A stretch of 64,000 bases of DNA, taken from assembly GCA_976226885.1 (NCBI GenBank), contig OZ320317.1:42408001-42472000 (forward strand), given 5' to 3'. Below the pieces are notes generated by a model that saw nothing but the letters and a program-made list of their open reading frames with translations, did not search any database and was not told the DNA's origin. Below are positions 1 through 64,000 of the stretch, piece by piece (within the stretch, counting starts at the first letter, position 1; each line of letters opens with the position of its first letter). Position numbers and translations under genes: made by a program. Source of the DNA: Iphione sp. A-MEVVRFRX5. Its lineage: Eukaryota.

Positions 1-2078
1 AGGCTTCTCGGTCAAGAAACACCAACCACGCTACAATGCCATGACCCGGCCATTCTATTGATACGCAGGTGGCCTTCAAGAATGTAGGATAGCAAAAGGT
101 TTCACTAATCTTACTAACAAGTCTTTCCCATATTGTAGCCACGGTGTAGCTCCATCCTTCTGTATTAAGCTTAATACAAAGCAAGCAATCTGAAGTACTG
201 ATGTGCCGGTAAGCAAGAAGGGTCTCCAAGGATAGAAACTTAGTTGAATAAGTAATTACTGCCACCTCGTACTTTGCTTACGGACCTCGCTGTAGACTTG
301 TCAAGGCTAACGGGAGATTTGTGGGCAATCAGAGGTCTGGCCACCTCTCATGATAACGTTCGAAGGTAGCTATTTATGGTTATTATAATTATAGCACAAT
401 AGTGTGGTATCAGGCCATCGAGCGGGTAGGTTTACATTTGCAACGGTCTGCCTTGTCATTGAACACTGCAACTACTACTGAGCTGGGTATCATTCCAAAG
501 TAAGCATATAAATACTTTAAGAGGGCAGCTTACGTTTTTCATATAATTTATGTACAATGAATATAACCATTGATAGCTTCGGGTCACAGTTTCAAACATA
601 ACGTAACTGATATATATCTACAGGTCTTGGTTCATACACTTATATTGTACTACAGCCTATGAGGAGTTGTGTTGGTTTTAACATCAAACAATAAATACCA
701 TCGAGTAACATGTAGCCAGAGCGCCTCATTAGGGTTATATTGTCCGAGAGGTACAGATATTATTGATTGATGGACAGCATGGAAATAAACGTAAGACAAC
801 ATTCACCTTAAATGCTTACATACACCAGATATTCCTCTGGTCCACCATCTTTGCTTGGTGGTAAGCTCAATCTAGTGATCTAGAGAATTTTCCTGTCCAT
901 CAGTCTCCCAGATCCTCATTCCACACATGTACAGCTGCCTGATATTGCCAACCATGCGGTTAAGAAAAACTTGCACGGTAATGGTGTTGTTGCCAAGGTA
1001 ACCGCCTTACCGAGGTCGAACGTGAGCAGCACATCATCCAGGGTTCTGATTGGTTGGCGCATCAGCCAATTCGTGTAATATTTACTGGGTTTTAGAGTAT
1101 CTGTGGGTAGTCCTTGACTTTTGATAATTTGTTGTCTTCTCTGGTCAAATATGGAATATTTTCGATTTTCGTGTCGCAAATAGGACATGTATATTTGTCT
1201 TACAAGTATGTATTCCCCGTGTTATGTAACGAATATCTAAATGCTTCTGCTGTTTTCACTAAACATGCTTAGTCCTTTTTATGTGACGTGTTATGATCAC
1301 ATTAAACATCCCACTGCCTTCTTGCTGAGGAAATTCAACCGCCAGCTGCACATTTCAAGGCAACAAGGAACTATAGCTGTGTTAATTGTCAAAAGATTTC
1401 AATTTCTTCGTTATCGTTAAGACACCGTATCATGTGCTACATTCCAGTAAACGTTATACCGTCCTAAGGTAATGCTTTCTTGCACGTGCCAGGAAATGGA
1501 GTGATATCCAATCTCTTTAGAATTTCCAAAATAACGAGCCATGAATAGCATGCCTGAAAAAATTGCGATGGACATGTTTAAAGATATTAAATGCAGTGGC
1601 TCAGGACCTTTGATAACGTTTCAAGACGTTATGATAGTATCTATGTTATATGCCCAATGAGGATGGGGAATGTGTCCGAACGTTGTTTTTAGGTTAGACT
1701 GAGAGCGGCTCTTTATACTGCGATCGACTATGAATTAACATCAACCAACCAAAACTGACTCCAACAAACACGGAAACTGTGCCATTAAAGTATGGCCCAT
1801 GCATCGGCCTGTTGCCGCAATCCCTCAATCCCACATCAGACAGATACACCACTTATCCACTGAGCCATCCATTTATCCAACTTACACCAAGGTTTTCCAC
1901 CACTTGCCATGATCGAAAGAAAAATTTTGGTCACACTAGGACGACAATTTGATTCTGAGGGAGCGCTCACACCGCAGGCAGATTTCTTACGGCTGGACCA
2001 AGATACTTAGCTGTCAGCCTGGGAATAGATATCTACCTGATTACACAGCCATGACACATCATCCACTTCTGGTTATCA

Positions 2079-2543
2079 TCATATAGCGTTGGGCTTGAGC
2101 GAGAGGCTCTTCATCTCCTCCTGCAGATCGGTCGTCGACCCTATCGACTCGTCATCGGCGCCAAAGCGGCCACTTGGTCGGCGGGAGCCAGGACCGGATG
2201 TTGGGGGTGGTACACTTCCGGGATCAGCTTGGTACGCCAGTGCCCCCATGAGGATTTTATCTGGAACTATACCCAGCGGTTTGACTTCCTTCATCAAGGT
2301 GGCGGCTGGGATGTGGATGAAGGGAATGACGTCCAGGAAAGGAGCGAAGACTTCTTCCAGTTCCTTTTCCGGGTTGTTGCTTACCTGTGCGCGGCTCCAC
2401 ACTAGAGCCGCGTTGAACTTAGTGGTTGCGCACGCATGGATGTCCTCTCGCGACAGCACGAGGGACAGCACGTGACGCGGGAGTTCTGTGAGCTGCTGCT
2501 GTACCAGGACGCTTTCGGCATTCTTGGCAATGAAATCCATCAC
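2079..2543 (-). CDS. gprs: gprs-like gene, last coding exon (BACK domain and short tail)
   Basis: Acceptor is ttttttattcgtcag|GTG. Encodes VMDFIAKNAESVL...TKFNAALVWS...HIPAATLMKEVKPLGIVP...ALAYQADP, compared with recalled gprs TKFQAALMWS...KIPANVLMREIHPLNLVP...ALAYQADP. Ends in TGA TGA TAA. Confidence 0.92.
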   Translation of the reverse strand: MMDFIAKNAESVLVQQQLTELPRHVLSLVLSREDIHACATTKFNAALVWSRAQVSNNPEKELEEVFAPFLDVIPFIHIPAATLMKEVKPLGIVPDKILMGALAYQADPGSVPPPTSGPGSRRPSGRFGADDESIGSTTDLQEEMKSLSLKPNAI

Positions 2544-4093
2544 CTGACGAATAAAAAATGTTACAGTCAGGTTATTCAAAATTGGTATATGCGGCAGGAA
2601 AACTAAATAAGGATATAAACATAGGATTTGCCTCGTATCTTTGCCTCTTCATAAATAGATTATCAGAAACATTTTGATGTAGGCTCTACTGATCCGTTCA
2701 CTTCGTTCCTTACTTTATCTAAATGCGGAAACTAACAACGTAATTCAGGACCAAGATAAATCAAATAGATCAGTTGAAAGAAGACATCAAAGGCAAAGAG
2801 GATGTTAGAGGTTTTTTTTCCTAGCGGAATTTTCTTTCAGAACTAAGTGGACAAAGGAGTACTTCAATATTCATAAATATGCCTATTCATAGCAAGAGTA
2901 TTGATGTGCTGATTTGTTACGGTCATCAGTAATTTCGTATGGTGATAGTATGCCAAAATGCCACTTCTCGACCACGAACATAAATCAGGGATGATTAATT
3001 TTCTACTTTATATGGAAACAAATCTGAAATTGGGAGAAAGAAGAGGAAAACTTCCTTTTGTTCATGCATATAGATGTCTTACATTGCAGCTTGGTGTGTG
3101 AATCTTGTGTAGAGGCACATCCAACTATACTTGGAGTGTAAATGCTTGATAAAAACAAATTAACACAACAAACAATGACAACGGAATGTCATAAGAACTA
3201 ATCCCTTTGCATCCGTTTGAAAATTTGTCAGAAACAGACACGTGTAAAGAGTCATAAGGAATAAGACAACGAGGAAGAAGAACCAGATGAAAGACCAAGA
3301 CAGGGTCAACCGTCCCCGTCCCTGTTCCAGCTCTCGCAGCGATCAAAAGACCTATCATGAGAGCAGCTACTGATAAAACAGATCCTCTTTGACAGAGACA
3401 CGCAAGACCGACCAATCATTTCAGACTGCTTTTACTGCGCATGCGCCGACAGCCGAGATCCGACCAATCGTTGCAGGTTTAATAAGAGGCCAAAGAAAAG
3501 GCAGGGGCCGATTATTAATAACTGAGTCTTTCGGTAGGGAGACCCACAGTATTCATTGAGGAAACAGGTGCTGATTGCAGACAGGACGGATGGGGGGGGG
3601 GGGGCAGAAATAAAATGGAACCTGGAATTTTGTCTGAAACAGGTAATCATCTTCTGGATGGGTTTTGGTAACGGTTAAATGATGCAGTATGAAAAAAGGC
3701 ATTGTTTTTTGTAATATTCTATTACCTCCACACTCAGAATGCGGTTCAAAGGGAGTTTTGCGTGGTGCCCCTATTAAACTCTGGGCCTCCCTGGCTGTCT
3801 CCATGTCGGTCTCTGTCTACCTGTGCATTTATCCTCTCAATTTATAGCTATGTACAAGAGAGGAAGTCGCATCAAAGAAATATAAATGATGATGCTTGGT
3901 GGACTCAATATAGCCTGTATCTTGGGGTCGGTTAACGCCGGCTGACCTAGGCCAGCCTATTTCGCCAAACTTCCCCTGGAACCAGCTGCACCTAATTCCG
4001 TATCATCATTGTAGCTACTAACGCCCATTCTAGATGTCTGTGCGAGGTAGAACTTGCTTGGAAGGGCAGAGAAAAATTAAAGCTTTCGCCATA

Positions 4094-4129
4094 TCTCTCT
4101 TTCTCTTTCTCTCTCTCTCTTTCTCTCTC

Positions 4130-4166
<37 letters not shown>
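4094..4166. repeat. Imperfect (CT)n microsatellite
   Basis: Directly visible. Confidence 0.95.
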
Positions 4167-4168
<2 letters not shown>

Positions 4169-4575
4169 AGCCTTTGTTAGGAGGTAAATATTCCCTGATT
4201 ATATTTTTTGAACCGGAGAGTTAAATCATCTGCCTATCACTCCATGTAGCTTGTCCTTTCCGTCAGTGTATCTATACCCTTTTCTATATCTGCAGCTTTG
4301 CTCATCTCTAATAAGTGTACCATTGTGGTCTTGTCTTCAACATTTATTTCAGGGGTCTTTTCCCACATTATAGCCATGCCACTAGCACAGCGTCGAATAT
4401 ATCAATAAAACATTCCTCAGTACCTATAATATATTGAACTGAAGAAGAGAACATTTCCCCAGTTACCAACTCGCTATGACATGGTGACCCAAGTTATGAT
4501 CGCGATGCAGAAGTTAAAACCTCTGGTTTAAATAAGCGTATATATTCAAGTGTGTATCCTTCCTCGTATTCCTAC

Positions 4576-4733
4576 CTTTTGTATATAAACCTTAGTAGTC
4601 TTGTAGTGAATATATTTTTCGGCTGAAAGCAGCAGGTCACACACAGTGTACACGTTGACACAGTGTCTCATGTAGTTGGAACACCCAAGGACCAACTCGT
4701 CCAGGCTGTACTGCTCAGCAGCATTAATTAAAC
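4576..4733 (-). CDS. gprs: gprs-like gene, BTB end / BACK start exon
   Basis: Encodes LINAAEQYSLDELVLGCSNYMRHCVNVYTVCDLLLSAEKYIHYKTTKVYIQK. Acceptor is ttttcag|GT and donor is AAG|GTAGG. Length 158 nt is 2 nt plus 52 codons, consistent with phases 1 and 0. Confidence 0.92.
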
Positions 4734-5963
4734 CTGAAAAAATGGCGTTATAATTCATATTAGACTATGTAACTACGATATATAGCATCACTACATGCAC
4801 AACACCGTTACAATATTTAATTGTAGTCATGCGGGCGGTATAGAGACTTTATTGCCATGGATTGCATAAGAAATATAGTGTTCAACTGTTCACGACCACT
4901 AAACTTGTTGACAGAGAATAGCTGGGTCTTAAAATAATTCACTCAAGATGGGCAGGCACTCTTCTATATGTGGAACTGAAAAAATGTTACTACTATCATG
5001 TCTACTCAGCAAATAATGTAACATTGCCACGATGTTGTGGCAACGTTGTGTTTTGATTGTGGTAGTGTTATTATATAACATTGTAGCAACATAAAAGGGT
5101 GAAGTTTTCTAAACATGTCTATAATGTTGTGGTGAATCATTTGGAAAAAATTCCTGACACCATGACAAAACTAAAATGTCACATGTGGGATTTTAGCCAA
5201 CTATTTCTAATAAAAAGTACAACATCTAACTCACTGAGCTATTTTGACTTCTTCTGAATTGTTATTGAAAATGTCTTACCTTCATTTTCTAATGTAACCA
5301 AACTACATTTTAGAAACATTATTAACTAAACCACAATATTCTTGGTCTGTTTCATCCTAATGTTACTTGAATATTATGATTTAACATTTATATGTTTTAT
5401 ATTTTTTAACTTAATTATACTACAGCATTCTATACATGTTATAATGTAATTCTATCTGAAAATTGTGACTTAACATTTATACAACATTGTGTGAAGGTAT
5501 TTTTCTCACAGAACAAAACTACAATGTTGTAGAAACGTTGTGTCCTAGCTGGGTATCATTCTTATGGGAGACCGGCAGAAGGAAAATGATGTCAACAAGT
5601 TTCTGAAAGGATTTTTAAAGTTCATAGATCCAAGAAGTTAGGCTCGAGCAAGAACGAGCTCCAAGGTCAGAGGGACAGCTTAATTGGCAGAGGACCAACC
5701 AGGGGGCGGTTCACAGAGCCCGTCGTAAGCATCCCCCCCCATAAGGAAAGCAGTAAGACTAGGGGTTTAGATTACGGGGTACCTCTGGCAACAGTTAAAG
5801 TAGTAGTAGCTACTTATGCCTGACCACCTTCCAGCATTTACCAAGGATTTCTAACATCAGAATTAATGCCAAGCAGTTGAGCTGAGAACAGGAATAAATA
5901 CCTGCTGACCCGTCCTGTCGCTGGTTACCTCTATATGAGTGACGGGTTTAGCAATGGAGTTGA

Positions 5964-6051
5964 GGTATGAGTCTAAGGTTTAGACACAATAGCCGAGGGG
6001 TTGGACGATAGTCCAACCCCGAGGCATGAGTGTCTAAACCAGACTCATACC
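5964..6051. repeat. 88-bp imperfect palindrome (mini-MITE-like hairpin)
   Basis: Three nested arm pairs: GGTATGAGTCT/AGACTCATACC, GGTTTAGACAC/GTGTCTAAACC and GGGGTTGGAC/GTCCAACCCC around a GATA loop. Confidence 0.85.
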
Positions 6052-7475
6052 AATATGAAGTCGTTAAACTTTGTTCTGATATGGTTTGGATTTAAATTCT
6101 TATACTAACCGTTTGCAGGGCTTATAATTCTCAAGAGTTCACTCTTTTGGAATATGTCGACCGCTATAAGGCATGTTGAATGAACAGAGTGCACATGTTT
6201 GACATAGTTTGACATAGGAACTCAGTGAAGAACAAAATGGCGGACTGGTATTGACTTCAGTTTATCATGTTAAGCTGTAGAGAAAATAGACCATTTCAAG
6301 TGAAACTAAGACAAAAATGATTGAAATACAAAAGAAACACACATGTCTGATGTGTCTAGAATAAATTTTGACTTATATTTAAATTTTTTCGAAGTGTTTC
6401 ACTTTAATTGTGTCTCCAGTGCGCATGCTTGACATAGTTTTTAAGGTCGCCAGCATCTTAACTTGTATCTGGGCCATGATTAGTCCCAGGTTTTAATACA
6501 TTTCTTAAACATTGAAAGTATAGGATAGTCACGGAGAACCACATTAGAACAGCAAATCACTCTGACTTTCGGGATTTAATCAGGCAGTACCATTTTCTCT
6601 TACATTGTGTATATGCTGTTGTCACAAACAGGATACGATGAATCGAAATCTGGCTAATGCCAAGTCACTCCCATCCAATTTTCAATCGACGTCCTAAATC
6701 AACAGTTTGCGTGCATGTTCTTGTAAACATTATTAGAATTTGTTTATACATTGTATTTGTAGTATCGACCAGACAGATTCGTGGCGACAGCTGCGGAGAT
6801 CAATACCGATCTACGTGCTGATCCATATTTGTATATGCAGACAGAACATATATGATGTAACAGTTGTGAATATGATAAATTCTGTAATTTGTTGCGTTAA
6901 CACGCAGGTGAAAACAATTAAAGTTAATAAAATATCCATGTTTATGTCCGCTGGTCATTTCATATAAGTATAAAATGCTTGTATTTCAAAAGTTCGTTCT
7001 TATTGCTCTTCAGAAGAGTACTTGTTTTAGCTTGCGTTTCGAGAGAATGGTATACTTTCTTGCCTTACCAGCTTTAATCATATCTAAAAAGACTTCGACC
7101 GAAGTTCTAAAAGATCTGATGGGATGTTTTAATATTTTTGACAAGATTAGATCGGAAATACCACAGGAATTTTAGAAACACTTGAAGCTCAGTTTAGACA
7201 GATTGGCTTTAGGTATCCCTTTGACAGGTTTCTCAGTTGGCAGCGTTACACTTTAATCTTAATAGAAATTCCTGAATGTTATTTATGGAGCTTTTATTTC
7301 ATAGTCTTTGTCACTGATGGTTCTTGGAAAACTTATTCCTGTTACTTTGATTCCTTAAAAATAAGCAGGATTTTGTTCACAGCCATTGTGTTAAATGTCG
7401 TCGGACCTTCATTATCATAAGTATTATTGTTTAGTTCAAGCAGAATAGTATAAATCAACTGACAACTACACCCAC

Positions 7476-7795
7476 CTATCAATGATCTTGGCTCCAAAGT
7501 CACGGTTCCTGTATGTAGATACTGTACCAGTTTCCTGAAGACTTCCGGTTCAAACTCCTCAATGACCACCTGGGCCACCTGGGCTCCCCCACCACCACCA
7601 CCTCCGCCACCTCCTCCGCTATTGAGTAGGGGCACGGGGGCATCACTTGTCAAGTGACCTGTATCTGAAGCTCTCCTGTTAAAGAGGCGCAGATTGCCGA
7701 GGCCGGACTTGATGTTGGGTGGTTTGACGTCACTTAACTTACGGTGAGGCTTCTTAGTGATGCAGCTCTGGGTCTGGATCAGTTTTTGAATTGAC
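7476..7795 (-). CDS. gprs: gprs-like gene, exon with BTB insertion (poly-Gly) and BTB C-terminal part
   Basis: Part of ORF 7342-7833: SIQKLIQ...GGGGGGGGGGGAQVAQVVIEEFEPEVFRKLVQYLHTGTVTLEPRSLIG, compared with recalled gprs LIIEEFEPDVFRQLIEYIHTGCVTLQPRTLLG. Acceptor is ctttcttcacaccag|G (phase 2) and donor is G|GTGGGT (phase 1). Length 320 nt fits the neighbouring phases. Confidence 0.9.
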
Positions 7796-8198
7796 CTGGT
7801 GTGAAGAAAGATGCATCTTATTGACTGTTTCATCTGTTCTGAAGATGAAATATACTATACAGTAGCAACTCAGATTAAGAACTGTCAGTGGGGGCATGAA
7901 TACGAAATACATTATAGTAACATCTCAGAACAATTTGGCCCGTATTGTGAATTGCCTGCTACATGAGCTGGTTATATTATAGGAAAAATGCCATTGAGAC
8001 CAGCCAAATGTGCCCCTAATTCTGCGTTGCCTTCCTAGTTAAGTTGCCTGAGGTGAATTGCTACTGTATCTTGAATTAACGGTCTCTTTACTTTGTGTTA
8101 ACCTTGAATGGAGGCAGATAGAGGGGAATTGGAGAGTATTACGACTGGGTGTGAATCCATGTAACATGTTGGCATTCCGTGTGCGTGTAAACGGATAA

Positions 8199-8552
8199 CC
8201 TATAAGGGCGGATGATGCCTTCAGGCATTCACAGGCAGAAGCCTGAGAATGCCTTCAGGCATTCCCAGGCAAAGGACGAATGACGCCTGCAAGCATTATG
8301 GATCAGGCTCCATTTTTTAAGAATTTCTGTAATTTTTGTGAATTTCTACAGAAAGGACACTTTTTCTTGTGTCAGATATACCAATTTTATTATTATTCAT
8401 GCTGAGAAATTATGCTCATTTCTACAGGTTTTATGCTACAGGCATGGATCTACATTATTACAAATACACCCCTCGCCCTCTAGGAAGTGGTCTGTGCAGG
8501 TTTCCTCGCCTTTTGGTCTGAGTATACCATAGCTGGTCCAGCCTTTAATGGG
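8199..8552 (+). mobile_element. Non-autonomous piggyBac-family MITE in a gprs-like intron
   Basis: Right end is ...GCCTTTAATGGG|TTAA; left end is a degraded ATAA|CCTATAAGGGCGG. The first ~69 nt align by eye at about two-thirds identity to the left end of the piggyBac at 38465, including three ATGCC-N4-GGCAT-like motifs 34 bp apart. Confidence 0.75.
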
Positions 8553-11500
8553 TTAAAAAGTGAAAGGGGAGCCCCAGTCATTATTGTATTTATGATCGCC
8601 TGAATCCCTCAGGCTTGATTTTAAAACAACCCCAGGGGATTCGGTAGCCCTTCCGCATATTTCTGAAAATATGACAAAATTTAAATTCGAAATCATGTTT
8701 GGTGTACCATATGACAAGTAGGCCTAGCATCAAAATCGTTGGCACCAGTTTGGACATAAGGACATTGAAGTAGGACCACTCGACAACCTGTGTGTACTAC
8801 TGCAAGCCACAGTTAAAAGGATGATTGAGTGGGTTATGAAAGTTTTAACTGGTCTCTATGCTACGCTACTGAAGAAAATCTTTTTTTTCTTTTTAGAGAG
8901 CCGGCTCGCGTCATGTACGCTGAGGATTTCTCCTGCTGAACGCAATTAATGATTGTTCATGCTACGCCGTATTATATCTTTTATGAATGGTCAAAAAGGT
9001 CACCATGTCGATGGATTATTACAACTAATCTACATCACTGTTTGTATAATACCCATGGGTCTTTATTCCTGTGGCACTGTTTCTACAAGAAGCATAGGCC
9101 TATTAATGTTATCCGGTTCGTGTAGAAATTTGACATCGAAGCAAATAGACACGTAAGCAGAAATTTCGATGCTTAAGGTGGGATGATTGGCTTTAGCTTT
9201 AGTGGCGGCATAGACATTTATTCAGAAAAAAATGAATTGATACTTTTCCATAAATCCACCCGGCATGTATATCGTCGCCATCAGATCACTACCGCCTGAC
9301 ACATCTAGGCAGCCATCTATGCTAGTCGGCTCCTCACATATGCCTGTGGCCCCCGGTTGCCATTCTCCCATAGTAAACCTTATATTCCGCAAGGCTAGGT
9401 GCGGTGACAGCTACTGTGACGGCTTGACAGCCGTCCTATATACATGTACGGTGAAACCAGGAAAGCTAAACAAGATGACAAAGCTGTCGACTCGCAGATG
9501 GCGCTGCGGTTTCCTGCCTGGCGGACAGATTGCGCCGCAGATAGTCACCGGCTGCCCGCCAGGGTTAGGCTCTCAATAGAGCAGTTCTATGATAAAACGC
9601 ACAGAGATTGTACGCCTAGAATCACTCAGAGGCAAACAGAAGCACACAAACACCAGAGAGATAGGCACCTAGGATATAGGGTAGGAATCAGACATAGATA
9701 CACATACATGTCCAAACAGACAAGGACATGTATATACAAAGATAAATATATTGAATGACTACACACTGACACACACATTAGGGGTAGAAACAACCAATTT
9801 AGGATTTATTCAACAAGAAAAAAAATCAGTCTGAATGACGTTTCTATCCCTAGCATTCCACTGAATACAAAATGCTACCTAGAAATGTCATTCGCGTTAC
9901 CCTGTTGGCTTGGCGAGGATATACAATCAAGTTCGCATCATATAAATATTAGAATAAACTGCTTATTTGGGATATATATAATTATACATATAATGTGTGT
10001 GTGGTGAACACTGTTCATGATCACTAGATTGCTATGAAATATTCTGGAAGCCATGTTCTACTCTCTGTACTTTGTCGGATCTGTCATATGGAGCTGCTAC
10101 CTTCTCAGATTGATGCTCTGATAGATATGCTCCAGATCAGTGATCCGGCAGTTATCTTCCTGGATCAGTGATTTGATATTTTGTACATGTATTGCACAAG
10201 AGTGATTCTGGAATGGACAAATATCGTTGAAATGTAGTCAGCGTTGTGGAAATAGCATAAACATATTGAAAACATGACCAAATGCATAGTACTTAACATG
10301 CCACCAAGAAACAAGGGTATAAAAGGAACAGGATTCAAGAAAAATGTATAGGCCTACATGTAACTGCACTTGTACTAATACTTTAGCCTATTACCTGTCA
10401 GTACCTTTCTTTTTGGAAACACCTGCTACTACATAAGGAGTTCATAATTGTTGCTGACTTGGACAAATACGCACTACAAAATATACAGTAATCAATGCCA
10501 GAGTTCTGCTTGCACGACATGCGATAACATCGAAGCAAAAGCTAGAGAAGGGTGCCTTGGGGAACTTCCTAGTCATAAAAAATAGACCCACACGCATACC
10601 CACGCAGATTATGCGCACATTAGGACATGATACACTCAAAGTTCTAGATGGTGGCCTGCGCTTCGCTTTTAGGGACCTCCTCTGTATGGTAGGGCATGAT
10701 GCCTGTGGCAACCGTCCTGCATACAAAGCCATGGATGACTGTTAATGATCGCTGTCATTATCCAATAACGGAGTGCCTTGGGGCATGGGAGGACACATCG
10801 TTTCATATGAACAAATGGTGGATATAACACAGAGACACACAAATACAGGTATTCCACAGACCGTTGAAAAGGCACAGATACAAAGACAAACAAATCCCAA
10901 GAGGCATGCATTTTTACACTCAAATAGACTCCAGCTAGTTACATTTTCTGCCATGTTAATACGGCAAGCTTGCCCTGAGTCTAATCTATTACTGAAAACT
11001 AGTTATATTTGGCCTCTCTCAGCTCAGTGTCTGTTCATCCGGACCTAAATATTTAACAAGCTATGACTGATGATTGCACTCAATAGTATAGTCGCTCTGT
11101 CAGTCATGAATGGGGGAGTATTATCTGTCCTCCCATCCGCCAGTGCAGTGTCCTTGTAGTAGGTATGTAGCATCGGGAGTCAAGTCACACTTCTGATTAG
11201 TCCATACTTTACAGACCTTTAACCCCCCCCCCCACCGCCCGAAAGGCCAGGAGGTCCCCCCAGAGACAAAAAAATTGATGAGCAGAAGTGAGAAAAATTG
11301 AGGAAAACTGAGGAAATCAGTTGATTTTGCATGAAATAAAACTTGCAAGGCTATTTCATTCCCAATTTTCCTATATAGTTTAAACTCTTTACGGACGCTT
11401 TAGTATATATGTATTCCCCCCCCCAAAAAAAAAAAACCTTATAAATCATGTTCGGAGATTGCCTGCGGAGCACGGGCTCCGTGCTCCAGAAAAAAACGAA

Positions 11501-12169
11501 CTCACTGACATGAACAGAGGGTATTCCATGCATACGGGCTCCGTGCTCCGTGCTCCATGTCTGGAGGTGGAAAACGAACCTGGGCCATACATTTAGCTCT
11601 TTTCTGGACTCCGGAGGGCTAAATGACGAGTAGGATGAGTCTTTCTTTCTCTCTCTCACACACATGCATGCACACACGCACGTACGCACGCACACACGCA
11701 TGGAAAGCACCTGTCCGGAGACACGGGAAAAGTGGCACAATTTCCGGACAGACTCCGTGTTCCGGAGACGTTTTCCGCGTACATGGAACGCCGACCTAAC
11801 CCTGATCTTACTTTACCTACAACGGATGGGAGAGGTGAGAGAAAGTCCTGACATCCTGAAGGAGGTGCGATCGTCACTCCCTTTGATATGCACTCAAACA
11901 TGGAAGAGGCGCGAGGATGTTCTGACGCTTCGATATGCTATTCTTTTGTTCATTTTCTTAATACACCCCTTACTAACTCAGTAGAGACGGAGGGAGGGGG
12001 GAATTGGTTTCAAAGTTAGACCCCATCCCCCTTCGGGGTTCGGACACTGTGGACACCCCCCAAAGGCGGTGTTGTGACACGTGCCTTACACTATTCAATG
12101 GACTGTTAGTGGTAAAGCGTAACAAATACGTCATCCCTACCATATTAACTGATTGTTTTAGACTTCTAT

Positions 12170-12336
12170 TACATTAAACATTCTAAACTCTTAACGCACT
12201 GCGTCTCCGTCCTATAACCTTATTATCTATCATATTAAACAGTCTTAACTCTTATAGCATTGCATCTCCTTTCTATATCCTTATCATCTCTCATATTAAA
12301 CAGTCGTAACTCTTTATAACACTGCGTCTCCTTTCG
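12170..12336. repeat. Tandem repeat, 61-bp period, about 2.7 copies
   Basis: ATTAAACA recurs at 12173, 12234 and 12295, followed by similar AACTCTT...CAYTGCRTCTCC text. Confidence 0.8.
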
Positions 12337-12585
12337 AGCTACGGGCCTGCAATACAGATTAGTTCTGAATAAAAATAATTAATCTATAGGTGTATGTTTC
12401 CAATCCAACAGAAACTACACTGCATTGAGAACTCATCGTCAGGCCAAGTAACATTGACAGAACACTTTCCGAATTAATTTAACTAACAGAGTTCCCCAAC
12501 CCCAGGCTCTAAACTTATTACCTGTTGCCCAGTCGTCAACGCGGAAGTGCTCACTTGTACATTGAACTTAGGTTATTTACAATTA

Positions 12586-12762
12586 CTGTCGAGTCTCTAT
12601 TTATGACCATATCATTTTGCAACCATTCTCTCTTTAAGACCACTTTAGTTGGGAGCAAAAATCTTAATTTCTATACATTTGATACTCTATTTAAGACCAA
12701 ATTTGCCTTTAAGACCATTTGAGCTTGGTCCCAAGTGGTGGTTGTAAATAGAGACTCTACTG
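12586..12762. mobile_element. TA-flanked Tc1/mariner-pogo type MITE (177 bp)
   Basis: Left end is TA|CTGTCGAGTCTCTATTTATGACCA and right end is TGGTTGTAAATAGAGACTCTACTG|TA, giving ~24-bp imperfect TIRs with a TA TSD. Confidence 0.8.
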
Positions 12763-12951
12763 TACACAAAAGTAAAGATACTCTATAACAAAATAATTAC
12801 TGAAACCGTTTGAGGTCTACATTGAGTATGTGTAGTTTACGTGAGTGAGTGCAAGTATGGTTTATCATGCTAGATGGACGCCTGACTAAGAATATCTAGC
12901 GTGGGGATTATCAAAAATTGAGCTTAATTTTTCATAGTCAAATTTACATAC

Positions 12952-13123
12952 TTGCTTCTCGCGCAGAGGATGGCCTTGACAGCATACACGGGTTCGCGTT
13001 CCTGACCCACCAGGAATATGACGTCACAGAGATCTGGGCATGACGTCAGTGTTTTGAGATCCTCGGAAAGTGCTGTAGTATTGGAAATTGTAGACAATTC
13101 CGACGATGGATGTTCAGAGGGTT
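12952..13123 (-). CDS. gprs: Serine-enriched protein (gprs)-like BTB-BACK gene, first visible coding exon (BTB N-terminal part); not in the ORF track
   Basis: Manual translation gives PSEHPSSELSTISNTTALSEDLKTLTSCPDLCDVIFLVGQEREPVYAVKAILCARSK. This matches the recalled gprs motif LAEDMKFLASMPELCDVTFLVGDTREPVCAVKAVLAARSR. Acceptor is ttcctttgcag (phase 1) and donor is AA|GTATGT (phase 2). No in-frame ATG, so an upstream exon is required. Confidence 0.88.
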
Positions 13124-15040
13124 CTGCAAAGGAATATATTTAGTCAATTAGACTTAGATAAACTGCTTTGTTGATACAGTTAATCATGTAAGTCTGTTAA
13201 TAAAGGGAAAGTTTTCAGTACTATTTGCTACTTCACAGCTGTTCATTTCCAAAAATGTTAGTCACTTTTATAGAATCTTTGCGCATCATTGGACATTATA
13301 GAAACACTATCATTAGAACTTAAAACATTCTAGTCAATTGATCTTGGCAACGATTCTGGTATTGAGACATGATGAAACAAGGCATGCACTGAGTAATCAT
13401 TATACCTTCAAATAATAACTGATAAAGAAGTCTCTTAACATTCTAAAAGCCGCTCTAGCATCTCATACTAAGTTTGTGTTTCCCCATACTGTAAACCCCT
13501 GTAGATTTTCTTTTGGCATATGAAGAAAGCCAAGTTATCCACAGCTTTTTCACCGAAAACTTTTTGCCAAATGTGTGTCACAGGACACTATTTGTGCTCC
13601 TCAGGAACTTCCTAGTCCTCACAGGTTGCAAAGAGGACTGATAATGTAAATGATACGTGCACCCGTCTTAACTTCGGCCCTTCCTCTGGAATACAATATG
13701 ATTATGAATATGAGTATTAAGATTTGCGAAGCTAAAAGGTCACACCTTGCCTTGGAGGGAAAAGAACTCCTTAAAGAGACAAATGTTTAACCATTAGCCC
13801 CGGACCCGGCAATCACTGCAAGAGAATCAGTCCAAAATTGGCGTCATCGGGAGGCCGGTAATGGCGAGCTAGGTAAGGTATGACCGCGAGATGGAGCCAA
13901 CGACGGGTTAAGTGGCCAGCTGATGGGCTCTAGTTCTGACAACGACCGCCAGGAGGTGTTGCTGCTTCTCGCCTTTTAGTAACAGGCTGCAGCTAATACC
14001 GTTCAGCTGACAATAACGATCAAGTACCAGTGAGCGATTGTATTGCATCTAACTGTCTATACGCAGGCCTATTCCATCCTCCCTGGACACAGGGAGAGCC
14101 ACGGGGGTGTTAGAAATCAATAATGCGTTTCATTGGACCCCTTGACTATTTATATTTTACAAATTAGGCTTGTCATCATGTTGAGGCAGGAGCAGCAAGG
14201 AGAACAGTGTTGTTCAGTCACAGAGAAGAGGGCGCAAATGTGGGTTTAAACACCCGACGAAACATTTCGCTCGCGGTTATGTGCCGCTGAGAAGCATACT
14301 GATCAGGACATCACGTGATCGCACCGTAATGCGCTATCTAGGGAGATTTACTCACATCATCAGCCCCTTCTCCTCTGGTCCTTAACGGAAATTCATATAG
14401 GGAGGGACAATATGCATGCTCGTGAAACAGAGGGACATTCACAGAAGCAAAACCGTATTAAGAATATATATTGCGGTCATTATGACGATGGTGAAAGCGG
14501 CGGGAGGATTACTTGTCTGCAGCAGCATACCGTTTGTATTGTTTCGATGTCCTGCTTCTTTAGGTGTCAAGTCAGAACTGTTTTCACGTTTAATGTTTTC
14601 AGACAAAATGCAGCCGTTTTGATGTTAATTTAATAAGCCTTCAGATGGAATTTAGTTATGTTTGAATTATTTTCCTTTGAATACAATCAAGCAATAACTG
14701 CTGACTCTCTGGGAAAGGCCGATCTATCATCACAGTCACGAGCCCATATACATGTGGCTGGGGCTGAGGTTTAGACTATGTATTTATACGAAACCCAATA
14801 AAGAATAGGGACTGAGGGGAGAAAATGGTACCGGTACCGGAATCGTACAAGAAATCCATCATTATGAACAGAAATACTTTTGCAATGCACATACTTATAT
14901 TTTTATTGATGAAATAGTGATTATAGAGGCGATAATAACAATGTGCAGTAAACGGCTATCCACCGTGTGGGAACTTCCAAAACCAATAATTGTTAGTAAT
15001 AAACGTATAGGTCATTTTGAACCTCATTCTGATTAGTGTA

Positions 15041-15350
15041 CAGAGGTTACTCCAAAACCGAACACTCAAAAACCGAATTTTCCCAAATCCGAACAATATT
15101 TCTGGGGACCAAACGTTTTTCTCTAGTTAAATACTCATATAACCGAATGATTCTATCCCAAATCCGAACAATTTTCGGACGAATTTGGGTCATTTTGGGG
15201 TGAATTTTGCTCATTTTTGTCGATTTTCGGATGAATTTGACTCATTTTTGCTGATTTTTGGACGAATTTGGCTCATTTTCGCCGATTTTTGGACGATTTG
15301 GCTCATTTTTGGACGAATTAGGCTCATTTTTGCCAATTTTCGGACGATTA
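15041..15350 (+). mobile_element. TA|CAG-started MITE-like end followed by a ~31-bp internal tandem array
   Basis: Starts TA|CAGAGGTTACTCCA. Segment 15132-15169 matches the reverse complement of 26566-26604 at about 33/39. CTCATTTT recurs at 15210, 15241, 15272, 15302 and 15323. Confidence 0.65.
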
Positions 15351-18300
15351 AAGGTTTAGAGTAGATAACATTCATTATATGATTTATTTGATTATTATAA
15401 GTATGCATGATCGAGGTATAATTTCTATGTATTGTACACACCTCTCAGATCTATCTGGTTATTGCTAGTAGAGCCATGCCCTTGATCCACTTGCAGTGGT
15501 TGTAGAGACAATAAAATCAAACCCTACCGACTGAATGTTTGTCAACTTGAATAGGAATTTAAACATGAATATTTTATTCACTTTTCATCCATATAATTAC
15601 AATGAGATCTTCAAGTGAATCAACTACAAAATTCAGGGTACAAATATCACAGGCTAATGCACACTTCAGCAATACGAATAGGAAATAAGATTTGAATAGG
15701 AAATTAAACGAGCATAAGGAAGACTTATTACACCTAACAATATGTATCCTCAACTAGGCAATGAAGACAACTGGGGATGACAGTCCAAGTTGAATGACAC
15801 AGGAGAACAATACAGTCAATCAACAAGCACAAATACAATACAATCAGAAAGTACAGATGAATATTTAATCGATAACGACAATTTAGTTGCTGTTATGATA
15901 ACATAATTTTAGAATTCAATTAGGAAAACCTGAATACGTCATCAACTAGATGATATATACAGCAAGGAACAAACTCAATATTTTCCTGACTATTCGTAGA
16001 TTGCCTTGTCGAGATGAATCCTGAACCGAATGCAATCATCATGAGCAGAGATGATTCAGTTAACGACTGCATCCTGACTGTAACTGCATATGAATTCATC
16101 TTTTCGGTCGTCAAGTAAATGTGTAGAAAGTTCTGTGCCTATAGTTAGAGTAAGAATTATAAATGAACAAAGTATAATGTAGAAGTGATAAACGTTCATT
16201 GGGACTATTAATAGATATTGCCTCATATAAAACAACGAATATTTTGAACGCAAACTCTGAGACATGGTCACATATGCAATCAAACATTGCGGTTCCAGAG
16301 AACCAGGACTTAAAACGAGTATCTCACATATCCAAATGATTTAACAATAGTAAGAATGTGATGTTGCCTTACACTGTGTTCTAAAAACCTGTTTTCATCA
16401 GTATGATTCGTAGCAAATGGCACATAAGGTTGAGGGTGCAAATTGTGTACTGGTTTCCAGCCAGTCCAGATTCGCTCTTGTGAGTCTGTGTTACGTTTCA
16501 ATAAATGCCAGACTGAAACCTGCCAAAGAAATGTCCTCAGTTCTACTATATTGATGCCGTATTCAAGGAATAGTCACTGGTGGAGGTACAATTCAGATAC
16601 TGTAGGTACGTAGTACAACAGTTTATCACGATACAACATTCTTAGTGAGTGGGAGCTACAGGTCTATAAGAGGTAAATAAGGGGTAACGTCAGTGAGACA
16701 GATTGTAAAGACACCTCTAAAAACAATAATAATTGGATGAAAAAATATACAACAAAGTGCATCTACAGCACTGTGTTGCCCCGCAACTGTAGTCTTGCCA
16801 ATCTTTTAAGACTGTGTTGTTGTTCAGATGAAAGAGTCATTAAATGTGTTGAGATCGTTCTTCTATTAGTGGTTCAAAAGGCAAATGTAAGGAAGCCTCC
16901 CTTGTAGAGGAACTTAAAAGAAATGTATCATTAGATTTAGTATTACAGTGCAGTGAGTATATGTCTGCGTTGCATGTCATACCAGCCAGGGAACGAAGAG
17001 ACAATAAGTATCCATATGAAATATGGAGCTACAGATCTTTAAAAGAGTGAACCTGTTTAGAGAACATGAGAATACGCGATACACATTATTTTTATATGGT
17101 TCTATTTGATATAAACGCTAACAACCACACACAGTCAGCCATATTTACACACACATACAGACACTACACGCGACACACACACCATACGCACTACTCAGGA
17201 CCTGTCATGCCGCTGTCCGTTAAGGATGCTGTTTAATGATTTGATCATGAATACCGGTGTTTTGATGAATCAGGCGAATTTATAATATTGTTTGGGTAAA
17301 ATTTGATTAAATATTCAACAAATTGTTTCCAGTTTTTTTTTTCCGACAAACGTCAGGGACAAATTGGGAAATTTTCAAATAATCAGGTTTGGATAAACGG
17401 GAAGTTTCTTTCAATCTGCCATCTTATCAGACGTCGAATCTTTCAATATTTAATCAAGATTTTTCTCCTATTGTGCAAAGGGAAAAATATGATTGAGTAT
17501 GCATCCTGCGCTGTTTATTTTAAAAAACGCACTTTTACTTCTGTAGATTTCCGTCTAGTCCTTTGAAGATGGATAAATCAAATAGTGTGCATTCATCATC
17601 AGTGACATATTAATTGCTTTGGATTGGTTGTACTTTACTGCGCAATCTCTCCGGAAAATGCCAATAATTCAGTGGTGTCTGCAGTTTGTTGCAAGAGCGC
17701 AAATATATCAGTTGTGGAGATTCTGCGCATAGATGTAGATGCAAATTTAGATTTATCCATCGATACAAAGAAATGTATGTAGAAAGATTGATACATATAT
17801 TACCTCGCCTATGTTTGATAGACTGCGGTCTTCATAGTAAACGTTGTTCAGATGAAAGTTAATTCATCAATTGGATTGAAAGTTAACTTATTATAATTGG
17901 ATTGACAACACTTTCAAACTAAGTGGGATAGGTCACCTGTTAAATATCAGCTAAAAGACTTATAACCGAAAACAAACGATATAGTTTATAATACAACGTC
18001 AATTATTCAAAATGTCTATCCTAAGATCACTTCTCAGAAGGGCGTCTGGTGTAGCCTTTTTCTTGGACCATGCCTCTGAGTTCCTCAGAATCGAAGCCTT
18101 TAGATAGATGCTGCAAAGCCAACATTCATTTCGACGCTTTTTTCAAATACGAGCTTTTACTTTTTGAATATCAACCGATTGTGACTAGCCAGTAGAAAAT
18201 GTTAAGATACTGAACGTTTAGCATGCAGTCCGAGAGCCCAGGTCAGTTTTACGACAACATGTATTTGTCATAACATTTTTGCTTCTGAAGTGTCAGTGTT

Positions 18301-19476
18301 TATCAGGTGTGAGAAGTGTGTATATCTATGTGTCTGAGATGGTGATATCTGTGTGCTTACCTAGACACGTTCCTGCTCGTATGTGCCTATGAATGTATGT
18401 TAGCGTCGGTATATGTGTTTATAGGTTTCAATATGGAGCTTATTACCGAACTTAATAAACACTCTGTATATCTTGTCAATTTTACTGGTTCATGCTAATA
18501 TGCAGAATATCTTGTTTCGCCTGCTGGAAGAAATTAAATGAAGTTTCAATAACTTGCAGTCCGCCAGCTATCCATGTGTTAATAATGAAATACAATACAA
18601 TAGAAGCATACATTTTCGTCATTTCTAAGGTATTGGGAAAGAGATTGATAGAACAGGAGGTGAGGAAAGAACAGCATACTTCGTTGTCGGGGATGCTGTA
18701 AAGCATATCAAAGAATGTAGTGAGCTTTTTTACAGATATATTTATTTATTGACTTAAAAGGCCTAATTATGCAGTTTTAACATGACTTTACTTACCGTTG
18801 CATTATAATAAGGTCATTGGGACCTAGCGATAGAGATGTGAACTAAGATGATATCAAACCAAAACGATCTTTGCTCTAGTTTTGTGTGATTTTTTTTTTC
18901 GTGCAATATTTCATTAAAAATATTTCAGTTTTATTTATGGCTTTCATCAACATTATTTTTTCTGTTCTATAGTCAAATCTATAAAACGATGCTACCATGC
19001 TAGACTCTTCGATATTTGCCAAAGGATAATGTTATTGTATTGTACTTTACCCTTTTGCGATGATTTCACAGGTATGTTATTTATTATGTTATAGATAAAG
19101 ACAAAAACATGAAAAAACTAAAATAATTGTAATTTTTGTATGTATTGACAAAGTTCTTATTAATATGACATCGAACTATTTTTTAATATTTGGAGTGGTT
19201 GTTATTAATTTGGAGATTGCAAAATTGCAAAAATATATATTTTACTGTTATTTATCAGCTGGTGTCATTATGTACACCTTGATAATTGCACTAGGTGATA
19301 TTATTGTAATATTATGGTTATTCCACTTTTAACTATTTTGTAAGAGCCGACATCACCTAAGATGTCTGATTTCAGCAGCAATTCAGACCTGGAGGAGGAT
19401 AACCTTCCTATTTCTAGAATTAAACTCTTGGACCAAGGCGCTGGGGATGGTGTCATTGAGGGGGGCAGAGGAACCA

Positions 19477-19644
19477 CCAGTGTTGTGTTTCCCCTGTAAC
19501 CTGTGTAGGTGTTCGCTCCTTGTTGTGTGCCCCCTGTAACCTTCTGTAGAGGTGTCTGTTCCCTGTTGTGTGTCCCCTGTAACCTTCTGTAAAGGTCTCT
19601 GTTCCCTGTTGTGTGTCCCATGTAACGTTCTGTAGAGGTCTGTT
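19477..19644. repeat. Minisatellite, 43-bp unit, about 4 copies
   Basis: CCYTGTTGTGTGYCCCCTGTAACCTTCTGTAGAGG units start at 19518, 19561 and 19604, with a more diverged first copy. Confidence 0.9.
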
Positions 19645-21279
19645 ACCTGGGCATAACCCTACAGAGAGAGAGAGCAATAGAGAGAGAAGAGAGAGGGATA
19701 GAGAGAGGGGAGGGGGCTCCTCATGTGCTTATCCAAACGATGCGAATATTTGGCATACAGCCACACACTCATTACGTATCTATCAAATTACATACATGCA
19801 AGTACATATAGACATTCTATAATGGTTCAATTGTTTGATGCCAGAGCTTGTGTTAATAATTGACCCCTGGGTACCATGCACTACAGATCATTTATGAGAA
19901 AACTCAAAACAGGAAAAGTCAGACAAGTTTGAAGCGTACGGCGATTCCTTCACAGCAAATCAGATATACTGATTAGAATTACAGAGTTACATTTCCACGA
20001 CGGTCAGTTTTGACACTATTTATCAAAACGATGACCTAATATCGGGTACAGGATTTGAGAGGGGTGCTGTTACAATTGGTTTCTATACAAAACATTATGC
20101 CAATAGAGCATCAATAAGCAAAATTATTCCTTTTCATTTAGAGTAGGGAAAGAGAGGTGAAGATAAAGGAGGATCGGAAAAGATTTCGGGGAGGGTCAGG
20201 ATGGAAGAAAATTAGTAAAACAGCGAAATGTGCACTGACTTAAAGCTTGTGAGAGGTGGATTAACATTATCCCAGGTACAAAGACATCAGTCTCTGCTAT
20301 CAGCTCTCCTTCAACCTGGTTAGCAGTGTTCGCGTGTGGTTTTAATCTGGCCGTGAAATATGACACTGGACACGACATGGGAGCTTCCCGGGAAACTACA
20401 GGCTCAGTTTTAATGCCGCCTTCCCGAAGGATCAGTGGGTGCACCCACAAGTGGTCGTGGAGGCGGCTCAGCTGGGATCAACCACAGGGCGGGAGGGTGG
20501 ATGATAAACAGCAGGGTGGAAGTGGAGGGTCGAGGTAAGAGAAAGGGGTGAACGGAGAAGGTAGGGAATGTAAACAAGAGTGAAAGGGTGTAGAAGGATT
20601 TAAGGTTTTAGGAAAGGGGAAATAATAATATTTCAAGATGTTCATGTCACTTCTACTTGGTCAGGTTCGTATACTACTTTTTATCTCTGCAATATGGTTT
20701 TACGTGTTGTGCAAAAGATACCTACAGAACCAAAATTAATTGTTTGATTTATTGATTGATTTATTCATATCTCCATTTGACATCAAATTCTCTCAGTGCA
20801 TAGGAAAGTATCACTAATTCGAGTTAATCAAACGGCAATTGATAAACAAGATGATTTCCTGTCAGTCAAACCTGTCCTGGTCCTAATATGTGCTCTATTA
20901 CTGAAATGTCCATCGCTTAAAGTTCCTGTTTAATTTAATCAACTCAGTTTGATATGTCCTACTGTCTGCACACGTCCTCGGTGTCATTTATAAGTCGTTT
21001 AATGATTGAAGTTCTGTGCAGTAGAAAGATTGTATGAATTGTCTCATATGTGGCCTTGGGAAATCTAGATGGATAGTTGGTTTACCTTCAGGTCGTTTTG
21101 TGCCAAGGTCTAGGAGGAAAAATTTGTGCACACTGGATGTTTTTGAAAAGTGTTCTCCATGTCAGTTCATCTGCACTATTTTTTCGTTTAAGTTTACTTG
21201 TGACTTAGTATCCTTTTTAACGCATCATGGAATTCTTTTTTTAATTCATTTCCCTGTTTGGAGCCTCTCAGCATGAAAT

Positions 21280-21830
21280 ATAGACAGTCAAAGATGGGAC
21301 AAATAAATGCTTTGAATAATCGAATTCTGTATATGAATGATATACCTTACCATTTGGAGAGGTAATAGCTTCTTCAAAGGATACACCTTTACAAACTGTT
21401 ATGTATACAGTTTTTCTTTCACTGATCACCAGTCCATTCTGCTTAGTCCAGCTAACAATGTTTTTGGTTCATTTGGAGTTTGAAATAGAGGGTCATTAGA
21501 TTGGTTGTAGAAGATATGGTCACATCGTCTGTATGGAGGAGGATCAGCGTTTTGACAATTAGGGAGGCTGGGAGGCCATTGATTAGACAGTGTGAAGAGC
21601 AGAAGCCCCTTAGGCTTCCCTGCTAACCAATTCGACTGCTGATTTTTGCCCATTACATGGTCTACACTGTCTTCTGGCCTTTAAATATCATGTAACCAGA
21701 TTCAATATTGATTGTACATAATGCTCCTACATTTGACAATTTTAATTATTATACCGTGATGGACAACATCAAATGCTTTGACATGTCTGCTAGTATTCAA
21801 CAAAGTTGTTTATCATTTTCAATAGCTTTA
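21280..21830 (-). pseudogene. Decayed non-LTR retrotransposon reverse transcriptase fragment
   Basis: Frameshifted RT motifs occur in the expected order: ADMS/KAFDVVH, a PQG-like remnant, HTDD (YADD-like), then SWTKQNGLVISERKT. Confidence 0.6.
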
Positions 21831-21946
21831 TTTTACCCTAAGGAACCATCCTTCTGCTGATGTTGCTCAGATAAAGAGAATTCTGTGGCACTGAGATGTA
21901 TTGACAGCTGCTTAAAAAGCAATGTCAAATAATTTCTTCTTAACTA

Positions 21947-23530
21947 CAGACAAACCTCATTTTCCAGAGTACCTCAGGATATCGATATCTTGTCCAGATG
22001 ACGAATTATCCAGAATGCGAAGAAGGCACTCATGTGTCTCCTGGAGGGGAAAACTGTCATAATCGTAAAGTATGGGAACCTAATCGATATTGAACTATAG
22101 TATTGGTTATCAATCTATATTGATTTTAAAGGCTTCCCATGCATCTCCTGGTGGGAAAAACTGTCATAATAGTAAAATATCGATGTTATTTTTAAACTAT
22201 AATGATTTTTATGAAGTTCTGAAAAATCATGAGACATTCAATTTCAGTTAGGGATAAGGGTATTTATTGTTGTCAGGAACAGATTACACATGTAATGTTT
22301 ATGCAAAAGTGCTAAACGACAATAAGTAACAAAATGGTGAAAGAAAAAAACTAAAAAAAAATAAAACATATGCATCAGACAGTACTAACAATCATTTTGC
22401 CCTGAAAAAGTCCTTGATAACAGTTTGTCTTGCCCTTTTGTGTGACTTGTGTGTTCTCTCCAAGAGGCATCTGGGGAATTGAACTCCAGGAAGGTCTTGT
22501 TGTTTTTCACACACCCAAAAGATCTACTGATCTTGTTACTTCTTTGAGTGTGATTGGAGGTGGGGTAACATCTTCAGTGTCATCTCTTGTCACCTGGGAC
22601 TCTGTCACCTCAGACTCTATTACCAGACTAAGGATTGCCTCATCAGTCATTTCAGCCTCAGCATCCAGTTGGTTGTAGTCTTCAGCTGACATGAATGGTT
22701 GCCAATTTTCACTGAGCATTGCCTGCAGAAGTGTCTGCAGCTCAGACAAGGGCATCTCATCTTCATCTGAGTAGTCTTCCTCAGATGTGGTCATCCCAGG
22801 CAGGATCTGGACATGGTCCCAGCACTTCTTGATTGTTGTCTGAGTGACCAATGCCCAGGCCTCATGAAGCATCAAGATGACCATTCTCAAGTCAGTGGCC
22901 ATGGGTTTATCTCTGTCCAAGCAGTCTAGGTAGTATCTTAACATCTTCCTGTATTTATCTTTGAAAGAGGCAATCATTCCATCATCAAGTGGTTGGATGT
23001 GTGAAGTTGTATCAGGGGGAAGAAATTTAATGGTCAAGTTTGAGAATGTGCTTTTGTGGGTCCGGCATTGTCACAGAGCAATAGATAGCAATGACCTTGT
23101 CCCTTTGCTCGTTGATTGAGCATCTGTAGGTAGTCGACCTACATGGTCGATGTCATCCACACCTTCTGGTTATTCCTATAGTGACAGTGCATTCCCGGAT
23201 CAAAGCCCCTGGAGAAACATCTACGTTTTGCTGATTTCCCAATCACCATAGGCCTAATTTTGTCTGTCCCGGTGGCATTACATGCCAACATGACAATGAT
23301 GTGATTCATGATTTTTTTCTCTCCCTTGACTGGCCCAGTTGCCAGGGTTGAGGTTGGCTTGAGCCTATAGAATAGGACCGTTTCATCTACGTTGTAGATA
23401 TCATCAGGATCAAATCCCACCAGCTGTTCCTGGAGGGCTGCATGACCCTCCTGAACTTGGTCGAGATTGACTGATGCAGCCTCTCCATGTTGTCTGAAGC
23501 ATTACCCATTTTGCTTACAGAACTTGGCTA
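21947..23530 (-). mobile_element. 5'-truncated, decayed Tigger/pogo (CENP-B-like DDE_1) DNA transposon
   Basis: Motifs are RQHGEAASV, DIYNVDETVLFYRLKPTSTLA, MLACNATGTDKIRPMVIGKS, WMTS, CDNA and FLPPDTTSHIQPLDDGMIASFK, with stops and frameshifts between the ORFs. Terminal TA|CAGACAAACCTC at 21947. Subterminal 33-bp direct repeats at 22037 and 22144. Confidence 0.88.
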
Positions 23531-26164
23531 TGTTTATATTGTACACATCCTCTGTCTGCTTGAACTGCTTTATGAAATATACCCCAATCCTCAAAAAAAG
23601 CCTAAAATAAATTTATATATTGACTTTGCAAATGATGAAATAGAAATGGACATATAATAAGTTTATAACTGGGTATGGTGGGTGGCATGTCTGAAATATT
23701 TCCAAAACAAGTTTCTAGTGGACATTTGTGTTTTTGAATCAAGCCTTTTGGTTACCTGTCCATGCCGGTGTCTCAGCACACTATAGTGGTTTGTATACCC
23801 TCTTACATGCAGAATTGGATGTACTCAACTAGTGCAATGTAAGCTTGTTCTCCGATAAGGAAGGCAATTTGAAATTATAACAATAATCATAAAAATATGG
23901 TTCATTCCAAATGCAGAACAATGGTCTGCTGAAGTGGAACTCTCTCAGAGTACAATTGAGAGAATGTATGTTTATTCAATGGAAAATAGAATCTTATATA
24001 CTCTTAAGACAAGTCATATGATACCATGATTACATAAGAGCATCTAAAAATAGTAACTGTCTAGACAACTGTCTGAACTCCTGCAACCTTCCTGATTCAT
24101 CACTCCATTAAAGTTATCAGAGTGGTTACCAGAGTTACCAGAGTAACCACTAACCACTCTTACCCAATGTCTAGACACCAGATAATGTAATAACGATCAA
24201 CTCCGATGTATATTCTTAGCTTACACTTCAACCATGTGGGAGGGAACTAGTGGATGGCAGACATGTCTCTGCTACACTTGTTCAAATGTCAGTTACAGAT
24301 AGCTGAATAGGTAACAGAATTCTCCCTTTTAGTGGCCTTTTGTGAATCACTACTTAAAGTGTTTGGTAAGCATGCATTTTAAAAGAACATTGCCATTACA
24401 ATTTGTATTCTGCAATCTTAAGGAAGAACTGACTTTATTCTTTTGAAAGTTACACTAGTCTTGATCTTTTGTGTATTTCGTTTTCATAGAACATTATTGA
24501 TAGTGAATATAATGCATGTATTTTCGCACGTATATTGACTGCTTATTGCAATCATCAAGTATTTTGCCTACTACGTTTCCCCTGGAAACTTAATCGTAAC
24601 TCACACCTAACTTGTACCTTGTTAGAGCAAATATGTGACAACAATACCCCGTGCACGCCTCTGGCCATCACTGTTATATTCCTATCATGTACATTAATAG
24701 GTACTTACCTTTATACTTGCTTACACAAAACGATGTTTCACTGTCAAACACGTAGTAGCATCTAATCCTTGAGCTAAGCTTGTTAACAACACATCTGTAA
24801 CCCATGGAATACTAATGACGTATTCTTCCCGTGAACAAATATATGAAAATATGAGGACCGAAAGGGAGGGTGCAGGAAAGAGTGCGTGTAGATGGAGGCA
24901 GGAGTTTAGGCGGAAAAAATGGAAGGCAGGGAGAGAATGGAAAGAGGAGAGATAGAATAGACCCTTTACTCTTCCTTTCTCCTTCTCTCCTCTATCTTAC
25001 CTTCGCACTTTCCAACTCCAATACTCGCTGCTGTTATTCTCAATCTCAGTCCCTCTCTTTATCTATTCGTCCCTCCCTTTCGATATCTTCCTCCGGCTGG
25101 ATCAGCTTCTCTCTTTGATGAAAGCTTTAGGGTACTACATAATATGTACCCTTCAATTGGCATATTACCAATATTCCTTACCTGCCTGAGGCCATAATCT
25201 TAATATATCCTCAGTTAAGTATACTCTATGGGAAATCCGCATTAAAACGGGAGTATATACAATAGAAGAATATTGCTGAATTGGGCTGTTAAATCTGCAT
25301 TATAGTCCCATTAGTGGTCGCATTAGTATGCTTTTACTGTACACTCGTTATACCAAGTAATACTGTTTTTATGTGAGATAACCTTCCATTACTGCTGACC
25401 CTAAACGACATCGCCAACGTTCCTCTTCACCCCTGCCCTCTAGTGGCTGAAGCACTTGGTACCTGTTCTCACTAGAGGTGGATGGGTGGTGGGTAGAGGG
25501 ACATTCCCCTGTGTATGCATCATCATCGGTCACATGACGTCTTCCTGAGTCTGATGGTAGCTCCCGGCCCTAAGTGGCCTACACAGACGGCTCTACATCA
25601 CTGTATGAAATCATAAAACCGATACAACGACCCTGTGTCTGCGTATTCGATTTAGAACGTGCTTGTGAAACTTTAATCTCCGTAAGGCCCGCACAAAAGC
25701 AACCGTTTTGTATTGGAAATTGTGTTCAAAAAGTATTTTTCCCTTGGTACCTAATATTGTATGACCTGCAATATCATGCGATATAGATCAGGCTTTACTT
25801 GAAAGATTAGAGTCTGGGCTTGGGCTCAATGACATTCATACTAGCCATTTCCCTTGTTTAACCTAGTCCACACTAACAAATTACTCGTCTCTAATTAGAT
25901 TAAACAGCTCATCAGCTTCAGTGTGAATATTAGAATATTAGAAGCATAAAGACATGCCGCAGCATGTGCTGTTATTCTATATTTAGTTGCAACTTGAAAA
26001 CTGAAGGATCGTCGTTTTTCATTCGGCTTTCGGATTCTTTTGATTTTGAATTGATGCAAAGTTAGCTAAAGAATTGGTAGAAAACAGTGACATTCCTGCA
26101 AATTTGGCTAAAAATTGCCAGTTTCATACACATTCCACTGAAATTCATGGTGGAGATTGGAGCC

Positions 26165-26470
26165 TGGAGGAGGTGCGAACTTCTCAATCAACAGCTAACG
26201 CTTTAGTCTGCACAATGGCAGGGAGCTCTGGGAGGAGGCACAACCTCTTCAATGAGTAGCTGTCCCTTTGAAAGGCCAAAGGGTGGGGAAAGACGGAAAG
26301 AGTCACAAAATCTTCAATCAGCAACCATCCTTTTGAAAGGTTGCAGGTTGGGGAACAGTGGGGACACGTGGAGGAAGGCACAAATTCTTCAATGATTAGC
26401 CATCCTTTTGAAAGGCTGGAGGGTGGGGTGTTGTGGGGAAAACCTAGAGGAGGTGCAAACTCCTCCATCT
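26165..26470. repeat. Diverged minisatellite, units of about 65-75 bp, ~5 copies
   Basis: GGAGGAGG...TCTTCAAT...CCTTTTGAAAGG...GGGTGGGG recurs. Anchors are at about 26180, 26246, 26311, 26386 and 26460. Confidence 0.8.
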
Positions 26471-26565
26471 ACATCTAACCCTTTGACATTCACAACAGCG
26501 TGAATGCCTAGGGGAAGTATTCAGTGTTTGCATATGAATATAGTGTTTTTTCATCAAATAATAGC

Positions 26566-26684
26566 GTTCGGATTTGGAAATGGAGTCATTTGGTTATCTG
26601 AGTATGTAAAGTGAAATATGATTTATTCCAGCAAAATTCAGTGTCAGATCTTCGTTTTTGAGTGGAGATATGGAGTCCCAACTG
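26566..26684 (-). mobile_element. Second copy (terminus) of the MITE family at 15041
   Basis: Reverse complement begins TA|CAGTTGGGACTCCA...CACTCAAAAAC and contains TACTCAGATAACCAAATGACTCCATTTCCAAATCCGAAC. Confidence 0.6.
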
Positions 26685-27069
26685 TAATTAAGATTGCAAC
26701 TCTGTACCATGCCACTTCAGAACATGTAGTACTTGTAGGTGTTTAATACACAATGTCCTGATCCCAATATTCATTTGACTTATTACAAAGTATGAATGAA
26801 ATATTTTTTCGTACTTTTAAATTATGTAGCATGAAGTTTAAGAGAAATACCATCATATTATGTGGAGTTCACTTTACTTTCTGTCTATTTGCTGAAATAC
26901 CAGAAAGTTAAATGATTGTAAATGTGTTAATTCTACTTTCTCAAGATGATCCAAACAAAGTTTGCGCTGTCTGCATAGAAAGTAAGTGTCTAGCTTTTAT
27001 TCCTTACCTGGAATGGCTTCGAATTTCAATATTTTCTGCATGAGGTATGTTACATCGATAGGGTATATA

Positions 27070-27390
27070 CAGTGGAACCCTCTATCAACGACACGCCACA
27101 TTATGTGCAGGCTACAAACTGAACTAAAGTTTAAAAACAGTTGAATGTCTATTTGCAACCAGACCGAATTGTGACCATTCTTGCTAATACGACCACCTGA
27201 GCTTGGAAAAGAAGTGCGATAGGAGCTCTGACCAATAAGCAATCATTCCCAATAGTATGACCACTTGAGCAGAGGTGTGGTTGCAAATAAGCATTCCACT
27301 GTACATATAATTGCGTCAATATTCTTCCTATTAGGGACACCCATCTTTATGTACTGTCTCTTTGCTCCCCATAGTAGAGACGTTTCACTG
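27070..27390. mobile_element. TA-flanked pogo/Tigger-like MITE (321 bp)
   Basis: Left end is TA|CAGTGGAACCCTCTA and right end is TAGAGACGTTTCACTG|TA. Confidence 0.7.
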
Positions 27391-30300
27391 TATATATATT
27401 ATATGTAAATAGCATCCTAAATATGATTATTTGGTACATGTACATACAAAATTACACCCATCATTACATTCCGTGCACGACGTGTAATCCAAGTTTTTTT
27501 GTGTAAACTCTCAACTCTCAACTCTCACTTTCAATAAGATCCATTCAAATTTGGATGCAAATCCTTACTCATATATTCCAACATAATTAACACGCGTGGA
27601 CTGAAGAAAGACGTGTAGAGCGGTTGTCTTATGGTTACGACCATGACCTGTGACATTGTCTATGCCCATGTCACCTCATTTGGTATTACGAACACTGAAA
27701 TACACTCAAACATACACTAACACACACTTACAACGACATCTTTAAATAAAGGCATACAAAAGTGTGACTCTCCCTTATAAAGCTGTGGTACAACAATGAC
27801 TCAGAATGCCAAAGGCAATACGGCTGAATAGCCTGAGAAAGTCTTTCGAGCTGATGCTTTTAGGCAGCACTCGTGCCTCTCTGCCTGAACGTACACCATT
27901 TGACTGGGAAGATGGATGGATCAATCAGTCTTGCAGGCAGGAGTTTATCAGCCTTGCAGACAAGAGTTTGAAATTGTAATCTATCTAATTTTTTCTTTTA
28001 ACTCGCCAAGGCTGTCATTCACATCGGTTTAAAAATATGTTGAATTGGTAGATATCTTCATTGATGAACATGAAAAGTGATTGGTAACTGATAAAAACAA
28101 CCTTGAATGCCCACTACTCCAGCTGATTACACAATCCACCTAAGACAGTGTTCACGTAAAGCCTAAAAATATTATTACTATTTGAACGTCAAGGGGTGTG
28201 TAAATGCAAGAATGAAGAGTGCCTCCTTTGGGCAGACTTTGGGCTCTTCGTGAAGTACACTGTGAATGATTTGGGTAACATCCCGGTGCCTATATTAAAG
28301 GAATCAATGGACTCGACGAAGACTACCAACACTGCCTAAAAATATCTGCTCAAATCAGACTGCAGCTTAATTAACTCTATCCTTATGGTATACACGTGGT
28401 AACAAGAATCTCATTTTCTTATGTAGTTCACGAAACCTGACGCTGGACTTGTAGGTAGAGCGCATTTCCTTAATAAAATAACTCTTTTGCTGGAAGAAAG
28501 ACTGTTGTGTCGTTGTACGAATAGATGGAACTGTTAACTGTACTAGTGATGATATGTATAAATAGAAGTGGACAATAAAATACAGCGAGTATGCTTTCCT
28601 GCGAGCTGTTATATTACTCGCATATACTTCTTGAAAGAGGATCAAACTTTACAACAGACAATCTTTCGTATGACATTTATAAGCGTTATAATGACGCGTT
28701 TTCTATACCATTTCAGGAATAATCTAACTGTGACGTTGCTATTAGTCCTTGTACCTCTTGTCCATCCCTCACTTTCATGGCTATAAACTCAGCCTCATGT
28801 TCAAACATGTGTTCCATTATTTATTCTACTCGCCCCTTTTTCTCAACTTTTATCAGTAAAATGTTATAACCAGTGTGATGATGTGCTGCTAATGTGATGA
28901 AAACTTGTTATCCACATCTACCTGTCACTTGAATATTTAACTGTCATTGTCTGTGTATACTCTGAATCTCTTCTATTAAAACAAATTCATTCATTCATCC
29001 AATCAACAGTATACGGTCAAGCTATCACGTTTAAATCAACTGAGTTTCATCTGATGCATCATTTCATGAAATATTTCATATTCACACACAGAGTTAAATT
29101 ACACTCTTCCCTTATGTATTAGATGAACGCATAAGTACAGTTGCCATGCATGAGCCATCGTCTATCTCTGGGGAGCAAACGTACATCCTTCATTTCTCTG
29201 TTCAAAGTCTCAGTGAGGGTCTAACGCACCGTTACCAGAGATGGATCATATAGTGACACTCGCACAATACGAAGGAGTCGAAATCCTTGTCTACCCAACC
29301 TTGAGCTTTCCCATCCTATCAGAGCGGCAGCTGTCCCAAACGAAAGACATTTAGAAACATCACCGCCAACAGACATGTTTCCTAGAGAGGTCACAGTTGT
29401 GAATGCGTGGGCCTGTTTCCGAGGGGGCGGGGGAGTAGATGTGTAGGCCCAGCGAGCTCAACCTCCTTCCTTTTGACTGTGAAGAGATATATCTCCATAT
29501 CTTCTCCCCTGCACCCCTAGCCTTTTCAGTTAGCAACGTCTCTCTTGCTCACTCTCCTTTGTGGCACGGTATTACTCACAAGATCGTCTGTTAAAATAAC
29601 AACTTTGTGCTAAATCTTTATAGAAGGTCAAATATAGAAGTGGAGCGTGGGGAGAGAGCGCGGGAGAGAGATTGAAAAACAGCGAGTCAGAGACAGACAG
29701 ATAGGGACATACTAAAAGATAACACGGAAATGGTGACACTAAAAAGAAATACACAAGTTCAGATAAACAAATGAAAATGCATGTCTATTTAACGTAATAT
29801 TAGCGAGTGGCACATGCCGTATAATAAATAGAGAGTGGGGAAGAAACGGTTACACGAAAATGGAGATACTATTTCAGCATCATGCACATTCACAGATATG
29901 CGCAGCAAAAGGAAGATTTAAATCATAGAACCAGACGCATTCGTCGCAGGTTACTTGCAGATGGTCCGTGTCCGCTCAAGGGCTTTCCGGATCGCCTGAC
30001 ATAGCATCTCAGTACATTCCTATCAAGAGTTAAGGACACCTCAGTCCTATAATTATACCATGTCTGCATGAGTTAGACACGATCTGTAAAATGTCTTTAA
30101 AGTTGGTGTCCAATTACAAAGATTCCGCTGATCAATGTTTTCCTTCTCATCTGGGCGAAGTAGTATGAGATCAAATGGGTGAATTGAGGGGAGAGCTTCC
30201 TCTGGTTTGGCTAGCTGATGGTGTAATTCCATCCAATTAAGCATCGCCCAGAATAGCGGCGGCTTGGTGACAGCTGTGAAGTTAATGGATCTACAACTTA

Positions 30301-33300
30301 AGTAGTAGCTATCCATTCTGCCGCAATGGAACTTCCAAGATAACATGGCAAATTAAGAAATATTCGAGGACATCTCCGTTAGCATTTCTTCTATGCCCAT
30401 AGATTAACGTGATTGAATTAGCCCGATTACATCGTATTTTGCTTTACTCTGTGACTGTTAAAGTCTATAGGACTTATGCTTCATGGAAACAGTAGAACTG
30501 CATTAAAACACTTACGGGCCTACAGATAAACATTGCAACACAGTTACGTTATATTAGCAAAACTAAACTGTGGAAGATTATAATCTGTTAAAATATATGT
30601 TTTTAGGACGTAATAAGAGAGTTATACTGAACTGAACTGTAAATTAATTACACCTCAACGCTGATCAGCTGCTAATTCCTAACCAATCCATATTTCCAGT
30701 TTCTCAGGGGGTTCTTTCACGCAATGACAACAGATGTAATTAGGTGATCACTTCAGCCTATCCACTTTTGGGGGATACTTCTTCTCCAACCTTTCCTCCT
30801 TCCCATCATCACAATTCTGTCCTTCTCCCGTCCACACCATTCCAACCAGCTGTCCTCATAATTCCCCTCTCTCCTTTTCCCCCTGCTTTCCTCCTTCAGT
30901 GAAATCCTCGTCACTGGCATTTTGCCCCCTCTCCTTTTCCTATTTCCAATTGTTCTTGCTTCCGTGTTGTCCTATCCAACTCTTCTTATTGCTCTTCCAC
31001 TGTCCGCCTTGCCCTCAAGTTCTTTCCACTTGCTTTCCTTCTTTGCTTGTGTCCGTTTTCGGCTTTTTGGCCCCGCTCTCTACTCGTAGTACTTCCATTC
31101 CCCTCCTCCCTCCTCCCTGTTCATCTCAGTTCATTTATTTCAGTTTATAATGACACCTCAAAAGAACCCTTGTCCAACTCTTCACTTCCGCTCAGATTAC
31201 TCGTGTCACTTGGACCGATAAAACACTAGCAAGCGGCGGTTGCACTGAGCCCATCAAGGGCTACCACTGTTATTGAGGGGACTGCCGTGACTGCAGATGT
31301 GATGAGGAGAGACAGAGCTGGAAAGAACTTGACCAACACTCCGAGTGTTTTAACCGTCAAACTAAATAAGATTGTTCTTCGGTGGAAGGAAATGTTCATA
31401 TTTAAATACTAAAGGCAGCGTAATCTCGAGACATAAGAACCTTATCGTTATTTCCAGGACTTCGGAGAAGTGGCCCAGATAATCTTGGCAAATGCATAGT
31501 ATAGGTCCTGTGTGGCCTTTGGTGGCCACGCGAATGTAGAGAAGTCAGGGGTCGAGGATGAGGATAATTTATTCAAAACAGGTAGTAAGATGTGCGACAC
31601 ATTGTGAAGGCAGTAATGGTCACTAACAGAAAAAATATGGACATGCAGGGAAAAAATATTTTTCTGAATGTCTAACTAATATTCAAAAACCCCTTCCAAC
31701 TATAGGATAATCTGGTAATTCCAGGTTGTGAAAAGTACTCCCTTTTATTTTTGGACATTGAAAATTGATTTTCTTTGGAATTCAGATAGTTCCAGATTTC
31801 TTACAAGTATAATTTTATGCTGCCGCATTAAACAGATACAGCAGAAACACTCTAATGCGGCCATAGGTGGCATCAGCTAAATTTGCCCTTAATCAAACTT
31901 TTCCAGCACTTTTTGGAAGTAAGCGTACTAAGCACCAGTAAGGAATATGACGTCATACAACCTAATAACCGATTTTTGATTGTTACGTATTTGGGTAGAG
32001 TGATGGTAGTAAATCAACGAAAGGAAGGTTTTTGAATGTGATGAATAAATGAATGTGATATTTCTGTAGAGGATATAATTTTGGGTTAATTATTGTGGTT
32101 TTGTTTAATATTTCATTAGGTTTTCTCATAAGAATAATTCTTAGAAATATGAAAATGGTTACGCTTGCTATACTGGAGGCCGATTGCATAAAAACACATG
32201 CTACGTCTTGTATGTCTATTGAGTTTAAAATGGATTAACGAATAAGGCAACAACTCAGGTAGGTTCATATGAATCTTATATGATATAGCTAATATATTTC
32301 AGATACAATACTTTGTTTTACATTTTTTCCACTCCTCAGCAGGCAAACCAGTTGCAATCTGCTTTGTGTGGTAAACAGTGAAGCAGCTGCACAAACAGGT
32401 TTACCCCATGTTTGACATCCATACTCTAAAGGGCAGCTGGCGATGTAGTGCCTACAGGACTGCAGATAGTCATATGAAGTGGTAACTGATGCCTACAACA
32501 CAATAGGTGTGTTGAGGTAAAATGTACTTTGTGAACCCTGAGACCAGGAGTGCCTATGGTACCGTCAGTGAAGGTAGGGTTAGAGGTGACCCTGAACCCT
32601 GGATTCCCAGGCCTCTGCTATATTATCAAGTTACTTGCTCTAAGCTGATTGGTGTAAAACAACAACACAAGAGACATTGTATTTATTTTATTCTGTCACT
32701 GGATACACTGTCAATATTTCTGTGAGTCATATGACATGATGGTTTAGTATAAATATGGGCCCTATGTGGCCAATAAAACAGTCTGCACTTGAAACTCCTG
32801 AGTGGAACTTGTTGCTTTGGGAATGTTAAGCTGAACAAATCCACTTGGACTTACATAAGGGTTGATACTTGGAAGGAATTACACTGGATAACAAGTGGGA
32901 CAACTAAGACAGTGCACTAGTAGATAATAGTAGGTAATAATAATAGATTATTTCCAAATGGGAAAGTCAACACACAAATTGCAATATCTTGTTTGGCTCT
33001 TTTTGTGTGTAATCCTTCTTTTTCATTTCTGAGATAACAAACTATACACCTAACCTTGCAGTCTAGAAACCCTGGCATCCATTGATTATGCAATCTAGAT
33101 AGTTTTGCTGTTTTTCTCAGTCCTCCTGATTATTGTTTGTGCCAAGCAGTTCTTCAATAAGGCGTATTGTGAACAGTGGACATCAGGAGGACTGACTTCA
33201 AAGCGTTCGTTGTTGGGGGTGTCCGCGGTGTCCAAGCTATCCATTCTCCCTCTCTCTCTCTATAATGCAATCGATGTTCTCACCTATCCCGGGTGTTGGT

Positions 33301-33559
33301 ATTCATCAAAGAAGTGCAGGGGTAGACTGGAGACTACCGACGGGCATTCCAGTCACGCTACAGCCGCGCTACAGCCACTGACTGACTCGGCCCGCATGGG
33401 AGATAGGAGTGGCTTCTCTGGGGTGTCAGGACAAAGTTGTGCCTCTCCCAGTTGCCCTCCAAGTTAGATTGCCCACGTGGTGAGTTGCATGGTGATGCTT
33501 GTTCTTATATGATACTGGACTGGACCTCAAAATACATGTCTATACAAGGTGAAAACACT

Positions 33560-35700
33560 AAAAGCGACTTTTCGTCACATTTCATAAAGTTTTGTTCATA
33601 GTTTATATGTGGCGATATCATGTGGTAAATATAATTTTATGTCAGTTTTATTTCTTAATAATTTGAGACCTCGGTCTTGGCACCACCTTTTCACAGTGTT
33701 GCAACAGTTGCTATTTAGTTCCTTGGGGATAATAACCCCTGACAAATAGACATGTTTTCGGTGATAGCATGCTTGAGGGCTTGTCATCTTGCAACTTGTT
33801 CATAAGTTTTGTGACCTCAAGGACACTTATTTGCTTGAGGGAGAATGACTGAATGTTGACATGAGCAGGCTCTTTTGGCAGTTGCACTGATGTTGCTAAA
33901 ACGGTCTGGAGCTCCTTGCCTACATTTACCAAATAGTCATTAATCATATTTGGTAGTTCATCTTTACCAATTTGATCACCTTTATCATCCATCCTTATTA
34001 TACGTTCTTTAGTTGTATACCTGCGAAATTTCTCATTATCATTGCCCAGTATTGCCGGTTATTTTTATCAAACAATATCAAGTCTACCTTTTTTCAATTT
34101 CAATTTATTTATTGCTGTCTTTGTTTACACAAAGTAATCAGTAGCACCATAGGTGAAAATAAACAAATGAACAAGAAGGTGAGCCACATAAGGTAGCAAC
34201 TATGTACATGCGACAATGCATTGATTGACTCATGGAGTCCATTGTACACCCGAATGATGTACTATATTACATACCAAGATACCGCTAGACGCACAATAGG
34301 TGCATTCTATTATTAACCATTACCTGATCCATAATTGATGTGACTCAGTTATGAGTTTCCTTACAAATCTAGTAAAAAAACAATGGTTCACATCAAATAG
34401 TGTTGCTGCCGTCTTATACTTGCATCAGTTAAGACCCTTTGCAAAATTTTACAAATAACACTTATTTCCACAAACCTCATGCAATGGATGGATGTACAAG
34501 ACCCGTCACACTGGCAAAACCATATATGCAGCCTTTCACAATAATACTACCGTATCTTATACCAGTCACCTCCTTACAGCTGATGGTTATCACCTGGAGC
34601 AGATAAATATTTTCTCATGAGGAACACAGATGGTGACCCCAAATTATCCCTTGGGAGTATATGTATTTATGCTGGTACAATCTGATATATATTGCTGGAA
34701 GGATTCATTAAGAAAAGTTAGGTAAACATTACATAGCACACTCTGCACGATTGCTAGTAAAAAAGATAACTTTAAAGTGGGAAAAACCAATATAATAATG
34801 AACACGGTAAACATAACGTACACTCTGCACGATTAATAGCAAAAACTGTACAGATTTAATGATGAAAAGATTATTGTGAGTAGCACAACAAAGCAGGTGA
34901 ACACCGACTTGTGCCTCCACAATGCCATTGGAAACTTAAGTTACTAAGAAATAAATCAGTAAGCCATCTTACGGTGGGATTAAGTAACAAGGGAAAAACG
35001 GGGTGGGGATTTTCAATTCAGCTTTTAGTTTATCAACTGTATATGACTGCTGTATTCTTTTTTCATGTACAGTGGATCCTAATATCCTGGCTTTTTTCTT
35101 GTAGGGTAGTTAAGACTGGGTAATGGTTACCTTTTGTTTTCTTTAGGACCTAAATATTATTAATCATACCGGTTGTTCCATACACTACTTCTATCAAGGA
35201 CCTACTACAGGGTCTCTAATGCATTGGGTGTTCAGCTTAAGAGATTTAATGCATGTCCCATACATATTAATCTCTCTGATCTTATCCTTTGCACTTGATT
35301 TTCTAGCATCTGTAGGGAATCTGTCAGCCGACTATTTGGTCTTCTGTATATTAATCCCAGGCAAATCGGCACGGCATCTTGCATATTAAGAGTAAACCAC
35401 TATGGTTCTAATTCTTTTGAGGACACATTTAAAACTGGATTAGAGGGGACAGAGTATACAAGCTCTGTTCAAATATAGACTACTAGCCCCCACCCACATC
35501 GATCCCCGTTAGATAGGTCATTTCTAATGCAATCATAAGCTGGTGCTTTTAACATATTGGTCAGATGGGAGATGGTTAACCAGGTCCCGGTTACTGGTAT
35601 TACATCAACCTTTTTTTTTTGTTTGGCCATATATGCAATCTCTGCTATTTTTTGGATACAGACTACGGGTGTTGATAAGGTACATCTGCATATCTTAAAC
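33560..35700 (-). pseudogene. Decayed CR1/L2-like LINE ORF2 (AP endonuclease, linker, RT remnant with internal deletion)
   Basis: AP endonuclease-like remnants are VDVIPVTGTWLT, YDCIRND...GLVVYI and LGLIYRRPN. The linker reads INDYLVNVGKEL...ISVLEVTKLMNKL and the RT C-terminus reads VKRWCQDRGLKLLRNKT. There are many stops and frameshifts. Confidence 0.65.
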
Positions 35701-38464
35701 ATTTTTTTCATTACATATAGTGCATGTGTCAGGGTGTCATACCACAACAGTATTGATTAATCAGTCAAAGACAAGCTGTAACATGAGATGAATGGTGGTC
35801 ATCTCATCCAAATGGGATGCCACCGATATATCAAACCACTAACGGAGAATGATTTGAGGAAGAAAACACCTCCAAATACAAGCTGACAAAATATGGCAGG
35901 GAGAGTCCACCTTAGAGAGTCCAACTGAGAGCGGTGTCGGCAAAGAGAGCAAGATAATGCGAGACCTGCGCACTGCCACCTGGTGGTAACAAGGTGACAT
36001 TGACACCTGCCGCCAGGCGGCACCTTTTTGCTCATTACGTGATGGATGCCATATGGGCCATGTCTATTGCACTGCTAGCCCTCACAAGTCACATACAACA
36101 GGAGACATTTTTTTGGTGATAGTGACCTCTACTGCCTTTTTATGTTTTACGTTCGTGATTAATTTGCAAATTGTATTTGTATACGGGCGGCATGAATAGA
36201 AAGTGGTCAGAGTACAAGCGTAGATATTTTATGTAGATATATTTGTCTTCTTTCAAATTCAGCCTTGTTCCATCATTAGTACGTCATGTATCAATTATAT
36301 CTGCGTCCGTCATCTGGCAGTCATGTGTTCCCTGTCACTCTGAGCTCAGTATATTTCGGCCATCTTTCATTTATCATCAAAATTAATGCTTGTCAAAGTA
36401 TAACACTCATATTGTAACATTACCAACAAATAATTAACTACAATGTCCTTTGAAAGGATTGCTTCACGATTTAATAGGTGAGAACTACTGGATAAATCTA
36501 AATCAATTACTAAGATACTTTAACATCCTCAATTGTACTGGTGGTTCCGTTCTCAGTGCCGCCCCCCATGTATCATTTAACCCTTTCCTCCTAGGCTCCT
36601 TAAATAGTTTTCCTGTCACGATCTATTGAATTTGATGGACATGACTTTCGAGATAATTTTGTTTTCTGCGGTTACTGGGCTTTTAAAAGGCGGATTCAAT
36701 TAGAACCAAATCCTGTACAGATAGCAATGAGAAAAAAGAAAATGCTTGCAAGCAACGTGTGCGTCCATGTGAGGGAGTCTCGGCCATTTGCTGTGCTTCT
36801 TTCTGTTGCTTGTCCCTCATAATGAACCCGAAACAGAATTATCGCGGGAAAGGTAGTCGTGGCGGTTGGTGGTCGTGTTTGGGCAGGAGCCGCCAGAGGG
36901 AGATGGGTAGGACAGCAGGGTCATGAACTTGTGTATAGGTTTGCCCCCCGCCCCCCCTTTATTTCCTTAGAACTTTCCTACCGCTAGATGGCCAACGGAC
37001 ATGGGCGGAGGAGACGAAGGGAGGATAGCAGAGTGCAGTTGACTTGTTGTCGATAGAGAGGTAATTAGAGAAGCCGATAGTTAGAGAAGTACGAATAGTG
37101 AGGAAGAGAGAAAAGGGGAAGTGTGAGGCGACGGTTTGACGTAGAGTGGCTGATTTGCAGCTGGAAATGTCTTGTTGGTATAGGAGACTGAATAAAAATA
37201 CGGGCAGGTATGGAGGAGGAATGAGATGGATGTAAGGCTTTGAGAAAGAGAGAGCGGGGGAAGTTGTGGCCAATAGGATGCATGGACGACAAGACAGAGG
37301 GAAGTGAAAATACAGTCAGATGGAAGTAAACAAAGGTATCATGAACTGCATGATGAGACTCTGGTACCAGGAGAAAAGCATACAGTGAGATAAAGCTGGA
37401 GTGACAGACGCCATTTTGATCAAATGAGACGCATTCAAGGAGCATGGTCGATCGAAAGAAGAGGCGGAGAACAAGGATTTATTACAGGGAGCAAAACAAG
37501 GGAAAAGAGTTGAGAGGGCCAGGGGCAGAAGGATGCCTGAGAGAAAAGACGGTTATATCAGTAGTTAAGAGGTCATTTTCTAAAAAAAAAAAATGAAAAG
37601 CCTATTTTTGAGTTTTGCTTGTTACTGCTAGAATGATTATCAGATACTGTGGACAGGAATTACAGAAATGTTGGCCAGCATAAATACCGTAAAATACTTA
37701 CAGTCAAATGTAACATTATTGGCAGAACTAGGTTGATTCTCCACAAAGTGTTTTGTATACGATGAGGCAATTGGCTGTCTAAGAATAAATCAATTATTTT
37801 GAAGAAGCAATAGACGGAGCGTTAGGAGTGAGAACAAGCAAGCAGAAGGGAGAAGGAGGGTTAGAAAGTAAAGGAGGCAGGAAGAAAATGGCGATTTAAG
37901 GCAGAAAGAGCTAGGTTTGCCAGGGAAAGAGGTAATCAGGCAACAGGTAGTGTTATTGAACATGAAGGGATAGAGGTAGTTGTAACAATGTACAAAAAGG
38001 AACTACTCACGGTCTAGTTCAATAACGGATGGTGGAGGTGTCTACCCACACCATTACTACACTTATGCTTACCATTTCTCAAGAAATGTCTTTAAAACTG
38101 CAATCTGACTGGTGGATTCTTTATTATTACATCACAAATGGTAAAAGGCCACCGGTTCTAATGACTTTTAGCAAGATGTTAATTAGTCTTTATTGCTGAG
38201 TCACTTGTACAGTGGCGCAAGTCAGGAGTAGACCAAAGAAGGAAATTGACATTGATTCTTTTCATTTCAAGTGATGTTAGTGACACTTTGACCTTCACAT
38301 TCTGACCTTGGTCAACTTTTGAATAACCGAAATGCTTGGGTCATACATCAAACTGATAGGATTGAGTATGCCCATTTTGTTCAGGCATTATCTACACTGC
38401 TTCCCTTTGACGCCTATATCTTCAAGTCAACCTGTCCACAGACATACACAAAATGTCTTCTTAA

Positions 38465-41349
38465 CCCATTCCAGGCGGCCGATGCCCAGAGGCACTCCCG
38501 GGCGTAATACTGAGAATGCCTATGAGCACTTCCGTACAAAAGACGGAAGATGCCTTAAGGCATCTTTTTAGTGTTTATTATTTGAAATGAAGATTATAAA
38601 TAGAAATAATTGTTGTAATTTCGTGATTTTTGGAGGGTATTTAGGAAAGACATTAAAGTTTATTATATCTTAATTCCAACGAGAAATAATGAGATTTTTG
38701 TATTATTTTGGACGCTGCAACATACTCAGCTATCCCTCTGCTGTCATATGTAGCGAGCTGCTCTGACGTTCATTCATTGAGAGAGGTCCAAGGAACTCGT
38801 GAAAACAAGAGAAATGGCAGACCAGTTTTCTGATACAGATGAAGAATGGGAGGACGATTTTCCTCTTTCCACAATACGAATTCTTGACAGAATAGAAAAT
38901 TGCATGGGAGCAGACCATTGTGAAGATAGTGATAGTTCAGGTGAATCAGATGAGGAGAGCGCGAAGACTGCTGCATCCGCTGAGCAGCAGACAACAACGG
39001 CGGAGCGAAAATGGGTGCGTATCACTGGAAACATCAAGAAAACTCCAGAATTGCAGGAATTTGACGAGGAAAATTGTGGAATACAACCAATTGTGGATAG
39101 AGAGAAGACAAAGTCAGTATTTGATTTTTTTAGGGTCTTTTTCACTGTCGAATTCATCACTGAACTGGTAAACAGAACTAACGCCTATGCTCAGCGTCAA
39201 CGTACCGCGCATCCAGCGGGACATAAAGGCAGGTGGTATCCGACAACAATCCAGGAATTGACTCGCTTCTTAGGGCTCACGTTCATCATGGGCATCATAA
39301 GGAAGCCAGACTTGAAGGGATATTGGACGATCATAGAGGAATTTGACACCCCTTTCTTCAATAAAGCCATGCCAAGAGACAGATTCATTCAGATACTACG
39401 GTAAGTAAAAAAAAAACAATAAAAAATGAGCTTTCAACATTTTTCTATGGTTACAATGCATACAATTCTTGTAAACATAAAATTTGTGGAGATTCATGTT
39501 GGAATGGAATGAATTTCGATCAAATTATTAAATTGGATTCATTCTTCGTTATTCCAGCTATATCAATTTCGCAGCCCCGAGCGGTGATACCGACCCAGCG
39601 CAACCTGGAACATCTACGGATGCACCCCCGGCCAGACCACACACCCAATGAGCAAAGTCAGTTGGCTATTTGATTCATTCAATAAGATAGCCACTATGGT
39701 GTACAAGCCTCAGAGAGACCTTGCTATAGACGAATCTATGGTCAAACACAAAGGGCGTTGCAAATTTCTCCAATACATGCCAAAGAAACCGTCAAAATGG
39801 GGCCTCAAGTGCTGGCTCTTAGCAGAAAGCAGAACTGGTGAGTATTTGTAATAATATAATTTCATATAATTTTATAACGTTTGGGTCTAGTGGATCGAGG
39901 GTTTACTTGTAAAATCAATTCTGATACCATTTCAATCTGTAAAAAATCAAAACAACTGAGCATATATCTATTATTTTCTGACAGGATACGTTTTACGGAT
40001 GGACCCCTATTTTGGGAGAGAGGATCGAGGTGGACAGTCTCTCTATGAGCATGTTGTTATGAGACTTCTACGTGGAGCTGATGTCCTGGGCAAGTGTCAC
40101 CGGTTATATGTTGACAATTACTACACGTCTGTATCCATGTTTGAAAAGCTAGCTGCATTTGGTACATTCTGCTGTGGGACTCTAAGACTCAATAGGTTAG
40201 GATTGCCAAAATCCCTAATGGTGAAAAAACATGCATCTCTGAAAAGTAGAGGAGACTGCATTTTTTCTAAGTGTGGCCAACTAGTGCTTTGTGTATGGAA
40301 AGATCGGAGACTGGTGCATCTATTATCCTCAATTCATGGTACTATCATGTCTGCAGTGAAACGTGTGATGCAACAACCTGACAGTGGCAAATTTGCTAAG
40401 AGTGATGTTCCCTGTCCTGTAGCCATAAAAGATTTTTCCAAGAACATGGGTGCGGTCGATTTAGCAGACCAAATGTACCAGTACTACTGTTTTGGGAGAA
40501 AAAGCAAAAAATGGACAAAAAAGATTTTTTGGTTTATTTTAGAAATCATGAAGCTAAATGCATTCGTTATGTACAACACTATGGCATGCAAAAAAATTAC
40601 CCTCCTAGACTTCTCATACAAACTTGTTATGTCACTGATGTCCATGCAAGATGTATCAGTAAGGCACGAGCAAATTGTACAATCTAATAGGGATAGACTG
40701 ACAAAACGCTGCATGCCAGCAGATCTCTATAGAAAATCATTCTGTAGAGTCTGTTATCATCGTGTAAGGGTTGGTACTCAGATGACAAGGAAGCAGACAC
40801 GATATGGATGTAAGAGCTGTAATGTTCATCTTTGCATGCCGCATTGTTTTACAGTATATCATACTGTCAGCGACTATACATCGATCCAATGTGAGGAGTA
40901 GCTATTTCCAAGAAAAATACAGTCAAATGTTGGAATCCAAAAAAAAAAGACATATTAAATCAATAAACTCCTTGAACACTTCAACTTACCTTTTTGTCTT
41001 GTTAATTTCCTAAAAAATATATTTCTCCATAGCATTACACATGTATATCCGATTACGTAATAAGTTATCCGCTCGGTAATAATCCAGATTGTGAGATAAA
41101 AATGAATAATTTCACATATATCCATAGCAAGATGCAATCAGTAATTTCTCCCATTGATATAATCCATAATGTCTACACATGTCATATCCAAAATAGTTCC
41201 ATTTTTATATAAATATCGAGTCTGGTGACGCTCTGCGCTTTGCATAACGAAATAGTAAAGTTGGGGTGCCGCCCTCTATAGGAAAGCGGTAGCATTAGGG
41301 CGCGCCGTGACGTTATGTCATAAAACGATAGGGGGCCGCCTGGAATGGG
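38465..41349 (+). mobile_element. Complete piggyBac DNA transposon (2885 bp) with TTAA target site duplication
   Basis: TTAA (38461-38464), perfect 16-bp TIRs CCCATTCCAGGCGGCC (38465-38480 and 41334-41349), then TTAA (41350-41353). Encloses a transposase gene and an AATAAA at 40962. Confidence 0.96.
38814..40901 (+). CDS. piggyBac transposase, 3 exons (38814-39400, 39558-39837, 39985-40901), about 594 aa if a 1-nt frameshift in exon 2 is corrected
   Basis: Splice sites are CG|GTAAGT...TTCCAG|C and G|GTGAGT...TGACAG|GA, restoring FIQILRYINF and ESRTGYVLRMDPYFG. The DDD triad lies in LAIDESMV, LYVDNYYTS and GAVDLADQ. C-terminal Cys-rich domain is CRVC...RKQTRYGCKSCNVHLCMPHCFTVYH. Confidence 0.92.
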
Positions 41350-44181
41350 TTAACTTTACTATTCTCTCTGCTAGAGCACAGTACAATTACAGTAACCCAC
41401 ATGGACAAAAGCAAGTTATTGCCATACGTGTGGTTAGTATTAGCGTAGCTTTTACATTAAGTATTTTTATGCTGTGCATCATTATCTTCAAATAAAATAA
41501 TTATATTTTTCAATACCATGACTGCATGCCTTTCATAATGTTGTGTTAAGAAAAGGGAAAATATTAGACATTTTCAAGAAAGGGTGCGTAATTAATATGG
41601 AAGTGGAAAGGAGGTGAATATGTATAGAGATTAGTAGTTCTAATATAAATCAGTGAACCTTCCCCTAATGATAATGTGGCATGTGCATGCATGAGAACCA
41701 CTGTATGTTGGTCTGGGAGAATCTGTAAAGATGATCTATAGCCAAATCCGTAACGAGTGATCCGCGACAGGTGAATCCGTGACGCTCGGAGATTCAGGTA
41801 ACCCCCTAAGGGTACTGCGTAATTAGGGTGCATTGCAGCAGACTTGTTTATTTACTGTGTAGATTCTCCCAATCCAGACATATGTCTAGACAGGTTATTT
41901 TTAGAAACTCTTATGTAATACACTCATATATAAACCCATGTTTTGTGACTCTTTCTTCCAGCACACAAGAGAAAGACCACCCCATGCACAACTATATTCG
42001 TGTAACTGGAGTGAACCAGATTCTTTTATCTTTGTTAAATTTATTCATAATTCAACCTTTGCCTGCTAGAGCTCATTCAGACTTTAGACACGTTACAATA
42101 ATTATTCTTGACTGATTGATTGATTGCCTTACAATCTTTGCTCTGTACAACAAGGTTATTTGTTGTAAGGTTTAAATGAAGAACATCAAGTTGATATGTA
42201 CAGGAAGGTGCGGTTTAAAATAAACAGTGCTGAATAACTACAAGAAGGATTAGTTTGTTGTCTTTCTTTGTTACTTGCTGGAAGGTTGTCAAAAGGTAAA
42301 CACATTATTAGATATTAAAAGGGAACTGTCATTGGCTTTCGTGATGAAAATATGACAGGCCCTTGATGACTCGACTCACAAGTTCAGGAGGAAAATATGA
42401 TTAAGATATATAGGGGAAAGTCTAGTTATCACTGTCAAAACATGAAAAATGGTAATGAATGATCTTTGAGCATAGACACATACATATCAATTCAGAAACC
42501 CAATATGGTGTCTTTATATTTTCGCATCAACAAGCCATAAGATGATCATGTGATCTGAAAATGACTCTCATGTGCTCTGAAAATGACTCTCACCCCACTA
42601 AGATTTGCGGAGATTTTATTTCAGAATCAAAACCTAACCCCTAGATATAGGTAGGTAAGTTGGTAGGTAGTTAGGTAGGAGGGTAGCTAGGTAGGTAGTA
42701 ACAGATCGAGCTTGCATTGACAAATGTGCAAAGACCGAGGCTGCTTAGCTTGTACGGGAAAGAGAGGGGGTGGTGGGGCATAGCTATAGGCAGGGGTTAA
42801 AGAGGGAGCTAGGATGGTAGGGAGGGACGAAGGGAGGTGGAAGGCAAACATGGGCGAGCCCTTCTCCATAACACCAACTGACATTACCCAAATCTAGACC
42901 CTGGCTATCTTATTAGTCTGACCGTCGATAGAGGAAGTCACAGACGTGCACAGCGCCATATTGAATTACGTCCAACGCCACCAAAGAGAGACACGTGGGC
43001 TTGCTCAATGTAAGGGATTGTTATCCCAATCAATCAAGTTTTTTTTCTATTCTTTGGTCGAATCTTACTTAGCGTTCTGTGATCATAGGAGAACACATTT
43101 ACCGATAGACACCCTTTTGAGCAGGAGTATTTTCGTAACTTATTGTGCATTACATCTTCTTTGTAAAGAAATAAATATTAGACAAAAGAATGATTTATTC
43201 ATTCCTGCAATATTTCCTCAGAGCCTAATGATGTCACTTTTAGAAAACTGACTTTTATGTTCCTTTTCCAGCAAAACAAGTTAAATATGTCGTAATGCAG
43301 ATAAGGGTTATAAAAGGTTTCTTTGAGAGTATCGGAGAAAGCTGCAGAGGAATATGGCTGCACAGCATAAAGATTTCGAAGCATCGCCAAACCATTTCCA
43401 GGAGAAATTTAGATTTGGGAATGCTACTGGGTTCATGATATTTCTATCGAACTACTAGCGGTTGGTTTTAGTATATTTTGATGGATGATTCTACCGTCAC
43501 AGACCGTTGTTCAAGAGTATCATTCAAGAAGGTCTGTGCTGAAGAAGGCTGTGTGTGGTTAGAGCCGGCTGGGAGAATATCCGCGTCCTCATGCGGACGC
43601 GGAACGGAAAAATCCGCGTACATGTGAACAGCGCCTAATGTTTCCCGTTTGTTCATTCATTTATAGTATGTTTCTTTTTTATCCTTGATTATTCTCCCTC
43701 TCTTGAAGGGATGGAAGTTCCAAAGTCTATGCTGTATTGGTAGGAACCAAGACAGTATAGAAAAAATTACCACTGGGTTGATAGAAGGGCTCTAGCTTTA
43801 GCTTTGGAGATGTTAGCAGTGCATAGAAAACTAAATTATACTTACTAAACAAGTATGGTTTTCCCTATTTTTTTATTTGTTCTTATTTCAAGGCAAACCA
43901 AATTGCACTAAGTCCGTCATGGTCTGTTATCTACCTTCAAGATGTGCAGACTTGTTGACCCCCCCCCCGAAAATATACTACTAGGGTGGCTAGTTTTCAT
44001 ACGAGCTGCATTCATCTGTCTGAGACGCTCTATACCAGACATTTCGCGCTGGCACCAAGATGTAAGCATTGATTTACTGCATTTTGGAGAAAGGACACTA
44101 CTAATTTAAGAAAACCTAACTGAAGGAACCATAACAATCCTAAAACATCTATCTCAGGTTCTGATTCATTTAGATCAAAGC

Positions 44182-47100
44182 TCATCATTGGGTGCCGTCT
44201 TCATCACGAAGGTTGGCTGCCATGATCCTCCAGCTTCTGCGATCTTGTGCCTTCCTAATCAGGTCGTCATATTTCTTTATTCCACTCCATTCCATTATGT
44301 TGTTAATCCATTCTGCCCTAGGTCTTCCTCTACCTCGTTTTCCATTCACCTTCCCTTCCAGCAGCAGTCTCTGTATGTTGTTTCTTCTAACCATATGTCC
44401 GAAGTATACTAGTTTCCTCTTTTTTACAGTGGTCAATATGTAGGGCTTCTCTTGAATCATGTTTAAGACCTCCTCATTTTTGACTTTTTGTGTCCAAGAT
44501 ATTTTCATGATTTTTCTATACACCCACATTTCAAATGCTTGTAGTTTCTTTATACTGTTTTGGCTGATAGTCCAAGTCTCACTTCCATATAGCAGTGTGG
44601 TCCACACATAGCACATGGTAATTCGTTTTCTTGTAGCTATGCTTATATTACGGGATGTTAATGTATTAGCCATGTTATTAAAAGCACCTCTTGCTATTTC
44701 TATTCTTCTCATTATTTCAGCATCACATTTGCCATCATCAGTGATCAGTTGTCCCAAGTATACAAAAGATTTAACCTGTTGAACATCAGAACCATCTATT
44801 TCTATGTTCAATGATGTGTTGTTATTCTTGGAGATTAGCATACTTTTGGTCTTCTTGGCATTCATTTTCATACCGAAATTCATTCCTTTGGTGTTGGCAT
44901 CATTTAATATTTGTTGTAGTTCTTGTTCACTTTCAGCAAGCAGTACTGTGTCATCTGCATATCTTAAGTTGTTGACTACTCTTCCACCAATGTTTATTCC
45001 TTTTTCTTTGTCTATACACCTAAAGATGTTTTCTGTATATAGATTGAAAAGGGAAGGTGACAGCACACAACCCTGACGTACTCCTCTTTTGATATTTATT
45101 TCTGGTGACAATCCTTCTTCAGTTTTTATGTAGGCTTTCTGGTTCCAGTAGAGATTTCTTATCAATTTGATATCTTGCCCATCCATGTCTACCTGATGCA
45201 AGCACTTAATCATCTTCTCATGGTTCACCCGATCAAACGCTTTCTCATAGTCTATGAAACATAGATAAAGGTCCTTGTTGTGGTTCATATATTGTTCTAT
45301 TATGGTACGCAGGTTGAAGATACCTTCTCTTGTTCCCTTGCCTGTGATAAATCCACTCTGGGCTTCATCAATTTCATTTTCTATGGTTTTTCTATTTCTT
45401 TGTAGGATGACTTTCAGAATAACTTTCAGCATATGGCTCATCAGACTTAATGTTCTATAGTCAGAGCAATTCACCGCTTTAGCTTTCTTAGGTATTCTTA
45501 TAAATACTGATTCATTCATGTCAGGTGGTATGAAACCTGAATTGTAGATCATATTGCATAGTTCTGTAATCTTCTTTACACCTTTGTCATCAAGTGCCTG
45601 TAGCATCTCAGTAGTAATGTCATCTTTTCCACTTGCTTTACCTGGTCTCATATTTTTTATAACATTCACAACCTCAGCAGTTATAATGTCACATCCAGTG
45701 TTTTTGTCTATGTCTGGTGTTTCACCTCTCTCATCGTAATATAGCTCATTAACATACTGAACCCATCGTGTTGCAATCTCCTCATTATTAAAAAGCATGT
45801 TTCCATCTTTATCATTTATGCAGCTACTTCCGCTTTTACTTTTTGTCTTTTTTGTTATTTCTTTTATCTTCTTGTGCATCTCTTTAGATTTATGGCTTTT
45901 ATCTAAGTCTTCAATTTCTTTGCATTTTTCTTGCCACCATGCTTCTTTTGCCATCTTGCACATGTGTTTGACTTTCTTATCTTTTTCTTTATAGTCAGCA
46001 GTTCCTTTATGTTTCTTTCTTTCTATCATTTCTTCCAAGATTTCATCAGTCATCCATACCTTTTTCTTTTCTCTTCTCTTTTTAGGTAGTATTGTTCTTG
46101 CTGATTGTATTAGTGTCTCTTTCACTGTTTTCCACAATGATTCAATTTCATCTTCAGTCTGTGTGTCTCCTTCCACATTCAGCATTTCAAACCGGTTGGT
46201 CACTTCTACACCATATTTAACTTTATATTCATTTTGTTTCAATAGGTCCATATCTATCTGTTCCTTGATAGCACTTGCAGTAGGCTTTTTCAGTTTGATC
46301 TTTATTTTGATTACGACTGGGTTGTGGTCTGACCCAACATCAGCTCCGGGGTAAGTTTTGGCTTGTTTCACACTGTTTCTGTAGCGTTGGTTTATCATAA
46401 TGAAGTCAATTTGATTGCGGTAGATGTCTCCCGGGCTCTTCCATGTGTACAGTCTTCTCTTAGGTTGCTGGAACCAAGTGTTACTGATCATCAGATTATG
46501 TTCTTCACAGAATTGGATTAGTCTTCTTCCTCTATCATTTCTGGTACCTAAGCCAAATTTTCCTATAATGTTTTCATATTCTTCTTCTCCAACCTTTGCA
46601 TTGAAATCACCCATAACAATTATGATTTCACCGCTCTTGACATATTTCATTGCTTCTTGAAGTCCATTGTAGAAGGATTCTAATTCCTCATCACTGTGGG
46701 CACTTGTTGGTGCATATGCCTGTATAATGTTGATATTGACAGGTTGGCCTTTGATTTTTGTCATTATTATCCTGTCTGAAATTGGCAGATATCCAATCAT
46801 ACTCTTTGCAATTGAGTTGTTCATCATTATGCCAACACCTTTGCTATGATGTTCTCCGCCGGAGTATATGAAGGTATGTTGATCGTACTTGTTCTTGCCA
46901 CTTCCTGTCCATCTTGTCTCAGCTATGCCAAGAATATCAAGCTTCATCTGTTTCATTTCTTGAATAACATTATCAATTTTTCCGGCTTGATACATTGTTC
47001 GGACATTCCATGTTGCTATGTTTAAGATATGACCTCTGGTTTTCATTCTCATCTTATCAGATACTTGTCTTCCAAAAGGATTTAAACTAATATCGTCATC

Positions 47101-47695
47101 ACTTTGAGATGTACTTTCCATAGATTCAATATCTTCTTCCCTGTCACTTATGAGAGAATCTGCTGCAGGGGACCCAGCATCACCTCTATCACCATCACCA
47201 TTTCTACTTCTAAGGATCATGACTAACTATGGGTCTGATACTCTGTGAGTTCCCAAGCTCTTCAGAGGAGGCTGGCCGATCATCCTGTAACCTAGGATTA
47301 CGCCCTGGGCATGCCACACACCTTGTAATTTTCTGTTGGAGTTTACTTCTCTTAGCCTTTGCCTGTGTAGGCAGCCCTGTAAGGCAGCAGGGGGATTTGA
47401 ACTCAGAGTTACCTTCTCCTAGATCCCTCACAGCTTTAGCCTGGGGCCGCAAGGTGCCCAGTTACCATGGTGCGCCGCGGGGAGGCACTGTAAGAGTCTT
47501 GACCAAAGGCATGTTAAAGGCATCAGGGGAGGGCTTACTCACTTGGCCTCCCTTTTCACCCTGGCGGGTTAGATGTCGGTTGCAGCAAGAAGCAAAAGTC
47601 ATGCGAGGCAAAGCAAAGCAAAGCAAAGCAATCCCGTCACCACACTATACTACAACACTAACAATCCTAGGGCCCTGTGTTATTTCATAACACCA
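44182..47695 (-). mobile_element. Full-length RTE-clade LINE with 10-11 bp target site duplication
   Basis: AGATCAAAGCT occurs at 44172-44182 and 47695-47705. The 5' UTR is about 475 nt, and the 3' end is a (TGA)2 tail that includes the stop codon. Confidence 0.9.
44185..47220 (-). CDS. RTE LINE single ORF: AP endonuclease plus reverse transcriptase, 1011 aa, uninterrupted
   Basis: Endonuclease motifs are WNVRTM, ILGIAETRW, QAYAPT, MGDFNA, NQIDFI and GSDHNP. RT motifs are YRTLSLMSH, FIDYEKAFDRV, GVRQGCVLSP, LRYADD and YLG. The RTE-type end is RGRGRPR..W. Confidence 0.97.
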   Translation of the reverse strand: MILRSRNGDGDRGDAGSPAADSLISDREEDIESMESTSQSDDDISLNPFGRQVSDKMRMKTRGHILNIATWNVRTMYQAGKIDNVIQEMKQMKLDILGIAETRWTGSGKNKYDQHTFIYSGGEHHSKGVGIMMNNSIAKSMIGYLPISDRIIMTKIKGQPVNINIIQAYAPTSAHSDEELESFYNGLQEAMKYVKSGEIIIVMGDFNAKVGEEEYENIIGKFGLGTRNDRGRRLIQFCEEHNLMISNTWFQQPKRRLYTWKSPGDIYRNQIDFIMINQRYRNSVKQAKTYPGADVGSDHNPVVIKIKIKLKKPTASAIKEQIDMDLLKQNEYKVKYGVEVTNRFEMLNVEGDTQTEDEIESLWKTVKETLIQSARTILPKKRREKKKVWMTDEILEEMIERKKHKGTADYKEKDKKVKHMCKMAKEAWWQEKCKEIEDLDKSHKSKEMHKKIKEITKKTKSKSGSSCINDKDGNMLFNNEEIATRWVQYVNELYYDERGETPDIDKNTGCDIITAEVVNVIKNMRPGKASGKDDITTEMLQALDDKGVKKITELCNMIYNSGFIPPDMNESVFIRIPKKAKAVNCSDYRTLSLMSHMLKVILKVILQRNRKTIENEIDEAQSGFITGKGTREGIFNLRTIIEQYMNHNKDLYLCFIDYEKAFDRVNHEKMIKCLHQVDMDGQDIKLIRNLYWNQKAYIKTEEGLSPEINIKRGVRQGCVLSPSLFNLYTENIFRCIDKEKGINIGGRVVNNLRYADDTVLLAESEQELQQILNDANTKGMNFGMKMNAKKTKSMLISKNNNTSLNIEIDGSDVQQVKSFVYLGQLITDDGKCDAEIMRRIEIARGAFNNMANTLTSRNISIATRKRITMCYVWTTLLYGSETWTISQNSIKKLQAFEMWVYRKIMKISWTQKVKNEEVLNMIQEKPYILTTVKKRKLVYFGHMVRRNNIQRLLLEGKVNGKRGRGRPRAEWINNIMEWSGIKKYDDLIRKAQDRRSWRIMAANLRDEDGTQ

Positions 47696-47696
47696 G
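47427..47696 (-). ncRNA. HDV-like self-cleaving ribozyme in the RTE 5' UTR (core 47427-47494)
   Basis: Minus strand reads: P2 CUUACAG, P3 GCC, L3 UCCCCGC, P3' GGC, P1' GCACCAU, P1.1 GG, UAA, P4 CUGGG...CCCAG, G-C-UAAAG (catalytic C at 47439), P2' CUGUGAG. The P1 5' strand is either UGGUGU at 47695-47690 or GUGGUG at 47643-47638. Confidence 0.8.
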
Positions 47697-50600
47697 ATCA
47701 AAGCTACATAAGAGTAATTCAAACAGACTCTTTACATCTGCTATTCTCGCTGCTCCCTAAACATAGTAAACCGGATCGGGGCTGCAACGAAATCCACGAC
47801 CAAAAATTAAGTACTCCTTGTATTATTGCAGCTTCAACCAATGGCTAGCCATCTGACTTGGAACTTTGGCTTATCACTTTTAAGCTATCACCATTGACCG
47901 ATCGGCTGTATGCAAATAGGCGGACCTCGGTTACAGGAAAAACATCAATGTATGTACGTGATATACTGATGCTAAAATTGAATGTAAGACGAGGATATAT
48001 TAACTGGTGTGTGGGTGTGTGAGTGTCTGGTGGTTGGTTGTTAAAATAAACAAGTTTGTATTTTTGTGAGTGGTGGCCTTTAATTTGTACATGAAGGCTG
48101 TTTGTGCATGAACCTGTGTGATGGAATGTGTGCATATCGCTGGTTGTTAAATGTGTGTGGTTCTATTTACTGCAGTGCACTGCCATGTGTCGGCTCTCCT
48201 CAATGAGTACGTGAATATATTGCTGAATGTGTCTCAGTCCATCCGTACGTGTTTCGGAATGATGTAGGCTTGACTTAGGGAACTGTAAACGTAATTTGAG
48301 ATGCAGCACAACTGGACTCACCGTTGTTGCTTATATTCAGTAAATTGGAAAACCGCAGCATTTGCCGTTTGCCTTTAGACCTAATCATAGAATGTTTCTT
48401 CGTGGTGGGGTAGGTTGGTGTGGTCCTTTGAGCTTGCGATACATATGGCCAGATTCACGGATATGTATCCTCTGCGGCAGGTGTCCTGATGTGACCCAGA
48501 GGGCTTTCCCACAAGAACCATACAAGCATGCATTGGTACAAAAGAGGATGTGCTGCTAAGATGCACCAAATAAAGCTTATAGGATCAATCCCATCGAATG
48601 AGGGGTAAAGTAAAGCATGCCCTGAGGGACATAGCGACAAACGGTTCAGACAAAGAAATGCAATATGTACCCAGAATCTTATGAACAGATTAGATCTGTG
48701 AGTAATTCTTACAAAATGTCTTTTTCTAAACTAGAGCATTTTTTTAAACTAGCGCATTTGTCATTATTTCTTATTTTATACCCGGGGAGACTTGTGCATC
48801 GCAATTTTTCTGTCGATTTTAGCCAAAAAATACCTTATATTCATACATATTCATATATGACATTTTGTAGTATTCCTATGGAAAGTGTTGAGCTAAGCTG
48901 AGGAATACCTTTGTATGTGCTTCTTTTAAAAAATGCCCTTTATGTGATATGTCTACTTTGTCATACAAATATCATGGTGTGTTCATTTCGCTGAGCAAAG
49001 TGGAACATATGTGTCTTCTCACCAAGTACTATATATGTAACTGAAGGCAATACCTTTGAGCTAGCAGTGGTACTTTGAGGGGAAATGTCTCGTGCAAATG
49101 ATACATTCGCGCTACTTATAACATTTTCTTCAGCCCGGTTTGAAATTAAATTGCAAAGTGAATGTATTGTGCGGGCATGTGTACATGTACATTTTACACG
49201 ACAAAACCAGATAAGGTGTGTATGGTCCGGGGTGCCTGGAATCAATGATAGAGGAATGAAAGCGTATGGAGTTTTTTAAAAACATTATTAGCCCTGGTCA
49301 AAATTAAGGCCAAGCTTTAACTGATCAAAACAGTATACAGTTACATATACTTGTAATTTACGCGAACTAATAAAATCCAAAGAAACTCACATCTATAAAT
49401 AAAACCAAACACAAGCAATCCACACAATTAGAACACAACTCAATCAACATCACACTTACTACCAAAAAAGCACAACCAAAACAACTTTCATACAACACAC
49501 CCACAAAATCGAAAGCCCATAAATACCCCAACAACTTCACTAAATTACAACTAGACACATCAATTCACAACTAAATATCAATATACGAAACACAGCCGCA
49601 TTCAAAGGTAGATACAGGCATTCAGCACTATAGAGCCTGCTGACGTTTCAGCCACAAGCAAGTCGGTACTCGTGTAGTGCGCTTTTTATGTCCTACTATG
49701 AATAGAATAGACTGCATTTTCCTGTGTAAGGAATATAACGAAGGTTATTAAGTCCTGTTTCTGGAAAGGAAGATATGACTCCGAACGTTAGATTTGAAGT
49801 AGACTTATTCAATATATATTTACAAGATTGAAAATGTGCAGGTAGTATTGAAATTGTTAAAAGTAACTGAGAAAAAAATTATGAATGAACTGCATAGGGA
49901 GGGAGGGAACCAACCAGAGGCATCAGGAAATGATATGACTATGCAAATTATCTTTCCACGTGGAAAAAGGTGAATCTTTATGACTTAAAAACGCTTCTGT
50001 TTCGAAGCATCGAGTCACAAGTCCCTATAGATTCGCTCCCATATTTTGACAGCCTGTGGGTGTGGCCGAAATTGCATTGGAGGGTTGTTTTTTAACCTTA
50101 GCAACAATGAAGGGTCTCCTTGTGTAGCCAAGTCAGGTAGAATAACTTACACTGTTTATAAGATCACTTTCTGTGCATATCAGACAACACCAAGAAACCG
50201 TTAGTTCCGGTACTGCGTCAATGAGATGTTTCGAGAACCTATCCATATTTCGCACACCATGTAAAAACAGTAGACGGAGGGAGGCGTACGTCCTTTACTG
50301 ACTAGGCTTCTAATAGGTGCTCCGTTTCTATATTCTCTCATGTATGAAAGTAAGCGAGGTCCAGAGACGTTAGTATTATGGTTTTAGGTGCGGATATTGC
50401 ACATGCATGGCTGTCTGCGGTCTGCACATTGTCTGGATTGGTTTTTACACCCAGGTAAAGAGGTTAGCAGTCAGGTTTCATTGATCATTCTTACACCAAT
50501 AATCCACCCGCCTATCTCCCCATCGGTCTTATCTCCGCAACCAAATAGAAAGCATACTACGCTGCGTCTCTTTGTTTTATCTGAAGATTTCAGAATTGCT

Positions 50601-53600
50601 CCTCCTTTTGGGTCTACCCATGCTCGGCAAACAAAGGAACCATTTCAGTATCAAAGATATTCGTGATTCTTGTTTTTATACTGAAAACGCTTTAACACTT
50701 TCCCCAGATGCCGGTAGATGGTTTTGGCATCGTCCCGTCCTGAAGGTAAACATACTTCTTGATTGCCTTTCGCACCTTTCGGTAAGAAAACTCCTCTGGG
50801 CTTTGGCTCACTGTACCGCTAGTGACAATACACATTACCAGCCGATGAAAAATGTAGAAAAAAGTAGAAAAATGAACAACGTGCTGTCTCAAACAGTAAT
50901 GACAATGAACACTGACTCAGTTTAGAAGTTTAGAATTACATATTTTTTGTCGGTCGCAACAAAAAAGGGAATAAACGGATTCATATATATGTGCTGAAAG
51001 AGACTGCTTGATAGACTTTTTCTCCATGGTGCATCAATGTGTTGCCAAGGTCAGCTAGACTCATCTTCCCCGCCCTTGATGTAAGGACACGTGCTCTTGA
51101 ACGATTAAAGACCTTTCGCAGGAGGAGAGAAAATCATCTTGGTGCTATTTAGGCCTGAAGGATATTTGTCTGCTTTACTGTGCCGTACTACACCTATGCG
51201 GCTGGGCCCAAATTGGAAATTTATAGCCAGAAATGCTATTAAAACAAACATGACAAAGTATTACCATTTATTATACTGTATCGGGCGTAATTGGGCCTAA
51301 CTGACTTGTTAAGCATTTTCTGTGGGAAGTAAGATGATGTAAATGAAAAGGAGACGTGGTGTGCTTTGTAACTGCTGCCCGAAGAAATGCTCATTGATAA
51401 AGATATCTGTGAACGATATGTTGCAGATGTTTGCCTAGAAGTGATATTGCCTACGTCTACTTCGCAACAACATTGTCTGCTCACCTACAGAGACCCTCAC
51501 TGCTGACCCAGTCGGCACTGCTGAAATCATGACGTTAAGGCCCTGGTCTACCGATTCCTGACTAGTTTGCGTCGGATCGGATGTCAAGAATATTTAGTTC
51601 TTTTTGGAGCCAACTTGCGCGTTTCTACTGCAACGTAGTCGGGCCGAAAATGAATTCTTGTAGAGGCAACTAAATGACACCTATAAATCTAAGTGTACAA
51701 AGAAGGACAACTCATAGTGAACATTACCCTACGAATTTTTTGCACTACAAGCTTCAGATCCTATTACAAAAAAGGTCGGTGCTTTTTTAGTTCTCCATGG
51801 CTTTTCCTGAACCCATTACATTCAGCAATCATGCAGTCCTGTTCTCAGAACAGGGGAAAGGTGTCAAGGACAGACTGATCTAATTAGCCACTGTCTTTGT
51901 GCCCAGCCTGGCCTTTCGAGAGGGACGATCATAGACCTCTATATCTAACACATGGGCCAAGCACTGCCATAAGGAACCAAAGCCCCACTCAACCTTTAAA
52001 AGGAAATGCTTCATCATTCCCACACGGCTAGAGGTGGGGAAATGCCAATATTAAGTCCTCTATACAGGTCCATGCACATCCGCAGGGAGGCTATGGCTCT
52101 CAGACGGTAATCAGCCCTTTGCTACTTATTCTCAATGGAACCGCTAGATGGCTGGTAAAAATGGAGGCGGGGGCGCAAAAGGAGCGATAACTGACAGTGG
52201 GGGGATGAGGATTAGTTTGAAGAAGAGGCATGGGAGGGAGGAAAGAGTTCCTGCATCCACGTGATGATATGTCGTTCATTGATTGGCCGCTGCTGTTGCT
52301 ATTGCTGCTTGCGATTCGTCCTGTCTCCCGTAGATGTCGCCATGGGAACCTGCGGGTTGCCGACCCATTGACCAGGTTAAAACTCCTCTTTCCGTCTGCT
52401 ACTTTCATCCTGAGAAAGTGGTCCAGCTTGATAGGCCAGCCAGCTATCCCTTTCGAGCGTCGGAAGTTTGGCCGCTCTGCTGCCCTTACAAGGCTCACTC
52501 TCTGCAACTGGTTTTTCCTGCTCGATTTGCTCCTCTCTTCAGTACTATGAATATTTCCTCACACGCTGATACCCCGATATGCATGCTCTCCGTTCCTTTA
52601 TACATACATCCTCCCGCCTTTTGTTCCTGGTCCTCCCTTGCCCAGGTCCTGAATATTTTGGTAAAATCTTCCTTTCTTCTTACCACCCACTCTCTCACTG
52701 TTTTCACTTCTCTCTACCTCTGAACCCCATCTCTCTTCCTGTCTTTCCCTACATTCAAATCACCTCTACTGAAGGCTCCTGTCAACACGTCAGCTGACAT
52801 TTATCTCCTCCATACACTCCTCCTATCCTTCCCCTCCATCATCCAGGTTTTTTTACTGCATTCCGTGTGTACTTTTTCTAAATCGACTCAAGGTCCTGAC
52901 TCCCCTCCTTCACTCATTTCGTCACCCGTATCAGTATTTAGCGCATTTACGGTCCTGCTCAATCTCTCGATCCATACTGCCGCCTTGCCTTGTACCTTTC
53001 CACCGCTACCCTCTAATGCTACGCCCTTTCCCGAAGGGACATCTAATGTTCTATATGTCCTTATACCTTCTGCTACTAGACTGCGATTCTCTGAATGTAT
53101 TGTAACCACTGTGTAGCAGAGTGCAGTGGGGCATGCGGAATGTGGCATGCGGCATTCTGTGCAGCAGGGGGGCATGCGGCACTCTATGCAGTGTGCAGGA
53201 TGCAGCACACGTGCACCACAACGGCAGCGTCAGGGTTAGCGGTTTAGTGCTATATGAGGGGGGTCCCTGATGCTTTATTGTTTTACATGTACGGTTCAAT
53301 TCCTTGCTGAGTTAAAAAAAACTCATCATTTCAAGTCTTGTCATATCGTTATTACGAAAGAGGCGTTACAGTATGGATTACCCCTTCCATCCACCTAATG
53401 ACTTATATACTGCGGCATGACCCAACGACCAGCTTTCTTTCCCACCCACTTATCTACCTACTCATCTATATTGCGACGATCATCCCCTTGCATCTCAGAC
53501 TCACTCATCTCACGCACTCTACCACACACCCTTCCCGCCGACATTTTACCTTATTGCAGGCGTCTTTACATTACAAGCCTACCGTACACTTTCGGCTCAT

Positions 53601-53758
53601 TGATTACAAAACACGGCTGTGGAGTAAAACATGGCATTTTATTTCACGGTTAAGACAAGATAAATGATTTGATTTTTTAGGTCGAGCTAACACCAGCTCG
53701 CCTGTTAATGGTGGTAAAATTTCTTTTTCGATTTCTTGTTGTGGAGAGGGCCAAAAAT

Positions 53759-54883
53759 TTATTTCATGTAGATTTTAGCAGCGTTTGACTTCCAATCTCC
53801 TTTCTTAAGTACCTCCTCCACCGATTCCCCACTCTGAAGGGCATGACGTGTTCCCCCATGCCTAAGGCCGTGAATGGTGAACTTTTCTTTGACTTTTAGC
53901 CTCGTTAAGGCCGCATTCCATACTCTTCTCTTGTATGATATAGGTATGGGATCAGCATTATCAGCGAAGGACACAAGTGGTTGCAACGCAGAGAGAGTAG
54001 GGGATTCTCTCAACATCGCCCAATAGGCACAAATCACTGAGGGTTCTGCTCCTTCATCTAATACCTGGCAGTACATTGGTCTCGTAAGCGTCTGCCTTGT
54101 CTTTGACCATCTTACCGTAAACGTACACGTTTTACCAGTAATACTCAGGTCAGCCCGAGTGAGCTGTCTACGCGAATCAAACAATTTTACAGATCGAGGG
54201 CAGAAATGCGACTGCCTCAATAATGACCTATACATTGCTATCAGGGCGAAGGCAATCGACCTTCCGTACTTTAAACGCGATATTATCGATATAACCTGCA
54301 TCAACAGTTCAATTGTGACTGGGGACCGACAAACAGTGGTGGATGTTGATTCAAGGCGCATAGCCCTGAGAGCATTAGAGACTGGACGGGAGGTCCATGC
54401 GGGACTCGGTCTGTCCATGTCTGCATAATGGGACCTCAATGAGCTTACGATGTTGGCTACAGTCTGTGTCGACACCTCCAGGGCCACGGCCTCCATGAAG
54501 GCACAGATGTGATGTGGTTGAGGGTCTTTGTAGTCGATGTCGTGCGCCAGGCAGAATCCGAGGAAACGTCTGACAGCTGATTTCCTATTAGCCGACGTTC
54601 CCGGCCGTATCGCCTGCGTCTGTCTCGTCTCGGCCCTCCAGAGGAGCCTCTGTAGTGTTGGATCTGTAGAGGAAATGTTTATATTGTATGGCCAGAGGAA
54701 TGAAGCTTTTTTGGCGAAGATGTAAGGACGAGACCATGTCAAGTGCCATCTGCTTGTAATAACGGGATACATGCCATCTCGACAGAGCATCTGCGAGTGG
54801 CATGTCCCGTCCAGGAACATGAGCAAATGAGATCTGGATTCGATTACGTGCCTGAATAAACATGGATAGCCGAATGCAAGCAT
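53759..54883 (-). CDS. Tyrosine recombinase (YR); true start uncertain
   Basis: N-terminal AIRPGTSANRKSAVRRFLGFC. Catalytic residues are R (YRSLLRQSHF), K (WSKTRQ), HxxR (HGLRHGG), W and Y (GDWKSNAAKIY). The frame overlaps pol by 296 nt. Confidence 0.92.
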   Translation of the reverse strand: MLAFGYPCLFRHVIESRSHLLMFLDGTCHSQMLCRDGMYPVITSRWHLTWSRPYIFAKKASFLWPYNINISSTDPTLQRLLWRAETRQTQAIRPGTSANRKSAVRRFLGFCLAHDIDYKDPQPHHICAFMEAVALEVSTQTVANIVSSLRSHYADMDRPSPAWTSRPVSNALRAMRLESTSTTVCRSPVTIELLMQVISIISRLKYGRSIAFALIAMYRSLLRQSHFCPRSVKLFDSRRQLTRADLSITGKTCTFTVRWSKTRQTLTRPMYCQVLDEGAEPSVICAYWAMLRESPTLSALQPLVSFADNADPIPISYKRRVWNAALTRLKVKEKFTIHGLRHGGTRHALQSGESVEEVLKKGDWKSNAAKIYMK

Positions 54884-56576
54884 TTATTACTTCGTCTCTC
54901 GCCCTGTTTGCATTCATGGCCTGTACAGTTGCCTGGTTATCACAACAAATGATGACATGAGTATTATGTGGGCAGCCATAGACAAAGTGCCGGATGGCCG
55001 CGAGACAGTTAATGCATTCAAGTTGGGAGATATGCATGTGAGAGAGTGACGTCGGCCACTTAAACCTATAGTCATGGGTAAAGTCGGATGCACCTGCACC
55101 GGACAATGAGGAATCAGCCACAATGACGTATGTCGGGGAAGGCAAACGATAGTAGGAGTATACATTGAATTCATACATAAGTTGGCTTAGCCATAACAGA
55201 TCACTACGTATCTCTGGTGTGATGTTCACCTGGCCGTCTACTTGGTTGCTTATGGCTAGTAAGATAGACGACAAAAAGCTCCTGGCGATTTTAACAACCT
55301 TAGATGTATGGTTGACCTTTCCAGCTAGGCTTTGAACATATACGAGAGGGGCACGAGAAAGTTTTGTCGCCTCAGTGAAGGCTTGTTGGTACTCATACAC
55401 CTTTTGTGTTGGAATGTGAAGGGTGCACGCCTCAGTATCAATAAGGATACCCAACCACAAGGCAGACCTTTTAGGGGGTTGAACCTTATTCGGAGCAGTG
55501 GTTAAACCTAAACTCTGAAAGAGTGAGAGAATATAATCGTAGTCTGAGTCTGCTTTTTGACGTCCATCCGATGCACACACAAGGTCATCTAAATACATCA
55601 AAGTGTGAATGCCCCAACTCTCGAGATGCCTAACAATAAATTCTGCTACTTTTTGCATCACTACTGAGCTTGTTCGAGCGCCAAATGGCAAGACTGTGTC
55701 AAAAAAGAACTGGCCGTCGTGGTGGATACCCAACAACGGCCAGTCCAGTGGGCATACAGGGAAATGCCTGTATGCCCGTTTTAAGTCGATTACAGACAAG
55801 AAGGGGTCAGTCATATGCGACAACAACTCAGTAAGGTGGTTTACAGATGGAAGCGTGTGGGGCATTTTTTCCCCGTACCAGACACCTTTTTCTATAAACC
55901 TGTTCACATTTGATGTTGAATAAGATAAATCGACAATTACCCGACGGGTCCCATCTGCCTTAGGGGCAGTCATCATGGGCGAGACATTACACCATGGCGT
56001 GAACGGGAGTGACGGATATGGGCCTGATAGGGCACCCAGCTGGGTCTCTGTTGTTATGTACTTTTCGATGTCAGTGGGATACCTAGCCGCTGACGGGTGG
56101 TTAGGGGACACGGATTGGTTACCAAGAGGTGGGCTGGTGTATTGCATTGAGAACCCATACCTCATTCCCGCTAACACCATGGCGTCATGTGGGTGATCGG
56201 CAGCTATCGCTTCCCATTGAGGGAGGCACAAGCACGATGGAACCTGGATACGGCTGCCGAGGGCATTTGGTGTACCTGTAGATTTAACATTTTCATACAC
56301 AGAACACAAAACATGACAAGAGTGGTATGACAATTCTGGCCAGGTGCTGGCCCTAAGATCTGAAAACGGTGAATGAAACCATTTCAAGTGGGGGGCTGGT
56401 TCGGGGACGAGGTCCCCGGATGGATGAAGACTGCCCACAGAGTGCGGGTCAAGGGTGGGGGGTGGTATGGCGTGGCCATCGAGATCCGGACCGTAGAAGT
56501 CGTATGGGTGGACCGTGTTATCTCCACCGGGGAGAGGGGGGTGAGTGGTACCCGCCCCGCCGACGCCCGGTGGGGC
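54588..56576 (-). CDS. DIRS/Ngaro-type reverse transcriptase plus RNase H (open frame of 662 codons after TAG; track ORF 616 aa from a GTG)
   Basis: RT motifs are SPMMTAPKADGTRRVIVDLS, DLKRAYRHFPV, LPFGARTSS and YLDD. RNase H motifs are VADSS, ISQLE, CDNQATV and HVPG...LADALSR. The frame is open up to the TAG at 56579. Confidence 0.93.
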   Translation of the reverse strand, partial: APPGVGGAGTTHPPLPGGDNTVHPYDFYGPDLDGHAIPPPTLDPHSVGSLHPSGDLVPEPAPHLKWFHSPFSDLRASTWPELSYHSCHVLCSVYENVKSTGTPNALGSRIQVPSCLCLPQWEAIAADHPHDAMVLAGMRYGFSMQYTSPPLGNQSVSPNHPSAARYPTDIEKYITTETQLGALSGPYPSLPFTPWCNVSPMMTAPKADGTRRVIVDLSYSTSNVNRFIEKGVWYGEKMPHTLPSVNHLTELLSHMTDPFLSVIDLKRAYRHFPVCPLDWPLLGIHHDGQFFFDTVLPFGARTSSVVMQKVAEFIVRHLESWGIHTLMYLDDLVCASDGRQKADSDYDYILSLFQSLGLTTAPNKVQPPKRSALWLGILIDTEACTLHIPTQKVYEYQQAFTEATKLSRAPLVYVQSLAGKVNHTSKVVKIARSFLSSILLAISNQVDGQVNITPEIRSDLLWLSQLMYEFNVYSYYRLPSPTYVIVADSSLSGAGASDFTHDYRFKWPTSLSHMHISQLECINCLAAIRHFVYGCPHNTHVIICCDNQATVQAMNANRARDEVINACIRLSMFIQARNRIQISFAHVPGRDMPLADALSRWHVSRYYKQMALDMVSSLHLRQKSFIPLAIQYKHFLYRSNTTEAPLEGRDETDAGDTAGNVG

Positions 56577-57636
56577 CTAGTTCTTTGCAGCAGTAGACTG
56601 GGCCTCGGGACGGTCCAGTTGGTCCTGCCTCTTTGCAGAACAATCTGGGCCGGAGTGCCTGGCATCATGTCGGAGGTGTGGTGAGCCATCCTGTCTGCCG
56701 AGGAGCACAACGATGCGCCATCACCATACCGTCGACTGTGTGGCCGTCAGGCTCCAGGCAAGTACCCGCGTTATACATATGGCAAGGGTGGCGTTTCATG
56801 TCGTCGGGGATAGCGCCCTTCACCAGTGAAAGACGTGTACGCAATGCCTGCAATGAGTCGGCCTCAGCCCAAGAGATATGGCCATGGTTTACTTCGTCAA
56901 CCACGGCTAGAGACCACTCCCGCACCGCCGACCATTTTGATGTCATAGCGTCCTCACAAATTTCGGCAATATGTCGGACAATATGCAATGGGGCAGAGGA
57001 AGCCTTGGCAAATGCACAGAGCCCGATGATATGCTCCAAAACAGTGAGTTCATCTGGGTTAGACCTAGCCTTTATCACAGGTATCAGGTTACGTGGCAAG
57101 GCCATGTACGGGCGGGGGAACCTAACGAATTTTTCTCTTATGGGATCGTAGACTCGCTTACCCTTTGAGCAGGGAAACTTGGGCAGTTCGTCCTCCATTA
57201 TATCGTCCAGAGCTCGTATCTGAGCACTATGGCCGATATACGTGTCCTTGGCTTTTTCTTTCTTTGCCGTGGTCGGGGAGTCGAACTCTGAGCCGGATGA
57301 GCCGCCCTCGTCATTGAGGCCCGTAGCTTTTCGTGCGGCCGCCATTTTCAGCTTGCGCCGGGTGACCGGTACACGTGTAGCTGGCTTCTTTCTCTTAGCC
57401 TGGAGTTGTTTCTTCTTTTTTCAGTTTTCCTTCTCGAGGAGGAGACCTTGGAGTGCTGAGTCCATTGTCGAAATTTTGTCCAGTATCTCATTTATATGAG
57501 ACAACTGGACCTGTGGCACAGCCGGCGGGGGCTGCGCGGGTGGCTGCTCGGACTGAGTAGTCTGGCCCGAGCCCGTGGCCGCTGCCGGGTCAGTGTGACC
57601 GGCTGGGCCGGGTTGTTTCTTGCGGCGAGGAGCCAT
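56577..57636 (-). pseudogene. Gag-like ORF with an in-frame TGA (57421-57423) and a probable frameshift near 56700
   Basis: ORFs 57421-57669 and 56665-57345 share a frame across one TGA (N*KKKKQ). ATG is at 57636 (MAPRRKK). The conserved-looking core is WSAVREWSLAVVDEVNHGHISW, followed by the Cys/His region CHMYNAGTC...H...HRC, which continues as HSGPDC in the pol frame up to TAG at 56579-56577. Confidence 0.75.
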
Positions 57637-60600
57637 GGCTAGGGAACGTCTGATCGGTCGCACGGTCAACTGCAGAGTGACCTGTGACGCACCAGCCGTT
57701 GATACTCAATGACCCCCCAAGAGGGCGCCACCCCCTTGGGAACAACTTGGCAACCGAACAACCCAACACGCGACAGCTCTCTAGATTCTGTCATCTGCTC
57801 CAGTGATACCATGCCACCACAACCACGAGTCGATTCGCCCACCTAACCATCTTCCCAGCTCTCCTGTCTAAAATCACGATAAAAACTCCAAGCCTCAGTT
57901 ACCACTACCGGACTGAAAATGCCATTTACCTGTTCTGAAGTATTCTGCCTTCAGTCTTCCTCTCATACTGGTTTCATCTTCGTCTACGTCTTACTCTAGT
58001 TTGGTATCCTCTGATCAACCTATCCAACACTATCACTCCACAAATCTCCCGTAGCCATTGGCGTGACACACTGGAGCTACAGCCCACACGACCATGTATC
58101 CTTCTACCATCATCTGTCTGCAACCTGCCACCCCGTCTATAATAAGTGTCTATGGGGTCTATCCGAAATTGTTTTCCATTCACGATCCCATCCTCCGAGC
58201 CCTCTCCCCTCTCATACGAAGATCCTGAAGTCTTTATGCCCTCCCCTTTCCCTCCAAACCCCCACATTTAGCGACCTTTCCTTCTTATTCTCTGCCTTTC
58301 ACAATCCACAATCTCCACCACTGCACCACCTTATTTACCTTCCATACGGTCGAACCTCCAAGCCAATTAATCCCCCCCCCACACCCCAAACATGTACCCT
58401 TTGCCCACCTTCTACCCCGGTGCGCGGACTAACCTTCGCCGGCGGTCGTACGTAGAGCCAAGTTGAGCCGACCCGGCGTCGGTGTACAGAGCACGGATTA
58501 GGACGAGTTACGGTGGCCTGCGACCCTAGGCACCTACCCCTGCCACAGCGCCTTAGCTGGATAAAACAGAGAGCTACATACGTCTGTAAGAAAGACGCTT
58601 TATTACGGAGACAACTCGAAGGAGGAGGACAGACAAGTACTTAAGGGGGATTAGAAAGAGGCAGGGAGAGAGGGGGGAGAAGGTAGAGAAAGTAGAGAAG
58701 GGGGTATATAGGTAGAGGCAACGACAGGAATATTAACTTTACCAACGCTAACATAAACATCAACAGCACCAAGACCATCTCGGCCAGCAACGGCAACAGC
58801 AACAAATTAAAAAAAACAATATCTACGTCAATGTCAACACGATACTCCTGTACTGCGCCACACCCAGAATAACAACATCAACAGAACTAATATCATGTTT
58901 ATTAACACTGGGATCCACATCGACAGCACTAACGAAAACCAACACAGACAGAAACACACACAAAAAACTATTCAATTCAATTCAATTACAGATATAGATA
59001 CAAAGTCGGAGGAGTGGGAGTAGTAGTAGTCGCAAGAGGGGTAGAATATGAAAACTGGGGGGGGGGGGCGAAAAAACAGGAGGGGGCTGGGAGGAAGGAA
59101 GGATGGGACGAGAACGAGTTTCCTCCGTCTTTCTACTGTTCTCGTCTCTTCAATGCGATGCAATGGCACTCTAGGGTGATAAGATGCTGCTGAATATATT
59201 GGGAATGAAAACGAGTGTGGCAAAGAGACATAAAACATACGATAAATAGATAGCAAAGGAAAACTGAGGTGAGTAAGGAGAAGGACGGGTAGAAGGTCAG
59301 AAAACGAAAGTAATGTGAAGAACTCCGGTTTTAGTGAAAGGGATAGGTATAAGAAGGGCTGATACATTGTAGTAGAACAGTAGGGAGTGGGGAGAAGAAT
59401 ACAGCGAGACAAACAGAAAAAATAAATAAAATAAAAAAACATGAGTTAAGATTGGAGGCAGGACTGACAAGCAAGAATGAATATTGGATGACAAATGCCG
59501 GAAAGGGAAATGATATGGCTGAGAAGGAAATAAAGAATAAAAGATGGCGAAAGAAAAAAAAATTGGCAAAAATGGCCTTTAAATACGGCATCCAGTTATG
59601 AATGCGCTGTGTCGCGGTGATGAGATCTGGCTCATCAATGGCCACTGGGCATGGTTCACTCAGATAAGATTCCTCCCCAAAGCCACACTGACGTCCACCT
59701 TCAGGGGACTTGGATGAGGCGGACCCTGGATGAGCGAGATGTGCGCGTATGTTGATTTGGGGAGAAATGAAATTCCCTTCACAGTATGTTCTTTCTAGAG
59801 CTCCAGGTTTTGATCAGAATTCCTCTTGAAGGATTTCTAAAATGAGACCCATACCAAATACCCAGAGATACAACTGTTCATGAGAAATAGTCCATGTCCA
59901 CTTACCATGCATTTTATTAAAATTACACTTTCGAGCAATATTGTTAATCCAATACATAAAAAACATGGCCCCAATAACCAGTACCATGATGTACTTTCTT
60001 TGTTTGTTATATATAGTGCAAAATCAGGTTATTGTAAATAAGATTTGGTTTAAAGATTTCGACCGACCCAATCCACATGTATCCAAATTTATCTATTTAG
60101 TACAAAGTTGTATTCTATTTAGTTTTTTTCTTTTATTTCAAGCTTAGCCCAAATAGGTCTTTGGTCTATTCAGATTCGGATTCAAAAAGTGGTTCTATAT
60201 ATTTAAGCGTCATGCAGCAGACACGACTGACATGATAGCTTGTCAAGTCCTGTCCAATGATCTGCTAAACTTCAAACCATAAACATTGTCAGGTCTCCGC
60301 CTGTAACACAATTAGAACTCAGGAAGACTTGTATTTCAGTTTAGTTGATCCTTTGTTGCTGAAGTAGTTCACAAGAACAGTTCTTGGAGTAATCCAAAAA
60401 TGTACAGAAAATGTGATCATAGCATAACAAGAGGTCATACTTTGAGGTTGCACCTTAGCCTTTAGACATTGATCTAGGTTACTGTAGGGTTAATAATTTT
60501 ATTAACCTTTGCAACTGCATCATAACCCATTACTAATGTCTTTTCCATTTTTCTTATTAGAAACAACACTCAACAACTTCCTTTTGACATCTTACTCCGA

Positions 60601-61353
60601 GAGTTTTATAATGTCAGTGTGCCTACTAAAATAACCGTTTTACTGCTCGTCCCATCAAACATGTCAGCCATGAATGCATAATACAACTCATCTGTTAACC
60701 TGCACAAACAGTACTTTAATCCTTATATCTGTTCACTATACAATGTGTTTACTTTCTATACAGTTCATAACAATATACGTAAGGGTATCCCAATAAAACA
60801 GTGTTATCTCACTTTGTCACATAATGCTATCTGAATACCATGTGTTATCTTAATTCCTGTACATGCTTCCCAGTGGGTAACAATAATAAAGCAGAACCCC
60901 TGTGTTACAAGCCATATTGACTGATGTAAAGCTGACGGAAATAATATGCTGTCTATTTTGACTAGAAATTAAGTATTCTTTGCGGTATCTCGTCTCTAAT
61001 CACTTTTTCTGTTTCACTGACTTCTAATTTTAAGTCTTATTGTTAATGTCTTGCTGATGCTGTTGTTTGCCCTTTACACAGAGTTTTCCTTTCCCTTCAC
61101 CCTTGTCTCCTCTTCCACAGGTAGCTCTCCGTCTTTCCGTTGCTTAAGTCTTATTCTCTTTCTCTATATTCGAGGCAGTTTAAATTGCTTATCTTCCCCC
61201 TTTCAGCTGTTTGAATTCGTTCATCGTCTATGTCTGCTCTCCCTTCTCCCTCTCCAGAGTCTATCTATTCTTCTAACTTTCCTATTCGTCTCCCTTTGCT
61301 CCTGAAGAGGCTCTTTTCTTACATTTTCTTCCTCTTTTACCTCCCTCCTTCCA

Positions 61354-61355
<2 letters not shown>

Positions 61356-61396
<41 letters not shown>
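61356..61396. repeat. (CT)n microsatellite
   Basis: Directly visible. Confidence 0.95.
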
Positions 61397-61402
<6 letters not shown>

Positions 61403-62323
61403 TTACTTTTGCGTGCACACCCTTCCCCATCATTACCCGCCCTCCTTTCCCGCCATCCCTCGCCTCCAAAAGGATTAATGCTCCAATCGCCAATGTATCG
61501 ATTGGTGCAGCCAAGTGGCGCATATTGCCATGTCAATTATTGGTGTTCATGGACAGGACGGTGGGCTGACTAGCACAGAGGCACGGCCCATATATTCACG
61601 GTAGTGGCGACTGGGCAGAAGGGGGAAGGGTTGTAATGTCGGATGCTGGCGGGGTTGGAGGGGGTATTGCGAGGGTGGATGGGGTGACGAGTTATGGATG
61701 TTGATTGTGGAGCTGCAGGGTAGAAGGAGGGAGGGAAACATACAGGCTAACTCTAATAGGGAATTAGGTATGGGAAGTTGGGGAGGTAGAGGAGGGACGG
61801 AATAGAAGAAGATGGGAACGATGGGAAAAGACGAGGAGACATGAAGTTGATACCACGGAAAGAAATATATTTAGAGGCAACATCGATGTATTCATTGTAC
61901 TGAGAGATGGGATTAGGGGGAGAGATACGCGGAGGAAATCGGATGAAAAGTTCGATAAATTGGTACTGATTGATAAATTTACGACGCTAAGGATTGCAAA
62001 TGAGGTTAAAAATGTAAAGCGACAACTAGAGACGGCTAGATATTGAGAGACAGAGGGGGGTTGCAGGAAGGAAAGGATTGAGAATAAGACAAATAAAAGA
62101 GTCAAGACCACCACTGACAAAGAGGCTAATAGCATAGGACCAGGTACAGGTGGAGAGATAGGTGGATTAAGGTAACATACTAAGGAGAATAAATGAGAGT
62201 ATTAATACCCGAGAGGAAATTAATCTCAGTTCAACATTAACGTACTTGCCCTCCACCATTAGAAGGCTTAACATCTCCATACATATATTAAATCCTCCAG
62301 TGTGTTGGTATCCCAGGAGGCGT

Positions 62324-62467
62324 NNNNNNNNNNNNNNNNNNNNNNNNNNNNNNNNNNNNNNNNNNNNNNNNNNNNNNNNNNNNNNNNNNNNNNNNNNNNN
62401 NNNNNNNNNNNNNNNNNNNNNNNNNNNNNNNNNNNNNNNNNNNNNNNNNNNNNNNNNNNNNNNNNNN
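62324..62467. other. Assembly gap (144 N)
   Basis: Run of N. Confidence 1.
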
Positions 62468-63859
62468 TTCATATAAAACACGGGAAAACCATATCGCTCT
62501 CTACTTAAAAGGTGGGGATCCTTTCATTATATTCTCCTCCGAAGTCTAGCCAAGGTAACGTACTGGGAGAACGTACGCATGGATGTGTCCGTGATTCATA
62601 CTGTATAGAAAGATAGGTACTGTCACATTGCTCCTTGCTGAAACTAGACCGAAGTGACAAGCATGAGATGGGTCGATCTCTAGTCGACACTGACTGCATT
62701 TTTTAAAATTCCAAACCATCTGGAACCATAATGTTCATTTCGTTCTATAATATTTACCCATTCGAGGAAGAGATTAAAACGAAGCCTGCAACATAGTAAA
62801 GACAACAGGGCACAAATCAGCACTACGAACTACCATGTCAACATGAAACGGTAGACTATTGCCCCTCAGAACAATTTAGTCAGCCTTTTTAAGGCTTGAT
62901 CCGGATTGGAAGCGAATGAAAGCATGCCTATCGGTCGGTTCTTTTATTTGCCTGACAACCGTGACCCACTCACAGGAATCCTTCAGAACGTCCCTCATCC
63001 TCCAGGCCCTTTCTATAGTTAACATCACACACACGAGAAGCCGGATGCTTGCCCATCGCGCCTCCAAAACCAATTTTCTGCTTATTGTCGCCATCTTTGA
63101 AAGCGTGCTCAAACATCGATTTTGCTTCAAAGAAATAAGTAAGATTCACACTGGAGATAGAAGTGATTATTGTAGATACAGTGAGAGGGAGAGAGGGAGG
63201 AAGGAGGGAGATCTCAGTCTGCATTACAGTATTACACTGACGAAAACAAAAAGGTTTTTCGATGCTTGGCCCTTTATTCTATTATTGAGTAACCGTGTCA
63301 GTTTAGGTTTCATCACAAATGGGAAATAAATGCACAATGTATATGTCTGAAGTCTTAAACACTAGCATCATGCATTGCTCTTTCGTTATCGTCAGCGTCG
63401 TAATTCCAACCTAGCTCTAGCTGTTATCGGCTCCGAAATAGAGTGATGTTTGGTATGACATCCCTAAAATGATCCGACATATTTTTACACTTAAATGATG
63501 GATTTATTCAGAGTGTGTCTTTTCAATGCTCTTGTTTTTTAGTTTATTTCCGAATCCCTGTCAGATATGCACTGCTACTGTGGCACGTAACCTGGAAATG
63601 GAAGCCATTTTCATTGGATCAGATGTAATTGATTCAGAGCTGTCCCAAGCACATTTCGAGTTTCCATTTGTATACCCCACAAGGCTCGAATTGCTACTAT
63701 AGAGATGTTGACCAATAGGAAGTTTGGTGGCCATCCACTGTGCTGCTGCGTGTATTCAACATGTTAGCATATTGATAATTTCATATTTACCCTTTTAGGT
63801 TTAAGTATTAAGAGAATACTATGACAGTGTGCGGATATAACCGGCCACACAAGCTCACC

Positions 63860-63912
63860 CTGGAATCGCATACAGACCTCTCCCTGCAGGCTCGGTCTGT
63901 ATGCGATTCTAG
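63860..63912. repeat. Perfect 16-bp inverted repeat hairpin with 15-nt spacer
   Basis: GAATCGCATACAGACC (63863-63878) and GGTCTGTATGCGATTC (63894-63909), extendable to 18/19. Confidence 0.9.
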
Positions 63913-64000
63913 GAGAGCTAGTCAGCCAGTTATATCTGCGCATTGTCACAGTATTCTATTTATTATACTCCTCTATCAAAAAAAAACCTTTCTGACCTGT

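Follow-up and report, generated by a model that had tools for sequence, protein, structure and literature searches.

An HDV-like ribozyme fold heading a young family of RTE-type LINEs, with a conserved SECIS-shaped hairpin at the start of the ORF

The 64-kb window (the whole stretch of DNA analysed here) holds on its minus strand a LINE headed by an HDV-like fold, which raises two questions: does this fold set the element's 5′ end by self-cleavage, and how could RNA cut in this way, which would be uncapped, be translated? HDV-like ribozymes are known from RTE elements, which they release from co-transcripts and whose translation they may assist (PMC6765202, PMC5786205, PMC3774820; published work is cited throughout from the available portions of its text). 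We consider it quite probable that the HDV-like fold heads a young RTE-type LINE family whose members start at the G of P1, and that it likely self-cleaves there although the window copy is probably impaired. More tentatively, a conserved hairpin in the first part of the ORF may bind a host protein of the L7Ae type. The element comprises the following features.

44183..47695, minus strand: RTE-type non-LTR retrotransposon of 3513 bp, a young copy with its 5′ end 6 nt short relative to the family, an (ATG)n tail and target-site duplications (TSDs)
44185..47220, minus strand: intact single ORF encoding AP endonuclease and reverse transcriptase (RT), first AUG at 47220
47695..47705, unstranded: 5′ copy of the 11-bp TSD, base 47695 being common to TSD and element
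44172..44182, unstranded: 3′ copy of the TSD, 11 bp

We label the LINE RTE-type by its architecture and the names of its homologues, not by a tree with named references. It has an ORF of ~1000 aa with the AP endonuclease ahead of the RT, a short 3′ end with a microsatellite tail, and a TSD; the homologue name 'Craniofacial development protein 2' we take to be a Bov-B/RTE link. The main ORF has no internal stop. Six sister copies differ from the window LINE at only 12-29 positions over 3513 nt (~99% identical), indicating that the family is young. Among the viral contigs searched, no relative was found.

The fold that heads the element is laid out as follows.

47421..47499, minus strand: HDV-like core, with P2 47499-87/47434-21, P3 47486-84/47476-74, L3 47483-77 and P1′ 47473-67
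Same core, continued, minus strand: P1.1 GG 47466-65, P4 47461-57/47445-41 and catalytic-C equivalent 47439

All motifs of the nested double pseudoknot listed in the original prediction (P2, P3, L3, P1′, P1.1, P4 and J4/2) lie on the minus strand where they had been placed, and its candidate for the catalytic-C equivalent, C47439, sits in J4/2 as judged from the motif positions and the descriptor match. The L3 motif, the P1.1 GG and, in J4/2, the catalytic C followed by purine-A are all present. P2 is longer than first described, with 10 continuous pairs (47496-87/47434-25), or 13 with one bulge. A self-written HDV-like descriptor, with its consensus taken from general knowledge and numbering after PMC1874588, returned exactly one core from both strands of the window and none from 150 dinucleotide shuffles. 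The order of P1, P1.1, P2, P3 and P4 is kept in family copies, P1 being complete in L031 and its sisters. No Rfam ribozyme family matched window positions 42000-50000 at E<=10. The HDV-like core is real and belongs to a known class. It shares with the HDV-like RTE ribozymes (Ruminski 2011, via the citing papers PMC6765202, PMC5786205 and PMC3774820) and with drz-Agam-2-1 of Anopheles (PMC4908430) the nested double-pseudoknot core, the predicted cut at the first P1 base as the element's 5′ end, a large J1/2 with a closing stem, and a P2 of >7 bp. It differs from them, as far as the available descriptions go, in belonging to a new family with tandem P1 strands (the inner one predicted to be masked), in the truncation of the copy at hand and in that activity here is predicted.

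Between P1 and P2 lies a large insert.

47501..47674, minus strand: J1/2 peripheral domain, with a predicted long interrupted closing stem pairing 47674-58 with 47517-01

J1/2 measures 193 nt in the register of the original prediction and 198 nt in that of the family. Its description as structured did not hold in general, since the 198-nt insert folds no better than shuffled sequence (z -0.79; 38 of 200 shuffles as good); even so, a terminal hairpin and the closing stem are predicted. The stem ends 4 nt before P2 and matches the 'pinch' build of Agam-2-1; in the available account of Agam-2, a large J1/2 is likewise combined with an extended P2 (PMC4908430).

Comparison with distant relatives was limited to metagenome relatives with enough upstream DNA. 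L114 keeps the HDV-like topology with wholly different letters in P1, P2, P3 and P4, and L113 and L116 keep it with different P2, P3 and P4; the core scores of L114 and of L113/L116 were reached by none of 100 shuffles, and Rfam gives L114 a sub-threshold HDV match (29.9 bits, cut-off 44). In L113 (162-360) and L116 (681-880), a hairpin is inserted into an L3 of 27 nt, and P1 again has a tandem pair of 5′ strands, spaced by 9 nt. Helix covariation across families is thus seen as the same topology with other letters in two distant families, rather than as a formal alignment count. The covariation within the family to which the original prediction had looked did not appear, older copies showing decay of the core and not compensatory change. 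L119, which by eye resembles a minimal HDV-like core, was not recovered by the descriptor search and is not counted, and pattern matches in L068, L069, L073, L074 and L079, with no RTE ORF and no full fold, are attributed to chance.

The 5′ ends of genomic copies bear on where the fold would cut, and three stretches of the window copy are needed to follow them.

47690..47696, minus strand: inner (second) P1 5′ repeat, whose position 1 is a target-derived C forming a C.U mismatch, with 6 pairs; the outer 7-nt strand is missing
47677..47693, minus strand: predicted masking hairpin (7 bp) over the inner P1 repeat, with a 6-bp version in the older subfamily
47637..47643, minus strand: internal alternative P1 strand, with G.U at position 1, 6 pairs and A.G at position 7

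We compared 20 copies with a match reaching the 5′ end (L022 and L028 left out) and the window copy; three copies on C6 have the same flank (293-294 of 294 bases) and count as one, which gives 19 insertions that are independent. Ten of these 19 start six bases (GUGGUG) upstream of the first base of the window copy, four lack just 1-2 of the six extra nucleotides, and five do not start near G1 (L042-L045 and the window copy), L042 and the window copy starting near the inner P1 register. Ahead of G1 the ten full-head copies differ in their base (C, A, A, T, A, T, T, T, G, T) and have no common sequence; in L031 and L033, the last base of the TSD is precisely position -1. P1 in full-head copies has 7 bp and begins at G1 with the canonical G·U pair; since a second identical P1 strand lies 5 nt after the outer one, there are two perfect registers. 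The UGGUGU that had been put forward as the P1 partner does begin at the TSD junction (U 47695 being shared with the TSD), but it is the inner repeat and not the P1 of the family, since the sisters start 6 nt upstream with GUGGUG. The sharp boundary common to copies at G1 of the 7-bp P1, found by the proposed check of genomic 5′ ends, supports processing at the level of the family.

Two registers pose the question of which is used. For R2 elements with a duplicated P1, it has been pointed out that a cut at the inner one would cost the element its duplication (PMC3774820). Both LINE subfamilies keep the duplication, and the outer P1 is therefore likely the register in use. More specifically, we posit that the outer P1 would be used as the hairpin masks the inner repeat and the closing stem draws P1 and P2 together, as in Anopheles Agam-2. 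The masking hairpin, predicted to hide half of the inner repeat, has lost one A-U pair on both sides in the older subfamily, leaving 6 bp. R2 ribozymes resemble the present family in having two P1 candidates at the junction, a long J1/2 and, where they cut at the element end, junctions that vary; in the available account of R2 the duplications derive from 28S target DNA (PMC3774820), whereas here the repeat is encoded by an element that is not site-specific. A likely outcome of self-cleavage at G1 would be the release of element RNA from read-through transcripts of the host.

The window copy is 5′-truncated and has no G1. It is without the six outer bases, no mismatch-free 7-bp P1 occurs within 500 nt, and position 1 is a C from target DNA facing U, so that no G.U pair opens P1. 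A G1.U37 pair is reported as required for full activity, with changes reducing it (PMC1874588), and P1 mismatches have been linked to inactivity (PMC3774820). These comparisons suggest that the window copy is probably impaired as a ribozyme. This is not certain, since only 1-4 kcal/mol separates the predicted energies of the registers and these vary with the flank: among five copies folded, the outer register is best in L031 and L033, the inner in L040, and the internal 47643 site in the window copy and L036. The window copy could instead cut, if more slowly, at the inner register with its C.U mismatch, as first proposed, or at 47643 through a 6-bp P1. That it is still competent by either route is a minority reading with appreciable weight: the inner register retains 6 pairs, the 47643 site opens with a G.U pair and is preceded by U, which is the best base at -1 (PMC1874588), 6-bp P1 helices occur (PMC4908430), both registers are predicted to be 2-3 kcal/mol better than the free fold, and L042 and the window copy start near the inner one. 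Against this, C.U occupies position 1 of the inner register, whose strand must melt the 7-bp hairpin and leaves a long floppy linker, and none of 32 matching copies starts at 47643.

Much further from the evidence lies a reading in which the HDV-like fold has no catalytic activity and the 5′ boundary reflects an internal promoter or a reverse-transcriptase stop. Promoter activity is reported for the 5′ regions of some LINEs (PMC5786205), no Rfam ribozyme family was matched and activity is only predicted; however, the boundary coincides with the pairing partner of the final P1′ base, at a distance of 230 nt, the topology is retained with other letters in L113 and L114, and the catalytic C and L3 motif are intact in 13 exact core matches, making a silent fold highly improbable. 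Core anatomy and the family 5′ boundary thus support the central claim of the original prediction, an HDV-like ribozyme of already known class heading an RTE-type LINE.

Taken together, the copies grade naturally at the cut site from a full head through a loss of 1-2 nt to a loss of 6 nt, with a second P1 register in reserve, and this series shows how an element with its catalytic site as first base survives imprecise 5′ copying. Extra copies of the 5-nt head repeat occur in L046 and L049 at the junction just upstream of the element start, which suggests slippage or re-priming, by which a missing 5′ end could be restored. In L043 and L044, the 5′ head is joined to inverted element sequence.

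A second structure lies ~120 nt into the ORF, within the first 60 codons and 330 nt beyond the ribozyme fold.

47044..47111, minus strand: form-2 SECIS-like kink-turn hairpin inside the ORF start, with helix I, AUGA 47099-96 and helix II
Same hairpin, continued, minus strand: AAA 47083-81, helix III and GA 47058-57, giving AUGA-N12-AAA-N22-GA at 47099-47057

A second, high-copy RTE family is present in the same genome (L108-L111, L123-L126, L138; ~40% identity). Its head is twister-P1-like (Rfam 24.8-38.6 bits, below cut-off), and it has a SECIS-like hairpin ~230 nt before the endonuclease motif, with the AUGA holding the first AUG.

Rfam SECIS_1 (RF00031) scores the window hairpin weakly (23.7 bits at 47048-47108, cut-off 35), and its folding z is -1.34. 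At the equivalent place in relatives the model scores 35.8 (L116, above the cut-off of 35), 32.9, 32.9, 31.9, 31.8, 25.5 and 24.8 bits, and there was no Rfam SECIS match for L164 (E<=2) or L108. Of 40 loci put to a spacing test, 19 have AUGA-N12-AA-N23-GA at 72-95 nt ahead of the endonuclease motif and form 8-11 of 11 pairs; these 19 represent six families with 37-61% endonuclease identity to the window. The other 21 are truncated or decayed copies, L119, L163 (which lacks upstream DNA) and, at 28-31% identity, each of the 11 loci from more distant families. A looser spacing test gave matches in 8-26 of 2000 shuffles per segment. Covariation was scored over seven rows (six families and one subfamily copy): both sides have changed in nine of ten helix-II pairs, and the score was reached by none of 500 shuffles (0.78 against 0.26 for shuffled rows and 0.09-0.24 for slid controls), the rows being few and the structure, drawn from them, favoured over the slid controls. 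RNAalifold recovers the same helices unaided; helix I is absent from the consensus fold, and is predicted in seven of eight folded examples (the window, L113, L116, L117, L164, L108 and L138, not L114). The strict UGAN/KGAW core occurs in four of the six families, L113, L116 and L108 departing from the KGAW core consensus of PMC3753652, and an unpaired AAA 12 nt from the core and a small helix III are kept in all six. A box C/D register of the kink-turn fits three families by eye, with shorter helices, and was set aside. A SECIS-shaped structure is thus conserved at the ORF start under both HDV-like and twister heads.

Form-2 SECIS elements are marked by helix I, an AUGA/GA core, a helix II of ~11 bp, an unpaired AAA and helix III (PMC3328465, PMC3753652; Rfam RF00031), and the LINE hairpin shows all of these marks, with the kink-turn core, the ~11-bp helix II, the AAA, helix III and a predicted helix I. 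It departs from them, as described in those sources, in lying in the first 60 codons and not in a 3′ UTR. Because no conserved in-frame UGA exists upstream of it in the window and its relatives, the hairpin fails as a recoding SECIS, and the likeness is one of shape. The only AUG-to-UGA frame of the window leader ends at a UAG two codons on, and relatives differ. An upstream selenoprotein ORF was rejected, its UGA positions not being conserved, as was recoding of an in-frame (UGA)n tail, L164 having UAA before the tail. SepSecS exons on C22 place selenocysteine machinery in the host genome.

What, then, would the hairpin do? It may bind a host protein of the L7Ae type, for example SBP2/SBP2L, and the bound protein would help uncapped RNA engage ribosomes rather than recode UGA. 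We hold this fuller proposal, in which SBP2/SBP2L or another L7Ae protein binds and helps uncapped RNA to reach ribosomes, tentatively and at somewhat less than an even chance. About as probable is a general kink-turn that serves the element's own protein or eL30/15.5K in RNP assembly, with the SECIS likeness convergent and SBP2 uninvolved. This would accord with a hairpin placed in coding sequence and with no UGA to recode, and the R2 protein, for its part, binds structure near the 5′ end of its own RNA (PMC6765202). What speaks against it is that all six families retain both the small third helix and the unpaired AAA at a distance of exactly 12 nt from the core. A plain kink-turn needs neither.

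A broader form of the SBP2 proposal would have many RTE LINEs, HDV-like- or twister-headed, carry a working SECIS mimic by which SBP2/SBP2L brings ribosomes to the uncapped cut RNA without UGA recoding. We rate this as doubtful; if true, insertions would scatter ready-made SECIS elements into host transcripts. For the translation of ribozyme-cut, uncapped LINE RNA, the hairpin brings forward a candidate both for the RNA element and for the host factor involved. Its conservation in HDV- and twister-headed RTEs makes the translation question testable and would bear on the origins of SECIS elements.

The hairpin leaves a codon footprint, [DN][DE]x4[NK]x7-8[DE], in 71 of 111 homologues with enough of the N-terminal arm (shuffled mean 1.0, maximum 6). 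That the SECIS-like pattern is a mere by-product of protein conservation in this arm is the least credible reading of all: the hairpin does lie in coding sequence in five families, where it leaves conserved residues, yet the footprint pairs share codon prefixes (N/K, D/E, D/N), N/K is preceded by one of L, S, P, V, R and Q, all of which have codons that can end in A, the helix pairs covary, and the twister-headed sister family has the hairpin in another reading frame, which largely refutes protein constraint.

A SECIS-like hairpin in an RTE leader or ORF start is apparently undescribed, and we think a prior mention somewhere rather unlikely. The literature on SECIS or kink-turn structures in RTE elements and retrotransposons, covered as titles and abstracts with few subscription papers and no supplements, yielded only the Naiad Penelope-like elements (PMC8557442). 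These likewise have a SECIS-type structure in an invertebrate retroelement; as described in the available text, it is a type I SECIS just past the stop codon, with 3-4 in-frame UGA at conserved cysteines, whereas the LINE ORF has no internal UGA and its hairpin is of form 2 at the ORF start. Closer in setting is Perere-3 of Schistosoma mansoni, an RTE with a twister and not an HDV-like head, whose ribozyme-processed RNA is translated without a cap (PMC8501958). By eye, the two AUG contexts quoted there fit the hairpin: they read AUGA-N12-AA and a strand with GA at its end, the distance between them is ~35 nt (33 expected), and they give seven consecutive pairs; the word SECIS is absent from the available text of that paper.

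Other features of the ORF start were noted. An in-frame UAG two codons ahead of the first AUG (window 47229-47218) is also found in L113 and L114, which makes three families. Other homologues read K-L-V-M at this site, so that the letters, and not the stop itself, seem to be conserved. A second conserved stretch, at 47175-47140 on the minus strand and in homologues, encodes the peptide G/E-P/T-P-A ... D/Y-R-E-E and may be another RNA hairpin under codon-level constraint. An RTE subgroup with a different N-terminal arm (SLGRD ... QVxPDRH), comprising P0089, P0092, P0097-P0121 in part and L119, is without the SECIS footprint and possibly has a different RNA element. A perfect Kozak-like AUG within P1′ opens only a 10-codon ORF and is regarded as coincidence.

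Two of the loci, L163 and L164, are short eukaryotic RTE contigs inside two bacterial metagenome-assembled genomes and are likely contamination. The LINE shares the window with the following sequences, the last of which lie on its own strand.

38781-40901, plus strand: piggyBac-like transposase, in two frames
53759-57420, minus strand: second broken RT element
22507-23501, minus strand: DDE_1 transposase remnant
2079-7854, minus strand: weak BTB/BACK exons
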